Virus record (IMG/VR): IMGVR_UViG_3300028610_001111
Source of the DNA: a virus
Length of the DNA stretch: 60,788 bases
Reading direction: 5' to 3' (one strand)
A program made the position numbers and the translations under genes. Positions within the stretch are counted from its first letter, which is position 1. Each line of letters begins with the position of its first letter. The notes below the pieces were generated by a model. That model was not told where the DNA came from. It saw nothing but the letters and a program-made list of their open reading frames with translations, and did no database searches. Below are positions 1 through 60,788 of the stretch, piece after piece.

Positions 1-144
1 ACTTCTGAACGTTGGCAGAATCTCTTTGAGCTTGTGTCATTTCTTCTGTGCTAGCTGCAGGCTGTTCTACATCATGACCAAAAACAATTGCATCTAACTC
101 TGATACAGGTTGAGGGACTAAAAGACCGTCACTATTTTCAATAA
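1..144. repeat. terminal overlap identical to 60645..60788 (circular-genome assembly signature or short direct terminal repeat)
   Basis: Read base by base: acttctgaacgttggcagaatctc...gtcactattttcaataa is present at both window ends, 144/144 identical. Confidence 0.95.
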
Positions 145-2197
145 AATCTACTTTGCTTCTGAGTTTTGCTATATCTTGCTGAACCTTCTTTCTCTCAGCT
201 TTAGTCAAGCTAGGATTTCTGGATACTATAGAATCGTAAAGAGCTGTTCTCTTTTCTCCATCAGAAACATCTAAATCCCTGCTTATTTTATCTCGTAATT
301 CTGTTAGTATTTTATCGCCTTTAAGTGAAGCATCAGACAATCTTTTATTAACTAAGTCAGAAGTTTCTTTAGAAATTTCATCTGTGCTATCATCTATGTT
401 AAGCTTATACTTTTCTTCAGCAAGTGCTGATCTTGATTCGTGACGCATCAATTTAAGTCTTCTCAATGTTTGATCAGTAAATGGGTTTATTTCTTCCTTT
501 TCTTCTGTTTCAACTTCTTCATCTACTACTGGTTCTTCACCTTCTGCAGGCTCAACAGGTTCTTTGACTTCCTCAGGAGTCACGTTTATTACTCCGTCAC
601 CATCCATTGATACTGAATATGTTTTTCCTGATATACTTACATCCTTTATTTCTTCATGGACAAACAAAGCCTTGTAAACTGATTTATTTAAGATTCCTTT
701 AGCTTTTACTGAATCTAGTTTTACACCTCCCTCTTCAGGGATATTACTCTTCAAACTTATTGCAAGCACCTCTGCAAGACCTGTTGTGTCTTCATCATAC
801 CATTGGCCAGTTTGTTTTCTTATCGCTTTAACCTGCATGTCATTGTCGTCTATAAGTGAATTAAGATCTTCTCTTTGCGACATGCTTATAAGTTGAGTAT
901 TAAACTCAGGCACAGTTTCAGACAGCATATTTATTACAGCTTCTTCTCCTTGCTTCATAGTCTCTCTTAATACGTTCTGATTGATATCACCTTTCACTAT
1001 TGCTGTCTTAAAAGTCTCGACATAATCCAACGGAGATCGTTCTGTATCGTTTGCAGCTAGATTAACAGATATATTAAATATGATATTTCCTGCCTGCTGA
1101 GATGCTTCTTCACCAATTATAGGTGAAACACTTTCAGCTATCTGACTCGTTTGGAAAGCTAGTTCCTCAATTAATACAATGTCAGTTTTGCCTTCAACTG
1201 TAGCTGCTGCATCTAATGTTTTAGAATCTGGTTTCTGAGCTATTCTTTTCTTTCTATCTGCTAGTCTTCTAGCCTGGTTACTTCCTCCGAAAGCTCCCAT
1301 TAATATTGCAGTAGGTGCAGTAGCGAATGGAGTAGCTATCATGGTTTCAACAAAGTCTTTAGGATTTACATCTGTATTGCCTGTTAAGGCTATATCTGAT
1401 ATTGCTTTGAAAGCTAGATCAGGGATTTCCTCAAGAAAAGTTTCTTCACCAACTGAAGCAGCAACTCTACCAAGATAACTTTTAGGCCATCTTGACATTT
1501 TAGCCATGAGTCCTGTACGAACAACAGCATCATCAATATTGTCAATACCGTTTAAAGCCCATGATGTAACCTTATTCTCTATGCCTTTACCGTAAAACCT
1601 TTCAGGACCGGCCATCTTCTCAAGCATGAACGTAACACCTGTCCTTACAGTAGCTCCTAATGAAGCCATTTCGGGTGTTGCACCCATATCTTCAAGTTCA
1701 GCTTTGTTTGCTCCCCAGGATCGCATACCAACGCTTGTAAGCAGTCCTGCGCTACGACCTAATGATACAAATTTCTGCATACTACTGCCTGCTTTAAAAA
1801 GCTTTCCGGCTAAAGCACCTACTCCAGCTCCTGAATATTGAGATGCAACCATAGTGACGAGTTCAGGTATACCAGTACCTGTGAAGTATGCAGCTTTATT
1901 AGCAAATCCTTTTGAAGGACGTTCTTCACCTCTGGAAAGCTGTCTTCCTCTTGATATGTCTGATGCTTCTTTAGCTGGCTGAAACCCTAATTCTCCGAGA
2001 GTTTGAAGAGGACCCTCTATAAAAGAATCTCTGAATCCTGATTTCATTCCTTTTTTAAACTCTTCACCTATACCTCTGTTTATAGGGTCAGTTTCTCCGG
2101 TTTTCTCTCTTTGTAAAATACTAGTTCCTGTGCCGGTTACGAATTCATCATCAATAGGATTCTCTAAATCAATAATATCATCAAATATCTTACTCAT
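1..2197 (-). CDS. giant virion-associated protein, N-terminal ~732 codons (single 1,792-codon ORF that continues at 60644..57463 across the circular junction)
   Basis: ATG at 2197-2195 directly follows the TAA (2200-2198) of the upstream gene. My hand translation of the minus strand from 2197 to 1 has no stop (MSKIFDDIIDLENPIDDEFVTGTGTSILQREKTGE...GAGVGALAGKLFKAGSSMQKFVSLGRSAGLLTSVGMRSWGAN...). It ends ...QPAASTEEMTQAQRDSANVQKW, in frame with track ORF 57463..60684. It is absent from the track because it runs off the window edge. Confidence 0.8.
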   Translation of the reverse strand, partial: MSKIFDDIIDLENPIDDEFVTGTGTSILQREKTGETDPINRGIGEEFKKGMKSGFRDSFIEGPLQTLGELGFQPAKEASDISRGRQLSRGEERPSKGFANKAAYFTGTGIPELVTMVASQYSGAGVGALAGKLFKAGSSMQKFVSLGRSAGLLTSVGMRSWGANKAELEDMGATPEMASLGATVRTGVTFMLEKMAGPERFYGKGIENKVTSWALNGIDNIDDAVVRTGLMAKMSRWPKSYLGRVAASVGEETFLEEIPDLAFKAISDIALTGNTDVNPKDFVETMIATPFATAPTAILMGAFGGSNQARRLADRKKRIAQKPDSKTLDAAATVEGKTDIVLIEELAFQTSQIAESVSPIIGEEASQQAGNIIFNISVNLAANDTERSPLDYVETFKTAIVKGDINQNVLRETMKQGEEAVINMLSETVPEFNTQLISMSQREDLNSLIDDNDMQVKAIRKQTGQWYDEDTTGLAEVLAISLKSNIPEEGGVKLDSVKAKGILNKSVYKALFVHEEIKDVSISGKTYSVSMDGDGVINVTPEEVKEPVEPAEGEEPVVDEEVETEEKEEINPFTDQTLRRLKLMRHESRSALAEEKYKLNIDDSTDEISKETSDLVNKRLSDASLKGDKILTELRDKISRDLDVSDGEKRTALYDSIVSRNPSLTKAERKKVQQDIAKLRSKVDFIENSDGLLVPQPVSELDAIVFGHDVEQPAASTEEMTQAQRDSANVQK

Positions 2198-5100
2198 TTA
2201 AATCTCCCTCAATGCATCTGTATAGACCTTATCGAAGTCTTGTTTTGTAATTTTTTGCTTATCATTAAGTTTTTTAAAATCTGTAATCTTCTTTGCCTCT
2301 TCTACATATTCCTTCTGCCATTCCTTATCCAGTGAATCATTAAACAGTTCTATAAATTTGGCAGGATCTTCAGTGCTCATTCTATCTAATATTTTACGTC
2401 CTGTCACTTGTCCATACCTATCTACAAAAGGTATCAGCATTCTTCTTGATGCTCTGTCAGATACTATCTTGCTTCTTCTTAAATCTACAGTCCTCTTTCC
2501 TGTTAATTCTGCATCTAATTTTGTTGTAGCATTAAGTTTTGCATCTTTCTTTATATCTGAAGGAACGCTAATCCATTCAGGATCTTGACCCAATTTAAGA
2601 ATAGCATCATCTATCTTTTTAGTATTCACAGTCAATAAACCTTTTGATTCAACAAGTCCTTCAAGATTTTCCATAGCAATTCTGGATTCTTCTGATACCT
2701 GTCCTTTAGCAACTCTAAGATCTTCTATTAACTGATCCTTTGCTATTCCTCCATCCTCTATTTGTCCTTTACTAACTTCATCAATTTTTAAGTCAATTGG
2801 CTGCTTGTTAAATATCTGATCTATATTGACTCTTGCAGTCGTGTCGGAATTTTTGATTGTATCTGAGTTGCTTGCTATGTATTGAGCTACTGCAAGTTTA
2901 ACTCCTATTCTTCTTAATGATCCGTCTCCTGACTGAAGCAATTCCTGTATTACTGGCTCGTTACTGCTAAGACCGTCCTCTATAGCCCTTACATAAGACT
3001 CACCAATCTTTGCGCCTGTAACTGCGTTCTCAATCTTTCTGAGATCTTTTAGAGTGTTGATGTCTTTACTTCCATCTTCTCCTACAGTTATTACCGATGA
3101 CTGAGCATATGTGTTTAGAGCATTATTAAGTTCATCTGTTCTTGTTTGATTACCCGTATTTATTTCAGATAATTCATCATCTGTTAAAGATCTGCCTAGT
3201 CTTGATTGAATAGCATTAGGATCTGCTACTATAGATTCATTTTGGAAATCTCTATCAGTACCATCTAAAGCAGAAATTACGCTGCTCTGTGTGGTTCTTC
3301 TATATAAATCAATAAGACCTGCTTTATTTGTTGGATCAACATCTGTTTGAGATAATACATTTGGTACTGATGATCTCTGATATCCAAAATCAGATAATTT
3401 AGGAGTCTTTTTTCCGCCCCAAACTTTTCCGTCTTTATACTCACTCTGAGTACTATCAAATTTAAGCCTCAATGGATCATCTTCAGGTAGTCCATTAATC
3501 TTTTCTATAAAATCTTCAGTGTCTTTGTTTGCTATAACTATGTCATTGCCGCTGTAATCAATAACTTTCATCTCATCAAGAATCACGTTTTTCCTAGAAA
3601 CATCATTCATTGAAATCAATGCATCATTCTTTGCTATATTATCATTCTTCTGTTGAGCCTCAAATTCAAATGCTCTTGCTTTATTGCTTCCGTCTAGAGT
3701 TAAACGCATGCTGTTGTATAGATCATTTATAGGTCCGTATTTCCTTGCTGCTTCTTTATTACCTGATATAGCAAAAGCAATTCCTTCATGAACATATTCC
3801 CTATCTTCTTTCGTCAGCGTTCCGAGTATTCCAGGTTTGAATTCATTGCCTACTATATAATTAGCAAGTCCTCCTGCTTTTTCAACACCTTCCACAAATG
3901 ATGAATCTCTCGAAGCTTCTGCTATATCAAATGTATCATTAAAATCAGATACAAAATCTCTCACAGCTTTATGAGCCTTGTCTTGATCCTCAACAACTAC
4001 AGCTCTAGCGTTTACTACTTTTTCGTCAATCTGAAGAAATACCTGATCAAGGATCTCCCTGTAAACTATCTTATCACCCTCTTCATTCTGATCTAATTCA
4101 TCTATAACTGATTTTATTGCTGACTCTATGTCTTTACCTTCTGTAACTCTATCAATAGATTTAGTTGCCATTGATTGAACAGACTGTGTTTCGTCTATTG
4201 TTGCCAATATTATGCCTGTAGGAAGTTCTGCGGTTTCCTGTATTGTATCTTTATTATTGAGTATATCAAGTTCGTCTTCATTTACCGAACCTGTCTTGAT
4301 CATTATTTTCTGAACATCTGGACTTTCTATATCATAGTTACCTGCATTGATTGTAGATATAGCATGATCTTCTTCAGCTTTTTTAAGCTCTGCTTCTGAA
4401 GGCTTTGCAACCTTCATTCTTCCTGCATTCTCTCCTTTTTGTTCTACAGTGACACCAAAAACAGCTTTCCATCTTTCATAGTCTTCAGTGTATCTTATAT
4501 TAGATCCGTCAAGCCATTGCTCTTTAACTTTACTGAATTCTTCTTCAGTCATGTCTGAGTTTTTCTCAGAAAGAAAAGTAAGAAATTTAGGCTCATTTAT
4601 AGATTTTTCAAGACCGAGCATCTTGGAAGCCAATACTTCTTTTTTATCTAATGCGCTTTGTTTTGCTTCGAGAACTGCACTGGCTCTGAATCTTCGCTGA
4701 TAAAGAGGCTTATTAACTTCTCTAGCTACTACTTCTGAAGCATATCCGCTTATGACTGGATTACTTTTATACTTCTTAAGAAAATCGTCTACATCATCAG
4801 ATGATTGAATATTAGGCAATACTTCGGTGAAATCGGAATTAAACTGAGATTCTGCTTCATCTCTCATTTCAAGATATTGTCTACCTGCAGAAGATGCTGA
4901 AAGTTGTGGCTCTATTGCCTGAAATTCGTCTTCATCAAGAGCTACAGCATTTGCGGGATCAGCAAGTATAGCATTTATCTTTTCTGCTGTGTCACCTATC
5001 CTGCTTGCTGGCAATGAATTCTGAGCCTCTCCTCTTCTTCTGCGTCTACCTGTGAGTCCTACTACATCGTCTTTAATTGTACCTTTTACTGCAGCTGTAA

Positions 5101-5581
5101 ACCCTCTATCTTCCGACTGTTTACGTTCGAAAGCAATAAGCCTTTCTCTGTTGACGTTAAGTTTATCGGGGTCTGCTCTTATTATAGCTGGTCTGACACT
5201 AGCTATTGCAAAAGCTATTTCTTCGTCACTTTTAATAGGAAATGGCTGAGACAGCCTGTCTCCTACTTGATCTACTGATGCTATAGCACCTGGTCTGATC
5301 TGTTCTTCACCTTCTATCTGTAAACTCGTAACACCTGATTGATCCTGTAGCGTCCCTGAAGCTCTTGCGGCATCGAGGGCTTCTTCTTCAGCCTGATGGG
5401 ATAAGTTAATCCTTGCTCTTATATCTGCATCAGTTTCGCCTTCTTCTGTAGGGCCTCCGAAGAACTGTTCATCTACTTCAGTTCTTATTCTAAATCGTTC
5501 GTCAATTTGTCTCTGCTTAAAATCTTTTGCTTTTCTTATTTTATCATCTATTGTTTCTTGTGTTGATATATCAGGTGGCAT
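2198..5581 (-). CDS. large (1,127 aa) highly charged, helix-rich virion/internal (ejection-type) protein, function unknown
   Basis: Track ORF. Its stop abuts the start of the giant ORF. Very D/E/K-rich with long predicted helical stretches and no catalytic motif recognised. Position is at the distal end of the structural operon. Confidence 0.6.
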   Translation of the reverse strand: MPPDISTQETIDDKIRKAKDFKQRQIDERFRIRTEVDEQFFGGPTEEGETDADIRARINLSHQAEEEALDAARASGTLQDQSGVTSLQIEGEEQIRPGAIASVDQVGDRLSQPFPIKSDEEIAFAIASVRPAIIRADPDKLNVNRERLIAFERKQSEDRGFTAAVKGTIKDDVVGLTGRRRRRGEAQNSLPASRIGDTAEKINAILADPANAVALDEDEFQAIEPQLSASSAGRQYLEMRDEAESQFNSDFTEVLPNIQSSDDVDDFLKKYKSNPVISGYASEVVAREVNKPLYQRRFRASAVLEAKQSALDKKEVLASKMLGLEKSINEPKFLTFLSEKNSDMTEEEFSKVKEQWLDGSNIRYTEDYERWKAVFGVTVEQKGENAGRMKVAKPSEAELKKAEEDHAISTINAGNYDIESPDVQKIMIKTGSVNEDELDILNNKDTIQETAELPTGIILATIDETQSVQSMATKSIDRVTEGKDIESAIKSVIDELDQNEEGDKIVYREILDQVFLQIDEKVVNARAVVVEDQDKAHKAVRDFVSDFNDTFDIAEASRDSSFVEGVEKAGGLANYIVGNEFKPGILGTLTKEDREYVHEGIAFAISGNKEAARKYGPINDLYNSMRLTLDGSNKARAFEFEAQQKNDNIAKNDALISMNDVSRKNVILDEMKVIDYSGNDIVIANKDTEDFIEKINGLPEDDPLRLKFDSTQSEYKDGKVWGGKKTPKLSDFGYQRSSVPNVLSQTDVDPTNKAGLIDLYRRTTQSSVISALDGTDRDFQNESIVADPNAIQSRLGRSLTDDELSEINTGNQTRTDELNNALNTYAQSSVITVGEDGSKDINTLKDLRKIENAVTGAKIGESYVRAIEDGLSSNEPVIQELLQSGDGSLRRIGVKLAVAQYIASNSDTIKNSDTTARVNIDQIFNKQPIDLKIDEVSKGQIEDGGIAKDQLIEDLRVAKGQVSEESRIAMENLEGLVESKGLLTVNTKKIDDAILKLGQDPEWISVPSDIKKDAKLNATTKLDAELTGKRTVDLRRSKIVSDRASRRMLIPFVDRYGQVTGRKILDRMSTEDPAKFIELFNDSLDKEWQKEYVEEAKKITDFKKLNDKQKITKQDFDKVYTDALREI

Positions 5582-5590
5582 GTTAACTCC

Positions 5591-6619
5591 TTATGATGTC
5601 AATATCTTAACAAATGTATTAACTAATCTATTTGCGTTATTTCTTATATCATATTTAGATAAAAGCTTTCTTCTTCCATGTGCTCCCATTATTCTTCTAA
5701 AGTCGTTTTCTAATACAAGTTTTTCTATGTGATCATACCATTCATTTTTATTATGCACAAGAAAACCATCAACATTATCTTCAATTTTGTCTGAATATTC
5801 ATCAATAGCAGAAACTACAGGTGCTATACCTAAAGCCCAATACTGGAATATTTTTATGGCACTTTTGCATTTATTAAATTTATTAATCAATAATGGCGCT
5901 ATTCCTATATCTATATTTTTCATAGAATCAGGCAATACATCTATAGGAACCCATTCTATGGTAGTTATTCTGTCCTCAAATTTTTGAAACTTTTTACCTA
6001 ATTGTTCCCATCCTACCCATCCTATAAGAAGCAATTCAGTATTGTCATATTTTTCCATTATATCATATATAGAATCTGTGACCAAAGGCATGTCATGAGC
6101 ATGTGAACCTGACCCCATATAACCTATAGTTATATTATCTTTTAATATTGTTTGCTTTTCTGCATAAGAATTATCCCATCTTTCGACATCAAGATAATTT
6201 TCTACGATATGAATAGGTACGTTGCATGCTTCTTCCCTGACTCTTTTAGCCATTACTTCTGTAGATACCATGACTGCATCGGCTTCGTTCATGAATGATA
6301 CAATATTTGACTGTATTCTAGGATCTGAATATAACTTATATGGCTCTATAAATTCTTTAGGAGTATTAAGTAGATCGTCATCAAGTTCATATACTGTTTT
6401 TATACCTAGCTTTTTAGCAAATATCATTTTTTCTAACAAATCTACTGAATGAGATCTCTGAAAAACCATTATATGAGTGTTAGGATAATCTGATATATAT
6501 ACTTTTCCCTTGCAGTCTATTCTGCAAGATCCATTATCTTTGTTTATCTCTCGTGCAGGAACCTCTGCCCTAACATACCCACAAGCAAAATCGTCTTGCA
6601 TAAACCATTTTACATTCAT
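5591..6619 (-). CDS. glycosyltransferase, GT-B fold (GT1/GT4-like)
   Basis: The C-terminal half reads ...IDIGIAPLL..NKCKSAIKIFQYWALGIAPVVSAIDEYSDKIEDNVDGFLV... This matches the nucleotide-sugar-binding pattern K..K..EY.A.G.PVV.S......I.....G.LV of retaining GT-B enzymes. Confidence 0.75.
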   Translation of the reverse strand: MNVKWFMQDDFACGYVRAEVPAREINKDNGSCRIDCKGKVYISDYPNTHIMVFQRSHSVDLLEKMIFAKKLGIKTVYELDDDLLNTPKEFIEPYKLYSDPRIQSNIVSFMNEADAVMVSTEVMAKRVREEACNVPIHIVENYLDVERWDNSYAEKQTILKDNITIGYMGSGSHAHDMPLVTDSIYDIMEKYDNTELLLIGWVGWEQLGKKFQKFEDRITTIEWVPIDVLPDSMKNIDIGIAPLLINKFNKCKSAIKIFQYWALGIAPVVSAIDEYSDKIEDNVDGFLVHNKNEWYDHIEKLVLENDFRRIMGAHGRRKLLSKYDIRNNANRLVNTFVKILTS

Positions 6620-6635
6620 TACAACTCCTTTTTAA

Positions 6636-8657
6636 TTATTTCCAATCAAAGTCCCATCTTAAAATCCAGACTGATCCTCCATCTTCAAATATATAGTCTC
6701 TACTTATTCCGTCTGGATCTCCAGGCCATGATATTGACTGAACAGGATTAGCAGAATTTGAACTAATTGAAATAATATTAAACTCATAGTTTTGAAGGAT
6801 ATTTGTAGATTCAAATACTTGCGACATCTTATTGCTAGCTATACTGTCATTAGTTACTACAGAATCAAAATCAAAAACATCATAATAATGAGTATTAGTA
6901 AATGGACCTGATTCAGGTTCAAACCTTCGTCCGTCAAACGGAACATTCATTTTCATGTATAATTCTGTTGTATGACTGGTGTTTGTATCTATACCTGTAA
7001 TTGTGTGTGGATTATCAGGCAACCTTCGTTCTGAATCATACCCATATTTATTAATAGCATTATGATCGTAGATCTGCTTAGCATCTATCCTGTAAAATGC
7101 AGGGTCAATAGCAGAGTAAGTGCTTGCAGCCCATAATACATTCTGTGTTGATTCTGCTGCAAGAAAGTTTGTTGATGAAGCAATTGCTGTTCTAATCCAT
7201 CCGTTTGTTTGTCTATTCCCGAATGTTTCGTTTTCCTTTGTCATTATCATGTGTGACAGAATTTTCCACCGTTCATTGATATCTAAAGCGTAAAGCCTAT
7301 ATGGTCTATCACCGTAAAGAGCAAAGTTTCCTTTATACTGAATATTTATAACGTCACTTGGATTATCCCAACTAGCGGCAACAGTAATATTGCTAATATC
7401 ATACCATAACTCTGAAAGTGATATAGGATTTGTACTTCCAATAACTATAGTTTCTCCTGCAGCTATTGTAGTTTGATTACTTACTACTAAAACAGAACCT
7501 GTTATTGATACAGTTAATGATGAGAAAATATTTGTTCCATGAAGTCTATACTGTAATACAGGAAAATTATTTTCATCATAATATCGTTTATCAAATTCTT
7601 GTATATCTATAAATATACCATCTTCAGAACCTCTTGCTATTGTTGTTCCAGGCGGATTTACACCGAAAAACTGCGCAGTCCATGATGCAGTAAATATTCC
7701 TGATGCACTTGTATAATATGACAATATAGGACTATAAAAGCCTAACGGAGTAATAGCATATTCATTTGTTGATGCAGGGTTTTGTAGTATTTTTATGGAT
7801 GGGTTATTCATATGCGTATAGTAAATTCCATTTGTTATTTCAGAGTAAAGACCGTTTACGCCACTAGAACCAAATCCTCTAGCCTCCACGAAAACGTTAG
7901 ATCCGTATGGTCTATGTAATTCTGATAAAATATAGGAATTAGTTGTTGACGGTCGCCTAGTAAAAAAAGCATCACCACCCGCAATGTATCCCCATTCGTT
8001 AGTAATAGGATCACGAACAATCCCTACATCTAGAACTGTGAACATATTGGCCTTACTAGCTAGAAATACATTAGTTGCGTAACGCTGAAAAATATTTGTA
8101 GTGTTAACGATAAATGCTCCTGCAACAGTATGCACACTTGTTGCAGTCATACTTTGAGAAAACCAGTTAGTTATGTCATTGGTAGCAATATTTACGGCAA
8201 CAAATTTGTTTGCAGTGAAAAGATCGTCAATGGCTCCATCTAATTCGCTCATATAAAAATGAGTAATATACGTATGACCAGTAGCCAAAGATGAATCAGT
8301 TTTTGTATATTCAAATGCTCTACCTGCATTGGTTGTTGTTACAAGAATATTGGTTTCGAATATATTTGTGTATATTCCTGTATCTAAACCGTTCGTCCAT
8401 GGAATAATATTTGTACCCCATGTATCAAATACGCTCCATGTTTCGACTATCTCGATTGGAGGCAAACCAACTGCAAAAGTTTTTTCCACAATACTGCTAG
8501 CTATTTGACCGCGTATATAATTATTGGTTTTATTTACAATATTCCAATCGACACCGTTTGTAGATATTGGGAGATTTTGAAAGTCAGACAACACTGCATT
8601 AGATATTAGAAAAAAGCATAAACTATATAGTAGCAAACGCATTATAGTCACCCTCAT
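6636..8657 (-). CDS. large signal-peptide-bearing structural/tail-spike-like protein (673 aa)
   Basis: Track ORF. N-terminus MRVTIMRLLLYSLCFFLISNAVLS|DF has an n-h-c signal-peptide layout. The rest is T/N/S/Y-rich and looks beta-rich. The start may be the internal Met at 8642. Confidence 0.55.
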   Translation of the reverse strand: MRVTIMRLLLYSLCFFLISNAVLSDFQNLPISTNGVDWNIVNKTNNYIRGQIASSIVEKTFAVGLPPIEIVETWSVFDTWGTNIIPWTNGLDTGIYTNIFETNILVTTTNAGRAFEYTKTDSSLATGHTYITHFYMSELDGAIDDLFTANKFVAVNIATNDITNWFSQSMTATSVHTVAGAFIVNTTNIFQRYATNVFLASKANMFTVLDVGIVRDPITNEWGYIAGGDAFFTRRPSTTNSYILSELHRPYGSNVFVEARGFGSSGVNGLYSEITNGIYYTHMNNPSIKILQNPASTNEYAITPLGFYSPILSYYTSASGIFTASWTAQFFGVNPPGTTIARGSEDGIFIDIQEFDKRYYDENNFPVLQYRLHGTNIFSSLTVSITGSVLVVSNQTTIAAGETIVIGSTNPISLSELWYDISNITVAASWDNPSDVINIQYKGNFALYGDRPYRLYALDINERWKILSHMIMTKENETFGNRQTNGWIRTAIASSTNFLAAESTQNVLWAASTYSAIDPAFYRIDAKQIYDHNAINKYGYDSERRLPDNPHTITGIDTNTSHTTELYMKMNVPFDGRRFEPESGPFTNTHYYDVFDFDSVVTNDSIASNKMSQVFESTNILQNYEFNIISISSNSANPVQSISWPGDPDGISRDYIFEDGGSVWILRWDFDWK

Positions 8658-9348
8658 GTCTAATATCTGTCATTATATAATCAGCTCCTACTGCTAAAAA
8701 CTGGACAAGAGGAATATAGAATGTGTCAGCATTATTGTCTGATACGCTTGATGCATGTAACAATGTTGCTGAATCATTGTTTATATCTACACTTATGTAA
8801 ACCTCCTCTACACTACCCGTAAGAGTCACAGAGTCTTCTGAAAAAATTATTGTTGTATCACCTAATCTTATACGTCCTGCTGATATTGTGCATGTAGTGC
8901 CGCTTAAAGAGTGTTTAAGCGTTGTAACTCCTGAAGATGGTATTACTTCTTCAACAGGTACAGTAAATGGGATATCATCGTCTTCTACATTATCAAGCCT
9001 TGATTCTATATCATTTAGTCTAGATGATGTGATTTCGCCAGGTAACGGCAATGCAGTAGCCACCTCAATAGCAGGAGTTGTAATGTCTTCTATTGGTGTG
9101 ATAGGAATATCTACTGCATTGCCAATATCAATTTCTACTTCTATTTCATTATCTTCCTCTGTAGTTGCTTCAAAAATATTTTCAGGAAAGTATTTTTCTC
9201 TGAATAATTCAGATTTACTTTTTCTTGAAGTTTCAATAAGGATTTGGTTTTCTTCTTTATTTTCTCCAAGTTTAGAAGTTAGGGATGATAATTCTCCTTT
9301 AGCTTCAGACATGTTTCTTTCATCTACTAATGTTAAGTTATCACTCAT
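8623..9348 (-). CDS. hypothetical virion protein with acidic N-terminal half
   Basis: Track ORF, co-oriented and overlapping both neighbours by a few codons; no motif recognised. Confidence 0.5.
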   Translation of the reverse strand: MSDNLTLVDERNMSEAKGELSSLTSKLGENKEENQILIETSRKSKSELFREKYFPENIFEATTEEDNEIEVEIDIGNAVDIPITPIEDITTPAIEVATALPLPGEITSSRLNDIESRLDNVEDDDIPFTVPVEEVIPSSGVTTLKHSLSGTTCTISAGRIRLGDTTIIFSEDSVTLTGSVEEVYISVDINNDSATLLHASSVSDNNADTFYIPLVQFLAVGADYIMTDIRHEGDYNAFATI

Positions 9349-11570
9349 GTTATTTTAGATCTATAATGAGCAGCAAATCTTCCTTTCCCTGCATGATCCA
9401 TATTAGCTGCTATTAAATTATTGCCTCCAAGCGTTCCGTCTGCATGTGCGAGAGCAAGCCAGGTTTCAGCAGTTTCAAGATCTCTTGTATGATATATATA
9501 CACACCAATACTGCTAGCTATTCCAGTGCTATAATATCTAAACTTGTATCTGAAGTCATCCCAAAAATCTGTAGAACCGCTTCCTACATAAGGAGTTCTT
9601 GTGATAGTATAATTATTTGTTCCGTCAATATTAATAGATGGTGATACATTATTACTCTTGTCAGAATTAAGGAACGAAGAGAAATTTATAGCAGATCTCC
9701 AATTCTTATATATATAAGCTTCCCCATCTCCGTATCTTGTAGGCCAGTAAGAATAATGAGCAGCAGCTTTACTTCCTGCATAAACACTGTTTGCATTATA
9801 TGTTCCGTCTTCAAGCATAGAATTTGAAGCTTGATAAACACCGCCTAGTAAATTATCTTCTGCAGCTATTGGATTACTAACGTTTTTATATATCGTTGAT
9901 AAATTACCATTCAGATAAGTATTTGTAGATGAAAACTCGTATACTCCTGAATTGTTACTTTCAGTCCAAGCTATACGTCCATCATAAGTTCCATCAAGGT
10001 TGAATGAATTAGTTGCCTGATAAATTGATGCGCCTCCAGAAGGAGAAGGTGCAGATATAGGAGTCCTGCTGTTTTTATATATCCTTGATTTTTGAGTCTT
10101 GAATGCAGAGTTAAGGCTATTTATGGTTACATCATTTTCAACACTTGCTCTGTATATTTTTCTAGAATTATAAAGCCCATCTTCAGTCATGGAATTACTT
10201 GCTCTATAAATCCCTCCCTGAACATCATCATCTGCAGATATAGCATTATTGCTATCTTTATATATAGTTTCGGTCTCTTCCATTAATGCTGAATCTAATG
10301 ACTTATATTCGTATACGCCTGCACCTGTTCCGTATGTATACTGTTGCCTACCATCGTAAGTTCCATCCTCATTTATGCTTTGTGCAGCTCTATATATTCC
10401 TGAACCTGAATTAGCCGGGGCCGATATTGACGTGTTTGAGTTTTTGTATATTGTTGATTGTATTGCTTTGAATGCTGAAGACATGGAGGCAAATTCAATT
10501 ATATCAGCTTTGCTTTTTGTATATACAAGTCTAGCATCGTAACCACCAACAGAATTGAATGAATTAGTAGCCCTGTAGATTGATCCTTGCCCCCTGGAAT
10601 CAAGAGCATCAATAGGAGTTGATTTATTCTCATATATTATAGTGTCTTCTTCTGTTAGATGAGTTTCTAATGAATCATATCTTGCTACAAGATCATCAAA
10701 AACAGCAGTAGTTATAATAATATCTACAAGTTCTCCTCTGTACATAGGTCTTGCAGTTTTGCCAGCTGCTTCATTTGCATTTATAATTGTCTGAGCTAAG
10801 TCTTTTGGTACGTTCCATAAGTAAAGATCGTCTGTTTCTCTCGATCCTCCAACATTACTAAACGCCTCTAATGTGTATTGTGGTCTTGCCAACTTGACAG
10901 TAATTGTAGAACTACCATCATCTTGCTTTTCATGAAATGCCTGTACAAGGTGCCAGTTATTACCATATTCCATAGTCTCTATTATCACAGTATTGTAAAT
11001 TGTAGAAAGGCTAGCCATAAAGCTTTGAACCGCAGAATTAGATACTCCGCTAAATTCTGCATATATATACTTCTCTGGACTATCGCTTGTTTCGTTTCCT
11101 GTTCCAGTAGCATTGCCTGGAAGGTCATTACCTTTAGAAAGCCTTGCCTCTTCCCAATCTAGCTCTAGAGCCCATCCTTGCCTTAATGTCTGAGCTACCC
11201 AGTAAGTAGTAGTGCCCCGATCAAGCCTTTCAATTCTCCTTACAAATGCTTGTCTATATCTTCCTTTTAAAACTGTGTTGCCTACTTTCGGATCTACTAC
11301 GAATTTTGAAGCATTGCTATTTTTTACATCAGTATACCTATCAAGGAAATATCTTATCTGAGAAAATTCATCCTTTACGCCTAACTGCCATAATCTTGTG
11401 AACTGAGAATCACCATCTACAGAAACAGTTACATTATCTTCATTTATGAAAAATTCAGAAGCAGAATCCTTAAGCTTTTCTCTTATTTTGTTAGCTTCAA
11501 TGCTAGAAGTTGGGAGTAGTTCTCTGGACATTTCTACCTCTTCCTGTGTACATGTTTGTCCTGAAGTCAA
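9345..11570 (-). CDS. large tail protein with 5-6 tandem ~60-aa repeats (nozzle/tubular-protein-sized)
   Basis: Track ORF of 741 aa. The internal Met at 11531 (MSRELLP..., preceded by AGAGGT) is a more likely start. Repeat unit is IYKNSxxPIxAxxxxxGGIYRAxNSxxxDGTYxxR. Confidence 0.6.
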   Translation of the reverse strand: MTSGQTCTQEEVEMSRELLPTSSIEANKIREKLKDSASEFFINEDNVTVSVDGDSQFTRLWQLGVKDEFSQIRYFLDRYTDVKNSNASKFVVDPKVGNTVLKGRYRQAFVRRIERLDRGTTTYWVAQTLRQGWALELDWEEARLSKGNDLPGNATGTGNETSDSPEKYIYAEFSGVSNSAVQSFMASLSTIYNTVIIETMEYGNNWHLVQAFHEKQDDGSSTITVKLARPQYTLEAFSNVGGSRETDDLYLWNVPKDLAQTIINANEAAGKTARPMYRGELVDIIITTAVFDDLVARYDSLETHLTEEDTIIYENKSTPIDALDSRGQGSIYRATNSFNSVGGYDARLVYTKSKADIIEFASMSSAFKAIQSTIYKNSNTSISAPANSGSGIYRAAQSINEDGTYDGRQQYTYGTGAGVYEYKSLDSALMEETETIYKDSNNAISADDDVQGGIYRASNSMTEDGLYNSRKIYRASVENDVTINSLNSAFKTQKSRIYKNSRTPISAPSPSGGASIYQATNSFNLDGTYDGRIAWTESNNSGVYEFSSTNTYLNGNLSTIYKNVSNPIAAEDNLLGGVYQASNSMLEDGTYNANSVYAGSKAAAHYSYWPTRYGDGEAYIYKNWRSAINFSSFLNSDKSNNVSPSINIDGTNNYTITRTPYVGSGSTDFWDDFRYKFRYYSTGIASSIGVYIYHTRDLETAETWLALAHADGTLGGNNLIAANMDHAGKGRFAAHYRSKIT

Positions 11571-12420
11571 ACAATCTATTGTGCTTATCTCTAGGGCTTT
11601 GCGTTCTAGGATCAGAAGGATTTAGTTTTATAAGTGCTGACCGTGCTTCTCTTATCTCACTATCTGATACAGGTCTTCTTTTCTTTGCTTCAGGCATTTC
11701 TCTTAATACTTTAAGTTTCAGAAGCTTTGTGTCTGCCAATAGTATAGTATCTGTATCTTTTGTAAGTGGTCTTGGAGCAGTCCAGTAATAAAGTGTTATC
11801 TCTCTGTCCTGCAATTTTATATCATTAGGATCTAAAATAACAAGATAGTTCGTTTCTGGAGGGCGTACAACAAAAATTTCATCACTCCTATCTCGTCCGT
11901 AATACTTAGGAGATATTGTAAATACATTTGCTGCTTCTTCTGTTATCTGATAATAACCGTTTTCTCCCCCAATGCGTATCCATTCATCAACAACGCTAAC
12001 TCCACCGGCTACTATAGCTGCTAAATCGTCAGACTCAAAAGTAGTACCACCTGAATTTATCAATAGATCTTGAAAATAATACAAAGGATCTTGAGATGGA
12101 TGATATGTATAAGCTTTGTAAGCGTATTCATCAACTTCTATTGCGCTACTATTCCTTAAGATAAATTCTATATTATTAGTTTCGTCCTTTATTGCATCTA
12201 TTCCAAACAGATTAGACGGCAATATGATTCCATTTTCTCCTATATCTGTAAAATCTAAATCAAGATTTGTCCTAAAATTTGATATACTTATCTCTTTGAC
12301 TATTCTTTCGTACATTGTTCCTGTAAGAAGCTCGACTCTTTCCCTGAGATCATCATCATTAACACCTGTAACATCAGTAAGTATTTCATCAATAAAAGCT
12401 TTATATAACTGCATAAACAT
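11503..12420 (-). CDS. hypothetical tail/adaptor-region protein (305 aa)
   Basis: Track ORF in the structural operon; no motif recognised. Confidence 0.55.
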   Translation of the reverse strand: MFMQLYKAFIDEILTDVTGVNDDDLRERVELLTGTMYERIVKEISISNFRTNLDLDFTDIGENGIILPSNLFGIDAIKDETNNIEFILRNSSAIEVDEYAYKAYTYHPSQDPLYYFQDLLINSGGTTFESDDLAAIVAGGVSVVDEWIRIGGENGYYQITEEAANVFTISPKYYGRDRSDEIFVVRPPETNYLVILDPNDIKLQDREITLYYWTAPRPLTKDTDTILLADTKLLKLKVLREMPEAKKRRPVSDSEIREARSALIKLNPSDPRTQSPRDKHNRLFDFRTNMYTGRGRNVQRTTPNF

Positions 12421-12486
12421 GCCTTTCTTTTTGTAAAATCCTAATATTTAATATTATAGGTCTTTTGATTTAATCATCCAAGCATA

Positions 12487-12915
12487 TTATTTTGTTTCTG
12501 GAGCTGTTATTATACTCCTTTTACTGCAAGGATCTGCAGCACATTTCGCACCTAATGCAACAGCAGTATACACCCATGAAGCTCTAATAAGTATCATTCC
12601 GTCTTCCCTGCATATCTTAAATAGTATTTTGTCAGCTTCTTTTCTGTATATATTTTTATCAATTAAATCTTCTCTCATTAACTGATAAAGAGCATCATGC
12701 ACTAAAGATCCCCTCATGAATGTTTTGGTATCAATTGCAGGGCCTGAAGGACCGTCCCACGCATATCCTCTTTTAATATCAAGTATACCATCTTTAGATA
12801 ATTTTATAAATCCATCAGGAGAATAAATGTCTGTTTCATGTTTTATAGATATGATAACGCTGTAATCACTTACTAACTGATACTTGTACCCGCCTCTGTA
12901 ATGAATATATTTCAT
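12487..12915 (-). CDS. DUF1353-family protein
   Basis: Motifs ...RGYAWDGPSGPAIDT...RGSLVHDALYQL... match my recollection of the DUF1353 signature (WDG.S.P...HD.LY), which is common next to phage fibre genes. Confidence 0.65.
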   Translation of the reverse strand: MKYIHYRGGYKYQLVSDYSVIISIKHETDIYSPDGFIKLSKDGILDIKRGYAWDGPSGPAIDTKTFMRGSLVHDALYQLMREDLIDKNIYRKEADKILFKICREDGMILIRASWVYTAVALGAKCAADPCSKRSIITAPETK

Positions 12916-12916
12916 A

Positions 12917-13270
12917 TTATTTTCTCAGTAAAGATATCCATTCCTTTATAGGCACTCCTGCAAAATCAAGCAGAATAATAGTCATGCCTAATGCTACGAT
13001 TATTCTAGGTATATCCCGAGATTCTATAGGCTTGAAAACTATTCCCCACATCTTCTTGCCACCAATATCTATCTGTTCCTCTAATTTATTTAGCCTAGCT
13101 AAAACAGATGGCTTTCCATTTGATTCGCATAATGCTTTATGAGTTTTCTTTAATATTATTTTTATTTCTTCCTGGTCTTTTTCATAGGCTTCAAATTTAG
13201 GCTCACAAACCTTGTCATGCATTTGTTCTGCTGATAATACTCCCATTTTATTATCCCCCTCTTTTTTCAT
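12917..13270 (-). CDS. small membrane protein with one C-terminal TM segment (holin-like candidate)
   Basis: Track ORF. It has a charged helical N-terminal part followed by ...RIIVALGMTIILLDFAGVPI... Confidence 0.5.
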   Translation of the reverse strand: MKKEGDNKMGVLSAEQMHDKVCEPKFEAYEKDQEEIKIILKKTHKALCESNGKPSVLARLNKLEEQIDIGGKKMWGIVFKPIESRDIPRIIVALGMTIILLDFAGVPIKEWISLLRK

Positions 13271-13271
13271 A

Positions 13272-14534
13272 TCATTCCTTAATGGTATTGGGATGCGTCA
13301 AAAACTCTTTGCCGCCAGTCCGCCAAACCTTGCTGCCTGTTATAAATATTTTTCTAGGTATAACGCCCGTTACCGTCAAGACTGCATCAGTACCGACAAA
13401 GAAAATATCGCTTTGGAATTTTGCGCCAGAATCAATAGCACCATAGGTACCGGACCGTTGCGGCCAGCCGTCTATTTCCAGCGATGCTATTGTTTGCCCC
13501 GAGTTTGCATTCATGAATCTGATCACAGCGGTATTTTGCAGATTTGTGCTTGACTCTAAATTGACAGTTGCACTGACATCAAAAACATTATTGGTAAATA
13601 ATTGTAGCCGGGCATACGGATCAATCGTCACGTCATTCCTCAGGCAACCAGGAGCCTTTGCGGCAATTAGCCCCCATCCCAAACCGCCGGAACCTTCTCC
13701 ACCGATGAGAAGCGTGGCACCGCCGTAACTATTGGATGTCGTAAGAGACGTTTCTTTACCTGTATTAGATCCGTTGCGACGGTGTATACGTAAATCTCCC
13801 ACACCGCTAATTGTAGAGGCAAATGTATTCTGGTCATTCTGCGAGTTCTGTCCTATCGTGCCGCCGCCTATGCCGAGAATTATGGTGTTTTTCCAAACCC
13901 CGCTGTTGGCCTCAACGTTGATAGCGGCATCATCTAGACGTAGATTGCCTGACCAGTTATCGTCTTGTTCGTCCTGAAATCTTATGATTGCATTAGAAGC
14001 GATTATATCTCCAGTCCCATGAAAATTATCGGTATCATCAAAACGAAAATCTGCGCCCCCGGTTAGCGTTGTGTTTGTTCTATCACTGAAAAAACATAAA
14101 TCGCCAGAAAATGTAATATTGGTTATTGATGCGAATGCGCGTAATTCGGAGTTAGGCTTAATATAAGAAAGTGTATTTGTGCCAAAAACAATCATACCGC
14201 CTTTGTGCGAAATAATAGACCCATAACTGTTGGATACAGTTAAACCATTCATACCCAAACCCGTATAAGTAAATTTGAAACCCTCTTGGTCCATATCATT
14301 ATTTCCGCCGGCGGTTTTTATGTATGTGGAAATAGTTATATCTTCAGACAAAAATAAATCTGCCCCAGTATTATTTGTGGCAATCGCTGTAGGATCATCA
14401 GGAAAACCCACTCCAGATGTCCAATTATTCGTATCTGACCATATACGATTCGTTGTCACGATAGAGTATTCATAGCTATGAACATAACCCACATGTACAA
14501 GCAGAGAAAAAAGTACTATAAGCTTTTTACTCAT
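13272..14534 (-). CDS. secreted beta-helix protein with autotransporter-associated beta-strand (PATR-type) repeats
   Basis: The start is refined to ATG 14534, 8 nt into the upstream stop, giving MSKKLIVLFSLLVHVGYVHS|YEY. The body has G/T/N-rich ~30-aa periodic segments (...NSYGGATLLIGGEGSGGLG..., ...LTGGADFRFDD..., ...GDLRIHRRNGSNTGKETSLTTSNS...). No beta-barrel translocator domain is present. Confidence 0.65.
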   Translation of the reverse strand: MSKKLIVLFSLLVHVGYVHSYEYSIVTTNRIWSDTNNWTSGVGFPDDPTAIATNNTGADLFLSEDITISTYIKTAGGNNDMDQEGFKFTYTGLGMNGLTVSNSYGSIISHKGGMIVFGTNTLSYIKPNSELRAFASITNITFSGDLCFFSDRTNTTLTGGADFRFDDTDNFHGTGDIIASNAIIRFQDEQDDNWSGNLRLDDAAINVEANSGVWKNTIILGIGGGTIGQNSQNDQNTFASTISGVGDLRIHRRNGSNTGKETSLTTSNSYGGATLLIGGEGSGGLGWGLIAAKAPGCLRNDVTIDPYARLQLFTNNVFDVSATVNLESSTNLQNTAVIRFMNANSGQTIASLEIDGWPQRSGTYGAIDSGAKFQSDIFFVGTDAVLTVTGVIPRKIFITGSKVWRTGGKEFLTHPNTIKE

Positions 14535-14844
14535 TAGCCACCCATGAATCTTTCGCCCGCTGGTTAAGCAGATGATAGCAATATCCTCTAACAATAAACA
14601 TGTATTGCCCTGTCGGGATATTGTCATCATCAAGCACGGCCTTCACGGTGCTAAACGTAGTCTTTGGTTTGCCCGCCATGATCTTACGCGGTGTAGACGG
14701 AGAGAGGCCGTGAAGTGCATTGAGTTCAGCTAGTATGCTGTTGGCTGTGGCCTCGTTTGCGCACAGTACTTTGCCGTCTGGAGTTGCGGCATATGCTGCG
14801 AAGGCCAAAAATAAAACTATAAAAGAAATTATGTATCTATGCAT
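14527..14844 (-). CDS. small secreted protein (105 aa)
   Basis: Track ORF. N-terminus MHRYIISFIVLFLAFAAYA|ATPDG is a classical AxA signal peptide. Confidence 0.55.
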   Translation of the reverse strand: MHRYIISFIVLFLAFAAYAATPDGKVLCANEATANSILAELNALHGLSPSTPRKIMAGKPKTTFSTVKAVLDDDNIPTGQYMFIVRGYCYHLLNQRAKDSWVANE

Positions 14845-14845
14845 A

Positions 14846-17800
14846 TCACTCCCCTATGTAATGGCCTTGGAATAATGCAAATGCTTCATTTGCCACCCTG
14901 ACAGTAGAATCATTATTAAAAAGGAATACCTCAATATACTCATTAGTTGCTAGATGCATGCAGTAAACTGCCCTCAGCGTATTAAAAGAACTACCCGAAG
15001 CTGTAACCCTGGCCATAGATGGATTTTGTATGGCACCCGCTTTGTATAGCGCGATCCAACACCAAGCTTGATCTGCAACAGCATCCATCCTGATATTAGC
15101 GACAAAATGATAACTTCCCGGCACTTGAGGATTATACCTAAATAAATTCGTATCATAGCCAGAGTAATTATCATCTATAATTAAATCTGCCTCCATTCTG
15201 GTCGCTATTGCATTTGTAATATTTTGTTGTGTAGACATATGCACAGTGAAAAATGGAGGCTGAGTTAATGAAACATTTGTAGATGCAAGATCATTTATGT
15301 TAGTATAGGAAAAATTATTGCCGTTCACATTATTTGTTTGAGCCCTGCTATCAAGTGGACCGCCCGATGAAGCCGTTGCCGCAGCAGCCTGCCATCTTTG
15401 ATCCGTTGCATTCCATTTAGCGATTTGTCCGTCTGTAGGTGTGTTAGTGGTTATAGATCCTGCGCCTGCTACGTAGTTAGAAAGCACGCTTCCATCAAGA
15501 GTAATTGGACCAGCACCTAGAATTCTGTATCCACTCGCAAATCTCGAAGTCCACTGATCGTCAAGAGAGCTAGTTTGCGCAGTGCCGTCAGACCACACAA
15601 CGCTATTCTCATTTGAAGATATTGCGCCTTCTCCCAAAGCCATGGAATCAGTAGCGGTTGCACCTGAATTATTGCCCAAAACAATAGCACTTGAACCAGA
15701 TGCATTATTACCAGCCCCAAGGGATAAAGAACTTGCGCCACTTGCAACCGTTGTATCACCAATAGCTATAGCAGCACTCGAACTAGCTGTCGCATCGTTT
15801 CCTATTGCGATTGACCTAAAAGCATTCGCCTCTGCACTGTTTCCAATTGCACAAGAGTCAGAACCAGAAGCATCAGACAATGTTCCAGACGCAAATGAAT
15901 CGCCGCCCGTTGCAGTCGCTGATGTGCCGACATTAAGATTATCGGCCACGGATAAATCATCGTTTATGTTGACATCTAGCGTTACTGTCAAATTACTTGT
16001 TATTCCGACATCAGCATCAAACGTTTCGTCCTGAGTTGTCAGCGCAACCGTACCAGCACCGCCATTAGCTTCGGGCATAGTGTACGTCATGTCTCCGCCT
16101 GTAGCGTCCGCGTTGAAACGTATGATGTTTGTGGGCGCGACAGCATCAAAGATAGTAAGCTCGGCATCTGTAAAATTTACTTTAGCCTCTGGACTCGATG
16201 CCCCGCCCCCCGCCGAACCAACAGAAGTACCAAGTTTAGGTGTAATCGTGACATCAAATGTACCGCCTCCAGCAGGGGTCCGGTGGAGGGTAGCAAAACC
16301 TACAACAATGAATTGACCGGGTAACCGTGGGTCAGAGACCGAATACACGGCATGCTGATTAACATCTTGCTGTGCGTTGGCTTGGCTGGCATAATCATCA
16401 GTAGATAAATTAAGATGGACCTCCCCAACACTGCCAGTTGTACCACTGCTGACATGCTTCATAACCACCACATTAAAATAACTTACTGAACTGCTAAGAA
16501 CAGCATTGCTATTAGCATCTACGGTGATCTGATTAAGATTAGTGATCATCTGCTTACCATCGGGATGATTATCTATTATGTAAAAAACGCTACCATTAGT
16601 AGCGGTCACAGCAGGGAATGTTTGCTCATGCAATTGTGCCGAAATTCCCGCCGTAATGGTTAAATATACATCATCATTCGCGCCGCCCTGAGTAGTAACA
16701 ACAGCCGCCAAATCTCCACCTTCTAGCCACCGAGACGGCTCAAGTCTAACCCTATGCATTAACCTTTGTACAGCCGATCTATCATCACCGTTTGGCCCCG
16801 ATACTTCATCCGTATGACGGCGTATCGAATATAGGCCAGTATTCTGCGTAAACAGGGCGTCAAGCAGACCTATATCAAACATCGGAGAATATTCTCCTGT
16901 AGGGAATGTAGTACCATTCGTGACCCCGCCAGCGAGAGCATATACATAATTCATTTGCAAACTGTTTGTGGTACCGGGTGTAAGCGTAAGATTTATCGGG
17001 GTAGCAAACTGCACAAGTGTATCGTCGAAAAATACATCAAAAGACCCTGATCCATCAGTTGTTGTAACTGCTATAGTTACGTTTGTCCCATCTGAAGAAT
17101 ATGTAAGTACTGGCCTGTTGGTCGGCATAGCATTAAGTAGTTGTCGCACCGTAGATATTTGCGAGATAGTAGCTGCATCCTGTGGGTTTACGCCGTCCAC
17201 AACATTAATCACCGAGTTAGTGCCAACGTTAAAAGTCTCAAGCGCAAGATCAGAGTAGCCATTAGCTGTTTCTGTGCCGCTCCGGAACTTGGAGGTTGCA
17301 TGCGTATTAGTAGTTCCAGCCGCCGCCGTGTTGCTCTCTGAGATTTTCCATGTGTTGGTATCTAAAATTGCAATGTTAGCTTGATTTGAATATATTATAA
17401 CCCATTGATCTAGGTTTGTAGCAATATTATTTGCAACTCCGGACGTATTGACGGCATTGCTATCTGAGTTAGCCGAAATCCAAAATTGATTGGTAAGTAT
17501 AAGATTCTGTTGTATCGTATTGGTATCAAGGTTCGCCGTTACCTGAGCCTCTAAGTTTGTAAATGCCTGTGATGCTGCTATCTCACTATTTAATCCAAAA
17601 ATCTCGTTTGCCATTATAGCCGGATGAATATTGATGTTAACATTACCGGTGACAGGATTTATGATACCGAGTTTACCAAGCCTCACGATATAATTAGTCT
17701 CTCCTGTCGGAGCGTTTGTCTGCGCTAAGCCAAACGTCGTTGCAGACAAGAATAAATCTGATCCGCTGTTACTTCCTATAGCCGTTGTATTCAATCCGCC

Positions 17801-18913
17801 TACAGACCCAAAAATCGTACATTTTCCATTTTCATTATTGAGTATTTCCTCTGTCGCAAAAGCTAACGCCTTCGCTGTTGTTTCATTATTTGCTCGTGCA
17901 AGGGCAACTGTTTCCTTTTGACCTATTTGTCCGGTAACATACACTACCTGACCATTTGTTATTGTAGATCCAGTATTATTTCTGCCGGGAAACCATAACT
18001 CTTCTCCTACGTTCATTGTGACTTCAGAGCTTTCAAAATACATTTTCCAGGAATCGTCTGTAGCATTATAAAATACACGGCCTGCCTGGTGTGCTGGATC
18101 TGCCGACAAGGGCTCAAAATCTTGATATTCTACGCCCGTAACAGCATTGCTACCGTGATCCTGATCGCCTGTGAAATCAATGATGCCGTCACGACGTATG
18201 ACTGTAGCATCGACTGCAATTGTATTTGTACCTCCAGACACAGTAACATCAATACCATCGCCACCATTAATATTTACTACTGAAGTAATATTTGTCCATA
18301 TAGGCGCAGCTAAACCTTGAGATAAGAGAATATAACCTGAAGTTCCTGCTGATATGCTTATCCAGTTTGTTCCATTAAAATAGGTTAAGTCTCCTACTGC
18401 AGAACCATCTTGATCTGAAAGAAAAGGCCATGTTGCTGTAGATCCAGAAAATGTATATAAACTTGGATTTATACTTCTAACAAAACTTAGAGTTCCTGAA
18501 TCAACTTCAGGAGCCCTTTTAATAGTTATTATTCCTTCAGGGTCTGAATTTACGTAATTATTAGTATGAGATGCTGTTATAGCGCAATACCATTTTTCAA
18601 TAGGAGAGCCGAATGTGTTTGTCATTGCCTGGAAACTTACAGTATTTGATGTGACTACTCCTGCTATGCTTACCATGTTGTCAGAATTTCTATTCCTTCC
18701 AAACTTGAAAGTAAAAGTCCATCCTGTAGCATCCCATAAATCATCACCATCATACATTGTGGCAACTATATTTGGAGTATTTCCAACCTTAGTCCTTAAA
18801 TCCCATTGTTGTCCAGTGAGTTGAAAATTAGCATTTATAGGTTTTGTAGGTGGAGCTGAATAGCAAAAAGAACATGCAATAAAGCATAAAGCAAAAATAA
18901 ACTGTTTCTTCAT
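14846..18913 (-). CDS. chimeric tail fibre/adhesin (1,355 aa) with signal-like N-terminus, YadA-head-like repeats and a C-terminal C1q/TNF-like globular domain
   Basis: N-terminus is MKKQFIFALCFIACSFCYS|APP. At about 15560-15930 it reads ...SCAIGNSAEANAFRSIAIGNDATASSSAAIAIGDTTVASGASSLSLGAGNNASGSSAIVLGNNSG... (SxAIGxxAxA repeats). The last ~135 aa (about 14849-15262) read ...PGSYHFVANIRMD...ALYKAG...NEYIEVFLFN..., which resembles the C1q jelly-roll pattern. Confidence 0.7.
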   Translation of the reverse strand: MKKQFIFALCFIACSFCYSAPPTKPINANFQLTGQQWDLRTKVGNTPNIVATMYDGDDLWDATGWTFTFKFGRNRNSDNMVSIAGVVTSNTVSFQAMTNTFGSPIEKWYCAITASHTNNYVNSDPEGIITIKRAPEVDSGTLSFVRSINPSLYTFSGSTATWPFLSDQDGSAVGDLTYFNGTNWISISAGTSGYILLSQGLAAPIWTNITSVVNINGGDGIDVTVSGGTNTIAVDATVIRRDGIIDFTGDQDHGSNAVTGVEYQDFEPLSADPAHQAGRVFYNATDDSWKMYFESSEVTMNVGEELWFPGRNNTGSTITNGQVVYVTGQIGQKETVALARANNETTAKALAFATEEILNNENGKCTIFGSVGGLNTTAIGSNSGSDLFLSATTFGLAQTNAPTGETNYIVRLGKLGIINPVTGNVNINIHPAIMANEIFGLNSEIAASQAFTNLEAQVTANLDTNTIQQNLILTNQFWISANSDSNAVNTSGVANNIATNLDQWVIIYSNQANIAILDTNTWKISESNTAAAGTTNTHATSKFRSGTETANGYSDLALETFNVGTNSVINVVDGVNPQDAATISQISTVRQLLNAMPTNRPVLTYSSDGTNVTIAVTTTDGSGSFDVFFDDTLVQFATPINLTLTPGTTNSLQMNYVYALAGGVTNGTTFPTGEYSPMFDIGLLDALFTQNTGLYSIRRHTDEVSGPNGDDRSAVQRLMHRVRLEPSRWLEGGDLAAVVTTQGGANDDVYLTITAGISAQLHEQTFPAVTATNGSVFYIIDNHPDGKQMITNLNQITVDANSNAVLSSSVSYFNVVVMKHVSSGTTGSVGEVHLNLSTDDYASQANAQQDVNQHAVYSVSDPRLPGQFIVVGFATLHRTPAGGGTFDVTITPKLGTSVGSAGGGASSPEAKVNFTDAELTIFDAVAPTNIIRFNADATGGDMTYTMPEANGGAGTVALTTQDETFDADVGITSNLTVTLDVNINDDLSVADNLNVGTSATATGGDSFASGTLSDASGSDSCAIGNSAEANAFRSIAIGNDATASSSAAIAIGDTTVASGASSLSLGAGNNASGSSAIVLGNNSGATATDSMALGEGAISSNENSVVWSDGTAQTSSLDDQWTSRFASGYRILGAGPITLDGSVLSNYVAGAGSITTNTPTDGQIAKWNATDQRWQAAAATASSGGPLDSRAQTNNVNGNNFSYTNINDLASTNVSLTQPPFFTVHMSTQQNITNAIATRMEADLIIDDNYSGYDTNLFRYNPQVPGSYHFVANIRMDAVADQAWCWIALYKAGAIQNPSMARVTASGSSFNTLRAVYCMHLATNEYIEVFLFNNDSTVRVANEAFALFQGHYIGE

Positions 18914-18914
18914 A

Positions 18915-19430
18915 TTATCTCCTTCCGACTAGTCTTAGCCATACTGAATTAGTATTGCTGAAAACGAAAGGAATAATATCTCCACGCTGTATATAGTGAT
19001 TGCTCAGAGCTGATACATCTGCTTGCTTTCTTGTTTCGCTAGTATTAGTCCATGATACAATACTGTTAGTTATGAGTGTAGTCACAGTGTTTGTAAGCCC
19101 ATGAAGATAATTCGTTTGAATATTTCCGAATTCATTTGTAACTACACGAGTTTCCTCAAACTGTTCTTCTGTATGTCTGAAAACATGACTCATTGAATTT
19201 GTGCTAGTAGATGCAGCAGTATACCATGTTTCAATTTCTGCAGGGTACCACATGTACGTCAAATTATTAGTAAATGAATACGATCCACCAATAACGTTTT
19301 TCCATTCAATAAAATAAAGTTCACCGGCTATAAGATCTTGAGCGTACTCACGCCTTTCAGGTTGAGATTCTCCCATCATATTAATGCATATCATTAATAT
19401 ACAGACGAAGAATATAGATATTTTTTTCAT
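18915..19430 (-). CDS. small secreted protein (171 aa)
   Basis: The start is refined to ATG 19430, with GGAGTG 6 nt upstream. N-terminus is MKKISIFFVCILMICINMMG|ESQ. Confidence 0.55.
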   Translation of the reverse strand: MKKISIFFVCILMICINMMGESQPERREYAQDLIAGELYFIEWKNVIGGSYSFTNNLTYMWYPAEIETWYTAASTSTNSMSHVFRHTEEQFEETRVVTNEFGNIQTNYLHGLTNTVTTLITNSIVSWTNTSETRKQADVSALSNHYIQRGDIIPFVFSNTNSVWLRLVGRR

Positions 19431-19500
19431 GATACACTCCAAATTAGAAACTGTGGAAGCCTGCACGGCCATACCTAATGCAGACCTCCACATCAATTTT

Positions 19501-20322
19501 TTAGACTTCAGCGTTACGGTAATTTATGAGACATTTAGCGCCATCTGCCATTGATACAGTAGATGTAAGTTCAATAAGAATCGGTCCTTTAACTCTCAGA
19601 GGTCTTGTTGACCAATCCCATAGAGTAGTCCATGAGTTATCAGGAACTAATCTTGTATAACCCAGTTCTTCTTCTTGGGTATAATCAGTCTCTTCAGGAT
19701 CGTAACTCATCTTGAATTCACAATCCGTTCCTGAGTTAGAATCTACAAGAGCCTGTATAGACACTATATCAATCTCTCCGCCTGCTCTCTTACCATTAAG
19801 GTCGTCAGGGTTTCCGAGACGCATAGACATATAAGTAAGTTCTGAAGCATCTCTGTACAGATAATCAGTAAACAGAGGGCTCATTGTCTCTTCAGTAAGA
19901 TCAATGAAATCATCTGTATCAATAGAGTAATCAGCAGCAGCATCAAGCCTGACCATCCACAAACCTACCGGAGTTGTGTTTAATCTCAATGCATTGACAG
20001 CATCTATCAGTGCCCCAAGTGTAGTTACTTGTGCATGAGTAGGAGACGAATCAACAGCACTAGGATCTGCTACAGCAGCAGCAGCAGCAGAAAACTGATA
20101 CTGAGTATAACTAGTTGCGCTCACACCTATATTCAGCAATATTATAAGTTTGCTATCGTCAGACCCATTATTATCTATAGTTATTGCAGCATACAGATCT
20201 TGAGTTTCTCCACTGCCTTTTCTGATATCCTTAAACTTAAGACGGAATAAAGGATTTTTTGTATCAGCTTTTTGTATCTCAGCAGTTCTTACAGGAAGTT
20301 TTTCAACCATATTCATATTCAT
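19501..20322 (-). CDS. hypothetical virion protein (273 aa)
   Basis: Track ORF in the structural operon; no signal peptide and no motif recognised. Confidence 0.55.
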   Translation of the reverse strand: MNMNMVEKLPVRTAEIQKADTKNPLFRLKFKDIRKGSGETQDLYAAITIDNNGSDDSKLIILLNIGVSATSYTQYQFSAAAAAVADPSAVDSSPTHAQVTTLGALIDAVNALRLNTTPVGLWMVRLDAAADYSIDTDDFIDLTEETMSPLFTDYLYRDASELTYMSMRLGNPDDLNGKRAGGEIDIVSIQALVDSNSGTDCEFKMSYDPEETDYTQEEELGYTRLVPDNSWTTLWDWSTRPLRVKGPILIELTSTVSMADGAKCLINYRNAEV

Positions 20323-20340
20323 TCTCCTTTATTTTTTTTA

Positions 20341-21141
20341 TTACATTTTGAACGCAGGAATAACATATTCATTAGTTGCTCCAGTCAACCTTATCTTGAA
20401 GTACAGAGCATTAGTTGTTGCTGCAGGCAAATCATTTATTGCCATGGTGCTACTTCCTGGAGCGTTAGTCACTGTAACTATAGGAAGGCCTGTAATCTCT
20501 AGAGTAGTGTCAAAAACAGCGGCTTCGTCTACAGATAAAGTTCCTTGTATATCTGTAGCTACAGCAGTGTCAGCAATCTCTACAGATGTAGCAGTAGCAG
20601 CACCTATAAGCAATGAACCTGCAGCTTGAGTGTCAAGACCTGCGCTTGCATCTACAGTTACGCTATCAGCATCAAAAGTAGAAATGACAGATAACGCACC
20701 TGCAGAAGTTAGATTCAGTACCTCTGTAGTATGATTAAGTACTGATAGATCATTACCAGTAGCTTCAGATTCAACTGTCCACGTATCTGCATTATCATCG
20801 CCATCGTCAGCGTCAAGAATAAGTTTTGCATCTGCATTCTCTCCTGCTGTAAACGTTGCAACAGATACTATGCCGCTTGCTGTCTGAGTTGCTGATATAT
20901 CTCCTGCACTGGCAGTTATATCACCAGCAGAAGTAGTAAGATCACCAGAATTAGTAAAGGCTCCTGTTACAGTAAGACCATTAGGCAGAGTTGCTCCATC
21001 ATAGAGTCTGTGCCAATTAGCAGTACTTTTCCTAACCTCTTCTCTTATCTGGTTGTTCAGAATATCTTCTATAGTCTCTGCCATAGAAAAATTTGCAATT
21101 ACGCAAACACAAGTCATTAATATTACGATATATTTATTCAT
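20341..21141 (-). CDS. S/T/A/D-rich signal-peptide-bearing structural (decoration/fibre-like) protein
   Basis: N-terminus is MNKYIVILMTCVCVIANFSMA|ETI. The body is low-complexity and beta-rich (...TSAGDITASAGDISATQTASG...). Confidence 0.55.
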   Translation of the reverse strand: MNKYIVILMTCVCVIANFSMAETIEDILNNQIREEVRKSTANWHRLYDGATLPNGLTVTGAFTNSGDLTTSAGDITASAGDISATQTASGIVSVATFTAGENADAKLILDADDGDDNADTWTVESEATGNDLSVLNHTTEVLNLTSAGALSVISTFDADSVTVDASAGLDTQAAGSLLIGAATATSVEIADTAVATDIQGTLSVDEAAVFDTTLEITGLPIVTVTNAPGSSTMAINDLPAATTNALYFKIRLTGATNEYVIPAFKM

Positions 21142-21150
21142 AATTTTTCC

Positions 21151-21720
21151 TTACATTTCTAATCTTTTATTGTCAATTATAAGCATAATAAGTTCAGAAG
21201 GATCTGGTTCGCCAGGAAGTAAGCCAGCATCAATCATTTCTTTTTGAGTCAAGAATGACATCAGTTGAGCCCTTGACATGCTCTGAAGTTTTTTAAGCGT
21301 CTGAGCCCTGTCCTTTATCCTGTCGTGTTTGTCAACCTTTCTAAGAATCCAGAAGTCTGCTTTGTACTGTTGAGATTTAAGAAGTTCTTCATAAACTTCT
21401 TTATCTTCTGGAACTTTTAAATTAAGAACCAGTCTCCAGTTACGAGCATGAAGTACTCTACCTTGCGGAGTTCCATGCTCTTCAGACTTAAGATCATCAA
21501 GAATATCCAATATCATTTGGTATTTCTTATACCTAAATTGGATCGTTATAAGATCATCATCTACTTTTTCTTCTTTATTTTCTTCCTGACGATGAGTAGA
21601 AACAATAGATTCTTCTGTAGAATCTTCTATCTGTTCTACTTCATCGTTAGAATTGGAAGAAAACACGTCAGTCAGATCTTCTTTTTTATCAGCTTTTTTA
21701 ATAGTTATTTCATCCGTCAT
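21151..21720 (-). CDS. hypothetical protein with acidic N-terminus (head-completion/adaptor candidate by position)
   Basis: Track ORF immediately downstream of the capsid gene. Confidence 0.5.
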   Translation of the reverse strand: MTDEITIKKADKKEDLTDVFSSNSNDEVEQIEDSTEESIVSTHRQEENKEEKVDDDLITIQFRYKKYQMILDILDDLKSEEHGTPQGRVLHARNWRLVLNLKVPEDKEVYEELLKSQQYKADFWILRKVDKHDRIKDRAQTLKKLQSMSRAQLMSFLTQKEMIDAGLLPGEPDPSELIMLIIDNKRLEM

Positions 21721-21767
21721 TATGACATTCCTAGTTAAGCTTACAGTAAGCGTTAGTCATTATTATT

Positions 21768-22994
21768 TTAGTCAACAATAGTTTTTCCTGCGCCGCGAAC
21801 GAAACCATGAGTTTCAGGATGACGTGCTTCAAGAGAGAAACTACCCCAATATTCATCTTGCCTGTAATGAGATCTACCTTCTTGGATATTCTGTCTCCAC
21901 GTCATTGGTGTATCTACATATTCTCTATGGAACGCATGGCCCATATCAACCACAAGACCCCATCCAGCAAGACCTTCAGAAGCAGGGAATCCACGTTTGT
22001 CCCTTGCAACTTTAACAAGGTTGCCTTCTTCAGTAGTGATCTCAAGCATATCAGTATTAAGATCTGGTTGGAAGTACTTAACAGGAGGCGTAGACATTAT
22101 GCGAGACATCCTGTTAAGAGCACCATACAATCTATTTCCTGCATTGACGAATTTCTGAGAAGAACTCGCAGTAGCATCAAAGCACTGGTCAAAGAATTCA
22201 CTAAGAATAGGCCATGTAAGGTTTTCGTTCTTGTTTCCTACATTAAGTACATTTTCTTCAACATAATGAATGAATCCCTGAGAAACGTAAATAGTACCAT
22301 CGGCAGTTACAGTAGTACCTTTATGTTGAAAAATAAGAGCTTTATTAACTTTACGCTTGATCTCAAGCATCTTATTTACAACTTCCCATTCTATAGTAGC
22401 GGGTGCGCCAATACCAACTTGTATCATTGCTGCAACATCCTGAAGATGTGAAATCTTGAATGTTTCAGAAAAATAAGATACGAAGTTTGATTTCTCTACA
22501 TCAGGAATACGTCCGGTTCCTTCATTAGCATCACCAAGTTCAGGAAGATGCGCAATACCAGCTACAAGTATTTCGTTGTCAAGAAGTGCTGCTTGAGGCG
22601 TACCATTCCATCCACGAGTAACAGTTATTGCGTTTGTTGTATAATTGACTGCTGTAACACGCATATTTTCTAGTGTACGCGTATTATGAACTTCTGAATT
22701 GACAATAAATAGTTTTGCCTCATCTACAACTATAGATGTAGCAGATGACGAATATCCACCTGAGTTGTTAACATTAGTATGAATAGGAAGAATTTCATCT
22801 TCTACCCAACTATAAACAGGCTGATTTACAGGCTCTTTTCTGCTCCATAACTCAAGAGCTTTAAGAAGTGTGCCATCATCATCATTAAGCATATCTAATT
22901 GATTGTCTAACTCTCTCTGTCTGAATAAATTGTCTGTGTCAAAGACATCTACGCCAGTAGTTCTAGTAGTATAAGGTAAAGTTACCCTGTACAT
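21768..22994 (-). CDS. major capsid protein
   Basis: 408-aa ORF directly after the scaffold-like gene and downstream of the portal. Size and position are typical of an HK97-fold capsid protein. The family assignment is from memory only, not searched. Confidence 0.7.
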   Translation of the reverse strand: MYRVTLPYTTRTTGVDVFDTDNLFRQRELDNQLDMLNDDDGTLLKALELWSRKEPVNQPVYSWVEDEILPIHTNVNNSGGYSSSATSIVVDEAKLFIVNSEVHNTRTLENMRVTAVNYTTNAITVTRGWNGTPQAALLDNEILVAGIAHLPELGDANEGTGRIPDVEKSNFVSYFSETFKISHLQDVAAMIQVGIGAPATIEWEVVNKMLEIKRKVNKALIFQHKGTTVTADGTIYVSQGFIHYVEENVLNVGNKNENLTWPILSEFFDQCFDATASSSQKFVNAGNRLYGALNRMSRIMSTPPVKYFQPDLNTDMLEITTEEGNLVKVARDKRGFPASEGLAGWGLVVDMGHAFHREYVDTPMTWRQNIQEGRSHYRQDEYWGSFSLEARHPETHGFVRGAGKTIVD

Positions 22995-23020
22995 AATACT
23001 CTCCTTGATTAATTGTTATA

Positions 23021-23680
23021 CTAATCTTGTGAAGGAGATCTAGAAGGTATCTTTCCACCTATACAGCGTGGCAAGTTTCCTTTTTGAACATCTACATTGG
23101 TCCTGTCATCTGCTCCATCAAAATTATTAGCAGATCTATTACCAGTTGCATTCACATGACTAGCAGATCTATTTGCCCGTTTAAAAAGTTCTACGAACTC
23201 ATTAGCATCGGGCGTGTTAACCTGGTGATCAATAAATAAACTTTCAGGAACTGACTGAGGGGTAGAAGCTTTAGCAGCTATCAAAAACGCCTTCTTTTTT
23301 TCAGGATCTGATACTATTACTGCTTTTTCCTCTTGAGACAGCTTTTTGTATACATCATCTGCAACTTTTTGCTCCTCTTTAGAAAGTACAGGCTCAGAAC
23401 CTTCTTCGTCAGTGCCACCCTGATTTTCTATATTTTCTGCTTTTTTCTTCAGACTGTCAACTGTTTTTTCTAAGTCTTTTATTTTTTCAGGATCATACCC
23501 ATCCATTTTCTTCATAGTTTCGAGAACACTTTCAGCCTGTTTTCTGGCATCACCTATCTCTTGCTTGAATTCTTGTGTTATTTTTTCCTGGCCATCGACT
23601 TTAGTAGTCATTACTGCTACTGCGTCAGTAGCGGCCTTAATGCTTTTTAATACTTCTTCTTTGTCATCATCCCAGGGCAT
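23021..23680 (-). CDS. scaffolding protein
   Basis: 219 aa, very K/E/D-rich and helical, with no hydrophobic core pattern; lies between portal and capsid genes. Confidence 0.65.
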   Translation of the reverse strand: MPWDDDKEEVLKSIKAATDAVAVMTTKVDGQEKITQEFKQEIGDARKQAESVLETMKKMDGYDPEKIKDLEKTVDSLKKKAENIENQGGTDEEGSEPVLSKEEQKVADDVYKKLSQEEKAVIVSDPEKKKAFLIAAKASTPQSVPESLFIDHQVNTPDANEFVELFKRANRSASHVNATGNRSANNFDGADDRTNVDVQKGNLPRCIGGKIPSRSPSQD

Positions 23681-24071
23681 TTTTAACCTCCGCTAATACA
23701 GGGGTAGGAATTATTTGTTCTTGCCTTCCTGTATTTTTTTGTTTGTGTTTAATAACATCCTTTATTTCTTTTATCTTTTCTTCTATTTGTTTATCAGCTG
23801 CTTCAGCATCAGAAAATCTTTTCAGCCAAGTTTCTGCCTCAAATTCTCTTCCCTGTATAACAGCTAAAAGAATATTAGAATTTTCTGAAGTTGGATCAAT
23901 ATGTATGTACTGTTCTCTTGCAAAATTTCTACGGTCTCTGAGTTCCTGAATAAATAGTTTTCCTTCTTCATGATGATTCAGAGATGTATAGAATTTCTGT
24001 CTGGTCCTTATTTTAGAAAGTTGAGATATCTCATTTTCTAATCCTTTTATATCGAATCCATGATAATTCAT
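23667..24071 (-). CDS. hypothetical head-module protein (134 aa)
   Basis: Track ORF, overlaps the scaffold gene start by 14 nt. Confidence 0.55.
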   Translation of the reverse strand: MNYHGFDIKGLENEISQLSKIRTRQKFYTSLNHHEEGKLFIQELRDRRNFAREQYIHIDPTSENSNILLAVIQGREFEAETWLKRFSDAEAADKQIEEKIKEIKDVIKHKQKNTGRQEQIIPTPVLAEVKNALG

Positions 24072-24079
24072 ACAAACCT

Positions 24080-24328
24080 TTATTTCTTCTTGGTTGTCTT
24101 CTTCTTGGTTGTCTTCTTCTTGGTTGTCTTCTTCTTGACTTTATGATTTATTTCTTCTGGATCTTTAGCTTTTATAGATGGGTCTTTCTTGAATCCTATT
24201 TCTTTTGTTTTCGGAGTGCACGACGATCCTTTTGAATATGCATCATATCCATGCTTCTCCATTACATTTACTATATCTTTTTCCATCTCTTTGTTTTCTG
24301 GTATTATGTAAGTGAATTCTGCTAACAT
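24080..24328 (-). CDS. small basic protein with C-terminal (TTKKK)n tail
   Basis: Track ORF. The C-terminus KVKKKTTKKKTTKKKTTKKK is encoded by a 15-bp tandem repeat. Confidence 0.55.
   Translation of the reverse strand: MLAEFTYIIPENKEMEKDIVNVMEKHGYDAYSKGSSCTPKTKEIGFKKDPSIKAKDPEEINHKVKKKTTKKKTTKKKTTKKK
24083..24136 (-). repeat. 15-bp tandem repeat (~3.6 copies) encoding (KKKTT)n
   Basis: Plus strand reads cttcttggttgtctt repeated, read directly. Confidence 0.9.
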
Positions 24329-24534
24329 TTTATTCTCCTTGCATCAACTACTTTGAAACCATGTTTTTCCGCAGTTGCTTTTAATTGATTAACTCTTGAT
24401 TTAAGTACAGGAGGTAATTTTCCTCCATGCTTTTTTCTCATTTGTTCCAGTCTTTTTTTTATTTCCTCCTTTTGTTCTAGTTTGTAAAATACTTGAAGTT
24501 CTTCGTTCATAGCTTTTAATTCTAGATCTTCCAT
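24322..24534 (-). CDS. hypothetical small basic protein (70 aa)
   Basis: Track ORF, co-oriented, 7-nt overlap with the next gene. Confidence 0.5.
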   Translation of the reverse strand: MEDLELKAMNEELQVFYKLEQKEEIKKRLEQMRKKHGGKLPPVLKSRVNQLKATAEKHGFKVVDARRIKC

Positions 24535-24543
24535 ACAACTCCT

Positions 24544-26412
24544 TTATTGTGACCCGCTAATACCTGCAGAACCTGCAAGAGCCTGCTGGCCTTGTGTTTG
24601 TTGCGCCTCTCCTGTTCCTGACTGAGAACCTCCATTCTCAATGTTTCTTACTTCGGCCTCTGCCCTTCTTGCAGCTCTTTCTTTCACTACATTTTCAGGA
24701 AGCATTGTGCGTCTTACAAGTCCTACATCTCCAGTCAATTCTTCATATCTAGCCCTGTCATCAAATAACTCTGGCTTCCTTTCAGTTCTGTCAAAATATG
24801 CAGCTCTTTCTGCAAAATCTGAAGCAGAGTTAAGTCTTGCTGCAGGAAGGTTAAGATCTACTTTGTAAACGTTTCTCATGTCTTGGATTGTGACACTCTT
24901 TTCAACAAACTTCCTGTCTCCAGTATCTGCATCAAAATCTACATCTATAAATTTGTCTCCGTCATCATCAATCAGTAACTGCTTTTTAATAAGTATCTTC
25001 TCTATTGTTGGTTTGAGTCCTCCGAGCTTAAGTATCTTACTTGCTAAGAATTGCCTTCCAGTGGTTGAAGAAAGCATAGTTTCAAGAGCATTCGCTCCAC
25101 CCCTGACAAGCCCTGCCTGACCATTCCTAACACTTGATACCTGTGAATTCGTTTGGGCATGGAACTTCTCAATAATATCACCAATCCCAAACAACGGTTG
25201 AGGGAACTGAGGTAGATCCATATATTGAACAGATTCACCAATATTTCTATTAACTCGTATATCTGAACCAGGACCTCTTCCTAAAGAGTCAGGATTATCT
25301 ACTGCTGTAGTATTAATAATTCTTGTAGGATTCATCATATACATAGCCAAATCTACTAATCCATTATACCATATATTCTGTCCTGTTGCTGTACGTTCTG
25401 AAGCCTCTGTGACGTTCTGCGGAAACCATCTTGATCCATCGGCGCAAGCAGACCATTTTACTAAATCGCTCATGTAAGTCTGATAAGTGTCTTTAGCTGA
25501 CCATATACGATGCTTACCATTTGCTATCCAATGCTGTTCATGATCAAAATAGCATCTTACTATAGGTATTAATACAGGTATTCTTTTGTCATTCGTATTT
25601 GTAGATGAAAGTCTTTTCCCTGCAAGTATCCATATATTGTCAGACATTATAGCTCTTGCATCAAAGTTCATTGACCTTGCTTCTTTTACTATAGTATCAA
25701 CATCTCCTTTATAAACCTTATCATTAGTCAAAGGATCTTTTTCATCCATCATGTCTCTGAACTCAGATTCAGTCTTAAAGTCTATAACGAAATGTCCTGA
25801 TGCTTTATTTGCGCCTTCAACATTTGCTCCTCCAGGCATAGGTATGACTTGAATTACTGATAAATATTTATAAACAGGGACTGTTACAGGTCTACCGAAA
25901 ACTATATTTGGAGTCTGTTTAAGTATGGCTCCATCCTTCTGAACTCTACTTTGGATAACTTTAGGAGGTGTTATTCTTTCCGTGTCTATAAGTCCGTACC
26001 CTACACCAAACTTCCATGAATCCTTTATAGAAGGGAAAGCTGCGTTCTCAAGATCTATCTGGCTCCTGACAGTATAAAGAAGACTGTCCTCTACACTTCT
26101 GACGCTTTTCTCATCCATTACTTTATTTGGAAGCAACTGTATAAACCTATTTTCAGGAAAGAGATAACGCATAGAAAACGGCAATTGTTCTTCGACTGAA
26201 TTAAATGTTATAGGAAACGTAATCTCAGATATAGTTGGCCAGTTTACAGTACTAGGGTTGTTATCATAAGCATTTTGTAGTCTCTGGAAAACTGTAAATC
26301 TCTCTAAAGCCTCTCCATAAGCATGATCGAACCTTGCCATCATTTCATCAGTTATGCCATCTTTAGTACTTTTTCTTTTATCTTTAGTACTTTTTCTTTT
26401 ATCTTTAGCCAT
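24544..26412 (-). CDS. portal protein
   Basis: 622 aa. The start shares one nt with the terminase stop (TGATG). Size and position fit a portal, and the C-terminus is a flexible G/Q/S-rich tail. Confidence 0.75.
   Translation of the reverse strand: MAKDKRKSTKDKRKSTKDGITDEMMARFDHAYGEALERFTVFQRLQNAYDNNPSTVNWPTISEITFPITFNSVEEQLPFSMRYLFPENRFIQLLPNKVMDEKSVRSVEDSLLYTVRSQIDLENAAFPSIKDSWKFGVGYGLIDTERITPPKVIQSRVQKDGAILKQTPNIVFGRPVTVPVYKYLSVIQVIPMPGGANVEGANKASGHFVIDFKTESEFRDMMDEKDPLTNDKVYKGDVDTIVKEARSMNFDARAIMSDNIWILAGKRLSSTNTNDKRIPVLIPIVRCYFDHEQHWIANGKHRIWSAKDTYQTYMSDLVKWSACADGSRWFPQNVTEASERTATGQNIWYNGLVDLAMYMMNPTRIINTTAVDNPDSLGRGPGSDIRVNRNIGESVQYMDLPQFPQPLFGIGDIIEKFHAQTNSQVSSVRNGQAGLVRGGANALETMLSSTTGRQFLASKILKLGGLKPTIEKILIKKQLLIDDDGDKFIDVDFDADTGDRKFVEKSVTIQDMRNVYKVDLNLPAARLNSASDFAERAAYFDRTERKPELFDDRARYEELTGDVGLVRRTMLPENVVKERAARRAEAEVRNIENGGSQSGTGEAQQTQGQQALAGSAGISGSQ
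26361..26409 (-). repeat. 21-bp tandem duplication encoding KDKRKST x2 at the portal N-terminus
   Basis: ctttagtactttttcttttat occurs twice in tandem, followed by a partial third copy. Confidence 0.9.
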
Positions 26413-28364
26413 CAGGTTCCTCCGTTTCTATATCCTATTGAACTCATTCCGCAAGGAGCTTTCTGCTGAAGAGGTTGTTTTTTAAACCTAGAGATGGCTT
26501 TCTTCTTTGCAGTGTACTCAACATTACATCTTATTTGATTTGCATCGAATTTATAAATATAACACATTATTCCAAAAGTTATAGCAGAATCAAGTGTTCC
26601 TTCACTCGTATGATCACAACGTTTTTTTTCTCCTTTAACTGAAAGTACAGCTGCAGCAAGTTCCTTTAACAATGGTTCGTCTGGTATATAAGGATATTCA
26701 TCTTCTTCGAAATCGTCAAGCCAATCTCTCACTAATTCAAATATAATGTCTCTTGTTGCTGAGTTTACATCGAATCCTTTTTTCTCTCTCTGCTTGCCTG
26801 TAGAGTCTTGAGTTGTTGTAAGGAAATACCAGTACGGGTATTCATCTAATTCAAGCTTTAGAGTAGCATTTGCTGATCCTCTGCCATGTTCAGGAGCAAG
26901 TAATGCGTTGTTATAATGTCTTAATCCGTATGAACATACTCTAGCAAACTGAATCGTTTCCAGAGTGGATCTTATAGTGGCTACCATGACAGGCTTTATT
27001 TCTTCCTTTTCCTTCATAGGTGGTCTTGACATTGTAGCAGCACATATGTCTCCTACTGCTTCAGGTGTCTCTGCTCCTTCAGAAGGATCTATAGTTAATA
27101 CATAACCCACGCCCGGTATAGGGTCTTCGTAAACTCTCCAAGTATTCATTTTATTTGTTTGAGAACACAATACAGAATTAACTGGAGTATCCATTAAACC
27201 AGGCAAATGAGTTATATGAGGCTTGCTAATCATTTCATGATAAGTTTTAGATGGTTGAAATTTCTTCCATTCGTAAACTCTACTATAAGACGCTATCCAT
27301 TTTAATATTTTCTTTCTGTCATAAAAAGGCTCACCCTTTATTTCTGTGAAGAATCCCCAACACCTTGAACCCCTGTACCAAGACTCCATACCTTTTCGTT
27401 TTATTTCTATATCTTCTTTATCTTGGTAGGGTGAATCATATTGAGTTGCGTGAAAAACTTGTATGTCTTTATTTCTGTTCTTAGGAAAGATCAATTTCTT
27501 TGACCACGTTATACCGTTAAGAGGTGTCATAACAATGCTTCTGAATTTGGCATGCTCCTGTGCTGAATGCCAAATGTCTGAGTTAGGCATTTCCTCATCA
27601 CCGATATAGCTCCATGCCATTTTAGCTTCAAATCTATCATGACCCTGCTCATAAGTTATAAATTTTACTAGGCAGTCTCTATCTGCGTATACAATTCCAT
27701 CTTGTTTGTTTGTTCCTTTATTCCCTCTTGTCCTGTCGTAAAATGATTCAGGAAATTCTTTATATAAATTTTCCGCAACACTAGGCCACCAATAATTAAC
27801 CTTTGCCTCTTTGAATGTTCCTATCCATATTTGAGAGCCAGGAGGAGCTATCTTTTCTTGAGGATATACACCTACACCAATTATATTACCGCAATCCCAT
27901 TCCTTCCAACCTTTTGATTCAGGAGACTTCCAATTGAAATCTATAAATTCTCCCGAACTTGAATCAAATCTACCGAACCTTAAAATATTCTCTTTAGTTG
28001 TTTTTCTCTTTATCTTTGTATCTACACCTAAATCATACCTTAAAGAAAATGGAATTTCTCCGGTAGTCATTATTGCTGTTTCTATTTTAGGAGCAAATGA
28101 TTTTCCTATCTGAGAACCACCAAGCATTATCCTTAACTTATTTATAGATAACATGTAACCTGACTGAAATTGGTGCGGGTCTTGTCCTACATATCTTATG
28201 AAGTCCGGATCTCTGAGGTCTATTCCGTCTTCGAGAGCCTTTGCAATTATTTCTTCAGGTCTCTTCTCTACATCCCATGGTTCGAAGAAGTAAAAAGCAT
28301 GAGCCTCTTGATCGCCATCTGCGATCCTATCTAGATCTTCATTTAGCCTGTCAAATACGTCCAT
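26412..28364 (-). CDS. terL: terminase large subunit
   Basis: Walker A-like GGSQIGKS sits ~100 aa from the N-terminus. Length is ~650 aa and the portal gene is adjacent. The start is refined to ATG 28364 (MDVFDRL...), which forms a TAATG overlap with the methyltransferase stop. Confidence 0.85.
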   Translation of the reverse strand: MDVFDRLNEDLDRIADGDQEAHAFYFFEPWDVEKRPEEIIAKALEDGIDLRDPDFIRYVGQDPHQFQSGYMLSINKLRIMLGGSQIGKSFAPKIETAIMTTGEIPFSLRYDLGVDTKIKRKTTKENILRFGRFDSSSGEFIDFNWKSPESKGWKEWDCGNIIGVGVYPQEKIAPPGSQIWIGTFKEAKVNYWWPSVAENLYKEFPESFYDRTRGNKGTNKQDGIVYADRDCLVKFITYEQGHDRFEAKMAWSYIGDEEMPNSDIWHSAQEHAKFRSIVMTPLNGITWSKKLIFPKNRNKDIQVFHATQYDSPYQDKEDIEIKRKGMESWYRGSRCWGFFTEIKGEPFYDRKKILKWIASYSRVYEWKKFQPSKTYHEMISKPHITHLPGLMDTPVNSVLCSQTNKMNTWRVYEDPIPGVGYVLTIDPSEGAETPEAVGDICAATMSRPPMKEKEEIKPVMVATIRSTLETIQFARVCSYGLRHYNNALLAPEHGRGSANATLKLELDEYPYWYFLTTTQDSTGKQREKKGFDVNSATRDIIFELVRDWLDDFEEDEYPYIPDEPLLKELAAAVLSVKGEKKRCDHTSEGTLDSAITFGIMCYIYKFDANQIRCNVEYTAKKKAISRFKKQPLQQKAPCGMSSIGYRNGGT

Positions 28365-28852
28365 TAAGGTTTCCTTGCTATGCCTATGCAATCATCATGC
28401 TGGCCTTTATAGATTTCACAAACCTCTATTTCCCACCCGACGTGCTTAAACAATATTTTCATTCCGTCAGGCAAAATCCTCCAGCAATCTATCGGATGAC
28501 TATGTATGTCAATCTTAGTAGGAGTTATTATACAACAATATCCACCAGACTTCAAAACAGAATCTATATCTTCTATAAATGAAAATGGATTAATACAATG
28601 TTCTATAGTGTTACCAGATACCACTATATCATATTTATCAAGGTACTGACTGAATAATCCTGCAGGAACAACTTTGTCAACGTTAGGGCCTTCTACAATG
28701 TCAACTCCTGTATAAGCTTCGAAATGGTTAAAGAGTTCTCTATAACTTCCATTAACATCAAATGAACCTACATCTAATACGTTTTCATCAAAATTATTGT
28801 CTATATAAGTGCCTACAAACCCTTTCATAAGTTCTAATGATTCAGCATGCAT
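28364..28852 (-). CDS. class I SAM-dependent methyltransferase (substrate unknown)
   Basis: Motif I-like VLDVGSFDVNG and post-I/III-like ...YDIVVSGNTIEH...LKSGGYCCI. The start is refined to ATG 28852 (TAATG overlap with the upstream stop). Confidence 0.7.
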   Translation of the reverse strand: MHAESLELMKGFVGTYIDNNFDENVLDVGSFDVNGSYRELFNHFEAYTGVDIVEGPNVDKVVPAGLFSQYLDKYDIVVSGNTIEHCINPFSFIEDIDSVLKSGGYCCIITPTKIDIHSHPIDCWRILPDGMKILFKHVGWEIEVCEIYKGQHDDCIGIARKP

Positions 28853-29874
28853 TATTCCCTCATTCCTGTTTTTGTATTCTTCCATATATCTTTCAGGCCT
28901 TTAACTACGTCCTCCTGAATCACTCCAATAGGCTCTATTTCTTTTCCAGCTTTCTCATTTTTACCAAGCTCAAATGCTTTGAATACTAATCTCTTGCAAA
29001 GTGAAATCATTTTATGCATTCTGGCTGCGAGTTCATCGTAATGAACATAATCAGATGAATCCATTTTAAAATGCCTCATTGAGCACTTAGATATTATATC
29101 AGCCATTTTAAGTTTAATATCTATTTTTGTTTTATCAGTCATGGGAACAGGACCCACTTTAGTCATTTCTGTCAGTTGTTCCCTAACCAGTATTGCGTCA
29201 AACAATTGGTCTCTGAGATATTCACCAGTCTCTTTATCTATACATTCAACATTCTGCAACCTATCTAATATCTCTCTAAGTATTGGAAGCGTTGCAAGTT
29301 CGTCAGCTTTTTCCTGATCAAGGCTACGCTTAAATTCATGAAGGGTCTCAGCCATCAATGCTATATCTTCCTTTGCTCTGAGACTAACTTCAGCTATTTC
29401 AGCTTCTTCCTTTGTAACTGCTAGATATCTTTCGCTATCCATACTTGCCTTTCCGTATATTTGTAGATCTCTTAATTGATTCTTTGCAAAACTGTAAGAC
29501 CTGTGCTGTCTGGAATTCTCACACCTTAAACAATATCCTACTCCGAGGTGTCCTGTCTCAGGGCCTAGCCCGTAGAAATTACCTTTAGTTTTTGATCCAG
29601 CAGTTTTAGTGCATCTACATACGTCACAAATATGGTTTCTGGCAGAATGCGAATAGTCGCCCTGCGCTTCTCTCTTCTTAACAAATGATCTCACCTTTGC
29701 ATGACATCTAGGTAAAGGTGAGTCTGGAGGCCAGAATAAAATTCTTCTAACAGCCATTATCTGCGCCTTAGATGTTGGACCTATACTAGGATTATATTTC
29801 TTAAAATGCTGCTGCCAAATACATGGCTTGTTTCTGTTTGCAATGTATGGCTTTCGGATACATTTTTCATTCAT
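28852..29874 (-). CDS. Cys-rich N-terminal / helical C-terminal protein; occupies the position where a small terminase subunit would be expected
   Basis: Track ORF with ...CDVCRCTKTAG...GYCLRCENSRQH... followed by long charged helices. The start is refined to ATG 29874 (ATGAATGA overlap). The function call rests on position only. Confidence 0.45.
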   Translation of the reverse strand: MNEKCIRKPYIANRNKPCIWQQHFKKYNPSIGPTSKAQIMAVRRILFWPPDSPLPRCHAKVRSFVKKREAQGDYSHSARNHICDVCRCTKTAGSKTKGNFYGLGPETGHLGVGYCLRCENSRQHRSYSFAKNQLRDLQIYGKASMDSERYLAVTKEEAEIAEVSLRAKEDIALMAETLHEFKRSLDQEKADELATLPILREILDRLQNVECIDKETGEYLRDQLFDAILVREQLTEMTKVGPVPMTDKTKIDIKLKMADIISKCSMRHFKMDSSDYVHYDELAARMHKMISLCKRLVFKAFELGKNEKAGKEIEPIGVIQEDVVKGLKDIWKNTKTGMRE

Positions 29875-30055
29875 GGCAGATTTCAAATCCTTCGTTTGTA
29901 ATCATATCAACATAAATCTCTATACAAGACGGATCAATTCTGATCATATCTTCTTTGTAAAGGTTACCCATAAATAATTTTGCTCTATGGCTTTCAGCAC
30001 TTATAATATACATAGAGTTCTTGGCTCTAATCTTTATATCACAATCTTTTGACAT
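29867..30055 (-). CDS. hypothetical protein (62 aa)
   Basis: Track ORF, co-oriented and overlap-coupled. Confidence 0.5.
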   Translation of the reverse strand: MSKDCDIKIRAKNSMYIISAESHRAKLFMGNLYKEDMIRIDPSCIEIYVDMITNEGFEICHE

Positions 30056-30422
30056 TCAACACCTCCGATGGTTTTCTATATTCGTGATCCTCTCCTTTGA
30101 ATCTCGTAGTTAAAAGCCCTGCATGTTCCATAGTTTTCTCATTAACAATCCAATTCATATAAACAACAAAAATCTCATTCTTATACACGCCTCTTACAAC
30201 AGTCTTCTTACTTATCTTTTCATTATATACGATATCACACTTGACTTTCAATTTCCTTAGTTCGTCATACTCTTTCAGCATTATATCTTTTTCAAGCTCA
30301 AACAACTCCCTTTTAAGCACTTCTTCAGGAGCTATGCCGTCAGCCTCTATGGGGTCATTGCAAATATTCTTAACATGGCTTGGAAGCGTTCCGTCCTTTA
30401 CAATTATATTAATCATTATCAA
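30039..30422 (-). CDS. hypothetical protein (127 aa)
   Basis: Track ORF, co-oriented and overlap-coupled. Confidence 0.5.
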   Translation of the reverse strand: MIMINIIVKDGTLPSHVKNICNDPIEADGIAPEEVLKRELFELEKDIMLKEYDELRKLKVKCDIVYNEKISKKTVVRGVYKNEIFVVYMNWIVNEKTMEHAGLLTTRFKGEDHEYRKPSEVLNVKRL

Positions 30423-30771
30423 CTCCGTCAGGTTCAGGCCAATCTTTTAATTTGATTGCAAGTATAGTCTTTTGTCTAATCATTAATGCTTTAGCAATTC
30501 TATGATATCCATCTACAAGTGCTCCGTAAGGACCCAAAAGAATAGGATGACTCAAATCACTATCATTTATTCTTTTGCAGTGATACGCTATATCAACAAC
30601 TCTGGTACAACCAGCAAACCTTTTATATGTTAAATCGTAGTGATCAAGATTAAGTTTAAAAGTCTTGCATTTTTGTTCTTCAGCGCATTTATAAAGATAA
30701 GGAGCTGACCACGTTTTCCCCTGCTGTATGAATGTACTGTCCTCAAATTTACATGTATCAATATCAATCAT
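30409..30771 (-). CDS. ParB-like nuclease-domain protein
   Basis: ...HPILLGPYGALVDGYHRIAKAL... matches the ParB/sulfiredoxin DGxHR core motif. Confidence 0.6.
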   Translation of the reverse strand: MIDIDTCKFEDSTFIQQGKTWSAPYLYKCAEEQKCKTFKLNLDHYDLTYKRFAGCTRVVDIAYHCKRINDSDLSHPILLGPYGALVDGYHRIAKALMIRQKTILAIKLKDWPEPDGVDND

Positions 30772-30920
30772 TATCTATTTCCTATTAAGCAACACTTCTT
30801 GTATTTCCTGCCTGATCCGCATGGGCATCTGTCATTCCTGCCTATTTTCTTCTCTTCCCTGACAAGCGTGCCGCCTGACCAATGCCGTTTCTTAACTTTC
30901 TCGTAAGAGTCATTCTGCAT
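30771..30920 (-). CDS. 49-aa SEC-C-motif (SecA C-terminal zinc-binding motif) protein, below the ORF-track cutoff
   Basis: Hand translation gives [49 protein letters not shown]. The ATG overlaps the upstream stop and the TAA overlaps the next ATG (TAATG). CPCGSGxKYKKCC is the SEC-C signature. Confidence 0.6.
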
Positions 30921-31140
30921 TTTCTGTTTCCTTTTCTAATACTATCTTTCTGTATATGTGAGCAGGTACTACTCTCACTATATTATCATTATTAATATTA
31001 TCGGGATCATCAGTATTATCATAAAAAATCACTGCTCCTGATTCAGTTACCCTAAGTCCTGTTGCAAAAATATAACCATTAATTCCGTCTACAGTACATA
31101 ACATATATTTCTTCATTTCGCTCTCCATCCTGCCACCCAT
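30910..31140 (-). CDS. hypothetical protein (76 aa or shorter)
   Basis: Track ORF; several in-frame Met codons near the start. Confidence 0.5.
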
Positions 31141-31340
31141 TCAACATTCTCAACTTCTCCAGCCTTTATATCAGAAAAATTAAACTTACCAATGCAATCT
31201 CCGCCAGAAAGATCAATTGGATATACAGTCAATTCTTTGTAACTAATATGTCTCAAGAAAGCTTCGCTAGCTGTCTTGGCAATAGTATACGGCCTGATTT
31301 CCTCGTACTCAGTAAACACTGCAAAGCATATGTCATTCAT
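31113..31340 (-). CDS. hypothetical protein (75 aa)
   Basis: Track ORF, overlap-coupled. Confidence 0.5.
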   Translation of the reverse strand: MNDICFAVFTEYEEIRPYTIAKTASEAFLRHISYKELTVYPIDLSGGDCIGKFNFSDIKAGEVENVEWVAGWRAK

Positions 31341-31740
31341 TTGTCAACCTCGCAATCTGAATATCAATAGCTTTTATCTTCCTCATATTCTCGTCAGTGC
31401 TTTCAGCAGTAAATAATTCCGCTCTGATAGAATTCAGTTCCTCAAGACTAGGCTCTCTAGGGCTTTTCATATTTTTTTCTTTCTGTACGTCTATCTCATT
31501 ACACGAATCAAACAAAGTTTCACTAGGATTAAGTAAATCATCATTTGGACCACTAGAATTATTTTTTATCTGCAATATCGATTTTGTCCAGACTTCATTT
31601 TCAGTATGTGTTGAAAATATAACGCACATATCCCTTCTTCTTTCGAGGAAACGCTTGATGCTGTAACTAGGTATTTCTTCTATAGGTACGTTAATCTTGT
31701 TATACGTTTCAATTACTTCTGGCGTGATTTCACTTTTCAT
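31333..31740 (-). CDS. hypothetical protein (135 aa)
   Basis: Track ORF, overlap-coupled. Confidence 0.5.
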   Translation of the reverse strand: MKSEITPEVIETYNKINVPIEEIPSYSIKRFLERRRDMCVIFSTHTENEVWTKSILQIKNNSSGPNDDLLNPSETLFDSCNEIDVQKEKNMKSPREPSLEELNSIRAELFTAESTDENMRKIKAIDIQIARLTNE

Positions 31741-32137
31741 TCATCTTCCTCCAGCAATGTAAAGCCATACCTTCTCGAATCCAAAGCCTGTGATTTAATG
31801 TAGACTTCTTGCATTTATGGCAATATATACGTTCCCTTTTAAAAGCAACAACAAGTATTGCACCACATCCGCAATCACTGCACTTTACATCAATAGGAAA
31901 AGCTAAATCTTGCAAACTATATTCATTGTTCTTGTTAAATGAGGATATGCTGACCTCTCTTGCATTTAAAATATCAGAAATACGTTCCTTCAATACATGC
32001 AAATCAGCTTTAGCGTCTGCCAGCTTATCGCTAAGTTCTTCGTATGTAGGGCATCTGCCATATTTATTGCAAGCACCTCTCCCATCCGTTGTAGTGTATC
32101 TGACAGGCTTTCCACATCCACACAAGTCTTCACTCAT
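31730..32137 (-). CDS. zinc-ribbon protein (135 aa)
   Basis: CGCGKP...C..YGRCP at the N-terminus and CSDCGCG...CHKCKK at the C-terminus. Confidence 0.5.
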   Translation of the reverse strand: MSEDLCGCGKPVRYTTTDGRGACNKYGRCPTYEELSDKLADAKADLHVLKERISDILNAREVSISSFNKNNEYSLQDLAFPIDVKCSDCGCGAILVVAFKRERIYCHKCKKSTLNHRLWIREGMALHCWRKMNEK

Positions 32138-32355
32138 AGCTTGCTCCTATTATGAAAAAACCAATTCAGACCAGGAATATTATTTATCCTGTTCCAAGCA
32201 TCAAGCGCATCATGTAAATTTATATGCCTCAAAGTAGACTTACCACATTCACTACATGATATACTCCATCTGAAATAACCTCCGTGATCACTCAACCCTT
32301 GAGCATATGACAATGCACCAAGCCTCTCACCATCATTGCAATCTCTACATTTCAT
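32134..32355 (-). CDS. zinc-ribbon protein (73 aa)
   Basis: CRDCND...CSECGKS pairs; ATGA overlap with the next gene. Confidence 0.5.
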   Translation of the reverse strand: MKCRDCNDGERLGALSYAQGLSDHGGYFRWSISCSECGKSTLRHINLHDALDAWNRINNIPGLNWFFHNRSKL

Positions 32356-32524
32356 CCTTACCCGCTTCCTTCTTCAGCACCACACCACATACATACCGGC
32401 TAACACTAAGCAAATCACTAGGATCAAATACCCCTCTCCTCTTATGATCCCTAACAGTATGTATACTCTCATCAACAGCCACAGCCACATCATTCATCCC
32501 GTATCTCCAACTCCGCTTTTTCAT
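32345..32524 (-). CDS. 59-aa first gene of the minus-strand operon, possible small DNA-binding (Xis/AlpA-like HTH) protein; one codon below the track cutoff
   Basis: Hand translation gives MKKRSWRYGMNDVAVAVDESIHTVRDHKRRGVFDPSDLLSVSRYVCGVVLKKEAGKDEM*. It lies ~50 nt downstream of a consensus promoter. The HTH call is weak. Confidence 0.45.
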   Translation of the reverse strand: MKKRSWRYGMNDVAVAVDESIHTVRDHKRRGVFDPSDLLSVSRYVCGVVLKKEAGKDEM

Positions 32525-32572
32525 AATGTAGGCTTTCCGTCAATTAAGGCCGCTAATTGACCATTTCTATAC

Positions 32573-32601
32573 ATTATCCAGCGTATAAGCACATTTGTCA
32601 A
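32573..32601 (-). promoter_or_regulatory. sigma70-type promoter for the minus-strand operon
   Basis: On the minus strand: TTGACA (32601-32596), 17-nt spacer, GATAAT (32578-32573). It is ~50 nt upstream of the ATG at 32524. Confidence 0.65.
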
Positions 32602-32688
32602 TAGCTTTTTTAGCAAAATTAATATGCAATACATCAGCAAAAACAATGCAGGGGGTAAGGCCGGGGCGTTTAAAAGCAAGGGGGGCGG

Positions 32689-32755
32689 GATGGACGAAAG
32701 CCTACGGAAAGATTGATTTGAACGCCAACTTTCCGTAGGCCACGTGATCCATCCC
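32689..32755. repeat. long imperfect hairpin / inverted repeat (8 bp + 12 bp arms)
   Basis: GGGATGGA-cgaaa-GCCTACGGAAAG-(17 nt)-CTTTCCGTAGGC-cacgtga-TCCATCCC, read directly. Confidence 0.8.
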
Positions 32756-32884
32756 CAATAAGGGGCAACAATATTAATGAGGGAGTAGCTTAGTGCGGCG
32801 TGGGCCTTTACAACCTTAACGCCAAGGGTGCAGCCCCCTTCACTTCCACCATTAATATAAATAATACTACCAGATATAAAAATA

Positions 32885-32914
32885 TTGTCAAGAGGCTTAT
32901 CCTTGCAGTATTAT
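32885..32914 (+). promoter_or_regulatory. sigma70-like promoter inside the ORF-free region (no ORF for ~760 nt downstream)
   Basis: TTGTCA (32885-32890), 18-nt spacer, TATTAT (32909-32914). Confidence 0.45.
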
Positions 32915-33065
32915 GATTCAAGGCTACGGAATAATACAAATTCAAGGCTGGCAGGGGCTTTTAATGATGAACAGGCGGGATGGGGACAATCCTTCTCTCT
33001 CCCTCTATGCACACGCATTTCGCCATGGGGCTCCCCCCACCCCTTTTGCAATGCTTGCCTTTCCG

Positions 33066-33151
33066 TTTGCACTGGTTGCTAGCCAGGCCTTGCGGCCCGC
33101 TTTGCCCGGTGTTTGCAGTGTGAAACAATGCGGCTGCCAGGCTTTGCAGTG
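33066..33151. repeat. three iteron-like 9-mers TTTGCA(C/G)TG
   Basis: TTTGCACTG at 33066-33074, TTTGCAGTG at 33112-33120 and at 33143-33151. Confidence 0.6.
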
Positions 33152-33229
33152 CAGAGTGCTTTGCGGGTCGATGTGCATAAAATGTATGGTGCTGTCCCCC
33201 TCCGCTGCTTAGCTGAAATTGCTTTGGAT

Positions 33230-33268
33230 AACGCTATGCTGCTGCGCTTGCGTTAGAGGCATAGCGTT
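33230..33268. repeat. perfect 10-bp inverted repeat with 19-nt spacer
   Basis: AACGCTATGC (33230-33239) and GCATAGCGTT (33259-33268). Confidence 0.85.
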
Positions 33269-33310
33269 GGCACTGGCCTAGCGGCTAGCCCTTGCTCTGG
33301 CTAGCGTAGC

Positions 33311-33341
33311 ATTGGTTGATTGATATGCTATTGGTTGATTG
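33311..33341. repeat. 12-bp direct repeat ATTGGTTGATTG x2, 19 bp apart start to start
   Basis: Copies at 33311-33322 and 33330-33341, read directly. Confidence 0.85.
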
Positions 33342-33584
33342 TTGTTATGTAGTAGTATGTGTTAGTGAGGTTTTCGAAAACTTAGTGTTCCGGGCGAACC
33401 AGCGCCATTGACTGAAACCAAGCTTTTGCTGCCTGCTTGGCCCTGCATCGCAACAGATCAAGCCTAACAACTCGCTGTGAGTGCAACGCTTGATCTCTTA
33501 CCGTCCTGTAGTACACGTTGATTCATTCTCAGGGTCTTTGTTTCTCTTTCTTTCCCGCCCTCCATAAACTGAATCCTGCAACGG

Positions 33585-33618
33585 TTTTTTTCACACCCTT
33601 TTTGCTGCGTGAAAAAAA
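33585..33618. terminator. A/T-rich 10-bp hairpin (possible terminator/insulator just upstream of the early promoter)
   Basis: TTTTTTTCAC (33585-33594), 14-nt loop, GTGAAAAAAA (33609-33618). Symmetric T and A runs could act in either direction. The stem is weak because it is AT-rich. Confidence 0.35.
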
Positions 33619-33642
33619 GTGAAAGAAAAGCTTGAAATGAGC

Positions 33643-33671
33643 TTGACAACTATCAGGCCTTTTGCTAACTT
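33643..33671 (+). promoter_or_regulatory. sigma70-like early promoter for the plus-strand operon
   Basis: TTGACA (33643-33648), 17-nt spacer, TAACTT (33666-33671). Confidence 0.5.
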
Positions 33672-33722
33672 AGTCTTATGAGTGAGAGATATCTTAAGAA
33701 TATGACAGGAAAGGAGCATAAC

Positions 33723-33929
33723 ATGATAACCAACAGCAGACAGTTAGAAACAATACCGCAGCCAGTACTTGACGCCTTATCAGCCTTGGATTGCCTAGGT
33801 TTCGACGATGAAGAAGAAGCGTTGGACGCAATAATACAACATGCTGACTGGACTGATAGATGGGATGTTAACGATGGAGATATAAGCAATTCCTCGATCA
33901 TTAATAGCTTTATAAGGAATGGATCATGA
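33723..33929 (+). CDS. small acidic early protein (68 aa)
   Basis: Same frame as track ORF 33678..33929. The start is refined to ATG 33723, which follows AAGGAG by 7 nt. D/E-rich (...DCLGFDDEEEALDAIIQHADWTDRWDVNDGD...). Confidence 0.6.
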   Translation: MITNSRQLETIPQPVLDALSALDCLGFDDEEEALDAIIQHADWTDRWDVNDGDISNSSIINSFIRNGS

Positions 33930-34063
33930 GAGAGTTATTAGGTATATTAGGAAGATACTTTGGTCGCCGCAAACCCAGGGCAAGAGGCCCTATCATAGCT
34001 ACAGTCATAGATTATGATATAGTATGGTGTGATGTTAATAAGAAGTACGTAAACAGAGGCTAG
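33926..34063 (+). CDS. hypothetical small ORF (45 aa)
   Basis: Hand translation MRELLGILGRYFGRRKPRARGPIIATVIDYDIVWCDVNKKYVNRG*; ATGA overlap with the upstream stop. Confidence 0.4.
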   Translation: MRELLGILGRYFGRRKPRARGPIIATVIDYDIVWCDVNKKYVNRG

Positions 34064-34065
34064 CT

Positions 34066-34194
34066 ATGACTGCTATCGAAATGACTGAAACTAGATTCGG
34101 CAGGGTGCTTTTGCACATTGCTTGCTGCATAAAGAGAGATAAGCGCGTTAAATGGCACTGGCAGGGCATTGTAAGAGAATTAAGGTATAAATAA
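34066..34194 (+). CDS. hypothetical small ORF (42 aa)
   Basis: Hand translation MTAIEMTETRFGRVLLHIACCIKRDKRVKWHWQGIVRELRYK*; fills an otherwise empty gap. Confidence 0.35.
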   Translation: MTAIEMTETRFGRVLLHIACCIKRDKRVKWHWQGIVRELRYK

Positions 34195-34209
34195 GAAGGG
34201 TATGAAATT

Positions 34210-34872
34210 ATGAAACTGTCTGAAGTGACAACAAGAGGTATGGCAGGAAAAGCGCGGAAAAATATTAAGAAGGATGAAGCATTCTCGCATTTGTCGCAGC
34301 TAATTGAATTACTGCCAGATGAGTTTGCATCAAATCACGCTATTGCCTTGACTGAGCTTATACATATCTATGAGCCTAAAAATAAAAAGAAGGCTAAAAC
34401 GGATAGATACGCTTGGCTGGCACAAGCTGTTAGCACTGATGTGGGAAGATACGTTCTGACACACGTACACGCCGATGCAGAAAACGTTGTTGCTACTTGT
34501 GGCAAACGCCTACACCTCATGCCTAACACCGATAGCTTGAAAGGTTTCATAGACCCAAACAATAAAACAAATGTAACCGATGTCAAAGACGTTGGAACTT
34601 ATCCCAATTATAAACAGGCTCTTCCAGATTACAAAGGCGGCGACTATAAACAAATAACATTGATTACTGAAAACTTGAAAATTGATGCCTGTTCATCCGG
34701 GAAAAAAGCAACTAAAATAGAATCTAAATTCTACGATCTAAAACATATCAAAGAAGCTTGTTCTATGGGTAATCCGGATGTTACTTATATCTGCAGCACT
34801 ACTCATACCATCAGCCCATTGGTAATGTTATGGAGAGACGGCAGGCTTGCTCTAGTAATGCCGTTAATATAA
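34210..34872 (+). CDS. hypothetical early protein (220 aa)
   Basis: Track ORF. AAGGGT lies upstream. The segment ...VVATCGKRLHLM... faintly recalls the ATDGHRLA motif of beta-clamp-like proteins; not relied on. Confidence 0.6.
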   Translation: MKLSEVTTRGMAGKARKNIKKDEAFSHLSQLIELLPDEFASNHAIALTELIHIYEPKNKKKAKTDRYAWLAQAVSTDVGRYVLTHVHADAENVVATCGKRLHLMPNTDSLKGFIDPNNKTNVTDVKDVGTYPNYKQALPDYKGGDYKQITLITENLKIDACSSGKKATKIESKFYDLKHIKEACSMGNPDVTYICSTTHTISPLVMLWRDGRLALVMPLI

Positions 34873-34882
34873 GGAGCGGATC

Positions 34883-35089
34883 ATGACAAACACCGAATTA
34901 CAGATTACGGATGAGATGATCAATAACCCCGCGGCAGACGCAGTGTTGATTAATTATGGAGCTGGTTGCGCGATGCGAATGGAGGTGGTAGCCGCTTACT
35001 ACATATACTGGGATATTGGCATGGATCAACTGCCGGAAGATGTTGATTACAGTGTTGACGCTATAATTGATCATGATGACTGTAGATAA
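34883..35089 (+). CDS. small acidic protein (68 aa)
   Basis: Track ORF; AAGGAGCGGA RBS upstream. Confidence 0.55.
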   Translation: MTNTELQITDEMINNPAADAVLINYGAGCAMRMEVVAAYYIYWDIGMDQLPEDVDYSVDAIIDHDDCR

Positions 35090-35123
35090 TCATTTGACCA
35101 AAACATAGATAAGGAGCGGACAA

Positions 35124-35405
35124 ATGAAGAAAGAAGCTCATTACAACTACGATATTCAGGCGTGGATAATAAACGGGCATGTTGCGAGATGCGGTCATTG
35201 CGCACCTGTGAAGACATGCACCGCCTGCAAATGGGCTGGCCTCACCGAGGAAGACAGGGCCAACGCTCAAATAATGGCCGCAGCACCGGAAATGCTTGAG
35301 GCATTGGAGGCTGTCACCAAGGAATTACATATGCCTTGTGCAGACTACAGTTGCAAAATATGTGGAAAAGTAAAGCGAGCAATGGACAAAGCGAAAGGCA
35401 AATAA
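35124..35405 (+). CDS. Cys-rich small protein (93 aa)
   Basis: Track ORF with the same AAGGAGCGGA RBS. Contains CGHC...CTAC...CKIC and an AAAPEMLEALE motif common in small phage proteins. Confidence 0.55.
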   Translation: MKKEAHYNYDIQAWIINGHVARCGHCAPVKTCTACKWAGLTEEDRANAQIMAAAPEMLEALEAVTKELHMPCADYSCKICGKVKRAMDKAKGK

Positions 35406-35551
35406 TGCGCTGGCTACACACTATGGGAGGCCAATGGCTTAGCAAGAAAAAAGGAAAATCTGGAACTGTGACCTACCTTACAGCCAGACAGAAGAAAAGC
35501 AAACGCAAATCGGCAAGAGCGGCTAAACGCAAGAATAGGGGGAAGAAATAA
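35405..35551 (+). CDS. very basic 48-aa protein ending KRKNRGKK
   Basis: In frame with track ORF 35336..35551. The ATG at 35405 forms a TAATG overlap with the upstream stop. Confidence 0.45.
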   Translation: MRWLHTMGGQWLSKKKGKSGTVTYLTARQKKSKRKSARAAKRKNRGKK

Positions 35552-35796
35552 TGCCATTAATCACAAATGAACGCTATGACTTTAAGTGCAAAGTAGGGAA
35601 TAGTGACAACCAAACAGCCTCAGACTGGTCGCCATGTCTTGATAGATGTCTTTTTTGTAAGTGGGGAAGAGGTTGCAATTGGAGAGAGGACTTCGTGCGT
35701 TGCGAATGTCCAATCAAAGTCAAAAAGGGTGACATAATTCAGGTTGATAAAATTTATAGAGTTACAAAGAAACGCAAAAACAGGGGCAAGAAATGA
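35551..35796 (+). CDS. Cys-rich protein (81 aa) ending KRKNRGKK
   Basis: Track ORF. Confidence 0.55.
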   Translation: MPLITNERYDFKCKVGNSDNQTASDWSPCLDRCLFCKWGRGCNWREDFVRCECPIKVKKGDIIQVDKIYRVTKKRKNRGKK

Positions 35797-35918
35797 TTGA
35801 ACAGGAAAAAGTATGCAGAGACTGCGGAAAACCAACAGGCAACAGGATATGGGTAAGATGCGCGAATTGCCACTTTGTAAAGAAGTTGAAAAGCTGGAGC
35901 AAGCAAAGGCCATCATGA
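35793..35918 (+). CDS. 41-aa zinc-ribbon ORF not in the track
   Basis: Hand translation MIEQEKVCRDCGKPTGNRIWVRCANCHFVKKLKSWSKQRPS*; ATGA overlaps at both ends. Confidence 0.5.
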   Translation: MIEQEKVCRDCGKPTGNRIWVRCANCHFVKKLKSWSKQRPS

Positions 35919-36382
35919 GCGAAGAGACCAAAATATGCACGTGTTGCGGTAAGCCGTTGCCGTTGTCTGATTACTTTATGCAACCAAGCACGCGGATGCA
36001 TATGTATAAGACGGCGGCTTCTCAGAGGAGAGCTGTTTGTAAGAAGTGCATGAAGCAGCAGCAGAGAGACAATTATCGGGCATGGCTAGGCGGAATTGCT
36101 TCCTCACTCAGAAAAGCAGGGCATAAAAATGTAACCATAAACGGGATTATAGAGCAGCTTGGAGACCCGGAAAAATGCCATATATCTGGTGCACTTATAA
36201 CATGGAAAGAAGCATCCCCCGATCATGTAGTTCCTTTGTCCAGAGGCGGGGCCAGGACTCTTGATAATGTCAAATGGGCGCATAGGGATTGCAATATGAT
36301 GAAACATGGCTTGCCGATGGAAGAGTTTATGGAATGGATGAAAAAAATTCAGACCTACCAAAGGAACAAGAGCGATGGATAA
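35915..36382 (+). CDS. HNH endonuclease, paralogue A
   Basis: ...SPDHVVPLSRGGARTLDNVKWAHRDCNMMKH... The start is refined to ATG 35915 (MSEETKICTCCGKPLPLS). That N-terminus aligns with MDKEETKQCGDCKNPFPLS of paralogue B. Confidence 0.75.
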   Translation: MSEETKICTCCGKPLPLSDYFMQPSTRMHMYKTAASQRRAVCKKCMKQQQRDNYRAWLGGIASSLRKAGHKNVTINGIIEQLGDPEKCHISGALITWKEASPDHVVPLSRGGARTLDNVKWAHRDCNMMKHGLPMEEFMEWMKKIQTYQRNKSDG

Positions 36383-36854
36383 AGAAGAAACAAAGCAGTG
36401 CGGTGATTGCAAAAATCCGTTTCCCTTATCTACGGGCTTTTACTTGAGATCTAAAAAAGATCAAGCAAAGGCGCGGACCGAAGGCGGAAAGTATGGATCT
36501 ATATGTAGAAAATGTCTGAAAATCAGAGAGGAAACGAACGTCAACTTGAAATGGAGACGCATAGCTGGATCATTGCGGCGCAGAGGTGTCATAAATATTG
36601 GCCTACAGGAAGTCAAGGACCACCTCGGTGAGCCAAGCGTTTGTTACCTCTGTGGAAAACCGTTGAGCTGGGCTGACGCAAGCCCTGACCATATTATCCC
36701 TCTGTCAAAAGGAGGTTCGCCAACATTGGATAATGTGGCATGGACACACGCTGATTGCAATATGAGCAAGCACAGCCTGTTGTTAGCTGAGTTTGTGCAA
36801 TTGATAGAAGATATTCTTAAACACCAAAAAAAAGGAAAAAACAATGACGACTAA
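36375..36854 (+). CDS. HNH endonuclease, paralogue B
   Basis: ...SPDHIIPLSKGGSPTLDNVAWTHADCNMSKH..., with an N-terminal CxxC...CxxC. Confidence 0.75.
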   Translation: MDKEETKQCGDCKNPFPLSTGFYLRSKKDQAKARTEGGKYGSICRKCLKIREETNVNLKWRRIAGSLRRRGVINIGLQEVKDHLGEPSVCYLCGKPLSWADASPDHIIPLSKGGSPTLDNVAWTHADCNMSKHSLLLAEFVQLIEDILKHQKKGKNNDD

Positions 36855-37035
36855 ACAAGAGCTGTTGGAAGACTTTAACATCATGAGGGAACAGAATCTT
36901 CCTGTAGCTGAAACAGATGGATTCCGCGAACTTGAAGATATGGTAAAAAAGATAGACGAAAGGCGCTTGAGTCCAAATCAGGCACAAGTATTCAGTGACC
37001 TTGCAAAGAATTTGAACGCTATTATCGAAATATAA
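36844..37035 (+). CDS. hypothetical protein (63 aa)
   Basis: Track ORF. Confidence 0.5.
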   Translation: MTTKQELLEDFNIMREQNLPVAETDGFRELEDMVKKIDERRLSPNQAQVFSDLAKNLNAIIEI

Positions 37036-37150
37036 TTTAAATTGCGGGGACAGCTCTCGGTGAGGGAACCGAGTTTACTTAACGGTGCAACAACAAACAA
37101 CAATGCGGACAATCCGCATAAAGAGAGAAGTAAAAAAAGGAGGATATGTA

Positions 37151-37357
37151 ATGCAGATGGATGATGGACATTTAGAGATGATTGAAAAAGAGAGTACAAA
37201 ACCATTCCTAGATTGTGTAGAAAGAAATCCTGATCTTGTTTTCAATGTTGGCGAGACAGTGACCGTTAAGGGTGGTGATTTCAGGATAGAATCTATGGGG
37301 CGAAAAATGATGGTTCTTAGAGGTCTGCCCGGAACTCGTATCAACACGCAACAATAA
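37151..37357 (+). CDS. hypothetical protein (68 aa)
   Basis: In frame with track ORF 37085..37357; ATG 37151 follows AAGGAGG by 7 nt. Confidence 0.55.
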   Translation: MQMDDGHLEMIEKESTKPFLDCVERNPDLVFNVGETVTVKGGDFRIESMGRKMMVLRGLPGTRINTQQ

Positions 37358-37399
37358 CCGCCCTGGCAGCGATAGCCAGGCATTGAGGAGGATAAGGTC

Positions 37400-37702
37400 A
37401 TGAAGAAAACATTAATAGCAATAATGCTTATAGCTGTAGGCATTACAATCGGTTTGTTTATCGAAGTGCCAAGCACAAAGACACCGGTAGATGAAATAAG
37501 GGTATTGGCCGCTAAGATCGATAAGGCAGGTTATCACATAGAAGCGTCCTTGCTCTACGGGATAACCGCATCAATTGCAGGGTGCAGACAGTATGAACTT
37601 TCTGAACACTGTTTCCCTTTCTACGTTGAGATGAAATCTCAAATGGAACGCGCAAAAAGGGTTCTGAATTCACGCATTGAGGAGGGGGAATGTTATGAGT
37701 GA
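37400..37702 (+). CDS. membrane/secreted small protein (100 aa)
   Basis: N-terminus is MKKTLIAIMLIAVGITIGLFI; GAGGAGGA RBS upstream. Confidence 0.55.
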   Translation: MKKTLIAIMLIAVGITIGLFIEVPSTKTPVDEIRVLAAKIDKAGYHIEASLLYGITASIAGCRQYELSEHCFPFYVEMKSQMERAKRVLNSRIEEGECYE

Positions 37703-37871
37703 AGAACAAATAGACGCACTTATGTACCACATCACAGTGGAGGTTATCTATTCGATGAAGGCTCATGAGTGCGAACACCATCAAGGCAGCATGCAAGAAC
37801 TCAGCGATTTCGAAAGGAAAGTATTTCAATCGCGGGAAGATTTGAAAATAACCCTTTCTGCACGAGGATAG
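37695..37871 (+). CDS. hypothetical protein (58 aa)
   Basis: In frame with track ORF 37677..37871; ATG 37695 follows GGAGGGGG. Confidence 0.5.
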   Translation: MSEEQIDALMYHITVEVIYSMKAHECEHHQGSMQELSDFERKVFQSREDLKITLSARG

Positions 37872-37872
37872 C

Positions 37873-38001
37873 ATGACCCTGCAAACAGAACTGATAAGGC
37901 TTAAATTCAACATCCGAGCGAATCAGGCGGCAAGTGCCAAGCTGAGAAAAACTATCGCGGAAACGGCGGAAATATACAAACTAAAGGAGCATAAAGGATG
38001 A
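37873..38001 (+). CDS. hypothetical small helical ORF (42 aa)
   Basis: Hand translation MTLQTELIRLKFNIRANQAASAKLRKTIAETAEIYKLKEHKG*. Confidence 0.4.
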   Translation: MTLQTELIRLKFNIRANQAASAKLRKTIAETAEIYKLKEHKG

Positions 38002-38004
38002 ACC

Positions 38005-38208
38005 ATGAATAAACCAACCACAAGAACATCAAACCGCATACCGGAGCCTATTTTTATCCCATACCCGAGGAGAAGCATTATAGACTATGCAGGCATTATT
38101 GTTTTTACGATAGGCGTAGTGGTGTTGCTTACGGGTATGTGTTTAAGGATAGTTGAGCTTAAGAATCAAGTTAAGGAGAAAACTGAATCAACGCAGGAGG
38201 TTAAATAA
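38005..38208 (+). CDS. small membrane protein (67 aa)
   Basis: Track ORF; TM segment IIVFTIGVVVLLTGMCL. Confidence 0.55.
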   Translation: MNKPTTRTSNRIPEPIFIPYPRRSIIDYAGIIVFTIGVVVLLTGMCLRIVELKNQVKEKTESTQEVK

Positions 38209-38477
38209 TGGAAGCATATAAAGAACATGGCGGCTCTAGCAATGGAACAAGTGATAAAGTACGGTTCTCTCAATTACTAAAAGGTGATGTATTTAAACAC
38301 AGCGGTAGGGTGCTTATAAAAACAAGTTGGGTAAAGGTTGCAGACAGAAATGACTATCAAAAGATACTGACATTCAACGCATTAAGACTCACTATGCAGC
38401 CAGGAAGTAAAAGCAAGATAAGCCTAAGTACCTTTGTTGAGCCTTTCCCTGATGCAGCTATATACTTGAAAGGATAA
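38208..38477 (+). CDS. hypothetical protein (89 aa)
   Basis: Track ORF; TAATG overlap. Confidence 0.55.
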   Translation: MEAYKEHGGSSNGTSDKVRFSQLLKGDVFKHSGRVLIKTSWVKVADRNDYQKILTFNALRLTMQPGSKSKISLSTFVEPFPDAAIYLKG

Positions 38478-38479
38478 TA

Positions 38480-38632
38480 ATGGATAAGCTCCTCTCTAAC
38501 ATGATAATGTTTATGTTCCTGTCTTTTGTATGTACTTTGATGGTTGCTTATTTCAGGAGTGAGGCTGCATTCAAAAGGCAGTCGAAAACTAAAGAACGCA
38601 CCCGGAAATTCTACAACAAAATATTAAGCTAG
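38480..38632 (+). CDS. small membrane ORF (50 aa)
   Basis: Hand translation MDKLLSNMIMFMFLSFVCTLMVAYFRSEAAFKRQSKTKERTRKFYNKILS*. Confidence 0.45.
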   Translation: MDKLLSNMIMFMFLSFVCTLMVAYFRSEAAFKRQSKTKERTRKFYNKILS

Positions 38633-38645
38633 AAAGGCCAGTCAT

Positions 38646-38930
38646 ATGATGTTTTACAGAATATTAAGGTTGGAAGGAAAAGAAAATATGGACACCATCA
38701 GTATAGATGTATCAAGCAACGCTGATTTTATACTCTCCCCTGACGGGTCGTTCATAAAAGACAGGTATAACTTTGCCGGTACTTTTACCTTGGCACATGT
38801 TAAAAACCATCTAAAATCATTAACAGAAGAGCAGCGAATTGATTTCATTGATTCTTGTATGAAGGATTATTGTGGACTTTGCGGATCTTCTGAACTGCCT
38901 TGCTACTGTCATCCCAGTTTTGATGACTAA
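38646..38930 (+). CDS. hypothetical protein with C-terminal Cys cluster (94 aa)
   Basis: Track ORF; ...CGLCGSSELPCYCHP... Confidence 0.5.
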   Translation: MMFYRILRLEGKENMDTISIDVSSNADFILSPDGSFIKDRYNFAGTFTLAHVKNHLKSLTEEQRIDFIDSCMKDYCGLCGSSELPCYCHPSFDD

Positions 38931-38951
38931 CGCCAACCAGAAAGATTAAAT

Positions 38952-39119
38952 ATGCAAACAACTATATGCCCTAGATGTACAACAACGATCAGATTAAAAG
39001 AATATAACATCAAGCATTGCATTGCGGTGTGTCCGCTTTGCTGTAAAGTTGTAGAGATAAAAAAGCACGAGAAGGCAAAAACCTATCGCTATGCAAAAGA
39101 TGCATTGCATCAACTATAA
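38952..39119 (+). CDS. zinc-ribbon ORF (55 aa)
   Basis: Hand translation MQTTICPRCTTTIRLKEYNIKHCIAVCPLCCKVVEIKKHEKAKTYRYAKDALHQL*. Confidence 0.5.
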   Translation: MQTTICPRCTTTIRLKEYNIKHCIAVCPLCCKVVEIKKHEKAKTYRYAKDALHQL

Positions 39120-39128
39120 AGGAATGAG

Positions 39129-39917
39129 ATGAAAATCATCATACTAGGCAACGGCTTTTTGAGCAGAGCATATCAGGCCCGTGGCTATGAGCATGTGGAA
39201 CCACGGTTCGTGTTGCACGAGACTATATCAGCCACATTCGCGTCATTACGTGCGCTTTGCTTGTTTGCGGACGTGATAGTTAATTGCACTGGATGGGCTA
39301 ATACTAGGCTATGCGAGGGAACGCCTGAAATGGCAATGTTTGTGAACGGAGTTGTTCCTGCAAGAATCAGCGACTGGTGCGCCTTAAATAATAAGAAATA
39401 CGTTCACATCTCGACGGGATGCCTTTACGACCTTGCTCAAGCAAAAGAGACAGACCATATTTCCGCACATTGTGTCTACACGCTCTCTAAATGGATGGGA
39501 GAACTATCTATAGATAAAGAAAGAGACTTGATCCTTAGACCCAGGCTTTTATTTAATTCAGAGCGCACGCCTAAAAATTTCCTATTTAGGATGCAGTCAT
39601 TTGATTCAGCAGTAATAAATGCTCTTGATTCTTTTACTCATACACACACAGTAGTAGAAGCTACTAAAAAATTGCTTGATGCGAAAGTATCAGGAGTTTT
39701 TAATGTTGCTCAGACAGGCATTGCTTCCGTGCATGGTTTATGCGCTATTTGTAAAATACATAAAGAAAAAACAAGAATAGAAGTTCTGAGAAAACAAGAG
39801 AATATCCATCTAGTAAATTGCACCATGAATCTTGACAAACTTCTATACTACTATAAACCTGCGTTTTTTGTAGACTCTGTATCAAATGCATGGGCAAAAA
39901 TGATGAGGAAAATATGA
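39129..39917 (+). CDS. RmlD-like (dTDP-4-dehydrorhamnose reductase-type) SDR sugar-nucleotide reductase/epimerase
   Basis: MKIIILGNGFLS (degenerate Rossmann motif)...DVIVNCTGWAN...YVHISTGCLYD...YTLSKWMGE (YxxxK)...LILRPRLLF...NFLFRM. The collinear pattern matches RmlD as I remember it. Confidence 0.6.
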   Translation: MKIIILGNGFLSRAYQARGYEHVEPRFVLHETISATFASLRALCLFADVIVNCTGWANTRLCEGTPEMAMFVNGVVPARISDWCALNNKKYVHISTGCLYDLAQAKETDHISAHCVYTLSKWMGELSIDKERDLILRPRLLFNSERTPKNFLFRMQSFDSAVINALDSFTHTHTVVEATKKLLDAKVSGVFNVAQTGIASVHGLCAICKIHKEKTRIEVLRKQENIHLVNCTMNLDKLLYYYKPAFFVDSVSNAWAKMMRKI

Positions 39918-40027
39918 CAGCCAGAAAAGTAAGGTGCGAATGCGGCCATGAATTCAAAACAAAAGCTGTTAGGCCATATTGCAGCAAATGCAATAAGAAA
40001 ACTAAAATAGAATGGATCGACAAATGA
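39914..40027 (+). CDS. zinc-ribbon ORF (37 aa)
   Basis: Hand translation MTARKVRCECGHEFKTKAVRPYCSKCNKKTKIEWIDK*; ATGA overlaps at both ends. Confidence 0.45.
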   Translation: MTARKVRCECGHEFKTKAVRPYCSKCNKKTKIEWIDK

Positions 40028-40380
40028 ATGATTATGAATCTTGGCTGGTTGGCGTCATACGTAAACATCCTCTTGATGTGTTGCAGGTGCTAGGCGATCT
40101 ACTGAAAGCTGGTCTTGCCAGGGGGCAATGCTCTGCCAATGACATACGAGACAGAGACTACAGCAAGCCTCAATGCATAGGAGCCACATTCAAGATTCTT
40201 AAGAGGATGGGCTTTAAGCAGCTTGATAAACGCATAGCAAATACAAACAAAAAAGGGCATGGCAGGCGTGTGCACGTCTGGTCGCTGGAAGAAAGATATA
40301 AGGCTGAGAATGCAGTCAATAGCATCTCTTCAAAACTATTAAACGTGGACGGTAACGGCAACATGCTTTTACCAATGTGA
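40024..40380 (+). CDS. hypothetical protein (118 aa)
   Basis: In frame with track ORF 40012..40380; the start is probably the ATG at 40024, overlapping the preceding TGA. Confidence 0.55.
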   Translation: MNDYESWLVGVIRKHPLDVLQVLGDLLKAGLARGQCSANDIRDRDYSKPQCIGATFKILKRMGFKQLDKRIANTNKKGHGRRVHVWSLEERYKAENAVNSISSKLLNVDGNGNMLLPM

Positions 40381-40389
40381 GAAAATTAT

Positions 40390-40483
40390 GTAGTGGTGAT
40401 GGAATTGGAAGACATGCCGTTGCAAGCGGTTTTGAGTAAGTTTGCGATACTCAATATTGTAGGTTCGAATCCTACCCACTACA
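40390..40483 (+). tRNA. class II-shaped tRNA (long variable arm) with anticodon loop TTGCAAG, giving anticodon GCA (Cys) by hand fold
   Basis: Hand fold:
- Acceptor stem GTAGTGG / CCACTAC (7 bp), discriminator A, then CC.
- D arm ATG-GAATTGGAAGA-CAT; the loop is almost identical to the E. coli tRNA-Leu D loop as I remember it.
- Anticodon stem GCCG / CGGT.
- Variable arm TTGAGTA-(9 nt)-TACTCAA.
- T arm GTAGG-TTCGAAT-CCTAC. Confidence 0.75.
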
Positions 40484-40498
40484 CCTTAAGGAGATATC

Positions 40499-40774
40499 AT
40501 GTACTTAGAATGCTTAGACAAAGAGATAGACAAAAAATTAGAACAAACAGCCGAAGAATGTAGAAAAATAGTAGAATTTTACAATAATAAATCTTTGATC
40601 TACAGGTTGTTAAACGATTGTGATTCTATGATAAAGACTGATGTTTCTATTTTATGGATGAATTTTGATTTTTGGAAAAAAATGAGAAGAGCCAATATGG
40701 AGTTTGTAGAAGCTCAAAAAACCGCGACCAGCTTGATGGAGGATGTTATCAATGAAACTACTCTACCTAGATAA
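40499..40774 (+). CDS. hypothetical protein (91 aa)
   Basis: Track ORF; AAGGAG RBS 6 nt upstream. Confidence 0.6.
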   Translation: MYLECLDKEIDKKLEQTAEECRKIVEFYNNKSLIYRLLNDCDSMIKTDVSILWMNFDFWKKMRRANMEFVEAQKTATSLMEDVINETTLPR

Positions 40775-42788
40775 CAGCTTCGTGTGTGTGTGCACTTTCC
40801 AAAACAAACACATACCAAAGCAAGCCGGTTTTACGTGGGATGCAAAAAATAAACGATGGCATACTAACGATGAATTCAATGCTAGGAAATTGATTAATTT
40901 TGCTATACCCGATGTCAAGGCAAGACTGCAAGAGTCAAAGTCTAAGGCTGAAGAGATGGAAACTCTCAGCAGGTCAGGCACTTCAGATGCAGAAATACCT
41001 ATCCCCGCAGGACTAGAATATTTGCCTTTCCAAAAAGCAGGCATTAACCTTGCCTTGCAAATGATGCATGATGGTGACGGTGTTCTTATAGCTGATGAAA
41101 TGGGACTCGGGAAAACAATACAAGCCATAGGCGTAATCAATTCTACGCCATACAGGAAAATACTTGTCCTCTGCCCTGCATCCCTAAAACTTAATTGGCG
41201 TAATGAAATGAGGAAATGGCTTGTAAATAAAAACATGAGCATTGGTGTTGCATTCTCTAATCTGCCTTGGCCTAGAACAGACGTGATTATAATCAATTAT
41301 GATATACTGACTCAACCCTGTAAATTTTGCAAAGGCAAGCCTAAAGAGGTTAAAAAAGCCTGTTTGAAATGCAAAGGCAAAGGCAGTAAAATCATCTTTC
41401 CTGAATTACTTAATATGTGGGACGTAATAATAGCAGATGAGTGCCACACGTGCAAAAACCCTCAAACCAACAGAACAAAGATGTTTATGAGGCTTGATGG
41501 TAGAATCAAACTTGCTCTGACAGGTACTCCTATACTCAACAAGCCTATTGAGATACAGACAATTCTTTCATGGCTTGATAAAAAAACATGGGGAAACCGG
41601 TGGGCTTTCGCAAATAGATATTGCGGCATGTACAAAGATCAATACGGTATGCACATGGACGGAGCCTCAAATCTTCCAGAACTACAGAAAAAGATGCGTC
41701 AATCGCTCATGATCAGACGGCTTAAGAAGGACGTTCTAAAGGATCTACCGCCCAAATTCAGGCAAGTAATAGAACTGCCTGCCGCTGGCCTGGAGGGTGC
41801 TATCAAGGAAGAATGGGAAGCTCATAAGAATCTTGAAGCATCAATAGAAAACTTAAAGATAGCCGTGCAGCTTGCCAAGACTTCAGAAAATGATGAAGAC
41901 TACAGCAATGCCGTTGCCAAGCTAAAGGAAGGCAGAAATGCAGCATTCACGGAAATGGCTAGAATAAGAGTAGAAATAGCAGAGAAGAAAACACCTTATA
42001 TAATTACTCACCTGAAAGAAGCCCTTGAATCAGGCAATAAAATAGTATTCTTTGCTCATCATCATATAATGATAGATGCTGTTAAAGATAAATTCAAAGG
42101 CTGCGTAGTCATAACCGGAAAAACATCTCTTACCAACCGGCAAAAAGCTGTTGATTCGTTCCAAAAAGATCCTAAAGTATTGCTTTTTGTAGGGAATATG
42201 AAAGCCGCTGGCGTGGGGCTTACACTCACCGCCTCTTGTCATGTAATATTCGGAGAGCTTGACTGGGTACCTGCTAATCTCAGTCAAGCCGAGGACAGAA
42301 CGCACCGAATCGGACAGAAAGATAACGTACTTATTCAGCATTTAGTCCTTGAAGGAAGTCTAGATTCCGTTATGGCTAAACGGGTTATAGCAAAACAGGG
42401 CATGATTAAAATGGCCTTAGATGATACAACAGAATTCGAGGAGGAAGTTTTTGAAGTCGATGATTCTGCATGCGGTAACACTACCAGGAAAGAAATAGTT
42501 GCAAAGGCTCCGGCATTAAATCCTCAATACGTGCACATTATATTAAAAGCAATAAAGCTAGTATCTAATGCCTGTAACGGTGCAAGGACATTAGATGGTA
42601 CAGGATTCAGCAAGATTGATGCCGGTATAGGGCATAGCTTTGCCTCACAAAGTAGCTTGAGTCAAAAGCAGGCATGGCTGGCATTGAAAATAGCAAACAA
42701 ATACAGGAAACAGTTGCCGGATGAAGTTTCAGAAAGGATTACAGCTATTATACATGAATACGATACCGAATCAGTGCAGAATATGTAA
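40752..42788 (+). CDS. SNF2-family helicase/translocase with inserted zinc ribbon
   Basis: Motif I LIADEMGLGKTIQAIG, motif II IIADECHTCKN, and downstream ...LTGTPILNKP..., ...AGGVGLTLT..., ...QAEDRTHRIGQ... Insert is CKFCKGKPKEVKKACLKCKGKG. ATG 40752 lies 8 nt after GGAGGA. Confidence 0.85.
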   Translation: MKLLYLDNSFVCVCTFQNKHIPKQAGFTWDAKNKRWHTNDEFNARKLINFAIPDVKARLQESKSKAEEMETLSRSGTSDAEIPIPAGLEYLPFQKAGINLALQMMHDGDGVLIADEMGLGKTIQAIGVINSTPYRKILVLCPASLKLNWRNEMRKWLVNKNMSIGVAFSNLPWPRTDVIIINYDILTQPCKFCKGKPKEVKKACLKCKGKGSKIIFPELLNMWDVIIADECHTCKNPQTNRTKMFMRLDGRIKLALTGTPILNKPIEIQTILSWLDKKTWGNRWAFANRYCGMYKDQYGMHMDGASNLPELQKKMRQSLMIRRLKKDVLKDLPPKFRQVIELPAAGLEGAIKEEWEAHKNLEASIENLKIAVQLAKTSENDEDYSNAVAKLKEGRNAAFTEMARIRVEIAEKKTPYIITHLKEALESGNKIVFFAHHHIMIDAVKDKFKGCVVITGKTSLTNRQKAVDSFQKDPKVLLFVGNMKAAGVGLTLTASCHVIFGELDWVPANLSQAEDRTHRIGQKDNVLIQHLVLEGSLDSVMAKRVIAKQGMIKMALDDTTEFEEEVFEVDDSACGNTTRKEIVAKAPALNPQYVHIILKAIKLVSNACNGARTLDGTGFSKIDAGIGHSFASQSSLSQKQAWLALKIANKYRKQLPDEVSERITAIIHEYDTESVQNM

Positions 42789-42969
42789 ATACAAGCAAGA
42801 AACACATTGTTCCTGGCAGGGTATCGAATGCAAGGATAATGTGCCTTATGCCAAAGGAACGTGGTGTGGCATCGTCTGGCATGATCCTTTCTGGGAAATA
42901 TCAGGCAAAAGCAGGAAAGATAAGAAAAAAATTGAAATGAAACGTAAACTAGAAAGGATGAAATCATGA
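42754..42969 (+). CDS. Cys-rich small protein (71 aa)
   Basis: In frame with track ORF 42721..42969; the start was moved to ATG 42754 to reduce overlap with the SNF2 gene. Contains CRICKY...C. Confidence 0.45.
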   Translation: MNTIPNQCRICKYKQETHCSWQGIECKDNVPYAKGTWCGIVWHDPFWEISGKSRKDKKKIEMKRKLERMKS

Positions 42970-43310
42970 AACGAGGTATTAAAAAAGAAACTATAGAGCA
43001 TTACGACCGGATGATTACCTGGGCTGAGAAACAACCTCATGACACTATGCCCATGACTCTCCTTATGCTCCACGACATAGGAGAGTCATGGGATAGTAGA
43101 TATTGTTATTACTGTGATATATTTTTATTTAATCCCGAAAAAACATGTCCTTTGAATCTAATGTACACATATTGCAGAGGAAAAAATTGCTGTGGTGCCC
43201 TTTGGTCTGTTATGCAACAAGCACCAACATGGGGCACATGGATAGTAGCTGCAAAAAAAGTAAGAGCTTTCATCAAAAAAACACCACTAAACAAAGGTAG
43301 AACACTATGA
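42966..43310 (+). CDS. hypothetical Cys-rich protein (114 aa)
   Basis: Track ORF; ATGA overlap. Confidence 0.55.
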   Translation: MKRGIKKETIEHYDRMITWAEKQPHDTMPMTLLMLHDIGESWDSRYCYYCDIFLFNPEKTCPLNLMYTYCRGKNCCGALWSVMQQAPTWGTWIVAAKKVRAFIKKTPLNKGRTL

Positions 43311-43543
43311 ACAAATGTATCGAATGTGCTTTATACCACCCGTCACCCAAGCTTGCAGGCGGTAGATGTCCTCATACAGGCAATGAGTCCAGATTTAAAG
43401 ATGATACCTGTGTGCGCAAAATTAAAAATCCCGAGGGTGTTATGATCTATGCTTTTGAAGCAAAGCCTGTTGATAAAGCTGTTGATAAGCCAGCCGGAAA
43501 GCCTCTATCACTGGGCGAAGACCCTCAAATAACTTATTCATAA
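43307..43543 (+). CDS. hypothetical zinc-ribbon protein (78 aa)
   Basis: Track ORF; CIEC...RCPH. Confidence 0.55.
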   Translation: MNKCIECALYHPSPKLAGGRCPHTGNESRFKDDTCVRKIKNPEGVMIYAFEAKPVDKAVDKPAGKPLSLGEDPQITYS

Positions 43544-43550
43544 AAAAGTG

Positions 43551-43579
43551 TTGACAGGGAAAAGCTAATAACATAAAGT
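43551..43579 (+). promoter_or_regulatory. sigma70-like promoter driving the structured RNA at 43586..43694
   Basis: TTGACA (43551-43556), 17-nt spacer, TAAAGT (43574-43579). Confidence 0.5.
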
Positions 43580-43585
43580 TTAAAT

Positions 43586-43694
43586 CGCTATGACAAATAG
43601 AGATATTAAATCTAGTAAATTCGAACCCCAAACCATTGCGTACTTTCAGATTATATCTCTAAGTCATAGCAGCGCATTGGCGAGGGGTTTTTTT
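43586..43694 (+). ncRNA. candidate ~109-nt structured small RNA (long nested hairpin, loop-to-tail pairing, U7 tail)
   Basis: Pairings read directly:
- GCTATGAC (43587-94) with GTCATAGC (43663-70).
- AGAGATAT (43599-606) with ATATCTCT (43653-60).
- AATCT with AGATT.
- Apical CCCCAAACCATTGCG (43626-40) is largely complementary to CGCATTGGCGAGGGG (43673-87).
- The element ends in TTTTTTT (43688-94).
No ORF is present. Confidence 0.5.
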
Positions 43695-43706
43695 AAGGAC
43701 TAAATT

Positions 43707-44081
43707 ATGATCTATTACCGTCAAAAATACATCACACTAACTGGTATAGATTTACCCTCTCAATTCCATGTTCACCATATGGATCACTGCAAGGAAAATA
43801 ATTCAATTCATAACCTAGTAGCTCTCCCAAACTCGCTACATATGAAGTTTCACGCCGCGTACAGTCTATGTTTTGATGATGCATATGAATGTACACTTAA
43901 TAAAGATTTCATGCTTCTTAGTAGCGGTAATAACGGAATGGTATCTATACTTATAGCTCAAATGACAAATCTTGCTGCTTTGTATGACGAATGCCAAAGA
44001 TGGTTATTTTTTCGTAACTTTTTACTTGGTAAATACGAATATAATTTTTATGAGTTATCATATGAAACCTATAAAGGATGA
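43707..44081 (+). CDS. HNH endonuclease-like protein (124 aa)
   Basis: ...QFHVHHMDHCKENNSIHNLVALPNSLHMKFH... (HH..D...N...NL..L....H...H). Confidence 0.6.
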   Translation: MIYYRQKYITLTGIDLPSQFHVHHMDHCKENNSIHNLVALPNSLHMKFHAAYSLCFDDAYECTLNKDFMLLSSGNNGMVSILIAQMTNLAALYDECQRWLFFRNFLLGKYEYNFYELSYETYKG

Positions 44082-44084
44082 ATA

Positions 44085-44864
44085 ATGAGTAATACTAAAA
44101 AGCTAAATAGAGATTTCAAAGGTATATGGATACCTAAAGAGCTGTGGCTGAATAATGATTTGACTATTACTGAACGTTGCGTACTAGCAGAAATAGATTC
44201 GCTAGATGATGGGAATGGATGTTGGGCTAGCAATGGTCATTTTGCTAAGATATTCCAATCCACTACAAGTTCTATGAGTAATGTTATAAGTGGCTTAAGA
44301 TCAAGGTGTTACATAATAAACAGGAAATTTAACGGTAGACAAAGATGGATATCTGTCAACTGGAAGCTGCTTTCACCTACAAGTGAACCCTGCATTCACT
44401 CCAACAGGGAGGGCAGCATTCACCCACAGGTGAACAAAGATATAAGTAAGAAAAAAGAAAAGAAAGGTAATTCAGTTTTTCCCCTTAAAAGCCAAGTTTC
44501 AGAAGAAAACACCCCCCCTACCCCCCCTCAATCAGAAAAGCCTCAAATAGCCCCACAAGGCGACAAGCCACCAGCCCAGGCCAAAGCACGCAAAGAGACT
44601 TGGTTAACAGCCTACAACGATCTACACATTAAATACATGGGCGGCAGCATAAAGAACATGGGAGCGGCAGCAAAGGCGTTTAAGAGCGTTGAGACTTCGA
44701 TTGGCAGAGAGAAAGCTGTTCCGGCATGGGAGGAACATTGCAAGAAAGAAGGTAAATTCGCTTCTCCTGTCTATTTTGCTAGTAAACCGCTGATGTGGGT
44801 TGTGAAGGATAAGACATCAAAACAAAGGAATTCTGTGGTGACGGAAGGAATGCAGTTTGAGTAA
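44085..44864 (+). CDS. HTH replication-organiser/DnaD-like initiator candidate
   Basis: The N-terminus ...FKGIWIPKELWLNNDLTITERCVLAEIDSLDDGNGCWASNGHFAKIF... resembles the N-terminal HTH domain of phage replication proteins. A P/Q-rich linker is followed by a C-terminal domain. Confidence 0.5.
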   Translation: MSNTKKLNRDFKGIWIPKELWLNNDLTITERCVLAEIDSLDDGNGCWASNGHFAKIFQSTTSSMSNVISGLRSRCYIINRKFNGRQRWISVNWKLLSPTSEPCIHSNREGSIHPQVNKDISKKKEKKGNSVFPLKSQVSEENTPPTPPQSEKPQIAPQGDKPPAQAKARKETWLTAYNDLHIKYMGGSIKNMGAAAKAFKSVETSIGREKAVPAWEEHCKKEGKFASPVYFASKPLMWVVKDKTSKQRNSVVTEGMQFE

Positions 44865-44973
44865 ATAACTTTACCCCCGGCCACGCCTTACTGGTTGAGA
44901 TCTGCGCTTTGTTGGATTAGCAATGATGAATGCCTGCGGGCCGGGGTTATTTAACAATAAGAAAGGATCAGGC

Positions 44974-45672
44974 ATGAAGTTTGAAATAAAACATAAGATA
45001 AGCGGCAAGATATTGTTTGAGTGTGAATCTAAAAGCTGGAAGCTAGCAATAGAGCTAGCAATTGAACGCTCTGCGAACCTACGCTCTGCGAACCTAAGCT
45101 CTGCGGACCTACGCTCTGCGAACCTAAGCTATGCGAACCTAAGCTCTGCGGACCTAAGCTCTGCGAACCTAAGCTATGCGAACCTAAGCTCTGCGAACCT
45201 ACGCTCTGCGAACCTAAGCTATGCGAACCTAAGCTCTGCGAACCTAAGCTCTGCGAACCTAAGCTATGCGAACCTAAGCTCTGCGAACCTACGCTCTGCG
45301 AACCTAAGCTATGCGAACCTAAGCTCTGCGAAAAATTCTTCCTTGGCCATTGCTGTAACGAGAGTGGCACCTCTGGAAGGATCATTTACAGGCTGGAAAA
45401 AGTGCAATGGTAACGTTATTGTAAAATTGAAAATCCCGATAAACGCAAAAAGGTCAAATGCATTCGGTCGTAAATGTCGTGCTGAATTTGCAGAAGTTGT
45501 TGACATACTGTCCGATGAAAAAGAAGTTTTTTCTTCTCACGATCCTAACTTTATGTATAAGAAAGGGAAAACTGTGACCTGTGATAAGTGGGATGAAAGC
45601 TTTGAAAACGAATGTTCCGGCGGAATTCATTTTTTCATGACAAAAGAAGAGGCTGAGCACTGGATATTATAA
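44974..45672 (+). CDS. pentapeptide-repeat protein with globular C-terminal domain
   Basis: Start at ATG 44974 after AAAGGA. About 18 consecutive A(N/D)L(S/R)(S/Y) pentapeptides, then ...GWKKCNGNVIVKLKIP...GGIHFFMTKEEAEHW. Confidence 0.8.
   Translation: MKFEIKHKISGKILFECESKSWKLAIELAIERSANLRSANLSSADLRSANLSYANLSSADLSSANLSYANLSSANLRSANLSYANLSSANLSSANLSYANLSSANLRSANLSYANLSSAKNSSLAIAVTRVAPLEGSFTGWKKCNGNVIVKLKIPINAKRSNAFGRKCRAEFAEVVDILSDEKEVFSSHDPNFMYKKGKTVTCDKWDESFENECSGGIHFFMTKEEAEHWIL
45073..45327 (+). repeat. 17 tandem copies of a 15-bp unit (GCGAACCTAAGCTCT and 1-2-nt variants) inside the pentapeptide-repeat gene
   Basis: Counted directly; units differ only at the A/G, A/C and C/A positions. 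Confidence 0.95.
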
Positions 45673-45693
45673 GCCAGAAAGGAACCAACAAAA

Positions 45694-45810
45694 ATGGAAA
45701 AGCAGGAACTGACAGACAAGCTGATAGCGGCGGGAGTGCCGGAGGATGAGATTGAGTTTGCGGAAGGCTGGCATTATTGGATTGAGTTAATGGGCATTGT
45801 GGCAACGTAG
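45694..45810 (+). CDS. hypothetical small ORF (38 aa)
   Basis: Hand translation MEKQELTDKLIAAGVPEDEIEFAEGWHYWIELMGIVAT*; weak RBS. Confidence 0.35.
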   Translation: MEKQELTDKLIAAGVPEDEIEFAEGWHYWIELMGIVAT

Positions 45811-45860
45811 ACCATGGAAAAGATTTAGCTGGTGGAGATATTGACCAGAGAGGATTTAAT

Positions 45861-46115
45861 ATGCAAAACCCCGCCGAAACAGACAAATGCACACAATGCG
45901 GCCTTGATAGCTCAGAACTGCGAGAATGCCCTGTATGCGGCGATCAGGTTGGCCTATGCTGCATGTCGGGTCACCTGGATAGGCACAACCAGGATGGGGA
46001 GTACTGCTGTTTAACGTGTGATTTCTTGGAGGGGCGGTACAGTTGCGTGAAAAGGTGGAAGATAATAGGCGATTGCGATATGCAGGTTTGCGAGGAATGG
46101 GAGGTTAAATCATGA
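45861..46115 (+). CDS. very Cys-rich protein (84 aa, 12 Cys)
   Basis: Track ORF; GAGAGGA RBS; CTQC...CPVC...CC...CCLTC... Confidence 0.55.
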   Translation: MQNPAETDKCTQCGLDSSELRECPVCGDQVGLCCMSGHLDRHNQDGEYCCLTCDFLEGRYSCVKRWKIIGDCDMQVCEEWEVKS

Positions 46116-46348
46116 ATGAAGATCAGAGACCAATAACAAATAATATACTTGTTATGCATGAAATATTCAAAGCTATTGATAGAGTTTTTGTAAGCGATAA
46201 ACCGGATAAACTATCGAAAATACATGATCTTTGTGATGATGCGAGGATATTTAAAACTTATGAGGAATGGGTTGGCGCAGGATTGAGAAGGCCAAGCAGG
46301 TATAAACGTGATGTGTGCAGAAGTAACGGAGATACTCCAAGAATTTAA
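46112..46348 (+). CDS. hypothetical protein (78 aa)
   Basis: Track ORF; ATGA overlap. Confidence 0.55.
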   Translation: MNEDQRPITNNILVMHEIFKAIDRVFVSDKPDKLSKIHDLCDDARIFKTYEEWVGAGLRRPSRYKRDVCRSNGDTPRI

Positions 46349-46358
46349 GGAAACAACC

Positions 46359-46544
46359 ATGAGCGAAGTTATGAGTGAAGTTACATATCCAGCACAATGT
46401 AATTGCGGGCATCTGTTTCTTGAAAAGTATAAATTCAACGAGCCAAACAAGAATGGTGAAGTAGGTTTTTGCTGGTGTGGGTTTTGTCGTAAAAAAATAA
46501 TGGTTAAACCTGTATTGGGCAACAAAACGACAGAGGAGGCTTGA
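46359..46544 (+). CDS. Cys-rich small protein (61 aa)
   Basis: In frame with track ORF 46308..46544; ATG 46359 follows AAGGAAAC. Contains CNCGH...CWCGFC. Confidence 0.5.
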   Translation: MSEVMSEVTYPAQCNCGHLFLEKYKFNEPNKNGEVGFCWCGFCRKKIMVKPVLGNKTTEEA

Positions 46545-46546
46545 AC

Positions 46547-46654
46547 ATGAATTGCCCATATTGCAGGAATCAAATAGAGTGGGTCAATATCATAGATGAG
46601 TATGGCGACTATTTTTGCTGGTCTTGCAGGACATGGGCAGGGCTTGAATCTTAA
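46547..46654 (+). CDS. zinc-ribbon ORF (35 aa)
   Basis: Hand translation MNCPYCRNQIEWVNIIDEYGDYFCWSCRTWAGLES*; GAGGAGG RBS 7 nt upstream. Confidence 0.5.
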   Translation: MNCPYCRNQIEWVNIIDEYGDYFCWSCRTWAGLES

Positions 46655-46680
46655 AGTAACGAATTTGAAAGAGATTGAGT

Positions 46681-47547
46681 ATGCAGACTAAAATATCATG
46701 GCCTAAAGGCCCGTTTTTCTGGCGTGGTGAATCACGCAACTATTGCAGTATTCCGTTCACATGGAATATTAAGCCAGTACGCAAGTTCATAGCCAAGCAC
46801 GGCGGCTTATGGTCTATTGGGGGCCCAGCGTGTGATTTAATTCCGTTCGCCTTTTCTGATATGCAGAACGTAATGGCCGGGGGTGGATTTTCCGGGATCC
46901 TGCAAAAGCTTAATCCGCATGCAACACGCACAACTACAGGATGCCCGAACAGTTGCCAATTCTGCGGAATAGGACAGAAACTGATAGAGCCGTTTTTTGA
47001 TGAGCTTGACGACTGGCCTGATTTGCCTATCATTTGCGACAATAATTTACTCGGTGCATCAGAAAGGCATTTACAAAGAGTGTTTGAGCGTTTGCGCTGG
47101 TGGGGATGGGCTGACTTTAATCAAGGGCTGGACTGTCGAAAAATAACGCCCGAGATAGCCTCGGAGCTTAACTCCATAGGCAAACCGATTGCAAGGATAG
47201 CTCTTGACGGATGGAGTGTTGCTGGCTCATGGGTTAAAGCTATCAACCTTTTGAGAGAAGCCGGATTCCCAAAGAGGCGGATACATTCGTATGTCATGAT
47301 CGGATATGGCGACGAACCTGCAAGGGATATAGACAGAATACAGTTTGCAAAGAATATTCTTAGTCCGGCATGTGTCAATGCTATGTGGTTCCATGAGTTA
47401 GACGCAGTGAAAAGTAATGTAACAACGGAAAATCAGGCTGCTTACGGATGGTCAGACAGGCTAAGAATAGATACTATGCGCTGGTCTTATGGTAGGGCAG
47501 CTAAACCAAAATATTCACCAACACTTAGAATTAACCGGAGGAAATAG
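46681..47547 (+). CDS. radical-SAM-like enzyme (288 aa)
   Basis: CX3CX2C cluster TTGCPNSCQFCGIG ~85 aa from the N-terminus. Downstream are collinear radical-SAM-barrel-like motifs (...NQGLD..., ...RIALDG..., ...YVMIGYGDEPARDI...). No SPASM-type second Cys cluster. The track start at 46675 is TTG; ATG is at 46681. Confidence 0.55.
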   Translation: MQTKISWPKGPFFWRGESRNYCSIPFTWNIKPVRKFIAKHGGLWSIGGPACDLIPFAFSDMQNVMAGGGFSGILQKLNPHATRTTTGCPNSCQFCGIGQKLIEPFFDELDDWPDLPIICDNNLLGASERHLQRVFERLRWWGWADFNQGLDCRKITPEIASELNSIGKPIARIALDGWSVAGSWVKAINLLREAGFPKRRIHSYVMIGYGDEPARDIDRIQFAKNILSPACVNAMWFHELDAVKSNVTTENQAAYGWSDRLRIDTMRWSYGRAAKPKYSPTLRINRRK

Positions 47548-47549
47548 TT

Positions 47550-47801
47550 ATGAATAATCTTGAAAAATATCAGGCCACTATGGGCTTTATTAGCTGCATG
47601 GAAAGAGAGAAAAACGAATACCTGCGTAAGGCTGAGGTCCTTACATCAAGAATAACATTACTCGAAAGCTTTAAAAAACAAATGGCTGGTGAGTTCTGCG
47701 ATAGATGCAAGGGTTCTGGGATACTCAGAGAAATTATAGCACAAGATGAGTCTAGACTTGTCGATTGCGATAGTTGCAAAGGAACTGGTTTGAGGGAATA
47801 G
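47550..47801 (+). CDS. DnaJ-type zinc-finger (CxxCxGxG x2) small protein
   Basis: ...CDRCKGSG...(19 aa)...CDSCKGTG... Confidence 0.6.
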   Translation: MNNLEKYQATMGFISCMEREKNEYLRKAEVLTSRITLLESFKKQMAGEFCDRCKGSGILREIIAQDESRLVDCDSCKGTGLRE

Positions 47802-47824
47802 CCCAACAGGGCGGAAAGGATGAG

Positions 47825-48151
47825 ATGAAAGAATTATCAAGGCATAGACGTAGAGAGTTGGCCTTCCAATATCGCATGGGTTGGCAATGTTCATTCGTTG
47901 TACTGTGCCCCACCATGACGATTTTCTTTATATTCAGCAATGCAATAAATTTAATACCAGGATTTCTTTTAACGTGCGCCATTATGGGGTGTGTGAATCC
48001 TGTTATATTGGGAGGCAAAACAGTGAGCACTATCAAACGGTTGCTTGGCATAACCGCAATGTCCATGAAAATGGATGCTCTGGCAAAGCATCTGAAGATC
48101 CGCTTCAAACTCGTACCTGAACATTACAAATGCGAGGAAACCGGAGCATAA
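47825..48151 (+). CDS. membrane protein (108 aa, 2 TM)
   Basis: In frame with track ORF 47774..48151; ATG 47825 follows AAAGGA. TM segments are FVVLCPTMTIFFIFSNAINLIPGFLLTCAIMGCV. Confidence 0.5.
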   Translation: MKELSRHRRRELAFQYRMGWQCSFVVLCPTMTIFFIFSNAINLIPGFLLTCAIMGCVNPVILGGKTVSTIKRLLGITAMSMKMDALAKHLKIRFKLVPEHYKCEETGA

Positions 48152-48159
48152 AACTGTAT

Positions 48160-48178
48160 GGCCGGTGAGAGTCCGGCC
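48160..48178 (+). terminator. GC hairpin without a clear U-tract (weak terminator candidate)
   Basis: GGCCGG-tgagagt-CCGGCC followed by ccaattt. Confidence 0.3.
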
Positions 48179-48207
48179 CCAATTTAACAACTAACAGAAA
48201 GGGTAAA

Positions 48208-48513
48208 ATGAAATATAGGAAGTTTATGTTTACTATGTGCCAACATCCACGTATAGGTCATCCACCGTATGCTATCTATATCCAGATTTGGAAATTCCAA
48301 GCATCGTTATATCGCTGGTCTTGTCTTCGCTGGTGTATTTCGTGGGGGCTGGAATACCCTGTACTTGGTGGGCCTCAACAAGACTGGGCGAAATGGGTTC
48401 TCTGGCAGGAAGATAGACGGTGGTGGAAATGGAACTGGTTTTACAATCATTTTCCGAGAGATATAACATGGAGGCAACCAGCAAGATATCATCAACCCAA
48501 ATGGGGCAAGTGA
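48208..48513 (+). CDS. Trp-rich hypothetical protein (101 aa, 13 Trp)
   Basis: Track ORF, co-oriented, AAAGGG upstream. The composition is unusual, so coding status is uncertain. Confidence 0.4.
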   Translation: MKYRKFMFTMCQHPRIGHPPYAIYIQIWKFQASLYRWSCLRWCISWGLEYPVLGGPQQDWAKWVLWQEDRRWWKWNWFYNHFPRDITWRQPARYHQPKWGK

Positions 48514-48517
48514 TCAA

Positions 48518-48793
48518 ATGACTGACTACAGCTATTGCCACAGATGCGGAGGGAAACGGCTGAAGACTAAAGGCAAGTGTGATGCTTGTGCAAGGGCAGA
48601 GAAGGATGCGGAAACAATTAAAATAGAAAGGCAAGAAATGAGCGAATCAATGGCAATGCACAACGGGCTACCAGATGGCGTCAGCCTGACCACGAGAATG
48701 CATTTAACACAGGACATGGTGAAAGACCTTTTGCCGGTACTTACGCATTTTGCGGAGACAGGTAATCTCCCGCAAACTACAGAGGAGGCTTGA
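48518..48793 (+). CDS. zinc-ribbon protein (91 aa)
   Basis: Track ORF; CHRCGG...CDAC. Confidence 0.55.
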   Translation: MTDYSYCHRCGGKRLKTKGKCDACARAEKDAETIKIERQEMSESMAMHNGLPDGVSLTTRMHLTQDMVKDLLPVLTHFAETGNLPQTTEEA

Positions 48794-48799
48794 ATAATA

Positions 48800-49072
48800 A
48801 TGAGTAATCTATGTCCAGGATGGAACGGAATACCTTGCGGTAAGAGCATGAGCGTGCACGAGAGGGTATGTTATTCATGCCAGCAAGAGCAAAAGAAGTT
48901 TGATGAAAAACTGAGACATAAATCGTGCCAGTGTGTATACGAAGAAGATGGCGGCAATTGCATTCACTGCGGACAGCAAGGCGGTATTCTAAAGGCAACA
49001 ATCCTGTCGCCAGAACAGATGAATCAACGGTTTGGACGACTAACGACAAGTAAAGGTGCCAAAGATGAATAA
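48800..49072 (+). CDS. Cys-rich protein (90 aa)
   Basis: Track ORF. Confidence 0.55.
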   Translation: MSNLCPGWNGIPCGKSMSVHERVCYSCQQEQKKFDEKLRHKSCQCVYEEDGGNCIHCGQQGGILKATILSPEQMNQRFGRLTTSKGAKDE

Positions 49073-49316
49073 ATTCGACCAGCTTGTTTCTGATTTATCG
49101 GACGGTAGCTTAACTCCAACGATGATTCAGATAGCCCTCAGGACGTGGGTCAGACAAAACCCTAAAGTTCCAGACGGTGTAAAAGGAATATTGTGTGGCG
49201 AGAGTGACGGTGCCATTGGTTTGATAGGACAGATTTTTTCAGTCATTCAATCGGTTATTGGCAAAACGGAATTAGCTTATCGTCGCGGAAGCCAGGAGCC
49301 GGTAAAGGATGACTAA
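49065..49316 (+). CDS. hypothetical protein (83 aa)
   Basis: In frame with track ORF 49056..49316 (GTG); first ATG at 49065. Confidence 0.5.
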   Translation: MNKFDQLVSDLSDGSLTPTMIQIALRTWVRQNPKVPDGVKGILCGESDGAIGLIGQIFSVIQSVIGKTELAYRRGSQEPVKDD

Positions 49317-49334
49317 CGACAAAAGGAGGTCAAA

Positions 49335-49649
49335 TTGAAACCGATTAAAACCGAAGGGTCATTTGCAGGACAGTGCAAGACATGCTTGCATGATTCTTGT
49401 CAGTTCCCGAATTGCATTTGCGATACTTGTTGCACTAAAGATTCGCAACCGATGCGTAAGAAAAGCACAAGCAAGAACTTTCACAACGAATGTCCAGAAT
49501 GCGGATGTGATGATATAATGGTATCCGATATTGACGGTTATATCTGTGAGGGTTGCCGCTGTTGGTGGGCGGCTTACGATGATGGTTCTTTAATGCAGAT
49601 TAGGCAGAAAGGCAGCAACGGGCTTGATGAGGAGCAGGGAAATGATTAA
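49335..49649 (+). CDS. very Cys-rich protein (104 aa)
   Basis: Track ORF; TTG start 6 nt after AGGAGG. Contains CKTC..C....C.C..CC, CPECGC and CEGCRC. Confidence 0.5.
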   Translation: MKPIKTEGSFAGQCKTCLHDSCQFPNCICDTCCTKDSQPMRKKSTSKNFHNECPECGCDDIMVSDIDGYICEGCRCWWAAYDDGSLMQIRQKGSNGLDEEQGND

Positions 49650-49794
49650 AGCAGATGTAAAGCCTGTAGACGAGCCGGACAGAATGCTGCATGACAAGTT
49701 TGAGCTACGTCTGACGGAAAGAGTTAATGGCGAATGGTTGCAGCGTATAATCAATAGGGCTTTGGAAATATATGGTGGGATAATTGATGAGTAG
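49642..49794 (+). CDS. hypothetical small ORF (50 aa)
   Basis: Hand translation MIKADVKPVDEPDRMLHDKFELRLTERVNGEWLQRIINRALEIYGGIIDE*. Confidence 0.4.
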   Translation: MIKADVKPVDEPDRMLHDKFELRLTERVNGEWLQRIINRALEIYGGIIDE

Positions 49795-51154
49795 TATAAG
49801 GTTTTCAGAAGAAGCTGAAAAATTTGTTCTTGGCTGTTGTTTATCAACGAATTCCGATCTAATGATAAGTAATTGCCTGGAACATAATTTATGCTCTGAA
49901 CATTTCTTTATTCCAAAACATATAATACTGTGGGAAACATTGCTTAAAAGATTTAAGACCGGGAAACCTGTAGATATAATAATGATAGCCGATATCCTTG
50001 AAGACAACAACCAGCTTGAAAAAGTAGGAAGGACTTATTTGGATCGCTGTGTTGATTCAGTTGTAAGTATTCAATACATAGATACTTATATAGAAACTCT
50101 CCAAAAATGCGAAAAGTTCAGGAGAGCAAGGGGATTAATAAACAAAACTTCTGACATGATAGACTCTAAAGATTTTGATGCTGATGAAATACTGGCAACA
50201 ATAGTTAATGAAGCTCTTAGAGAATTAGCCCCTGAAAAACAATCTCCTGAAGATTACCATCTAGAGCATATCGAAAGAAGAAACAAGGCTAAAACTGAAG
50301 GCATAGTAGGGCTTGAAGTTTTCACTGAAGGGCTTAAAGATTTAGTTGGATCTTGGCTTCCTCAAGACAACGTTGTTATAGCAGGGAAAAGTAGTAATGG
50401 TAAAACAGATGCTATGATATGTGAAATGCTTCCCCAGTCATGGAAAAATAATGTTCCTATCGGGATATTTGAAACTGACATGAGCGAGTTCCTGCTAAGA
50501 GAACGAATGGCTAGCCACATAGCAAAAGTAAATACTTTTAGAATGAGAATGCCGTATTGGACGCAGAAAGAAGCAGATGATATTGATGCAGCATACGAGA
50601 TTCTCAACAGCTTACCTATATATATAAATGATAATCCTGACGCTAACATAAATGATATCATGTTTTTCGGAATGATATGCGCTCTTAAATACGATTGCAA
50701 AGCTTTTGGAATGGATTTTCTTCAGCAAATAGCTATGACCAAAGAAGAGTATAAACAAAACTACAGAGTAGTAATAGGAGAGCATTCTAAAAAAATTAAA
50801 AGTCTTGGAAAGAGGCATGACATGACTACATTCTTATTGAGTCAGTTATCAAGATATGGCGAAAAAACTTCTGATGTTACACCTGCTTTACCTAATAAAG
50901 AAGCCCTCAAAGAATCCGGCGACATAGAGAACAATGCTGACATTGTAATTCTTATAGGTAAAGAGCCTGATATGCCTACAGAACATTTTACATTTAAGTA
51001 TCCTGTATGGGATATGGGACTTAATTTAGATAAGGCCAGGAACGGTCCTACAGGAGTAATAAATCTTTCATACGAACCTAGATATCATAGGTTTATGAGC
51101 AGAAACCAAGGCGACCAAAGGAGGACAATAATTGAGATAGAGAAAAATAGATAA
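49787..51154 (+). CDS. dnaB: DnaB-type replicative helicase
   Basis: DnaB N-domain-like ...EEAEKFVLGCCL...IPKHIILWETL...VDIIMIADIL and Walker A GKSSNGKT. Later motifs ...FGMDFLQQI..., ...LLSQLSR... and ...ADIVILIGKE... are collinear with the DnaB/RecA fold. Confidence 0.8.
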   Translation: MSSIRFSEEAEKFVLGCCLSTNSDLMISNCLEHNLCSEHFFIPKHIILWETLLKRFKTGKPVDIIMIADILEDNNQLEKVGRTYLDRCVDSVVSIQYIDTYIETLQKCEKFRRARGLINKTSDMIDSKDFDADEILATIVNEALRELAPEKQSPEDYHLEHIERRNKAKTEGIVGLEVFTEGLKDLVGSWLPQDNVVIAGKSSNGKTDAMICEMLPQSWKNNVPIGIFETDMSEFLLRERMASHIAKVNTFRMRMPYWTQKEADDIDAAYEILNSLPIYINDNPDANINDIMFFGMICALKYDCKAFGMDFLQQIAMTKEEYKQNYRVVIGEHSKKIKSLGKRHDMTTFLLSQLSRYGEKTSDVTPALPNKEALKESGDIENNADIVILIGKEPDMPTEHFTFKYPVWDMGLNLDKARNGPTGVINLSYEPRYHRFMSRNQGDQRRTIIEIEKNR

Positions 51155-51160
51155 ATAGTA

Positions 51161-51189
51161 TTGACATTGTAGAAACAATAGCTTAAATT
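51161..51189 (+). promoter_or_regulatory. sigma70-like internal promoter
   Basis: TTGACA (51161-51166), 17-nt spacer, TAAATT (51184-51189). Confidence 0.5.
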
Positions 51190-51215
51190 ATGTGAAATTA
51201 AACAAAGGAGTTCTA

Positions 51216-51992
51216 ATGGATAGAGCGAATGTACAAATAAATAGAATTAACAGAGTGAACAAAGACGGAGAAACTCACACAGCTAAGCAGTCGGGCAAAG
51301 ATTACAGTGTATGGGAATTCGATTGCGAGGGTTTTATTAACGGTAGCTCTGTAGATCATTTTCTTGTGAAGACATTGAGCGGCAAAGCTGCTGGATGGAT
51401 TAAATCAGGACAATTGAAAGATTTTCCTGCCGAAATAGATGTATTTCAAAATACAACTACTTACAAAGTGCCTAGAGAAATGTACGCTAACGATCAGCAA
51501 CAAGGCAATCAACAGAATAACACTCAAGGCTATCAACAGCCGCCTCAGAATAACACTCAACAGCCTCCACCCTTCACACCGCCTGCTACAACTCAGTTTC
51601 AACCACAGACTAGCAACAGCTATAGCTTGGAAGATCTGAAGGCATTGCTTCAAGACTGTTGGATCTTCTGTAACACTGAGCTTTCTGAAAATGATGATAT
51701 AGCTCAGAAACTGGCAGCAACACTGTACATAGCAGCAACACACGAACACTTGAAGGCAGAAGTAGTTAATGTTCAGCAGCAAGGTAATCAAGGCGGAACG
51801 AATAATAACAATATGCAGAACACATTAATGATTGCTATTAATGATTGTCTGTCAAAGACCGGCCTTGCTCAAAGAGTTGCTACAGGTAAAATGCAAAATG
51901 ATTTCCTTATTGACGTATGGAATCAATGTAACGCAGATAGCAATACATTCGCATCTCGTATAAATCAAGAACTATTCAGCAAAGGAGCATAA
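51216..51992 (+). CDS. putative ssDNA-binding/recombination-associated protein with Q/N/P-rich linker
   Basis: ATG 51216 follows AAAGGAG by 6 nt; the track start at 51192 is GTG. Beta-rich N-domain, linker ...DQQQGNQQNNTQGYQQPPQNNTQQPPPFTPPATTQFQPQ..., then a helical C-domain. Function is inferred from position only. Confidence 0.4.
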   Translation: MDRANVQINRINRVNKDGETHTAKQSGKDYSVWEFDCEGFINGSSVDHFLVKTLSGKAAGWIKSGQLKDFPAEIDVFQNTTTYKVPREMYANDQQQGNQQNNTQGYQQPPQNNTQQPPPFTPPATTQFQPQTSNSYSLEDLKALLQDCWIFCNTELSENDDIAQKLAATLYIAATHEHLKAEVVNVQQQGNQGGTNNNNMQNTLMIAINDCLSKTGLAQRVATGKMQNDFLIDVWNQCNADSNTFASRINQELFSKGA

Positions 51993-52261
51993 TGACAACA
52001 GAAGACAGGAGAGAAAGCGCAGTTAAAAAGAAACGCGGAACATGTGCCATTCTTATGAAATGTGCAGATCAGAAAATTGTAATTGATGACGTAGAATACG
52101 ATGAAGTGTATGTAAGGATTGCTTCAGAAAACGAAGCAATAAGAACATCAAAAGATGTCAAAGAATACATGAATGAAAACGATATGTTAGGAACTGTATA
52201 TGCAGCACGCCTTAACGTACCGATCACAAGGGTAGTTCAAAAAATAGCAAAATTCAGTTAA
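51992..52261 (+). CDS. hypothetical protein (89 aa)
   Basis: Track ORF; TAATG overlap. Confidence 0.55.
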   Translation: MTTEDRRESAVKKKRGTCAILMKCADQKIVIDDVEYDEVYVRIASENEAIRTSKDVKEYMNENDMLGTVYAARLNVPITRVVQKIAKFS

Positions 52262-52268
52262 TATGATT

Positions 52269-52354
52269 ACGGTTGTAGTGTAGCCAGGCAGCACGCAGGA
52301 GCTAGCTAATAAAATGTAACCTGAAGGCCGGTTCAAATCCGGGCAACCGTACCA
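52269..52354 (+). tRNA. tRNA-like gene with encoded CCA but an over-long anticodon region (non-canonical or degenerate)
   Basis: Hand fold:
- Acceptor ACGGTTG / CAACCGT, discriminator A, then CCA.
- D arm GTGT-AGCCAGGCA-GCAC.
- T arm (G)CCGG-TTCAAAT-CCGG(G).
- Between them, CAGG...CCTG encloses 20 nt (AGCTAGCTAATAAAATGTAA) instead of a 7-nt loop. Confidence 0.5.
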
Positions 52355-52368
52355 AAACAGGAGTTGTA

Positions 52369-53634
52369 ATGTCAGAATTAATGGAAGACAAAGTAAACAC
52401 AAAAATAATATCCTTAGAAGCCTCTAATATCAAAAGGATAAAGGCTATCAGGATTGAGCCCGATGGCAATATGATTGTTATAGGCGGCGACAACGGAGCT
52501 GGTAAATCAAGTATTCTCGATAGCATTGAATACGCTTTAAACGGAGGAAAGAGTATACCTTCTAAGCCTTTAAGGAACGGAGAGGATGAGGGTTACGTAG
52601 TCATAGAAACAGAAAGCTTGGTTATCAGCAGAAAGTTTACACCGGCAGGCAGTAAGCTTGTTGTAACAGATAAAGAGAATGGCATGATACTGTCATCTCC
52701 TCAGGGCATACTCGACAGACTAACAGGGGAACTGACTTTCGATCCTCTTAGGTTTTCGAATATGAGTGATACAAATCAAAATGCTACATTGACTAAGCTT
52801 GTGGGCATTGATTTCACTAAAATGAATGCAGACCAGAAGAGCAAGAAAGAAAACAGGAAATTCATAAAGAAAGAAGTGGATTCCATAAACGCAAGGCTTT
52901 CAGGGATGGAACATTTTGACGGCATTCCAAAAGATCCTGTCAACGTCTCTGAATTGATGGAATCTCTGAGCAGCAATAACGATGCAATATCTGAGCACAG
53001 ATCAAATCTTGATGAATGTGAAGCACTTGCTGAATCATACACATCGACAATGGATGAAATATCAGAGTTTGAAGAAAGGATTCTTACACTTCGCAAGCAG
53101 TCTGAAGAGATGATGAGTGAAGGAGCGAAAATAAAGGCAATCAACGATGCCTTTGTAATGCCTGATAATTCAGAGATAGAAAATCAAATTAATAACGCTC
53201 ATGAAACCAACACCAAGATACAACAGAATAACGAAATCTCAAGGCTAATGACTGAGATGGACGAAAAAACAAAAGAACATTCTGTTATCGACGCTGAAAT
53301 CAAAAACATTGACAAAGAGAAGGCCATGATAATTCACGATGCACCTATGCCTGTAGACGGCCTGGGGCTTAGTGATGATGGCGTTGTATTCAACAACATT
53401 CCTTTTGATCAATGCTCAAGTGCTGAACAACTCAGGATAAGCATAGCTATGGGTGTGGCTTTGAATCCTCAGTTGAAGATCCTGCTTATAAGGGATGGAT
53501 CGCTACTTGATAATCAAAGCCTCCGCATGGTAGCTCAAATGGCTAACGAGAGCGGTATGCAAGTATGGATGGAACGCGTTTCTACTGGATCAGAAACAAG
53601 CGTAGTAATAGAAGACGGAGAAATTAAGAGCTAA
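52369..53634 (+). CDS. SMC/RecF/SbcC-like AAA ATPase
   Basis: Walker A GGDNGAGKSSILDSIEYAL at the N-terminus, a long coiled-coil-like middle, a signature-like ...CSSAEQLRISIAM... and Walker B ...KILLIRDGSLLD. Confidence 0.7.
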   Translation: MSELMEDKVNTKIISLEASNIKRIKAIRIEPDGNMIVIGGDNGAGKSSILDSIEYALNGGKSIPSKPLRNGEDEGYVVIETESLVISRKFTPAGSKLVVTDKENGMILSSPQGILDRLTGELTFDPLRFSNMSDTNQNATLTKLVGIDFTKMNADQKSKKENRKFIKKEVDSINARLSGMEHFDGIPKDPVNVSELMESLSSNNDAISEHRSNLDECEALAESYTSTMDEISEFEERILTLRKQSEEMMSEGAKIKAINDAFVMPDNSEIENQINNAHETNTKIQQNNEISRLMTEMDEKTKEHSVIDAEIKNIDKEKAMIIHDAPMPVDGLGLSDDGVVFNNIPFDQCSSAEQLRISIAMGVALNPQLKILLIRDGSLLDNQSLRMVAQMANESGMQVWMERVSTGSETSVVIEDGEIKS

Positions 53635-53738
53635 CACAGCAAGCAACGGTGGACTTGTATTCAACTGAACGATAAGCGGCTAGCTAGCTCATCAAGAACT
53701 GTGAAAGCAGAGAGCATTGATCTACCCGTTAAAAAGCA

Positions 53739-53766
53739 GGGGAAGAGTGAGATAATATCAAAGGCT
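53739..53766 (+). promoter_or_regulatory. possible extended -10 promoter
   Basis: TTAAAA (53739-44), 16-nt spacer containing TGa, then GATAAT (53761-66). Confidence 0.3.
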
Positions 53767-53804
53767 ATACCTGCCCGTTGCTTTAATTTAAAAAAGGAAA
53801 GACG

Positions 53805-54323
53805 ATGAGAAATAGGAAAGTTATGTTGTTGGTGTTATGTGTGGTGATTGCTGTAGGTGCTGAGGCTGGTAGCTGGTTTGGCAGGAAGAAGGTTGTAAAG
53901 CTTGAACCTGCTGTGGGGTATATCGAAAAAGAAGAGGTTGTCGAGGCTTCATGGGATCAGTGCATGAGTAATTATGAGGCTGGGAGGGTTGAAGAGAGGG
54001 TGTTCTTTTCCGCTAGGGGAGGTTTTAGGTTCTATGCGACAAATGGTATGACAAATAGGATCTCCTATATCGGATGGCATGAGCACAAATGCCCGAAATG
54101 CACTAAGAAGCATATATCAGACTACCCCAAATCTAGTACCTGGATAACGGGCGAGCAGATGAAATTGACCACCGAGATTTATAAGGACGGCGAGGTTGTG
54201 ACTTCTTTTGTTGAGTATAAGTATCCTCACAAGAAGATTACGACGGTGGACACGGTTGGAATGGAGCGAAAGACGAATACTGTCGTTACGGTGGAAACTA
54301 CCAAGAAAGGAAGTGATAAATGA
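53805..54323 (+). CDS. signal-anchor/secreted protein (172 aa)
   Basis: N-terminus is MRNRKVMLLVLCVVIAVGAEAGS...; track ORF. Confidence 0.55.
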   Translation: MRNRKVMLLVLCVVIAVGAEAGSWFGRKKVVKLEPAVGYIEKEEVVEASWDQCMSNYEAGRVEERVFFSARGGFRFYATNGMTNRISYIGWHEHKCPKCTKKHISDYPKSSTWITGEQMKLTTEIYKDGEVVTSFVEYKYPHKKITTVDTVGMERKTNTVVTVETTKKGSDK

Positions 54324-54538
54324 AAAAGACATTAACAGCAATAACGCTAGCATTAACATCAATAATAGCAGCAGGATTAATACTTAGTTCTGGCTGTTCG
54401 TTGACTCTATCGCTTAATCTGCTTAACAACAGGTCAAGCCAGCCTATAAACGTAGGCGAAGGCGAAGCATGGGCCGATAACGCAACCACAGGGGGAGCTG
54501 ATATATCTCCTGATGTTGATATTCCAATGGTGCCGTAA
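54320..54538 (+). CDS. small lipoprotein-like protein (72 aa; o-spanin-like candidate)
   Basis: MKKTLTAITLALTSIIAAGLILSSGC|S has a lipobox-like LSSGC; ATGA overlap. Confidence 0.5.
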   Translation: MKKTLTAITLALTSIIAAGLILSSGCSLTLSLNLLNNRSSQPINVGEGEAWADNATTGGADISPDVDIPMVP

Positions 54539-54555
54539 ATAAGGAGAAAAAGATA

Positions 54556-54882
54556 ATGATGAAGCTAATAATTAATATTTTTTTACTTATAATTTTTATT
54601 TCTACAGCAGTGTTCATTATGCGAGAAGTAAAAATTAATAGTAATGACATTTCTCTTTTAGAAGAAACAAAACATACTCCATGTGAAATTTTAGTTACAT
54701 GTGAAGAATGCGGGTGTGCTATTCTTAGTCCTTACGCTGTAAAAGGTGAAAGTGTCATAGAGGAAGTAGAATTTCTTGCTTTTTACATTATCATTAGGAA
54801 AATAAGAGAAGAAAGAATAAGGGAAGTGTACTACTGTAAAGCTTGCGCTACAAAACCTAAAAAGAAACAGGAGAAGAAATAA
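54556..54882 (+). CDS. N-terminally membrane-anchored Cys4 protein (108 aa)
   Basis: MMKLIINIFLLIIFISTAVFIM..., then CEECGC...CKAC. Confidence 0.5.
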   Translation: MMKLIINIFLLIIFISTAVFIMREVKINSNDISLLEETKHTPCEILVTCEECGCAILSPYAVKGESVIEEVEFLAFYIIIRKIREERIREVYYCKACATKPKKKQEKK

Positions 54883-55673
54883 TGTCAAGATGGTACGATA
54901 GAGAAACACTAGAGTTGGTTCCGGAAGTCAAAAGTGCTGATGGAAAGAAGATGGTTAAGACAACGCTGGCCCACGCTCGTAAACAAGGCTTTCTGCCTAG
55001 CGTTACGACAATCATTGCTGATACAATGGCTAAAGGTGAACAGCTTTTAGACTGGATAGTAGATCAGAATTTGAAGGCTTGTATAGCTTTTCCCTTTGAC
55101 CGCAATCCTAACATTGATATTGATGTTTCTGAATACAAGAAGATGATAAGGGCTAAAGCTAATGAGTTCAGGGACTACACAGCCAATAGAGGCAATGAAC
55201 TTCATGATCATGTCCATACATGGGCTAAGTCAGGCAGGACAGTAAAACCTGATGATCCGGTTGGTCTGAAGATTATATCTTATTTCGAGAAGGAGTTTTC
55301 GAAGCATGATATAACTGAGCTTGCAACTGAAATGGCTGTAGGCGGCGTTCATATTGGTTACGTAGGAACTACTGATATATATCTTGAGACACCAGAATAC
55401 ATTATATTCTATGATCTAAAAACTACATCGTTCAAGGGTAAGTCTCAGAAGTTCAAGCCTTACGATAGCTGGATGACTCAGCTTGGTGGGTACTCAGGAA
55501 CACTGATCACCGACAAGCCTATAAGACTTATGCAGGCAATAGCTGACAGAGATCACGGAGATGTTATTTTCTTAGAGCATAAAAATATAGAAAACTGGCA
55601 AGAGCATTTCAGAAATCTATATAGAAACTGGTGCATTCAAAAGAACTTTTTCCCTATGGAGCTTGATGTATAA
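54882..55673 (+). CDS. PD-(D/E)XK exonuclease (Cas4/RecB-like)
   Basis: ...RGNELHDHVH... and ...GTTDIYLETPEYIIFYDLKTTS... (D...D-L-K core). Confidence 0.6.
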   Translation: MSRWYDRETLELVPEVKSADGKKMVKTTLAHARKQGFLPSVTTIIADTMAKGEQLLDWIVDQNLKACIAFPFDRNPNIDIDVSEYKKMIRAKANEFRDYTANRGNELHDHVHTWAKSGRTVKPDDPVGLKIISYFEKEFSKHDITELATEMAVGGVHIGYVGTTDIYLETPEYIIFYDLKTTSFKGKSQKFKPYDSWMTQLGGYSGTLITDKPIRLMQAIADRDHGDVIFLEHKNIENWQEHFRNLYRNWCIQKNFFPMELDV

Positions 55674-56114
55674 ATGTTTATAGGAGGCATAGCATTCGAA
55701 AGAGTAAGTTGCTTAGAAGAAAATAAGCATAAGAATTTCGGACGTATTTGGTACGATGAGGAAACGCATAACGCATCTATTTTGCTGCATGGTTTCCGAT
55801 TCGGCCAAAGTTTCTGCATTCCTTATAACAAGATTGTTGACCCGCCTTATCTTAAGGGCGACATAATGATAAGCACTGGAGAGTATTTAAAAGATGACTC
55901 ATTAATTAAAAATTATATGTGGTGTGGATGGATCTACACGGATAGCGATCAACGAGGATGTGTTTACCAGATCATATTCGAAGTAGATCCCACACCCATT
56001 TTAATAAATAAATCTATCAACAGAAAAAAGGACGGCATTGATATGAAGCTAGGTTGCTTTCTGGATATACAGCTCGAAGATAAAGACGAAAGGGCTAATA
56101 AGGTGAATGCATGA
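55674..56114 (+). CDS. hypothetical protein (146 aa)
   Basis: Track ORF directly abutting the upstream stop. Confidence 0.55.
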   Translation: MFIGGIAFERVSCLEENKHKNFGRIWYDEETHNASILLHGFRFGQSFCIPYNKIVDPPYLKGDIMISTGEYLKDDSLIKNYMWCGWIYTDSDQRGCVYQIIFEVDPTPILINKSINRKKDGIDMKLGCFLDIQLEDKDERANKVNA

Positions 56115-56341
56115 GGCATTGCGCTGAATGTATAGAAAGAGACAAGGAAATTGATGGACTTCATAAGGATATGAAGCATGAGCGTGAAATATTTAACAGA
56201 AAGTGCCAAATTGCTGAAGAGAGAATTTTTCAGCTCGAATATCAAAATAAAGCACTATTAGAATCAATCATAAAGAGCTTAGCTTTAGAAAGTAACGTTG
56301 TTATGACGGTAACTGTTGAGAAGAATCAGGAGGATAAATGA
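56111..56341 (+). CDS. hypothetical coiled-coil protein (76 aa)
   Basis: Track ORF; ATGA overlap. Confidence 0.55.
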   Translation: MRHCAECIERDKEIDGLHKDMKHEREIFNRKCQIAEERIFQLEYQNKALLESIIKSLALESNVVMTVTVEKNQEDK

Positions 56342-56586
56342 AAATAGAAAAAGGAAAAACTCTCAGAAAAAAAAGAGGAAGGACTGCTAAGTATCCGTTT
56401 GAAGCTCTTGAAGCAGGCGACAGCTTCACAGTGCCAGGTAAGACTTCAAGAGATTTGCACGGTACTATATCCTATTGGAATAAATTGCTTGCTCCTAAAA
56501 TGTTTGCTAGTGGTATTCACGATGCGAATGGCAAGCGAATAACTGATAAAGGCCGCTTGGCTGTTAGAGTCGTAAGGGTTTCATGA
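56338..56586 (+). CDS. hypothetical basic protein (82 aa)
   Basis: Track ORF; ATGA overlap. Confidence 0.55.
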   Translation: MKIEKGKTLRKKRGRTAKYPFEALEAGDSFTVPGKTSRDLHGTISYWNKLLAPKMFASGIHDANGKRITDKGRLAVRVVRVS

Positions 56587-57041
56587 GTAAGTATAAAGAA
56601 TACAATAAGCTTATAGTCACTGCTTATTATGTACAGCAAGGCTTGCCTGAACCAGTATACGAACATAAATTCCATGATACTAGAAGGTGGAAGTTTGACA
56701 TAGCATGGCCAAAACTAAAGATAGCCTTGGAGGTCGAGGGCGGTGTTTTTACAGGCGGTAGACATACTAGGGGCAAAGGCTTTGTAAAGGACATGGAGAA
56801 ATATAATTCAGCGGCTACTCTAGGGTGGGTTGTTGTTAGATGCATTCCTGATGAAGTTTGCATGCTGGACACTATTGAAATGGTTAAGAAAGTTATAACC
56901 ATTTACGGACAAGAGAAAAAGTGTCAACTCGATTTTGAATACTGGCTAAAACAAACCTGCTTCCAGCAGCCTACGCCAGAAGCTTATGATTTAGCTAAGT
57001 CTGCATGGGAAGCGGCAGATACATACCAAAAACTTAAATGA
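56583..57041 (+). CDS. Vsr/DUF559-like PD-(D/E)XK endonuclease
   Basis: ...WKFDIAWPKLKIALEVEGGVFTGGRHTRGKGF..DMEKYN.A..LGW.V.R (D...E-V-E-G...K pattern). Confidence 0.55.
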   Translation: MSKYKEYNKLIVTAYYVQQGLPEPVYEHKFHDTRRWKFDIAWPKLKIALEVEGGVFTGGRHTRGKGFVKDMEKYNSAATLGWVVVRCIPDEVCMLDTIEMVKKVITIYGQEKKCQLDFEYWLKQTCFQQPTPEAYDLAKSAWEAADTYQKLK

Positions 57042-57424
57042 ATAAGAACTCAAGACTTAAAAAAGAATTGTTTAGACTGTGGCAGGAATGCCAGGCTATA
57101 ATATGGAAGCATGGTTGCGGATGGTGTATGAAGCCAGGGCCTATAACAGGGCATCACATCATAATTAGGAATTACAAGCTAACTGCGTGGAAACTTCTAA
57201 ACGGAATAGGATTATGCGATGATTGTCATAGGAAAGTTCACGATGATGAGCATGCTGATAAAGAACTACTCGAACACATACGTAATAAATGGCCCCATAT
57301 TTTTAACTATCATGCTAAATTCTGGCCTCTCGCAAGAAGAAACACACATGTTTTTTTAAAGCATGAATTAATTGAAATACGATCAGAACTTAAGAGGTTT
57401 ATAGAAACTCACAATGATGCCTAG
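57038..57424 (+). CDS. HNH/NinG(Rap)-like zinc-finger nuclease candidate
   Basis: ...CGWC...GHHII...LCDDCHRKVHDDEH... Confidence 0.5.
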   Translation: MNKNSRLKKELFRLWQECQAIIWKHGCGWCMKPGPITGHHIIIRNYKLTAWKLLNGIGLCDDCHRKVHDDEHADKELLEHIRNKWPHIFNYHAKFWPLARRNTHVFLKHELIEIRSELKRFIETHNDA

Positions 57425-57462
57425 CTTATCACTCTGGTTTATCTTCATATTACTTGCGCTTA

Positions 57463-60400
57463 TTATTGCGTCACTGTTTTGAATTGATCAATAATACTGT
57501 CGTCCAGCGGGTCCCATCTCATTATCCAATGCTTTACTATGGAATCCATATCAATACCATTCTCTTCGAAATAGTCTTGATCCCAGTCCCTGTGTAACTG
57601 GATAATCTTATTAGGGAATCCCCCAAACTTCATAATATCAATTAAATCCCTGCTTACGGCTTTAGCTGCTTTAGGATCTGTTTTAGATAATGCATTGTAA
57701 GTGTCTGTCGCTGCATCGGAAATAGAGTTTATCAAATCGAAATACAGCGGAGATGATTCGTTTCTCCATGAATCGTACAGCAATTTAGTTGTTATCGCTG
57801 GTCCTATCACAGGCATCATAGCCAGGTTGTATACTATAAAGTCTTTTATGAACTCCTCGTAACTCTCAGGCAACCGGCCCTTTGCTATCAATCCTAATCC
57901 TATTGTAGGCATAATCATGCTCATTGCTACCTTGTGCCCAACATTAGTATTAAGCCCGTACCGCCTTAAAGTCTCTGTATTGGTAGAGAAAGCAACGCTT
58001 ATCAGCTCGTTTATGCCGCCATTCTTGAAGGCTTGCTGCAGTGGTAATGCCATTTGAGTCCTGAAATAGTCGAAATTCTTCATTAATTGACCTGTAAATG
58101 GTATCATAGCACGTTCAAACTCGTTGCCTGTCTGCATTAAATTGCGTTCACTGGTGTTGGCTGCGGGCTGAGATCTACTCGTAACTTCATCAGCAAACTT
58201 AAATGCATCCGCATCGGCCTCAGAATCGCCCATACCTTCAGCTTTGTTCTGCCTATACTTGAAGTCGTATGAAGCTCCCCACACCGATGTACGTGTGATC
58301 TGATCGACTGTGCGTTGAGGTAGTACAGCGGCCTCTTTGATAGGTAAACCCAGTACTCTCATGTTTATAATGCCTCCGTGAGCATTCATTATGTCCACTT
58401 CAGCAGGGTCATGCCTAGATTGCGTATGTACTGAATGGCCTTCTTTCATTTTTTCCCATACTGGATCTCCGGAAAGAACTTCTCCGTTTGTTTTGAAATT
58501 AGCATTATGAGTCATTGCATACTGGAATTTCTGCATCATATTAACACCAATCTTCAAACCATCAAAGAAAGGTAGTTCTGAAGCACCATTGAAACCAGAT
58601 ATAGCCTGTCTCATTATTGAAGGCACGTTACCAGCTAATACCGAAAGCTTAAACCTGCTGGTCACAAATTTAGTAGCTATCTCTGCATCGGTCATGTTAT
58701 GCATTCTTCCCGTTGCATATCGTTCACGCTCTACCATAGTCTTGAGAGTGTCATGTTCCTTCGTAAGACCTTTTTTCAGCATTGATTCTACTATGGGCTG
58801 TTCATTCAGAAGGTTTGCCAGGTAGTCTATGTTATCGGCCTTAGAAATATATGTTTGCGCCTGCATCATGTATGAATCGAATATAGCCATAACATTAAGA
58901 TTGATCTTTTGTCCGAGAGTACCTGCACTTCTAGACTTATGCCTGCTCTGGTCTCCAATTCTTCCTTCTATCTTGCTTGGACTTATCCCGAGCTGGTTTG
59001 CCAGGTAATCAGTATCTACGAACAACCCACCTTCTCTTATCATGGGAAAGTAAAACTTTATCTCTCCTACTGGTTCACCAGTAAGGTTTACTTTTACTTC
59101 GTTGATTCTAGGCAGAATCCATTTAAAATAATCATCAACCCTTTTTTGTATTAATTTAAGCTCTGGAGTGCTATTCATTAATTCGAATGCATCATTAACT
59201 ACTTTAGAAAACTGTTCTCTGCTTCCTTCCCCTATATCCCTATTGGACTGAAACAAAGCTTCTGACTCATGGTTAGCAAATAAACCGTCTTCATTCAATT
59301 CTGTACGTCCTCTAGTAATTAAAGCTATTCCTAGAGCATCATTCCATGTATAGTTTCTATCTCCTAATATTGCGTTGCGTCTGAGTACTTGGGGAATAGC
59401 TCCATCTTCTTCTGTTTTTTGTTCTAGCCACTCTCTATGGTTTTGTACTTCTTCCGAATGATCCCTCTGCATCTTGTACCATAAACCTCCGACTATCTTT
59501 GTGAGATTAGAATTCGGATCACCATCAACTATTTTAGCAAGCAAGGCTTCAAAACCAGTAACTCTAAGAACCATGCCTCTGAATAATCCGTTCTTAAATT
59601 TCTGAGCCCCTTCAATAACTCTATTAGCCGTATTGATGATACTTGATTGCACATCATGACCGCCTAATGCTCTTGATCTTGAATCTATATCGTTTGGCCT
59701 CAAATCTAAATCAGATGCAATCAGCTTTGCATTATCTTTTATAGCTTTCTTCCTAGTAATTTTATCATTTAAAAAGCTTTCAGGAGAATCTTTCTGTGCG
59801 CTATCCTTTATATCTAGCTGACGTTGAACATTACCTAAATCGCCTCTATCTGGTTCATGACCGAAAAGCCTTGTTGATATTGTGTTTATATCTGACTGGC
59901 CTCTAAGAAGAGGAAGCAATTTTTCTGTTGGTATTTCGTTCCTATTAGCTAAGTCTAATTGTTTTGCAAAGCCATCAAGATCTACAGGCTTTATTTTTCC
60001 TGTCTTATATAAAGCGTTCCTGAGTTTCTTCTGCCTTTCACCATCGTCAGGTATAGCATTGATCTGATCTATAATGTCCTGCTCAAGAAGTATGCTATTA
60101 AAGGATTGAGCCATTTCAGTTGCTTCTGCTATAGCTTCTCCTGTTTGAATAGAAGAGGTGTCAGTTATTGTATCACTAAACCAGACGTCAAATACTTTCT
60201 TAACATCATCAGTAAGTATATCTTCATGGTTCTTTACCGACTCAGACATTGAAGCTTTTATATATTCGAATGAATCAACTAGGGATCTGTTAGAATTTTC
60301 AGGCAGTAAACCAGTTTGAATATATTGGAAAAATGCTGTGACCATTCTTTCATGTGAGCTATCATCCCATTTTCCTTCTGTACCGTAATTCTTTAGAAGA

Positions 60401-60788
60401 ATATCAGCATGAGAAACAGGTAAAAGTTCTTCAGATACTATATGGTGAACCCATTCATGTACGATAGTCTCTGCTGTGGAACCTTTATAAAAAATAGCAA
60501 GCTTATTATCCTGCAAATACATTGCATTTATTTTATTTGATGTTTCTTTTGCGTTCTCTTCTGAAAGAAAAAATCCTCCAGCAGGTCTTTTTTCAAGAGT
60601 AGGCGTTCCTTTAATTCTTTCAAATCTTTCTCTTTTCTCTAACCACTTCTGAACGTTGGCAGAATCTCTTTGAGCTTGTGTCATTTCTTCTGTGCTAGCT
60701 GCAGGCTGTTCTACATCATGACCAAAAACAATTGCATCTAACTCTGATACAGGTTGAGGGACTAAAAGACCGTCACTATTTTCAATAA
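57463..60788 (-). CDS. giant virion-associated protein, C-terminal ~1,060 codons (same ORF as 1..2197; nt 60645-60788 duplicate nt 1-144); contains an HExxH zincin motif
   Basis: Track ORF 57463..60684 begins at an internal Met, and the frame stays open upstream to the window end. HEWVH is encoded at 60459-60445 (hand check: ACT ATC GTA CAT GAA TGG GTT CAC CAT). Confidence 0.8.
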   Translation of the reverse strand, partial: IENSDGLLVPQPVSELDAIVFGHDVEQPAASTEEMTQAQRDSANVQKWLEKRERFERIKGTPTLEKRPAGGFFLSEENAKETSNKINAMYLQDNKLAIFYKGSTAETIVHEWVHHIVSEELLPVSHADILLKNYGTEGKWDDSSHERMVTAFFQYIQTGLLPENSNRSLVDSFEYIKASMSESVKNHEDILTDDVKKVFDVWFSDTITDTSSIQTGEAIAEATEMAQSFNSILLEQDIIDQINAIPDDGERQKKLRNALYKTGKIKPVDLDGFAKQLDLANRNEIPTEKLLPLLRGQSDINTISTRLFGHEPDRGDLGNVQRQLDIKDSAQKDSPESFLNDKITRKKAIKDNAKLIASDLDLRPNDIDSRSRALGGHDVQSSIINTANRVIEGAQKFKNGLFRGMVLRVTGFEALLAKIVDGDPNSNLTKIVGGLWYKMQRDHSEEVQNHREWLEQKTEEDGAIPQVLRRNAILGDRNYTWNDALGIALITRGRTELNEDGLFANHESEALFQSNRDIGEGSREQFSKVVNDAFELMNSTPELKLIQKRVDDYFKWILPRINEVKVNLTGEPVGEIKFYFPMIREGGLFVDTDYLANQLGISPSKIEGRIGDQSRHKSRSAGTLGQKINLNVMAIFDSYMMQAQTYISKADNIDYLANLLNEQPIVESMLKKGLTKEHDTLKTMVERERYATGRMHNMTDAEIATKFVTSRFKLSVLAGNVPSIMRQAISGFNGASELPFFDGLKIGVNMMQKFQYAMTHNANFKTNGEVLSGDPVWEKMKEGHSVHTQSRHDPAEVDIMNAHGGIINMRVLGLPIKEAAVLPQRTVDQITRTSVWGASYDFKYRQNKAEGMGDSEADADAFKFADEVTSRSQPAANTSERNLMQTGNEFERAMIPFTGQLMKNFDYFRTQMALPLQQAFKNGGINELISVAFSTNTETLRRYGLNTNVGHKVAMSMIMPTIGLGLIAKGRLPESYEEFIKDFIVYNLAMMPVIGPAITTKLLYDSWRNESSPLYFDLINSISDAATDTYNALSKTDPKAAKAVSRDLIDIMKFGGFPNKIIQLHRDWDQDYFEENGIDMDSIVKHWIMRWDPLDDSIIDQFKTVTQ
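60645..60788. repeat. terminal overlap, second copy of 1..144
   Basis: Identical to nt 1-144. Confidence 0.95.

Follow-up and report, generated by a model that had tools for sequence, protein, structure and literature searches.

The window (the whole 60,788-nt stretch of DNA that was analysed) represents the full genome of an uncultured, short-tailed phage of the SU10-like kind. The capsid gene is followed by a block of structural genes in which six that encode predicted signal peptides lie among signal-less ones.

21768..22994, minus strand: major capsid protein, SU10-type HK97 fold (Pfam SU10_MCP, E = 1.4e-19)
20341..21141, minus strand: 266-aa protein, predicted signal peptide (AAGGA Shine-Dalgarno; flagged by the heuristic described below)
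19501..20322, minus strand: 273-aa protein without signal peptide, the best-conserved gene of the block
18915..19430, minus strand: 171-aa protein, predicted signal peptide (GGAG Shine-Dalgarno before ATG; heuristic-flagged)
14846..18913, minus strand: 1,355-aa fibre, predicted signal peptide (perfect GGAGA Shine-Dalgarno)
14527..14844, minus strand: 105-aa protein, predicted signal peptide aa 1-19, nt 14788-14844 (GGGGAG Shine-Dalgarno; heuristic-flagged)
13272..14534, minus strand: 420-aa protein, predicted signal peptide aa 1-20, nt 14475-14534 (ORF, start and heuristic)
12487..12915, minus strand: DUF1353 protein, 142 aa, without signal peptide (Pfam DUF1353, E = 1.1e-6)
11503..12420, minus strand: adaptor-like protein, 305 aa, without signal peptide (Pfam SU10_adaptor, E = 1.1e-4, under its cut-off)
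9345..11570, minus strand: nozzle-like protein, 741 aa, without signal peptide (position after the adaptor, as in SU10)
8623..9348, minus strand: tail-needle-like protein, 241 aa, without signal peptide (weak similarity to SU10 gp18, same position)
6636..8657, minus strand: 673-aa protein, predicted signal peptide (ORF, start and heuristic)

The order of the module, head, fibres, nozzle, needle, is of the SU10 type when set against KM044272. The window shares with Escherichia phage SU10 (Kuravirus) the capsid, portal, adaptor, nozzle and needle genes; in both, fibre genes (gp12 and gp13, the long tail fibres, in SU10) follow the capsid gene, and small membrane or holin/lysis-type genes come after them. 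The kinship is distant. The SU10_portal and SU10_adaptor matches are weak, both under their Pfam cut-offs, and BLAST-level similarity is confined to the needle (E ~1e-4, small database), where the 241-aa protein matched gp18 with E = 1.3e-4 in a database of 12 proteins. SU10 also differs in that gp10 to gp20 lack hydrophobic N-termini, its fibres have no sequence similarity to those of the window, and its adaptor gene stands before the fibre block rather than after it. The adaptor-like protein is 37-44% identical to its orthologues. The nozzle-like protein gave no match in family searches; tandem repeats of roughly 55 aa are visible in its translation. The 273-aa protein, which aligns with its relatives at 44-52% identity, found no match in Pfam, PHROG or PDB, and its single-sequence AlphaFold model was unusable (pLDDT 40.8). 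It may be a cytoplasmic partner or dock.

All six ORFs with signal peptides were present on the minus strand at the coordinates listed above. In four of them the start is the first start codon past the upstream stop. Upstream TTG starts are possible for 18915-19430 and 13272-14534; the ATG/MKK-type starts of these two genes have GGAG-like Shine-Dalgarno sites and agree with the N-termini of all orthologues. The 266-aa gene is the second after the capsid gene, and its product, which has no Pfam or NCBIfam match, carries a predicted signal peptide at aa 1-21 (nt 21079-21141, MNKYIVILMTCVCVIANFSMA|E). The predicted signal peptides of the other proteins span aa 1-20 or 1-22 in the 171-aa protein (nt 19365-19430), aa 1-19 in the fibre (nt 18857-18913), which starts 1 nt past the upstream stop, and aa 1-24 in the 673-aa protein (nt 8586-8657), where the alternative start Met6 keeps the signal peptide. 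The 105-aa gene is called in the JGI assembly and absent from the ENA and Logan calls, and no clear orthologue of it was found in the relatives. In a natural variant (a JGI contig), codon 194 of the 420-aa gene is changed from TGG to a TAG stop, and thus this gene, at least, is dispensable. The 105- and 420-aa genes may both be accessory. A PATR beta-helix, which the preliminary description had assigned to the 420-aa protein, was not borne out: there was no Pfam match at E ≤ 0.01 and no NCBIfam match at E ≤ 0.1, and a PDB sequence search likewise gave none.

Neighbouring genes in the block overlap by up to 35 nt or are separated by up to 70 nt, and the signal-peptide genes are translationally coupled to the signal-less structural genes. 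No promoter or terminator of their own was found; promoter-like and terminator-like sites occur at the level expected by chance from shuffled sequence, and none brackets these genes. Given this spacing and the chance-level sites, the view that the genes form one tightly coupled operon stands. A moron or superinfection-exclusion gene would be a small, variable accessory gene with an autonomous promoter and terminator; here such sites are lacking around the genes, and the four main positions are conserved in relatives.

Signal peptides were called where a basic n-region was combined with a Kyte-Doolittle score of 2.0 or more in the best window of 9-10 residues and with small residues at positions -3 and -1, so the calls rest on a simple heuristic together with conservation. 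The heuristic flagged 11 of the 89 genes in the window, all six of the above among them. The flagged genes are concentrated in the post-capsid structural block, with 6 of 15 there and 5 of 74 elsewhere (Fisher p = 0.0024). The six N-termini are 19-24 aa long, basic and hydrophobic, and end in small-x-small; each n-region is positively charged, and the best Kyte-Doolittle windows are 2.6-3.4. The small-x-small site, which had been described for each protein, holds strictly for five; the exception is the 171-aa protein, with Met at -3 (MMG|E) and an alternative cleavage site two residues further (GES|Q). By inspection, none of the six has a canonical lipobox, [LVI][ASTVI][GAS]C, the FIAC of the fibre being atypical. 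The hydrophobic cores, with much Leu, Ile, Phe and Val, lead into AXA-type sites, unlike a SAR domain, which is weakly hydrophobic, rich in Gly, Ala and Ser, and has no cleavage site. The six N-termini are thus predicted to be Sec-type signal peptides for signal peptidase I, and the earlier claim of six such signals in the tail/fibre module is upheld, the starts being backed by ribosome-binding sites and operon coupling.

The preliminary description had proposed a survey of related genomes for the same pattern, and this strengthened what is a real observation. With the capsid protein as the query, 58 homologues were found, and about a dozen related contigs, with 39-60% GC and capsid identity down to 40%, were examined. 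These keep signal peptides at the same gene positions, and the 273-aa orthologues never have a hydrophobic N-terminus. Positional orthologues of the 266-aa protein, all with a signal peptide, are present in L004, L006, L007, L020 (two copies), L021/L033, L029, L031, L032 and L034, and orthologues of the 171-aa protein, again all with a signal peptide, in L004, L006, L007, L020, L029, L031, L032 and L034; the latter signal peptides align to end mostly in G|E or A|E. At the 673-aa position L029 has a 387-aa gene that also starts with a signal peptide, MRRLLLALLLIPVSSFG|A. The K/R n-region, the apolar core and A/G/S at -1 are kept among the relatives, while the actual residues are unrelated. What is selected thus seems to be the presence of a signal peptide and not its exact residues.

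HMMER was run exhaustively with a query cut down to the mature N-domain of the fibre, free of the signal peptide, and gave a family of 129 representatives of 50%-identity clusters. By the heuristic, 119 of them have a canonical signal peptide directly upstream of the N-domain, and as many carry a net charge of +1 or more ahead of the core; the remaining 10 comprise truncated calls, a single over-extended start, and weak or marginal matches. The presequence has a median of 20 residues (range 15-42) and the apolar run a median of 14 (IQR 10-17), with only about 10% of the runs at 19 or more. On these lengths the run is typical of cleaved signal peptides, not of transmembrane anchors. Nearly all of these 119 members, divergent as they are, have small residues at -1/-3, and so do the other proteins' orthologues. 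Every member with context examined lies a few genes downstream of an SU10-type capsid gene. As judged from these sequences, the trait is a property of the clade, not of a single genome.

The fibre itself has two recognisable regions.

18449..18856, minus strand: N-terminal beta-sandwich domain, BppU-N-like, aa 20 to about 155, putative virion-attachment domain
15590..15976, minus strand: YadA-head-like repeat region, aa about 980-1108 (PDB, Pfam and NCBIfam matches)

Structure prediction of fibre N-termini docked to the tail had been suggested earlier as a check. The AlphaFold2 model of the N-domain, made from 13 sequences, shows a beta-sandwich at moderate confidence (pLDDT 62.5), with a predicted hydrophobic N-terminal helix. 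The best PDB match of the model in Foldseek is the N-domain of BppU (ORF48) of the lactococcal phage TP901-1 (3uh8, 4v96; E about 1e-5), followed by phage neck and baseplate proteins, and against BFVD there were 190 matches at E ≤ 1e-3, with BppU, baseplate and tailspike proteins ranking first. Thus the window's fibre probably shares with BppU and other BppU_N proteins the fold of the N-domain, the one by which phage fibres are usually anchored to the virion, and like them it joins a variable distal part to an N-terminal anchor, but it has no sequence match to Pfam BppU_N; at E ≤ 0.01 Pfam finds only YadA_head in the 1,355-aa protein. To our knowledge, BppU proteins lack signal peptides and are assembled in the cytoplasm. 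Ig-like sandwiches occur in cell-surface adhesins too.

The distal part had been described as YadA-like and C1q-like. The YadA-head-like repeats are matched in the PDB (BpaC, E = 3.4e-7; Hep_Hag, E = 2.7e-5), while Pfam YadA_head reaches 22.4 bits where its cut-off is 25 and NCBIfam YadA gives E = 8.6e-5, far under that model's cut-off. The C1q part is reduced to a weak resemblance at the C-terminus (collagen X NC1, E = 0.54). The fibre has in common with the trimeric autotransporter adhesins YadA and BpaC a predicted Sec signal peptide and putative YadA-head-like repeats; it differs from them in its phage-type anchor N-terminus, in the position of its gene in a phage structural operon, and in having no C-terminal YadA_anchor beta-barrel or other outer-membrane anchor or sorting signal in Pfam or NCBIfam searches. 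Among the relatives the N-domain is conserved, whereas the distal parts are unrelated, with lengths from under 500 to 1,753 aa; some relatives have Laminin_G_3 domains. The GC content is 34% in the N-domain, like the phage backbone, 42-47% further on, and 46% in the YadA-head-like region, so the fibre gene is mosaic. A conserved N-domain with mosaic distal parts is a hallmark of receptor-binding proteins, and the fibre looks like a virion protein.

Clade-wide export signals on tail-fibre-like proteins suggest that part of the host-recognition gear folds outside the cytoplasm. We propose that Sec exports the fibres, that they are cleaved and fold outside the cytoplasm, and that they become attached at lysis to particles made in the cytoplasm; we give this reading a probability of about 0.45. 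It builds on the observed signal-peptide architecture and its conservation across the clade, the phage-fibre-like fold, the modular build and the structural-operon position. The 1,355-aa fibre would be made as a Sec preprotein, as would, probably, the 266-, 171-, 105-, 420- and 673-aa proteins that accompany it. Late in infection, these fibre-type proteins would be targeted to the Sec translocon, and signal peptidase I would take off the signal peptide of roughly 20 residues. The periplasm or extracytoplasmic space would then be where the YadA-head-like and lectin-like adhesin domains fold and form oligomers, and the cytoplasm where capsid, portal, adaptor, nozzle and needle come together and DNA is packaged. 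The two would meet only once the inner membrane is breached at lysis, after which the BppU-N-like N-domain of the fibre would dock onto the particle, so that the signal-peptide proteins would be part of the virion. The time in which periplasmic fibres could meet cytoplasmic particles is short, which speaks against this reading.

Virion proteins with Sec signals that are added outside the cytoplasm are known from the Inoviridae, in which pVIII and the receptor-binding pIII have cleavable Sec signal peptides and join the particle there. However, those are filamentous ssDNA phages extruded through the envelope without lysis, whereas the phage of the window has dsDNA, an HK97 capsid, a terminase and a portal, and its head must assemble in the cytoplasm. 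We know of no tailed phage that joins periplasmic fibres to cytoplasmic particles at lysis, and no precedent for a signal-peptide fibre was found in the literature or among 50,697 GenBank phage records; signals on fibre-like genes of a tailed phage are as unexpected as they first seemed. If the proposal is correct, extracytoplasmic fibre maturation is a route not described for tailed phages.

Could the proteins instead end up in the periplasm or on the surface of the infected cell, without ever becoming part of the particle? There they might mask or destroy receptors, sparing progeny from debris, exclude superinfecting phages, or act as adhesins. The canonical predicted Sec signals fit this, as do the YadA-head-like and, in relatives, Laminin_G_3 domains, which are typical of extracytoplasmic proteins, and the dispensability of the 420-aa gene. 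Signal-peptide proteins that act at the infected-cell envelope are also encoded near fibre genes elsewhere (T5 Llp, phi80/N15 Cor, lambda Lom and Bor), but these are small proteins, either lipoproteins or outer-membrane proteins, and in many cases morons that bring their own signals. The proteins of the window, by contrast, are large, modular and fibre-like and have no lipobox; their genes are universal in the clade and translationally coupled to those for structural proteins. Tail-fibre-type proteins PblA and PblB of Streptococcus mitis phage SM1 are found on the bacterial surface as adhesins as well, but these have no signal peptides and reach the surface by holin/lysin-mediated leakage from a monoderm host of a temperate phage. 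Such a non-virion role is possible but doubtful. The fibre N-domain is predicted to have a phage virion-anchor fold, the build is that of receptor-binding proteins, the genes occupy the SU10 fibre slot throughout the clade, and the rest of the ~60.6-kb genome yielded no candidate for a fibre without a signal peptide. An independent promoter or terminator and an outer-membrane anchor are lacking. Furthermore, the scanned proteins include no integrase and the phage is thus probably lytic, which leaves little time for late-expressed surface remodelling.

An uncleaved hydrophobic N-terminus, serving as an inner-membrane tether that places tail or fibre assembly or as a hydrophobic plug inside the virion, is disfavoured and, in our opinion, unlikely. 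The predicted N-terminal helix of the fibre and the atypical Met of the 171-aa protein are consistent with it, and SAR endolysins provide a precedent for release from a membrane tether at lysis, but the apolar run is not long enough to form a stable transmembrane helix, the entire presequence is about 20 residues, the small residues at -1/-3, kept across divergent sequences, would be superfluous for an anchor, and the cores are not of the Gly/Ala-rich, weakly hydrophobic SAR type. Less probable still is an unusual host cell plan or assembly site, for instance a widened periplasm or compartments bounded by internal membranes, in which signal-peptide proteins and capsids share a compartment before lysis. 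The clade is seen in metagenomes only (sewage and other environments, as sample labels suggest), it has no relative among the GenBank phages, and reference genomes gave only 27%-identical capsids, all of which would suit an exotic host. However, the 39-60% GC span suggests many different hosts rather than one exotic lineage, the Shine-Dalgarno sites are ordinary and the replication genes bacterial DnaB-type, and nothing in the genome hints at a special compartment. Of the explanations raised in the preliminary description, maturation of the host-recognition apparatus outside the cytoplasm fits best, because the fibre N-domain has a predicted virion-anchor fold and the genes hold the SU10 fibre position.

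A lipobox is present in a few relatives, which fits the non-virion role better than the proposed one. The 161-aa accessory protein of L004 (LLGC) is a true lipoprotein by this motif, and a few members of the fibre family, such as P0109 (LLAGC), also have one, which suggests membrane tethering. The signal-less DUF1353 protein, which adjoins the fibre genes, matches phrog_1158 (E = 2.9e-24), labelled 'tail assembly chaperone' in PHROG. If the fibre is exported, this chaperone and its client would be in different compartments, which speaks against export. It is possible that the DUF1353 protein serves other tail parts, or that it keeps the preproteins export-competent.

The window ends in identical 144-bp direct repeats (1-144 and 60645-60788), and independent assemblies of the same phage come from JGI 3300009788 and ENA ERZ27251120, each of about 60.77 kb, with a 39.5-kb contig of it in Logan SRR5210996. 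Since the ends are identical and the same sequence is found in the three assemblies, the window is a complete phage genome, circular or terminally redundant. The plus strand carries replication genes, including a DnaB-type helicase, an SNF2 helicase, an SMC-like ATPase, and several HNH endonucleases, and GGAG-type ribosome-binding sites are seen upstream of most genes. The nearest capsids among GenBank phages are those of Bacillus phages, at 27% identity, so none is close. Between about 28.4 kb and 2.2 kb, the minus strand bears the late operon, which includes the genes listed below.

Late-operon genes of the window, in order of transcription (all on the minus strand)
26412-28391, minus: terminase
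24544-26412, minus: portal, weak SU10_portal match
between portal and capsid, minus: scaffold-like protein
21768-22994, minus: SU10-type major capsid protein, Pfam SU10_MCP E = 1.4e-19
20341-21141, minus: 266-aa protein, candidate signal peptide
19501-20322, minus: 273-aa protein
18915-19430, minus: 171-aa protein, candidate signal peptide
14846-18913, minus: 1,355-aa fibre, candidate signal peptide
14527-14844, minus: 105-aa protein, candidate signal peptide
13272-14534, minus: 420-aa protein, candidate signal peptide
12917-13270, minus: 117-aa protein with a C-terminal transmembrane segment, no signal peptide, directly after the fibre block
12487-12915, minus: DUF1353 protein, PHROG 1158 'tail assembly chaperone' (E = 2.9e-24), no signal peptide
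11503-12420, minus: adaptor-like protein (305 aa), weak SU10_adaptor match
9345-11570, minus: nozzle-like protein, 741 aa
after the nozzle, minus: needle-like protein, 241 aa
6636-8657, minus: 673-aa protein, candidate signal peptide
5591-6619, minus: GT4 glycosyltransferase, directly after the 673-aa gene
after the glycosyltransferase, minus, last listed: 1,127-aa protein

All six ORFs that had been read as beginning with Sec-type signal peptides were found as the preliminary description gave them. A heuristic flags 11 of the 89 window genes, all six among them; to be flagged, a protein needs net positive charge in its n-region, a Kyte-Doolittle window that reaches ≥2.0 within its first 30 residues, and small residues at −3/−1. 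The other five flagged genes encode small membrane-type proteins (at 37400, at 38480, and a trio at 53805-54882). Flagged genes account for 6/15 in the post-capsid block versus 5/74 elsewhere (Fisher p = 0.0024). The small-x-small cleavage site is exact in five of the proteins, while the site first read in the 171-aa protein has Met at −3, with another candidate following two residues later. For two of the six genes, a longer ORF is possible from an upstream TTG; the ATG starts have Shine-Dalgarno sequences and match every orthologue. Chance or mis-called starts are ruled out by these Shine-Dalgarno sites and by the retention of the feature in every orthologue. The earlier reading of one tightly coupled operon also stands, with intergenic distances from a 35-nt overlap to a 70-nt gap. 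Because of this tight spacing, and because promoter-like and terminator-like matches around the six genes are no more than at shuffle level, the genes look embedded in the operon rather than like autonomous morons. No phage-encoded secretion or processing gene (secretin, signal peptidase, Dsb) was found among the scanned window proteins. A disulfide rationale for export is not supported, as the mature proteins have 0-5 Cys with no pattern.

The survey of related genomes proposed in the preliminary description shows signal peptides kept at the same gene positions. The capsid protein has 58 homologues in metagenomes, through which contigs of relatives were fetched, and further loci were reached via the adaptor and the fibre N-domain, the mature, predicted β-sandwich domain directly after the signal peptide. 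The metagenome loci examined were L004/L005 (47% GC), L006 (58% GC), L007 (52% GC), L020, L021/L033, L029 (56% GC), L031 (50% GC, a contig of NCBI assembly GCA_043955735.1 being among the loci), L032, L034/L035, and the more distant L022/L023 (60% GC); two of the loci, in which the pattern recurs, came from a scan of viral contigs with a narrow N-domain alignment. In the nearer relatives, the gene order is identical wherever the stretch was recovered: capsid, an acidic protein of about 130-190 aa, a signal-peptide protein, a protein of about 270 aa with no signal peptide, a signal-peptide protein of about 170 aa, and the large signal-peptide fibre, often followed by more signal-peptide proteins, including Laminin_G_3 proteins and one true lipoprotein. 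The signal peptides of the relatives have a common n/h/c architecture without shared sequence. The ~270-aa protein is the best conserved in the block (44-52% identity) and lacks a signal peptide in every relative examined. In L029, the gene after the needle, the position of the 673-aa gene in the window, also begins with a signal peptide. A protein of >2,300 aa is encoded in L022 (1-4310) directly upstream of the portal, at the position of the terminase in the window.

A word-indexed homology search with the fibre N-terminus gave no match, and its profile version gave only 12 proteins. When fibre residues 20-175, leaving out the signal peptide, were used to query 1.84 billion cluster representatives, 129 were obtained at E ≤ 1e-3, the shortest of 124 aa and the longest of 1,753 aa. 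Query residues 1-3 align with protein residues 20-25 in nearly all of these. A P-x-x-P-I/N-F motif is conserved in the family. The heuristic is passed by 119/129, and the presequences have a median length of 20 residues; those that fail, 10 in number, comprise calls beginning within the signal peptide or within the domain, a single over-extended start, and marginal matches. Apolar runs have a median length of 14 residues (IQR 10-17), with about 10% at 19 or more, and from their sequences the presequences look like cleavable Sec signals, not membrane anchors. Lipoprotein-type rather than type I signals (LLAGC, LLGC) are seen in the family representatives P0109, P0071, and P0133 and in the L004 accessory gene at 18326-18811, which would imply membrane tethering of some fibre-family versions.

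In the fibre, the first ~150 mature residues are conserved, and the remaining parts are not alignable between fibres. The GC content of the gene is 34% in the signal peptide and N-domain and 42-47% in the distal 1,200 residues, compared with 38% for the structural module. Such a mosaic is typical of receptor-binding proteins, and it suggests horizontal acquisition of the distal modules. An AlphaFold2 model of residues 1-175 (13 sequences, pLDDT 62.5) shows an N-terminal helix, corresponding to the signal peptide, and a nine-strand β-sandwich. The top Foldseek matches for the N-domain model are the N-domain of TP901-1 BppU (ORF48), 3uh8 and 4v96, with E about 1e-5; connector/neck proteins of phages Bas63 and Sf14 and the NF5 baseplate are also near the top, and generic immunoglobulin domains rank below the phage virion proteins. 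A search of BFVD gave 190 matches at E ≤ 1e-3, headed by 'BppU domain protein', 'baseplate component', and 'tailspike'. The Pfam BppU_N family has no sequence match in the fibre, and the resemblance to BppU is at the level of the fold, in a model of moderate confidence. Residues ~980-1108 are similar to YadA/BpaC head repeats, and no autotransporter anchor was found in the fibre. The C1q label given earlier to the fibre is weak at best, its C-terminus giving E = 0.54, and the PATR label is not supported, as no PATR repeats were detected in the 420-aa protein.

Comparison with SU10 places the signal-peptide genes. The order in SU10 is capsid gp9, gp10, adaptor gp11, long-fibre gp12 and gp13, holin, lysis protein, short fibre gp16, nozzle gp17, and needle gp18. 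The window follows the same logic, with the fibre block followed by the 117-aa transmembrane protein, the DUF1353 protein, the adaptor, the nozzle, and the needle-like protein, which is weakly similar to SU10 gp18; the 117-aa and DUF1353 pair takes the place of the SU10 holin and lysis genes. By analogy, the signal-peptide genes occupy the slot in which this structurally characterised relative encodes its fibres, whereas none of SU10 gp9-gp20 has a hydrophobic N-terminus. No signal-less fibre candidate was recognised elsewhere in the window genome. The 741-aa nozzle-like protein contains 5-6 tandem repeats of about 55 aa with the motif IYKNS..ISAP...GGIYRA.NS..DGTYDGR, which may be the blades of a propeller-like nozzle domain.

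For the 266-, 273-, 171-, 105-, 420-, and 673-aa proteins, no family assignment was obtained. A PDB profile search and PHROG and Pfam scans gave nothing significant for the 273-aa family, a PDB profile search gave no match for the 171-aa family, and a single-sequence AlphaFold model of the 273-aa protein (pLDDT 40.8) was unusable. In the JGI assembly of the phage (L001, 18461-19723), a single G-to-A change at window position 13954 converts Trp194 (TGG) of the 420-aa gene to TAG, dividing this signal-peptide gene in two. This could reflect dispensability of the gene, variation within the population, or an error.

It is well supported that the six proteins carry functional-looking, selected Sec signals, and equally that the fibre resembles a virion receptor-binding protein. 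The simplest combination is that the fibre-type proteins would be exported by Sec, cleaved, and folded outside the cytoplasm, and would then dock, when lysis breaches the inner membrane, on particles that were assembled in the cytoplasm. This corresponds to the earlier suggestion that the host-recognition apparatus matures outside the cytoplasm, which fits best by virtue of the anchor fold and the SU10 synteny, and to which we assign a probability of about 0.45. The docking step is physically plausible, since fibre or tailspike attachment in known phages such as P22 and T4 is late, self-contained, and feasible in vitro. Export would make sense in that adhesin or lectin domains of the kinds seen in the distal modules normally reach their fold outside the cytoplasm. 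Points against are the short time at lysis, the adjoining chaperone-like gene with no signal peptide, the lipobox in a few family members, and the basis of the proposal in sequence and a model. The main rival, which we consider less likely, is an exported cassette that is conserved but never part of the virion. In its favour are those adhesin domains, the lipoprotein neighbours in relatives, and the natural nonsense variant of the 420-aa gene; against it are the anchor fold of the N-domain, the modular evolution of the fibre, the synteny, and the fact that no other fibre was recognised in the genome.

The short hydrophobic cores and conserved AXA-type sites make it improbable that the N-termini remain uncleaved as anchors, and an exotic cell plan of the host, which would have to extend over a clade spanning 39-60% GC, is more improbable still. 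Export with docking at lysis would have a wider consequence, which we put forward tentatively: tailed phages of a large and widespread clade would have their receptor-binding apparatus exported by the host Sec system and matured outside the cytoplasm, and the infectious virion would be completed only at envelope breach, in a two-compartment morphogenesis.

Textbook morphogenesis of tailed phages is wholly cytoplasmic, and to our knowledge no Caudoviricetes model system shows a two-compartment route; its confirmation would establish a new mode of morphogenesis for tailed phages. We found no report in the full-text literature of a tailed phage whose tail fibres carry signal peptides, and three divergent N-domains had no homologue in 50,697 GenBank phage records. 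What the sequences predict is a whole clade whose tail fibres are made as secretory precursors. In function, the nearest analogues are pIII/pVIII of filamentous phages; in structure, the nearest relatives are the BppU_N-type fibres and the SU10 module. The obligatory presence of export signals in at least 119 divergent clusters of fibre-type proteins points either to a second, extracytoplasmic assembly arm or to a conserved class of fibre-like effectors that phages export and that had so far gone unnoticed. Structural-gene annotation would change with either outcome, because signal peptides now count as evidence against a structural role; either would also explain the phage borrowing of host adhesin domains that fold only outside the cytoplasm, and would bear on receptor-binding-protein engineering and host prediction. 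Now that the family has been delimited and its cleavage sites predicted, the question can be tested directly.

With regard to the host, the closest capsids in a scan of genome contigs have 27% identity and are in CPR, Gammaproteobacteria, and Kiritimatiellae MAGs. A short overall signal-peptide length is more typical of diderm than of monoderm bacteria, and the short signal peptides here hint at a diderm host. Many distant family members are predicted to be cleaved before Gln, but the Bacteroidetes 'Q-rule' was dropped as a host clue, as the A|Q-type contigs examined have 60% GC and GGAGG ribosome-binding sites. The trio at 53805-54882 (plus strand) consists of neighbouring small genes of envelope type, whose products have a signal peptide (172 aa), a lipobox-like LSSGC (72 aa), and Cys-rich motifs together with an N-terminal transmembrane segment (108 aa). 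It may be a lysis or spanin-like cassette; no significant family match was found, the best being a sub-threshold NCBIfam match of the 172-aa protein, and a spanin-based case for a diderm host is unproven.

The early region encodes an RmlD-like reductase/epimerase (39129-39917, plus strand), which together with the GT4 glycosyltransferase could modify host surface glycans or phage proteins. Four HNH endonuclease genes lie on the plus strand (35813-36382, 36375-36854, 43707-44081, and 57038-57424). A pentapeptide-repeat protein fused to DUF5758 (44923-45672, plus strand; E about 1e-27 for either part) is a possible DNA mimic or candidate anti-defence protein. The sole tRNA gene (40390-40485, plus strand) has a Cys anticodon (GCA) and a class-II build, with a 7-bp variable-arm stem (UUGAGUA...UACUCAA), a 3-bp D-stem, and discriminator A. 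It is called a tRNA by both ARAGORN and Rfam (36 bits), and the long arm is borne out by folding. Since the Ser and Leu aminoacyl-tRNA synthetases recognise the long variable arm and not the anticodon, this tRNA might insert another amino acid at Cys codons.

Follow-up and report, generated by a model that had tools for sequence, protein, structure and literature searches.

Introduction

What could more than one kilobase of gene-free DNA do in a phage genome whose genes are otherwise almost contiguous? We addressed this question for the window (the whole stretch of DNA that was analysed, 60,788 nucleotides), which represents a circularly assembled genome of ~60.6 kb and closes on itself via a 144-nt overlap located inside a gene. 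Positions 32525-33677 are non-coding and form, with 1153 nt, the largest gap of this genome, in which the median intergenic gap is 3 nt. An earlier note, made from the sequence alone, had pointed to this place as about 1 kb without a credible ORF in a packed genome. It had described the region as GC-rich, highly structured and equipped with its own promoter, and had interpreted it as a large structured non-coding RNA and/or as a replication origin or packaging site.

The gap is non-coding and GC-rich

The absence of coding was upheld. In 32525-33677 no ORF of more than 99 aa was present in any frame, and a search for a conserved coding frame in relatives, the finding that the note had named as speaking against a non-coding region, detected none, the best six-frame segment match to any relative having an E value of 0.06. 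An alternative genetic code or a hidden ORF was also considered and rejected: stops of all three kinds are scattered over the six frames and no translated segment is conserved. The GC-rich character was confirmed as well, with a GC content of 0.51-0.61 across 32950-33300 compared to ~0.39 genome-wide, and the leftward motif TTGACA-17-GATAAT (32601-32573), TTGTCA-18-TATTAT (32885-32914), the A/T inverted repeat and three small GC helices were all found at the positions given for them. As the first early gene (33723..33929, + strand) more likely starts at the ATG at 33723, the true length of the gap is probably 1198 nt. This start has a Shine-Dalgarno sequence, AAAGGAG, at 33710-33716 and agrees with the gene call in the identical locus L002; the mechanically derived ORF starts at 33678.

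A conserved module within otherwise unalignable junctions

We compared ~20 uncultured relatives with terminases that are 40-60% identical; the family occurs in marine, lake, sediment and groundwater metagenomes. The corresponding junctions of the relatives measure 0.6-1.2 kb and are also gene-free. They have a common order of leftward promoter, module, repeat arrays, C-poor and A/T-richer tract and rightward promoter, not all of these elements being present in each relative. Outside the module the regions could not be aligned, and nhmmer with the whole gap against the relatives gave one weak match (L053). Beyond the relatives, neither blastn of 32400-33900 (50,697 phage records) nor tblastn of the terminase (deposited phages) produced a match, and the capsid protein had distant matches only among deposited phages (24-30% identity). 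In IMG/VR neither the 220-aa protein nor the terminase retrieved anything, and the exact-protein look-up returned identical copies of the window only, without variation.

The module (32973..33047, + strand) spans ~75 bp, is single copy within the window and consists of a first palindrome, GGGGACAATCCTT (32982-32994), a pyrimidine tract, TCCTTCTCTCTCCCTCT (32990-33006), and a second palindrome, GGGG-CT-CCCCCC (33027-33038), followed by A-CCCC-TTTTGC. Its consensus in the family is GGGGA-YAR-TCCCC, pyrimidine tract, GGGG-N1-3-CCCC. It was present in 19 aligned sequences (alignment A3) and, with a sub-threshold score, in L008, and was also found at the divergent junction of L067, an AT-rich phage with a Bacteroidetes-type promoter. 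The profile-HMM scan, in which the members of the alignment match by construction, gave one top-scoring match per locus, in an orientation that is constant relative to the terminase gene. The module pattern recovered L065, L067 and L068 as family members. In 185,579 bacterial and archaeal genomes the pattern had 33 matches, which by a rough estimate is about the number expected by chance; as these matches have low scores against the module profile and none lies next to a homologue of a window protein, they give no prophage or host clue.

The module is kept as sequence, and the changes in it are uncompensated. Several known functions were tried for it and rejected. A DnaA-box reading of the first palindrome (yTATCCCCa) agrees with the consensus at 7/9 positions and has an incorrect base at position 7, and the box scan was weak. 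G-quadruplexes are not a family feature: canonical four-run motifs were seen in L062, L067 and, as (CAAGGG)9 on the minus strand, in L014, but not in the window or in L003. The second palindrome received no call as an intrinsic terminator in the terminator scan (33027-33047), and its T-run is present only in the closest relatives. Phage N4 has hairpin promoters that are read by a virion RNA polymerase, and GGGGA-YAR-TCCCC resembles them in lying ahead of the early genes and in its potential to fold into a 5-bp stem that closes a 3-nt loop, the middle base of the loop being a purine in most cases. Unlike in N4, the module is single copy, its stem changes are uncompensated and the early genes are directly preceded by host-type promoters. 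Among the proteins scanned none was recognisable as a giant virion RNA polymerase: a 1792-aa protein had no PHROG match, a 1127-aa protein no Pfam, PHROG or PDB-sequence match and a 1355-aa protein a sub-threshold Pfam hit only (YadA_head). It is conceivable, though we regard it as doubtful, that the bipartite palindrome is a widespread but so far undescribed phage signal whose active form is that of extruded single-strand hairpins, for example as priming or loading site or as hairpin promoter. The hairpins would be extruded by supercoiling between the promoters, in phages of sigma70-type and Bacteroidetes hosts alike, and the lineage-specific word arrays would be the specificity part.

Word arrays and a C-poor tract to the right of the module

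Twelve oriented TTGC words are present at 33044..33296 (+ strand), 10 of which fit YTTGC, with a consensus of ~GCYTTGCRG; seven of them follow each other at 9-14 nt spacing in 33046-33116. This is the genome's densest cluster of the word, and the count for the window (10 observed vs 1.15 expected, P = 4e-7) was matched by that for L008 (12 vs 0.97 expected, P 6e-10). The same word is enriched in L003, L014, L015, L062 and L063, and has the reverse orientation in L008 and L042. Altogether, CYTTGC/GCAARG arrays occur in about half of the relatives, and the remaining relatives have repeats of their own. The array is a putative binding site on double-stranded DNA, for which an orientation that differs between phages would be expected. 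Additionally, two DnaA-box-like 9-mers with one mismatch each are found on the minus strand (33172..33231), TTATGCACA at 33172-33180 and TTATCCAAA at 33223-33231. Over 13 junctions such sites are weakly enriched (0.76 vs 0.25 per kb, P = 0.025) and they are present in 4 of the 13 phages.

The words are followed by a T/G-rich, C-poor tract (33306..33400, + strand) with 9.5% C and 61% A+T, which contains a 19-nt tandem repeat (33306-33343) and the palindrome GTTTTCGAAAAC (33370-33381). Judged by its composition, it is a candidate DNA-unwinding element. Several relatives have a similar C-poor, T/G-rich and easily melted tract, and between the word arrays and the early promoter C-poor, T-rich 60-mers were detected in L003, L015 and L062 (C 5-8%) and, weaker, in L033 and L063 (10-15%).

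Promoters at the borders and the case for a non-coding RNA

On its left side the gap carries P_L1 (32573..32601, minus strand), a leftward sigma70-type promoter (TTGACA-17-GATAAT, 11/12), and in several relatives promoter-like sites in the same direction were seen to the left of the module, at distances of 140-426 nt. A second leftward promoter-like site, P_L2 (32864..32891, minus strand, TTGACA-16-TAGTAT with TG), has counterparts at similar distances from the module (136-190 nt) in L008, L009 and L053. There is also a diverged ~100-nt duplication, of which copy 1 (32595..32693) comprises the promoter -35 and ~90 nt terminating in GGCGGGATGG, and copy 2 lies at 32885-32983. The local alignment score of the copies was 42, compared to 20.5 +/- 2.7 (maximum 33) in shuffles, and the duplication is also seen in the repeats D13 and D16, each at 290 nt spacing. 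A long imperfect hairpin or palindrome (32687..32755; outer arms GGGATGGA and TCCATCCC, inner perfect 12-bp arms 32700-32711 and 32729-32740) occupies the place that corresponds to the conserved palindrome of copy 2; its Rfam matches were sub-threshold only.

On the right side, the early promoter P_R (33643..33671, + strand, TTGACA-17-TAACTT) has counterparts in six relatives, of the form TTGACA-16..18 followed by TAGACT, TAGTAT, TATCTT, GATAAT or GATACT, 217-454 nt right of the module. Directly upstream of P_R, at 33585..33642, we found an A/T inverted repeat (arms 33585-33594 and 33609-33618) with an A-rich stretch; a further repeat was recorded at 33609-33630. The A/T hairpin at 33585-33618 is thus indeed present right before the -35 of the early promoter. 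A role as the terminator of an RNA was not sustained: it is a poor terminator because its stem is all A/T, and 33585-33642 was not terminator-like in the terminator scan. From its position and composition, 33585-33642 may rather be read as an UP-like element.

The rightward promoter that the note had assigned to the region itself (TTGTCA-18-TATTAT, 32885-32914) did not hold up. Five promoter-like sites were found in the region where shuffles gave 4.7, and the site overlaps P_L2, with one hexamer common to both. Nor is it conserved, as in the consensus scan a rightward promoter-like site upstream of the module was detected only in the window (10/12), L009 (9/12), L042 and the AT-rich L067 (9/12) and in none of the other 14 junctions.

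The region was likewise not highly structured, its folding energy on the + strand being as in shuffles and its short GC helices an effect of base composition. For 32921-33618 the minimum free energy against dinucleotide shuffles gave z = -0.23 on the + strand and a mildly better z = -2.49 on the minus strand, with sub-segments between +0.8 and -2.0, and no common RNA fold of the module was detected, the module cores of 11 phages having z values mostly from -2 to +0.4. The Rfam scan, which the note had suggested, identified no family in the window and none in eight relatives, whether gathering or permissive thresholds were applied. With Rfam 15 (e.g. GOLLD, ROOL, HEARO, OLE, ribozymes and riboswitches) the whole window gave a tRNA at 40390-40483 only, the region gave seven matches at E <= 10 that were all far below gathering (best 29 bits vs 50), and the loci of the eight relatives gave tRNAs only, outside the junction. 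Similarly, covariation, which had also been proposed as a check, was absent from the sole conserved hairpins. With 19 sequences and 8 pairs, 1 cell had a double change, and the score of 0.102 (0.079 in shuffles) was reached by 64/500 shuffles, with slid controls being higher; the RNAalifold covariation term of the module was +0.01.

A large structured non-coding RNA is therefore not supported, this part of the earlier interpretation having no backing from Rfam, fold, covariation or promoter. The other part, origin or packaging site, is compatible with all findings and is favoured on anatomy and analogy. A transcript of ~690 nt or ~130 nt running rightward from 32885-32914, acting alone or as a replication primer like the c2 PE1-T transcript, is in our estimation very improbable. 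It would fit with the sigma70-like site (10/12) that is aimed into the region, with the CCC(C)TTT(T) that follows the second palindrome in the window, L003, L009, L023 and L053, and with the non-coding transcript from the first early promoter of c2-type phages, which is implicated in origin function (PMC7150918). However, the Rfam, folding and covariation results given above do not agree with it, nor does the lack of a terminator call at 33027-33047. The rightward promoter upstream of the module is missing from most relatives, and in the window it overlaps a leftward site that is position-matched in three relatives. Furthermore, an RNA motif is disfavoured because the repeated word flips orientation between relatives, which a double-stranded DNA site tolerates and an RNA motif does not.

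A conserved predicted DNA-binding protein and possible transcriptional control

The first gene of the leftward operon (32345..32524, minus strand) encodes a 59-aa MerR/HTH_17-like DNA-binding protein. With tblastn it matched the loci of 11 relatives, representing 9 distinct phages, with E values from 3e-14 to 7e-3; a homologue search with this protein retrieved itself only, its word index being too coarse for so short a query. In the family alignment (A4) MerR_1 was detected in 4/9, MerR in 3/9 and HTH_17 in 2/9 members, and the PDB profile matches were MtaN, CadR and MerR (E 0.03-0.13). The protein is accordingly a predicted DNA binder and a candidate for binding the region.

Such a protein could make the region a transcriptional switch, in which an extended operator or enhancer array is coated at its words and palindromes by a small phage DNA-binding protein that balances the divergent promoters. 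The element lies exactly between back-to-back promoters wherever both were detected, and the first leftward gene is the conserved HTH gene. Ribbon-helix-helix regulators such as omega, ParG and ParR typically have arrays of 6-7-bp words that may point either way. We nevertheless consider the switch unlikely, as the arrays and the module are 140-620 nt away from the promoters and not over them, an operator region of 0.6-1.2 kb would be very long where genes are separated by a median of 3 nt, and the conserved C-poor, A/T-richer tract would be left without an obvious role.

Position relative to the packaging genes

The gap heads the leftward operon that contains the terminase gene (26412-28391), 4 kb away, together with the portal and capsid genes. 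This may indicate a packaging site or genome terminus (pac, cos or the junction of a direct terminal repeat), with the module recognised or cut by the terminase and the words bound by a small packaging subunit, possibly the 59-aa HTH protein. The MerR-like HTH is the fold of some small terminase DNA-binding domains, and in the relatives the conserved HTH gene is found 0.85-4 kb upstream of the terminase gene, with one gene between them in L058/L061. No small terminase family was recognised, however.

In addition, the contigs of at least nine relatives end within ~350 nt of the module (L009, L019, L023/L057, L029, L042, L046, L053, L065 and L068), and the assemblies of L023 and L057 share their end nucleotide to +/-1; an exact 29-mer from the L057 contig end was absent from IMG/VR. 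Against physical ends, the assemblies of the window and of several relatives run straight across this region, the circle of the window contig is closed inside a gene, and a Logan contig also crosses the region, its only breaks being at tandem repeats in other places. The distances of the contig ends vary (30-345 nt) and the ends often fall within tandem repeats (L019, L042). The remaining ends would be explained if the module is the sole sequence common to co-occurring strains, so that the assembly graph branches there. A perfectly palindromic G/C cut site would moreover yield self-complementary ends.

In T7-like phages the terminal repeats are bordered by short oriented repeat arrays, and the pac site of P1 is made of hexamer arrays. 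The present region resembles these in having about a dozen imperfect words of 6-7 nt at 10-15-nt spacing in non-coding DNA near early promoters or a packaging signal. It differs from them in that no terminal repeat or physical end is demonstrable, the genes diverge and the words are unrelated in sequence. On balance, a packaging site is a genuine possibility, albeit one that we do not hold to be probable.

The gap as a putative replication origin

We favour, with a probability of roughly 0.4, the view that the region acts in cis as a DNA control region, flanked by two divergent host-type promoters, and that the phage replication origin most likely lies in it. Two points favour an origin, namely the presence of initiator and DnaB helicase genes in the phage and the analogy with lactococcal c2-type phages. 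The initiator gene (44085..44864, + strand) matches phrog_270, phrog_2880 and phrog_19658, 'replication initiation protein' (E 2e-13), with a weak HTH_36 match, and a gene for a DnaB-type replicative helicase is present at 49784..51154 (+ strand; Pfam DnaB_C 2.5e-37, DnaB 1.9e-16). As the scan of the proteins revealed an initiator and DnaB but no DNA polymerase, the phage would need an origin that is served by the host replisome.

In the mechanism that we propose, a phage protein, either the initiator or the 59-aa MerR-like HTH protein, would load cooperatively on the CYTTGC/GCAARG words, and the GC palindrome module at 32973-33047 would be a fixed site with a nucleating or architectural function. 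Transcription that leaves P_L and P_R in opposite directions would generate negative supercoiling in the intervening segment and so may aid the melting of the T/G-rich, C-poor tract at 33306-33400, where the phage DnaB-type helicase could be loaded.

The cumulative GC skew, which had been suggested as a check for an origin, has its minimum in the gap; this is confounded, as the minimum coincides with the coding-strand switch. Other observations count against an origin. Origins of phages and plasmids are often located within or next to the initiator gene, and here this gene is not adjacent to the gap but 11 kb off, so that its product would act in trans; no convincing iteron array was found in or beside it. 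The words of 5-9 nt are shorter than classical iterons of 17-22 bp, the CYTTGC word occurs in about half of the relatives only, and the enrichment of DnaA-box-like sites is weak. The gap also heads the terminase operon with the MerR-like HTH gene adjacent, which a packaging site fits equally well, and the contigs of relatives often stop at or just past the module, for which physical genome ends and assembly breaks are both possible.

Of the known systems, iteron-type origins such as ori-lambda, P1 oriR, RK2 and pSC101 are built of 17-22-bp repeats. As in these, repeats in the same orientation are clustered here by an A/T-richer, strand-asymmetric tract, and the phage has its own initiator and DnaB-type helicase. 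In contrast to them, the repeats are 5-9 nt long with a spacing of 6-17 nt, the array orientation varies among relatives, the initiator gene is remote and the bipartite GC palindrome is without a counterpart there.

In Ceduovirus (c2-type) phages the origin is a non-coding region between the divergent early and late blocks, which lacks ORFs, differs from one phage group to another and can sustain the replication of a plasmid (PMC7150918). The present gap is similar to it, both being promoter-flanked, ORF-free stretches, several hundred bp long in the c2 type, between divergent early and late blocks, with an internal sequence that varies by subgroup (PMC7150918). There is no sequence similarity to the c2, bIL67 and 923 origin types (blastn against the phage collection), and the description of the c2 origin in PMC7150918 includes neither the GC palindrome module nor CYTTGC arrays. 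Moreover, the c2 origin lies between two early promoters and needs a non-coding transcript, whereas here no conserved promoter points into the core. Replication from the c2 origin requires no phage proteins; the present phage, in contrast, has genes for both an initiator and a DnaB helicase.

The biology of this region is of a familiar kind, and the gain is one of annotation and of a testable element rather than of a new principle. One candidate has been removed from the possible large phage non-coding RNAs. In its place, the module of the gap is the one conserved non-coding landmark of an uncultured phage family. Its DNA pattern retrieves family members where protein searches fail, it would explain why assemblies of these phages break at this spot, and it is a concrete place to seek their replication origin or packaging signal.

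Results

The assembly is circularly closed, at about 60,644 bp, with an exact overlap of its ends over 144 nt (1-144 = 60645-60788), and its genes form two blocks. The minus-strand block (2198-32524) contains the terminase gene (26412-28391) together with genes for an SU10-type portal, capsid and tail-like proteins; a SAM methyltransferase gene (28364-28885) and the terminase gene overlap at the start of the latter. The plus-strand block (about 33.7-57.4 kb) encodes an SNF2 helicase, a replication initiator (44085-44864), a DnaB helicase (49784-51154) and an exonuclease, and two neighbouring HNH endonuclease genes (35813-36854) belong to the early block. A minus-strand ORF of 1792 aa with a zincin-like HEWVHH motif spans the joint of the circle (57466..2197) and is followed by one of 1127 aa. 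Neither of the two had a PHROG match, and no Pfam match above threshold was obtained for the 1127-aa ORF or for the 1072-aa C-terminal part of the larger one.

Several other features were recorded along the genome. The tRNA-Cys (GCA) called at 40390-40485 is unusually long (96 nt) with an Rfam score of only 36 bits, and may contain inserted sequence or have a long extra arm. The tandem repeat at 45068-45332 (15 nt x 17.7) is coding and is explained by its gene (44923-45672), whose product combines pentapeptide repeats with a C-terminal DUF5758 domain. Two tandem copies of TTATCAACA, 12 nt apart and DnaA-box-like with one mismatch (43468-43488), sit in a small ORF upstream of the initiator-gene operon. 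Glycosyltransferase and RmlD-like reductase genes (5591-6619; 39129-39917) hint at sugar modification.

Between the blocks lies a divergent gap of 1153 nt (32525-33677), the largest in a genome with a median gap of 3 nt according to a crude gene model; it is nearer 1.2 kb, since the first early gene more probably begins at ATG 33723, with AAAGGAG upstream. The earlier note had described this stretch as GC-rich and devoid of a credible ORF, and both descriptions hold. The GC content is 0.51-0.61 across 32950-33300 against about 0.39 overall, no ORF exceeds 99 aa in any frame, all three stop types are scattered through the six frames, and the motifs that the note quoted were all found in place. 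Compared with the relatives, the stop-to-stop segments of the gap gave no match better than E 0.06. The adjoining 59-aa gene was found in 11 loci from nine distinct phages (E 3e-14 to 7e-3), and its product is predicted with modest significance to be a MerR/HTH_17-like DNA binder. The cumulative GC-skew minimum also falls at the gap, but the coding strand changes at the same point, which confounds it.

Among 50,697 deposited phage genomes neither the region nor the terminase had a match, and the only matches of the capsid protein to deposited phages were at 24-30% identity; this is a phage without a cultured relative. All 192 terminase homologues are metagenomic, several of them on contigs of about 60 kb. 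Loci of relatives were collected by exact-protein look-ups and by profile scans of JGI metagenomes (49 loci) and IMG/VR. At the same place, a stretch of 0.6-1.2 kb without genes was seen in every fetched relative whose locus crosses the junction and was inspected at that point, and although these stretches could not be aligned with that of the window as a whole, a recognisable anatomy is common to them.

The core of this anatomy is a module of about 75 bp (32973-33047), present as a single copy in the window. Oriented as in the window, its 5' part reads GGCGrG-GGGGA-YAR-TCCCC and is followed by a pyrimidine run, then by a variable segment of about 25-40 nt, in many cases rich in G and closed by GGCYTT, and by a 3' part of GGGG-N1-3-CCCC(C...), which in the closer relatives continues as -CCCC-TTTGC. 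The module was present in 19 aligned sequences (window, L003, L005, L009, L014, L015, L023, L028, L032, L033, L042, L046, L053, L055, L062, L063, L065, L067 and L068), with a sub-threshold score in L008 and partially in L019 and L029. A profile built from the aligned members, which match by construction, gave one top-scoring match per locus, and this match always points the same way with respect to the terminase gene. In L023/L057 the module lies about 3 kb from the divergent junction, with rightward genes in between. The AT-rich phage contig L067, retrieved by the module's DNA pattern, also has it at a divergent junction, and as the rightward gene there has a Bacteroidetes-type TAnnTTTG promoter, the factor reading the module is unlikely to be host-specific. 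A genome scan with the pattern gave 33 matches, otherwise at chance level, six of them in two Planctomycetia bins of one study (L073, L077, L079, L087 and L100 in one MAG, L092 in the second). Such clustering points to a GC-palindrome repeat specific to that genome, or to phage contigs in the bins; the hits score poorly with the module profile.

In a consensus scan, a rightward TTGACA promoter-like site was found 217-454 nt right of the module in six relatives and a leftward promoter-like site 140-414 nt left of it in seven; a rightward promoter-like site upstream of the module was found only in the window, L009, L042 and L067. From these positions, the conserved core lies in the spacer between predicted back-to-back promoters. 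The gap of the window exceeds those of L003 and L053 by about 290 nt. This excess and a second leftward promoter-like site are explained by a tandem duplication, now diverged, of the leftward promoter with about 90 nt (32595-32693 resembles 32885-32983, z about 8), ending in GGCGGGATGG; so is the long hairpin at 32687-32755, whose position corresponds to that of the first palindrome in the second copy.

Two further claims of the earlier note, that the stretch is highly structured and that it has its own promoter, were not confirmed. The predicted folding energy of the plus strand of 32921-33618 equalled that of dinucleotide shuffles (z = -0.23), with the minus strand mildly below them (z = -2.5). 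Promoter-like sites were no commoner in the region than in shuffles, and the rightward TTGTCA-18-TATTAT and leftward TTGACA-16-TAGTAT sites share one hexamer. Rfam scans of the region and of eight relatives' junctions were negative, and the module had no common fold across relatives. Its two palindromes are kept as sequence and not as pairing, with changes in one arm left uncompensated, and their covariation measures equalled shuffled and slid controls; outside the palindromes, the sequences compared have diverged too far to allow a strong test of covariation. A transcribed origin or ncRNA is a lesser alternative.

In the window, the module is followed on its right by 12 TTGC words, all on the plus strand, 10 of which fit YTTGC (consensus approximately GCYTTGCRG); seven of the 12, spaced 9-14 nt apart at 33046-33116, form the genome's densest cluster of this word. 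The same word is enriched in L003, L014, L015, L062 and L063, including a tandem (CCCTTG)9 in L014 (about 7190-7140, reverse strand), and in reverse orientation in L008, as (GGCAAG)n, and L042. The complement of the L014 array, (CAAGGG)9, is a textbook G-quadruplex array. Holding its place while flipping strand, the word behaves as a double-stranded binding site and unlike an RNA motif; an array of operators is a lesser reading of the region. The other relatives have their own repeats at this position, such as GGCATGGCGTGCG in L033 or long tandem units in L019 and L042. L042 has four copies of a direct repeat of about 55 nt on the left side of the module and, on the right side, a 27-nt tandem repeat. 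The arrays are followed by a tract that is T/G-rich and C-poor (33306-33400 in the window; 9.5% C, 61% A+T). C-poor counterparts exist in L003, L015 and L062, and L033 and L063 have weaker ones. Beyond the tract lies A-rich sequence, then the rightward TTGACA promoter. Some relatives have a further element in common between word arrays and early promoter, an inverted repeat with the pattern AGTATTACGAaTGC...GAAACGTAAtACTC, absent from the window (reverse-strand coordinates: two copies in L005, about 3330-3430, and in L055, about 5880-5950; one in L008, about 770-800).

Discussion

The single-copy, orientation-fixed module, the short-word arrays, the easily melted, strand-asymmetric tract and the position between divergent promoters add up, at the level of sequence, to a probable cis-acting DNA site. 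Comparison systems include the short-repeat arrays of T7, P1 pac, N4 promoters and ribbon-helix-helix arrays. A packaging site or a genome terminus is the main rival to an origin and is of lower standing. In favour of this rival, the region stands at the head of the operon carrying the terminase gene, a small HTH gene adjoins the region, and at least nine contigs from relatives break off at the module or no more than about 350 nt from it, on one side or the other (L009, L019, L023/L057, L029, L042, L046, L053, L065 and L068). The L023 and L057 contigs come from different assemblies and share one end point to within +/-1 nt. Three points lower the standing of this rival: assembly runs through the region in the window and in several relatives, the stops lie at variable distances and often within tandem repeats, and a module common to co-occurring strains would alone branch the assembly graph. 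The contig ends could reflect repeats, graph branching at a shared module, poor sequencing of G/C runs or real genome ends.

Judging from anatomy and analogy, we favour a replication origin. The phage brings its own initiator and DnaB helicase, no polymerase was found among the phage proteins scanned, and the initiator gene is without iterons, all of which argue for an origin in this region. The layout also matches that of lactococcal c2-type phages, whose origin region is non-coding, group-variable and located between divergent early and late blocks (PMC7150918), which likewise favours this reading. Moreover, according to the twin-domain model, divergent transcription would put negative supercoils into exactly the segment between the promoters, where such an origin would lie.

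Follow-up and report, generated by a model that had tools for sequence, protein, structure and literature searches.

A class II tRNA-like phage gene with a leucine-type body, a GCA triplet and a shortened anticodon arm

Results

A tRNA-like gene of class II shape

The window, by which we mean the whole 60,788-nt stretch of DNA analysed, is a complete-looking 60.8-kb phage contig with matches to SU10-type capsid and portal proteins. The minus strand carries its structural genes and the plus strand its early and replication genes. ARAGORN at default settings called a single tRNA in the window, a 96-nt tRNA-Cys(gca) (hereafter gene 1; Table 1). Gene 1 also scored 36.2 bits against Rfam RF00005 (gathering score 29; E = 6e-4 over the whole window) and 52.2 bits (E = 3e-11) against a class II tRNA-Leu covariance model (R1), which we made in this analysis from 15 tRNA-Leu. 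The Rfam tRNA features that it contains are a 7-bp acceptor stem, a 5-bp T stem with the T-loop consensus and a D loop with G18G19.

The five helices of gene 1 are free of mismatches, and all 26 of the 26 stem pairs are intact, one of them being a G·U pair; there is therefore no visible decay. The free energy of the cloverleaf exceeds the minimum by 0.6-2.7 kcal/mol, and both inner hairpins are stable, with pair probabilities of 0.65-0.86. An 11-nt D loop sits over the 3-bp D stem. Within the variable region, positions 40432-40438 pair perfectly with 40448-40454 to give a 7-bp stem with a 9-nt loop (AGTTTGCGA), and the final T of the region is able to act as U48. The base preceding the gene (40389, position -1) is T. 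At the other end, CCA is incompletely encoded, because a T comes after CC. The fold agrees with the original prediction, made from the letters alone, in its perfect 7-bp acceptor stem, its canonical T arm and its TTGCAAG loop with U33 and a purine (A37) around GCA, and the ARAGORN run suggested there returned the same anticodon; the variable region, put at about 27 nt with a 7-bp stem, measured 28 nt and 7 bp.

Other readings of the locus were discarded. Running ARAGORN with introns left the fold unchanged. The long hairpin was ruled out as the anticodon arm by its 9-nt loop and by the pyrimidine at the would-be position 37, and an attP fragment was ruled out by the presence of both acceptor strands and all arms. 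Gene 1 is a real, unusual tRNA-like gene, and we infer the functional steps discussed below.

Table 1. Positions of gene 1, its parts and neighbours, and of the second tRNA-like element in the window
Feature	Position	Strand	Description and basis
Upstream ORF, 122 aa	40012..40380	+	Stop ends 9 nt before gene 1; tblastn homologues in L001, L002 and L005
tRNA-like gene 1	40390..40483	+	94 nt to discriminator, class II cloverleaf, tRNA-Leu-type body; ARAGORN, Rfam RF00005, class II Leu model
Acceptor stem GTAGTGG/CCACTAC	40390-40396 / 40476-40482	+	7/7 Watson-Crick; pair probabilities 0.94-1.0
D arm ATG-GAATTGGAAGA-CAT	40399..40415	+	3-bp stem, G13·A22, A14, A15, G18G19, A20a, as in the tRNA-Leu layout
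Anticodon hairpin GCCG-TTGCAAG-CGGT, shortened	40416..40430	+	G·U and three G-C pairs, 7-nt loop; pair probabilities 0.67-0.75
GCA triplet	40422..40424	+	Only triplet of the 7-nt loop (U33, A37) to occupy the anticodon position; ARAGORN
Variable region, 28 nt	40431..40458	+	T, 7-bp hairpin (40432-40454), then TATT; sequence; pair probabilities 0.65-0.86
T arm GTAGG-TTCGAAT-CCTAC	40459..40475	+	Sequence; Rfam alignment
Acceptor 3' strand CCACTAC, A73 (40483), CC	40476..40485	+	Sequence
Shine-Dalgarno AAGGAG (40488-40493) and ATG (40499) of next ORF	40488..40501	+	Shine-Dalgarno begins 4 nt past A73
tRNA-like gene 2 (element 2)	52269..52354 (Leu-model hit 52269-52351)	+	Leu model, Rfam RF00005 local search, sequence

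Gene 1 lies at a gene junction in one phage lineage

Downstream of gene 1, past the AAGGAG Shine-Dalgarno, lies an SNF2 helicase gene, and no promoter-like match was seen on the plus strand directly upstream of gene 1. Close packing between genes is also usual for ordinary phage tRNA genes. Related phages were found through the SNF2 helicase, at 49-60% identity (L001-L005, L099 and L100), and neither ARAGORN nor Rfam nor the Leu model revealed a tRNA in any of them; a weak match in L099 (15.6 bits) was ruled out as a tRNA because its T loop is non-canonical and its acceptor pairs are broken. L001, L002 and L005 contain homologues of both the 122-aa protein and the helicase. Because these related phages hold the neighbours with no tRNA between them, gene 1 is a lineage-specific insertion.

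The same phage is present in three further assemblies (L080-L082, with L083 a second stretch of the L080 contig); these were at least 99.97% identical, with gene 1 itself 100% identical. Gene 1 is thus a single sequence that does not vary over the four assemblies, and diverged homologues were not found in the collections searched. Among GenBank phages, we found no close relative for the 6-kb neighbourhood of gene 1, and gene 1 as a query returned short T-arm matches only. Exact-pattern scans of viral contigs gave no homologue, only elements of the P2559Y and L025 types, L086 and ordinary tRNAs; those of genome contigs turned up Leu-bodied tRNAs, none with the architecture of gene 1; and the scan of metagenome contigs gave 52 loci, nearly all of them ordinary tRNA-Tyr or tRNA-Ser genes with TTGCAA in the D stem.

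A second tRNA-like element in the same phage

The window contains a further tRNA-like gene, element 2, which ARAGORN did not call at default settings. It scored 19 bits on the class II Leu model R1 and 33.7 bits on Rfam RF00005 in a local search (cut-off 29), and a filter-free scan uncovered no third element. Its acceptor stem (ACGGTTG/CAACCGT) is perfect, its D arm (GTGT-AGCCAGGCA-GCAC) includes GG, its T arm (CCGG-TTCAAAT-CCGG) has a four-pair stem, and A73 is followed by an encoded CCA. In place of the anticodon arm, a 4-bp stem (CAGG/CCTG) closes a 20-nt loop, and an anticodon loop is absent. Searches gave no homologue of element 2, and it carries no isotype signal.

Element 2 begins 7 nt past the stop codon of the ORF at 51992-52261 and ends just before the AGGAG and ATG (52369) of an SbcC-like gene. 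In L001 and L005, the SbcC-like homologues are overlapped upstream by an unrelated small ORF, with no gap for element 2. Gene 1 and element 2 are both lineage-specific insertions at gene junctions and are unrelated to each other. Two such junction insertions, in both of which the acceptor/T/D half is intact and the anticodon arm abnormal, lead us to argue for a use other than normal decoding.

Gene 1 has the determinants of a leucine tRNA

The original prediction described a class II shape with a Leu-like D loop, a very long variable arm and A73. The nearest neighbours of gene 1 among the 245 distinct tRNAs compared were tRNA-Leu, and A occupies position 40483. The D region (TGATGGAATTGGAAGACATG) was identical at 19 of 20 positions to that of tRNA-Leu(UAA) from L032 and L047. 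The class II Leu model scored gene 1 16 bits above the general tRNA model (52.2 vs 36.2), although this score, obtained with the anticodon arm skipped, was below those of a genuine tRNA-Leu of L096 (88 bits) and of the Leu-bodied tRNAs of L091 and L093 (78-80 bits). Sequence-only isotype profiles ranked Leu_II first (19.8) by a narrow margin over Tyr (17.7) and Cys (16.2), in a comparison set skewed toward the T arm type of gene 1. A BLAST search of the E. coli genome with gene 1 did not yield a nearest isotype.

Bacterial tRNA-Ser has G73 and a D arm of another type, and serine charging of gene 1, one of the two kinds originally proposed, is therefore unlikely. Elements reviewed as essential to E. 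coli LeuRS are A73, A14, A15:U48, G18G19 and A20a (PMC9976931). Judged from its sequence, gene 1 has A73, A14, A15 with U48, G18G19, A20a and a 3-bp D stem, which is the E. coli LeuRS identity set. E. coli LeuRS can do without the anticodon and variable arms, and variants lacking both are leucylated (PMC9976931), in line with the earlier statement that LeuRS disregards the anticodon.

For CysRS, the chief determinants are U73, the strongest, and GCA (PMC9976931). As had been stated, tRNA-Cys normally has U73: it was present in nine of nine ordinary tRNA-Cys(GCA) compared, including phage ones with variable regions of 8-12 nt, whereas gene 1 has A73. Gene 1 shares GCA with tRNA-Cys, but not U73, the class I shape or a best-scoring Cys profile. 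A tRNA-Leu anticodon (NAG or YAA) is absent as well, with GCA in its place. By established rules, gene 1 is predicted to be a substrate of LeuRS and a poor substrate of CysRS. Descent from a class II tRNA-Leu would be the best explanation of its body, and we adopt it tentatively as part of the overall reading given below. The 30 phage proteins compared with Pfam and the 10 compared with PHROGs yielded no synthetase and no tRNA enzyme.

The anticodon arm is two nucleotides short

The original prediction did not mention the state of the anticodon stem. The anticodon arm of gene 1 has 15 nt instead of the usual 17, and nucleotide 26 is absent. In alignment with genuine class II tRNA-Leu, gene 1 is short of two nucleotides on the 5' side, between the D stem and the loop. 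The stem consists of C-G, C-G and G-C pairs plus the G·U pair and abuts the D stem, so that gene 1 has the canonical 7-nt loop but neither a 5-bp anticodon stem nor nucleotide 26. Rfam and the class II Leu model both crossed the arm by a local end ([19] and [28], respectively). Covariance-model folding, named earlier as a possible refutation, placed no different anticodon but left the arm unaligned in both models. The 6-position anticodon stem drawn by ARAGORN costs the D stem and includes a U×U mismatch.

Because of the two-nucleotide deficit, the D/anticodon stack would comprise about 8 layers rather than 10, and decoding of UGU/UGC would therefore be expected to be weak or absent. This argument is geometric and is not proof, because four-pair stems can work (PMC13092985). 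Anticodon stems of 4 bp that arise through an unpaired terminal pair occur in 5.6% of bacterial tRNA genes and can be functional (PMC13092985). Such tRNAs resemble gene 1 in having fewer than five pairs, a state that is compatible with decoding but alters it; by contrast, they keep all 17 arm nucleotides and nucleotide 26, with the terminal pair merely unpaired, whereas gene 1 lacks two nucleotides (PMC13092985). The decoding effect of 4-bp stems was shown for C34 tRNAs (PMC13092985).

Gene 1 differs from class II tRNA-Leu, allo-tRNAs and selC* tRNA-Cys

Gene 1 resembles class II tRNA-Leu in its D arm layout, A73, A15 with U48, G18G19, A20a and a long variable arm. However, the variable region of class II tRNA-Leu is about 13-16 nt, compared with 28 nt in gene 1, where a 7-bp stem carries a 9-nt loop, and class II tRNA-Leu has a Leu anticodon in a full anticodon arm, whereas gene 1 has GCA in an arm that is 2 nt short and lacks nucleotide 26.

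Allo-tRNAs, which are both bacterial and phage-borne, share with gene 1 a long variable arm and a body identity at odds with the anticodon (PMC5389517). Some are active missense suppressors, and others are seemingly charged but unused, or inactive (PMC5389517). Their 12-bp acceptor/T branch is arranged as 8/4 or 9/3 (PMC5389517), whereas that of gene 1 is 7/5; an eighth acceptor pair, T-1:A73, is possible in gene 1 and would give 8/5, still unlike 8/4 or 9/3. The D arm of allo-tRNAs is tRNA-Sec-like, with a long stem and a tetraloop, in contrast to the Leu-type 3-bp stem and 11-nt loop of gene 1, and their anticodon stem is longer and their identity mostly Ser, as opposed to the shortened stem and A73 seen here (PMC5389517). 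The likeness to allo-tRNAs originally suggested therefore extends to the mismatch between identity and anticodon, but not to the 7/5 branch, to the discriminator, as A73 is not part of the Ser set, or to the D arm, which is not tRNA-Sec-like.

The selC* tRNA-Cys also combine a long variable arm with a GCA (or UCA) anticodon, but have U73 and a modified 8/4 branch in place of A73 and 7/5 (PMC5389517). They receive cysteine from CysRS or from a dedicated CysRS*, and they co-occur with the selenocysteine machinery (PMC5389517). Gene 1 accordingly fits neither tRNA-Cys (A73, class II) nor allo-tRNAs (7/5 branch, Leu-type D arm) nor a canonical decoder (short arm).

Other irregular tRNAs in phages and bacteria

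Croceibacter phage P2559Y carries an unannotated tRNA-like gene (L006:1451-1538), with relatives in L014, L062, L067 and L025. Like gene 1, this single phage tRNA-like gene has A73, a T at -1 and the T stem GTAGG/CCTAC, together with UUGCAA in an abnormal anticodon arm and 14-18 extra nucleotides. It matched the 3' 39 nt of gene 1 with 87% BLAST similarity (E = 6e-3), a match possibly owed for the most part to the T arm. Unlike gene 1, it has a D arm of the class I type and a 5-position anticodon stem with a 21-nt loop, scores 52 bits with Rfam and is not Leu-like on isotype profiles. Abnormal anticodon arms around UUGCAA are also found in the phage tRNA-like genes of L025 and L086, and a huge phage carries a class II-shaped tRNA-Lys.

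Among bacteria, Leu-bodied tRNAs with A73 and a GCA or UGC anticodon occur in genomes of Saccharibacteria (L091), Allosphingosinicella (L093) and Anaerolineae (L096). They differ from gene 1 in their 5-bp anticodon stems and normal-sized variable arms. On the Leu model, L091 scored 77.8 bits and L093 80.4 bits, and the Leu-bodied odd tRNAs together ranged over 52-80 bits. Several bacterial Leu-bodied UGC copies (L087, L088 and L089) resemble pseudogenes, their acceptor stems being broken. We found no description of Leu-bodied GCA/UGC tRNAs in the literature searched. The apparent mismatch between identity and anticodon in gene 1 thus has natural parallels in bacteria. The GCA-bearing tRNA of L091, which has A73, adjoins tuf-rpsJ in a Saccharibacteria MAG.

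Cysteine demand of the early module

The early module contains 3.14% Cys, 229 UGY codons and 40 CxxC motifs, compared with 0.85% Cys and five CxxC motifs in the late module. Cysteine is the amino acid most enriched in early over late proteins, with a ratio of 3.7 (next highest, 1.5), and many of the early cysteines lie in zinc-ribbon and HNH motifs. This enrichment makes the GCA of gene 1 look non-accidental and favours cysteine supply, the mundane alternative originally offered, which fits the codon demand but conflicts with A73. Because so many early cysteines lie in zinc-ribbon and HNH motifs, a tRNA inserting leucine would be self-damaging. Reassignment of UGY codons was ruled out by the Cys codons in CxxC, zinc-ribbon and HNH contexts and by ordinary stop-codon usage.

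Discussion

The reading that we tentatively prefer, plausible but short of probable, is that gene 1 gives rise to a tRNA-like RNA which is processed and can probably be leucylated, but which reads codons poorly if at all and has a role shared with element 2. In the course of events that we envisage, a descendant of a class II tRNA-Leu would have inserted at a junction of the early, plus-strand operon in the present phage lineage only, and its RNA would be co-transcribed with the neighbouring genes. RNase P would cut the 5' end, where base -1 is U, and tRNA 3'-end and CCA-adding enzymes would complete the 3' end; excision would thereby split the early transcript at the junction. The released RNA would offer all known LeuRS-read elements and, of those needed by CysRS, only the anticodon; the amino acid on it, if it is charged, would most likely be leucine. 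The main role more likely involves only the acceptor/T/D half, which is common to element 2. Candidate roles are an operon processing signal and a chargeable tRNA-like RNA outside normal decoding, for which irregular tRNAs that are charged yet unused in translation are a precedent (PMC5389517). Several points weigh against this explanation, among them the four-pair stems that can work, the close packing usual for ordinary phage tRNA genes and the narrow margin of the Leu profile; moreover, if gene 1 does not decode, its proper UUGCAAG loop and a GCA that matches the most enriched early amino acid would be coincidence.

Gene 1 could instead be an odd-shaped but genuine tRNA-Cys, charged with cysteine and supplying the Cys-rich early proteins. 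Cysteine is most enriched in the very module that hosts gene 1 (3.14% vs 0.85%), GCA ranks among the major determinants for CysRS (PMC9976931), other phage tRNA-Cys have enlarged variable regions (L036, L072 and L079), and the position of the L091 tRNA beside tuf-rpsJ hints that some lineages may use such a molecule routinely. We nevertheless regard this explanation as unlikely: A73 stands in place of U73, the strongest CysRS determinant (PMC9976931), and the nine ordinary tRNA-Cys compared, long-variable phage ones included, all have U73; the Cys profile of gene 1 is below its Leu profile; the 30 Pfam-scanned phage proteins include no synthetase; and the anticodon arm is shortened. A mis-incorporating tRNA, charged by LeuRS and reading UGU/UGC so that leucine would enter at Cys codons early in infection, would account for the full Leu identity set with A73 and for the proper 7-nt loop, in which U33 and A37 flank GCA. 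The anticodon is not read by LeuRS (PMC9976931), well-formed Leu-bodied GCA/UGC tRNAs exist in bacteria (L091, 77.8 bits; L093, 80.4 bits), and allo-tRNAs show that identity-swapped tRNAs can be active in translation (PMC5389517). However, the two-nucleotide deficit falls in an arm that neither covariance model aligned, the main victims would be the phage's own early proteins, with their 229 UGY codons, 3.14% Cys, 40 CxxC motifs and several HNH and zinc-ribbon domains, element 2 of the same phage is unable to decode at all, and gene 1 is not conserved in related phages. We therefore consider this explanation decidedly unlikely, and the active Cys-to-Leu/Ser decoder originally considered is doubtful in view of the short anticodon arm, the Cys-rich early genes and an element 2 with no anticodon loop. 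Stated more broadly, there is only a slim chance that gene 1 works as a class II decoder of Cys codons with an identity independent of U73, whether it is charged with leucine and reads UGU/UGC early or whether a Leu-shaped A73 molecule serves as the real tRNA-Cys of some bacteria and phages, as L091 might.

Two further explanations dispense with decoding. Gene 1 could be a functionless relic, left by a small deletion within the anticodon arm of a recently acquired tRNA-Leu gene, as would suit a singleton missing from relatives, a 2-nt deficit that resembles a deletion, a low general tRNA score (36 bits) and the pseudogene-like bacterial UGC copies with broken acceptor stems (L087, L088 and L089). 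Such a relic is improbable in our view, given five mismatch-free helices that include a perfect 7-bp variable stem, the retention of gene 1 in a dense genome, where it is fitted precisely into the space from a stop codon to the following Shine-Dalgarno, and the presence of a second, unrelated tRNA-like element of identical layout. Purely by analogy, gene 1 might instead mimic a tRNA and tie up a host tRNA-targeting defence enzyme or another tRNA-binding protein, acting as a decoy or sponge and not decoding. Two tRNA-like genes with intact acceptor/T/D halves and aberrant anticodon arms would fit this role, as would the unannotated tRNA-like genes of other phages with abnormal arms around UUGCAA (P2559Y [L006], L025 and L086), but no defence-related or tRNA-modifying partner appeared among the phage proteins scanned (30 with Pfam, 10 with PHROGs) and family conservation was not found; we hold a decoy to be very unlikely.

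We regard gene 1 as an interesting oddity more than as a mistranslating tRNA. If it were both charged and decoding, it would be a natural 7/5 phage tRNA with Leu identity and a Cys anticodon, the allo-tRNA idea would gain a new scaffold and codon pair, and one would have to ask how such a tRNA is tolerated by a phage whose early proteins are rich in zinc fingers. If it is non-decoding, which we hold more likely, gene 1 and element 2 would be phage tRNA-like genes in which only the acceptor/T/D half is kept, and would suggest that tRNA shape is employed in operon processing or outside translation. Such elements are difficult for standard tRNA finders: element 2 was missed by default, and the P2559Y element is unannotated. 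The Leu-bodied tRNAs with Ala or Cys anticodons, which occur in several bacterial phyla, may merit a study of their own.

A second tRNA-like gene and its counterparts in other phages

Besides the Leu-bodied class II gene with anticodon GCA at 40390-40483, the window carries a second tRNA-like gene, squeezed in between a stop codon on one side and the Shine-Dalgarno sequence of an SbcC-like gene on the other. A local Rfam search detected this gene, which was called neither by ARAGORN nor by the Rfam search over the whole window. Its acceptor stem is perfect, a D arm and A73 are present, and CCA is encoded; the T stem has four pairs with a G/G mismatch at the fifth position, and a 20-nt loop occupies the place of the anticodon loop.

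Odd tRNA-like genes were also present in other phages (see table). The gene in Croceibacter phage P2559Y (L006), of a type also seen at three further loci (L014, L062 and L067), has A73 and a 21-nt loop that starts with UUGCAA and is closed by the anticodon stem. ARAGORN gave two readings of it: in one the anticodon has four bases (gcaa), and in the other the gene is a tRNA-Arg(gcg) carrying an insert of 14 nt. The L025 gene contains the perfect palindrome TTGTTGCAACAA, and the L086 gene combines a D arm exactly that of tRNA-Leu and the motif TTGCAAG with a 53-nt central region that includes a long hairpin. The array of an uncultured huge phage (L008) includes tRNA-Lys(UUU/CUU) genes with a class II shape, 84-87 nt long, together with three genes that resemble tRNA-Sec (allo-tRNA-like) and one tRNA-like gene without a D arm.

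The base at position -1 was T in all five odd tRNA-like genes compared, namely the two of the window (40389 and 52268) and those of L006, L025 and L086. Judged from sequence, this T could pair with A73 and extend the acceptor stem to 8 bp. U is also the base preferred at -1 by bacterial RNase P.

Leu-bodied tRNAs with non-Leu anticodons in bacteria

Class II tRNAs with a tRNA-Leu body and A73 but an Ala (UGC), Cys (GCA) or Thr (AGU) anticodon occurred in bacterial genomes from several phyla; we found no description of such tRNAs in the literature searched. In a Saccharibacteria MAG (L091), tuf-rpsJ lies directly upstream of them. The L093 tRNA has an encoded CCA and an IS1595 transposase nearby, and at L096 three tandem UGC copies adjoin a genuine tRNA-Leu(UAG).

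The Cys-rich early module and recurrence of the phage

The early module (32913-57424, + strand) has a Cys content of 3.14% and 40 CxxC motifs, compared with 0.85% and five in the late genes, and several of its small ORFs reach 9-14% Cys. It also encodes at least four HNH endonucleases. The RmlD/epimerase-like protein and the weak radical-SAM match may be tied to nucleotide or DNA modification.

Features of the window and of the comparison loci
Feature	Location	Strand	Remarks
Second tRNA-like gene	window 52269-52354	+	Rfam tRNA, 33.7 bits
HNH endonuclease genes	window 35813-36382, 36375-36854, 43707-44081, 57038-57424	+	
Pentapeptide-repeat protein	window 44923-45672	+	C-terminal DUF5758 domain; early module
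RmlD/epimerase-like NAD-binding protein	window 39129-39917	+	two genes 5' of 40390-40483
Weak radical-SAM match	window 46675-47547	+	3' of 40390-40483
Unannotated tRNA-like gene	L006:1451-1538 = KC688701.1 26696-26783		P2559Y, published genome; Rfam 52 bits
Phage tRNA-like gene	L025:8563-8642 (= L029)		A73, abnormal anticodon region
Phage tRNA-like gene	L086:2035-2139	-	A73, abnormal anticodon region
tRNA array	L008:540-805 and 1092-1538		LR745206.1
Leu-bodied odd tRNAs	L091:738-820 and 879-970	-	Saccharibacteria MAG
Leu-bodied odd tRNA	L093:5448-5529	+	
Leu-bodied odd tRNAs	L096:6602-6880	-	
Further Leu-bodied odd tRNAs	L087, L088, L089, L092, L097		

The window is probably the complete genome of a recurrent phage. 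Independent assemblies of this phage from at least three other samples (L080, L081 and L082; JGI 3300009788, ENA ERZ27251120, SRR5210996) show 99.97% identity or more over 6.3 kb and are nearly equal in contig size, about 60.77 kb.
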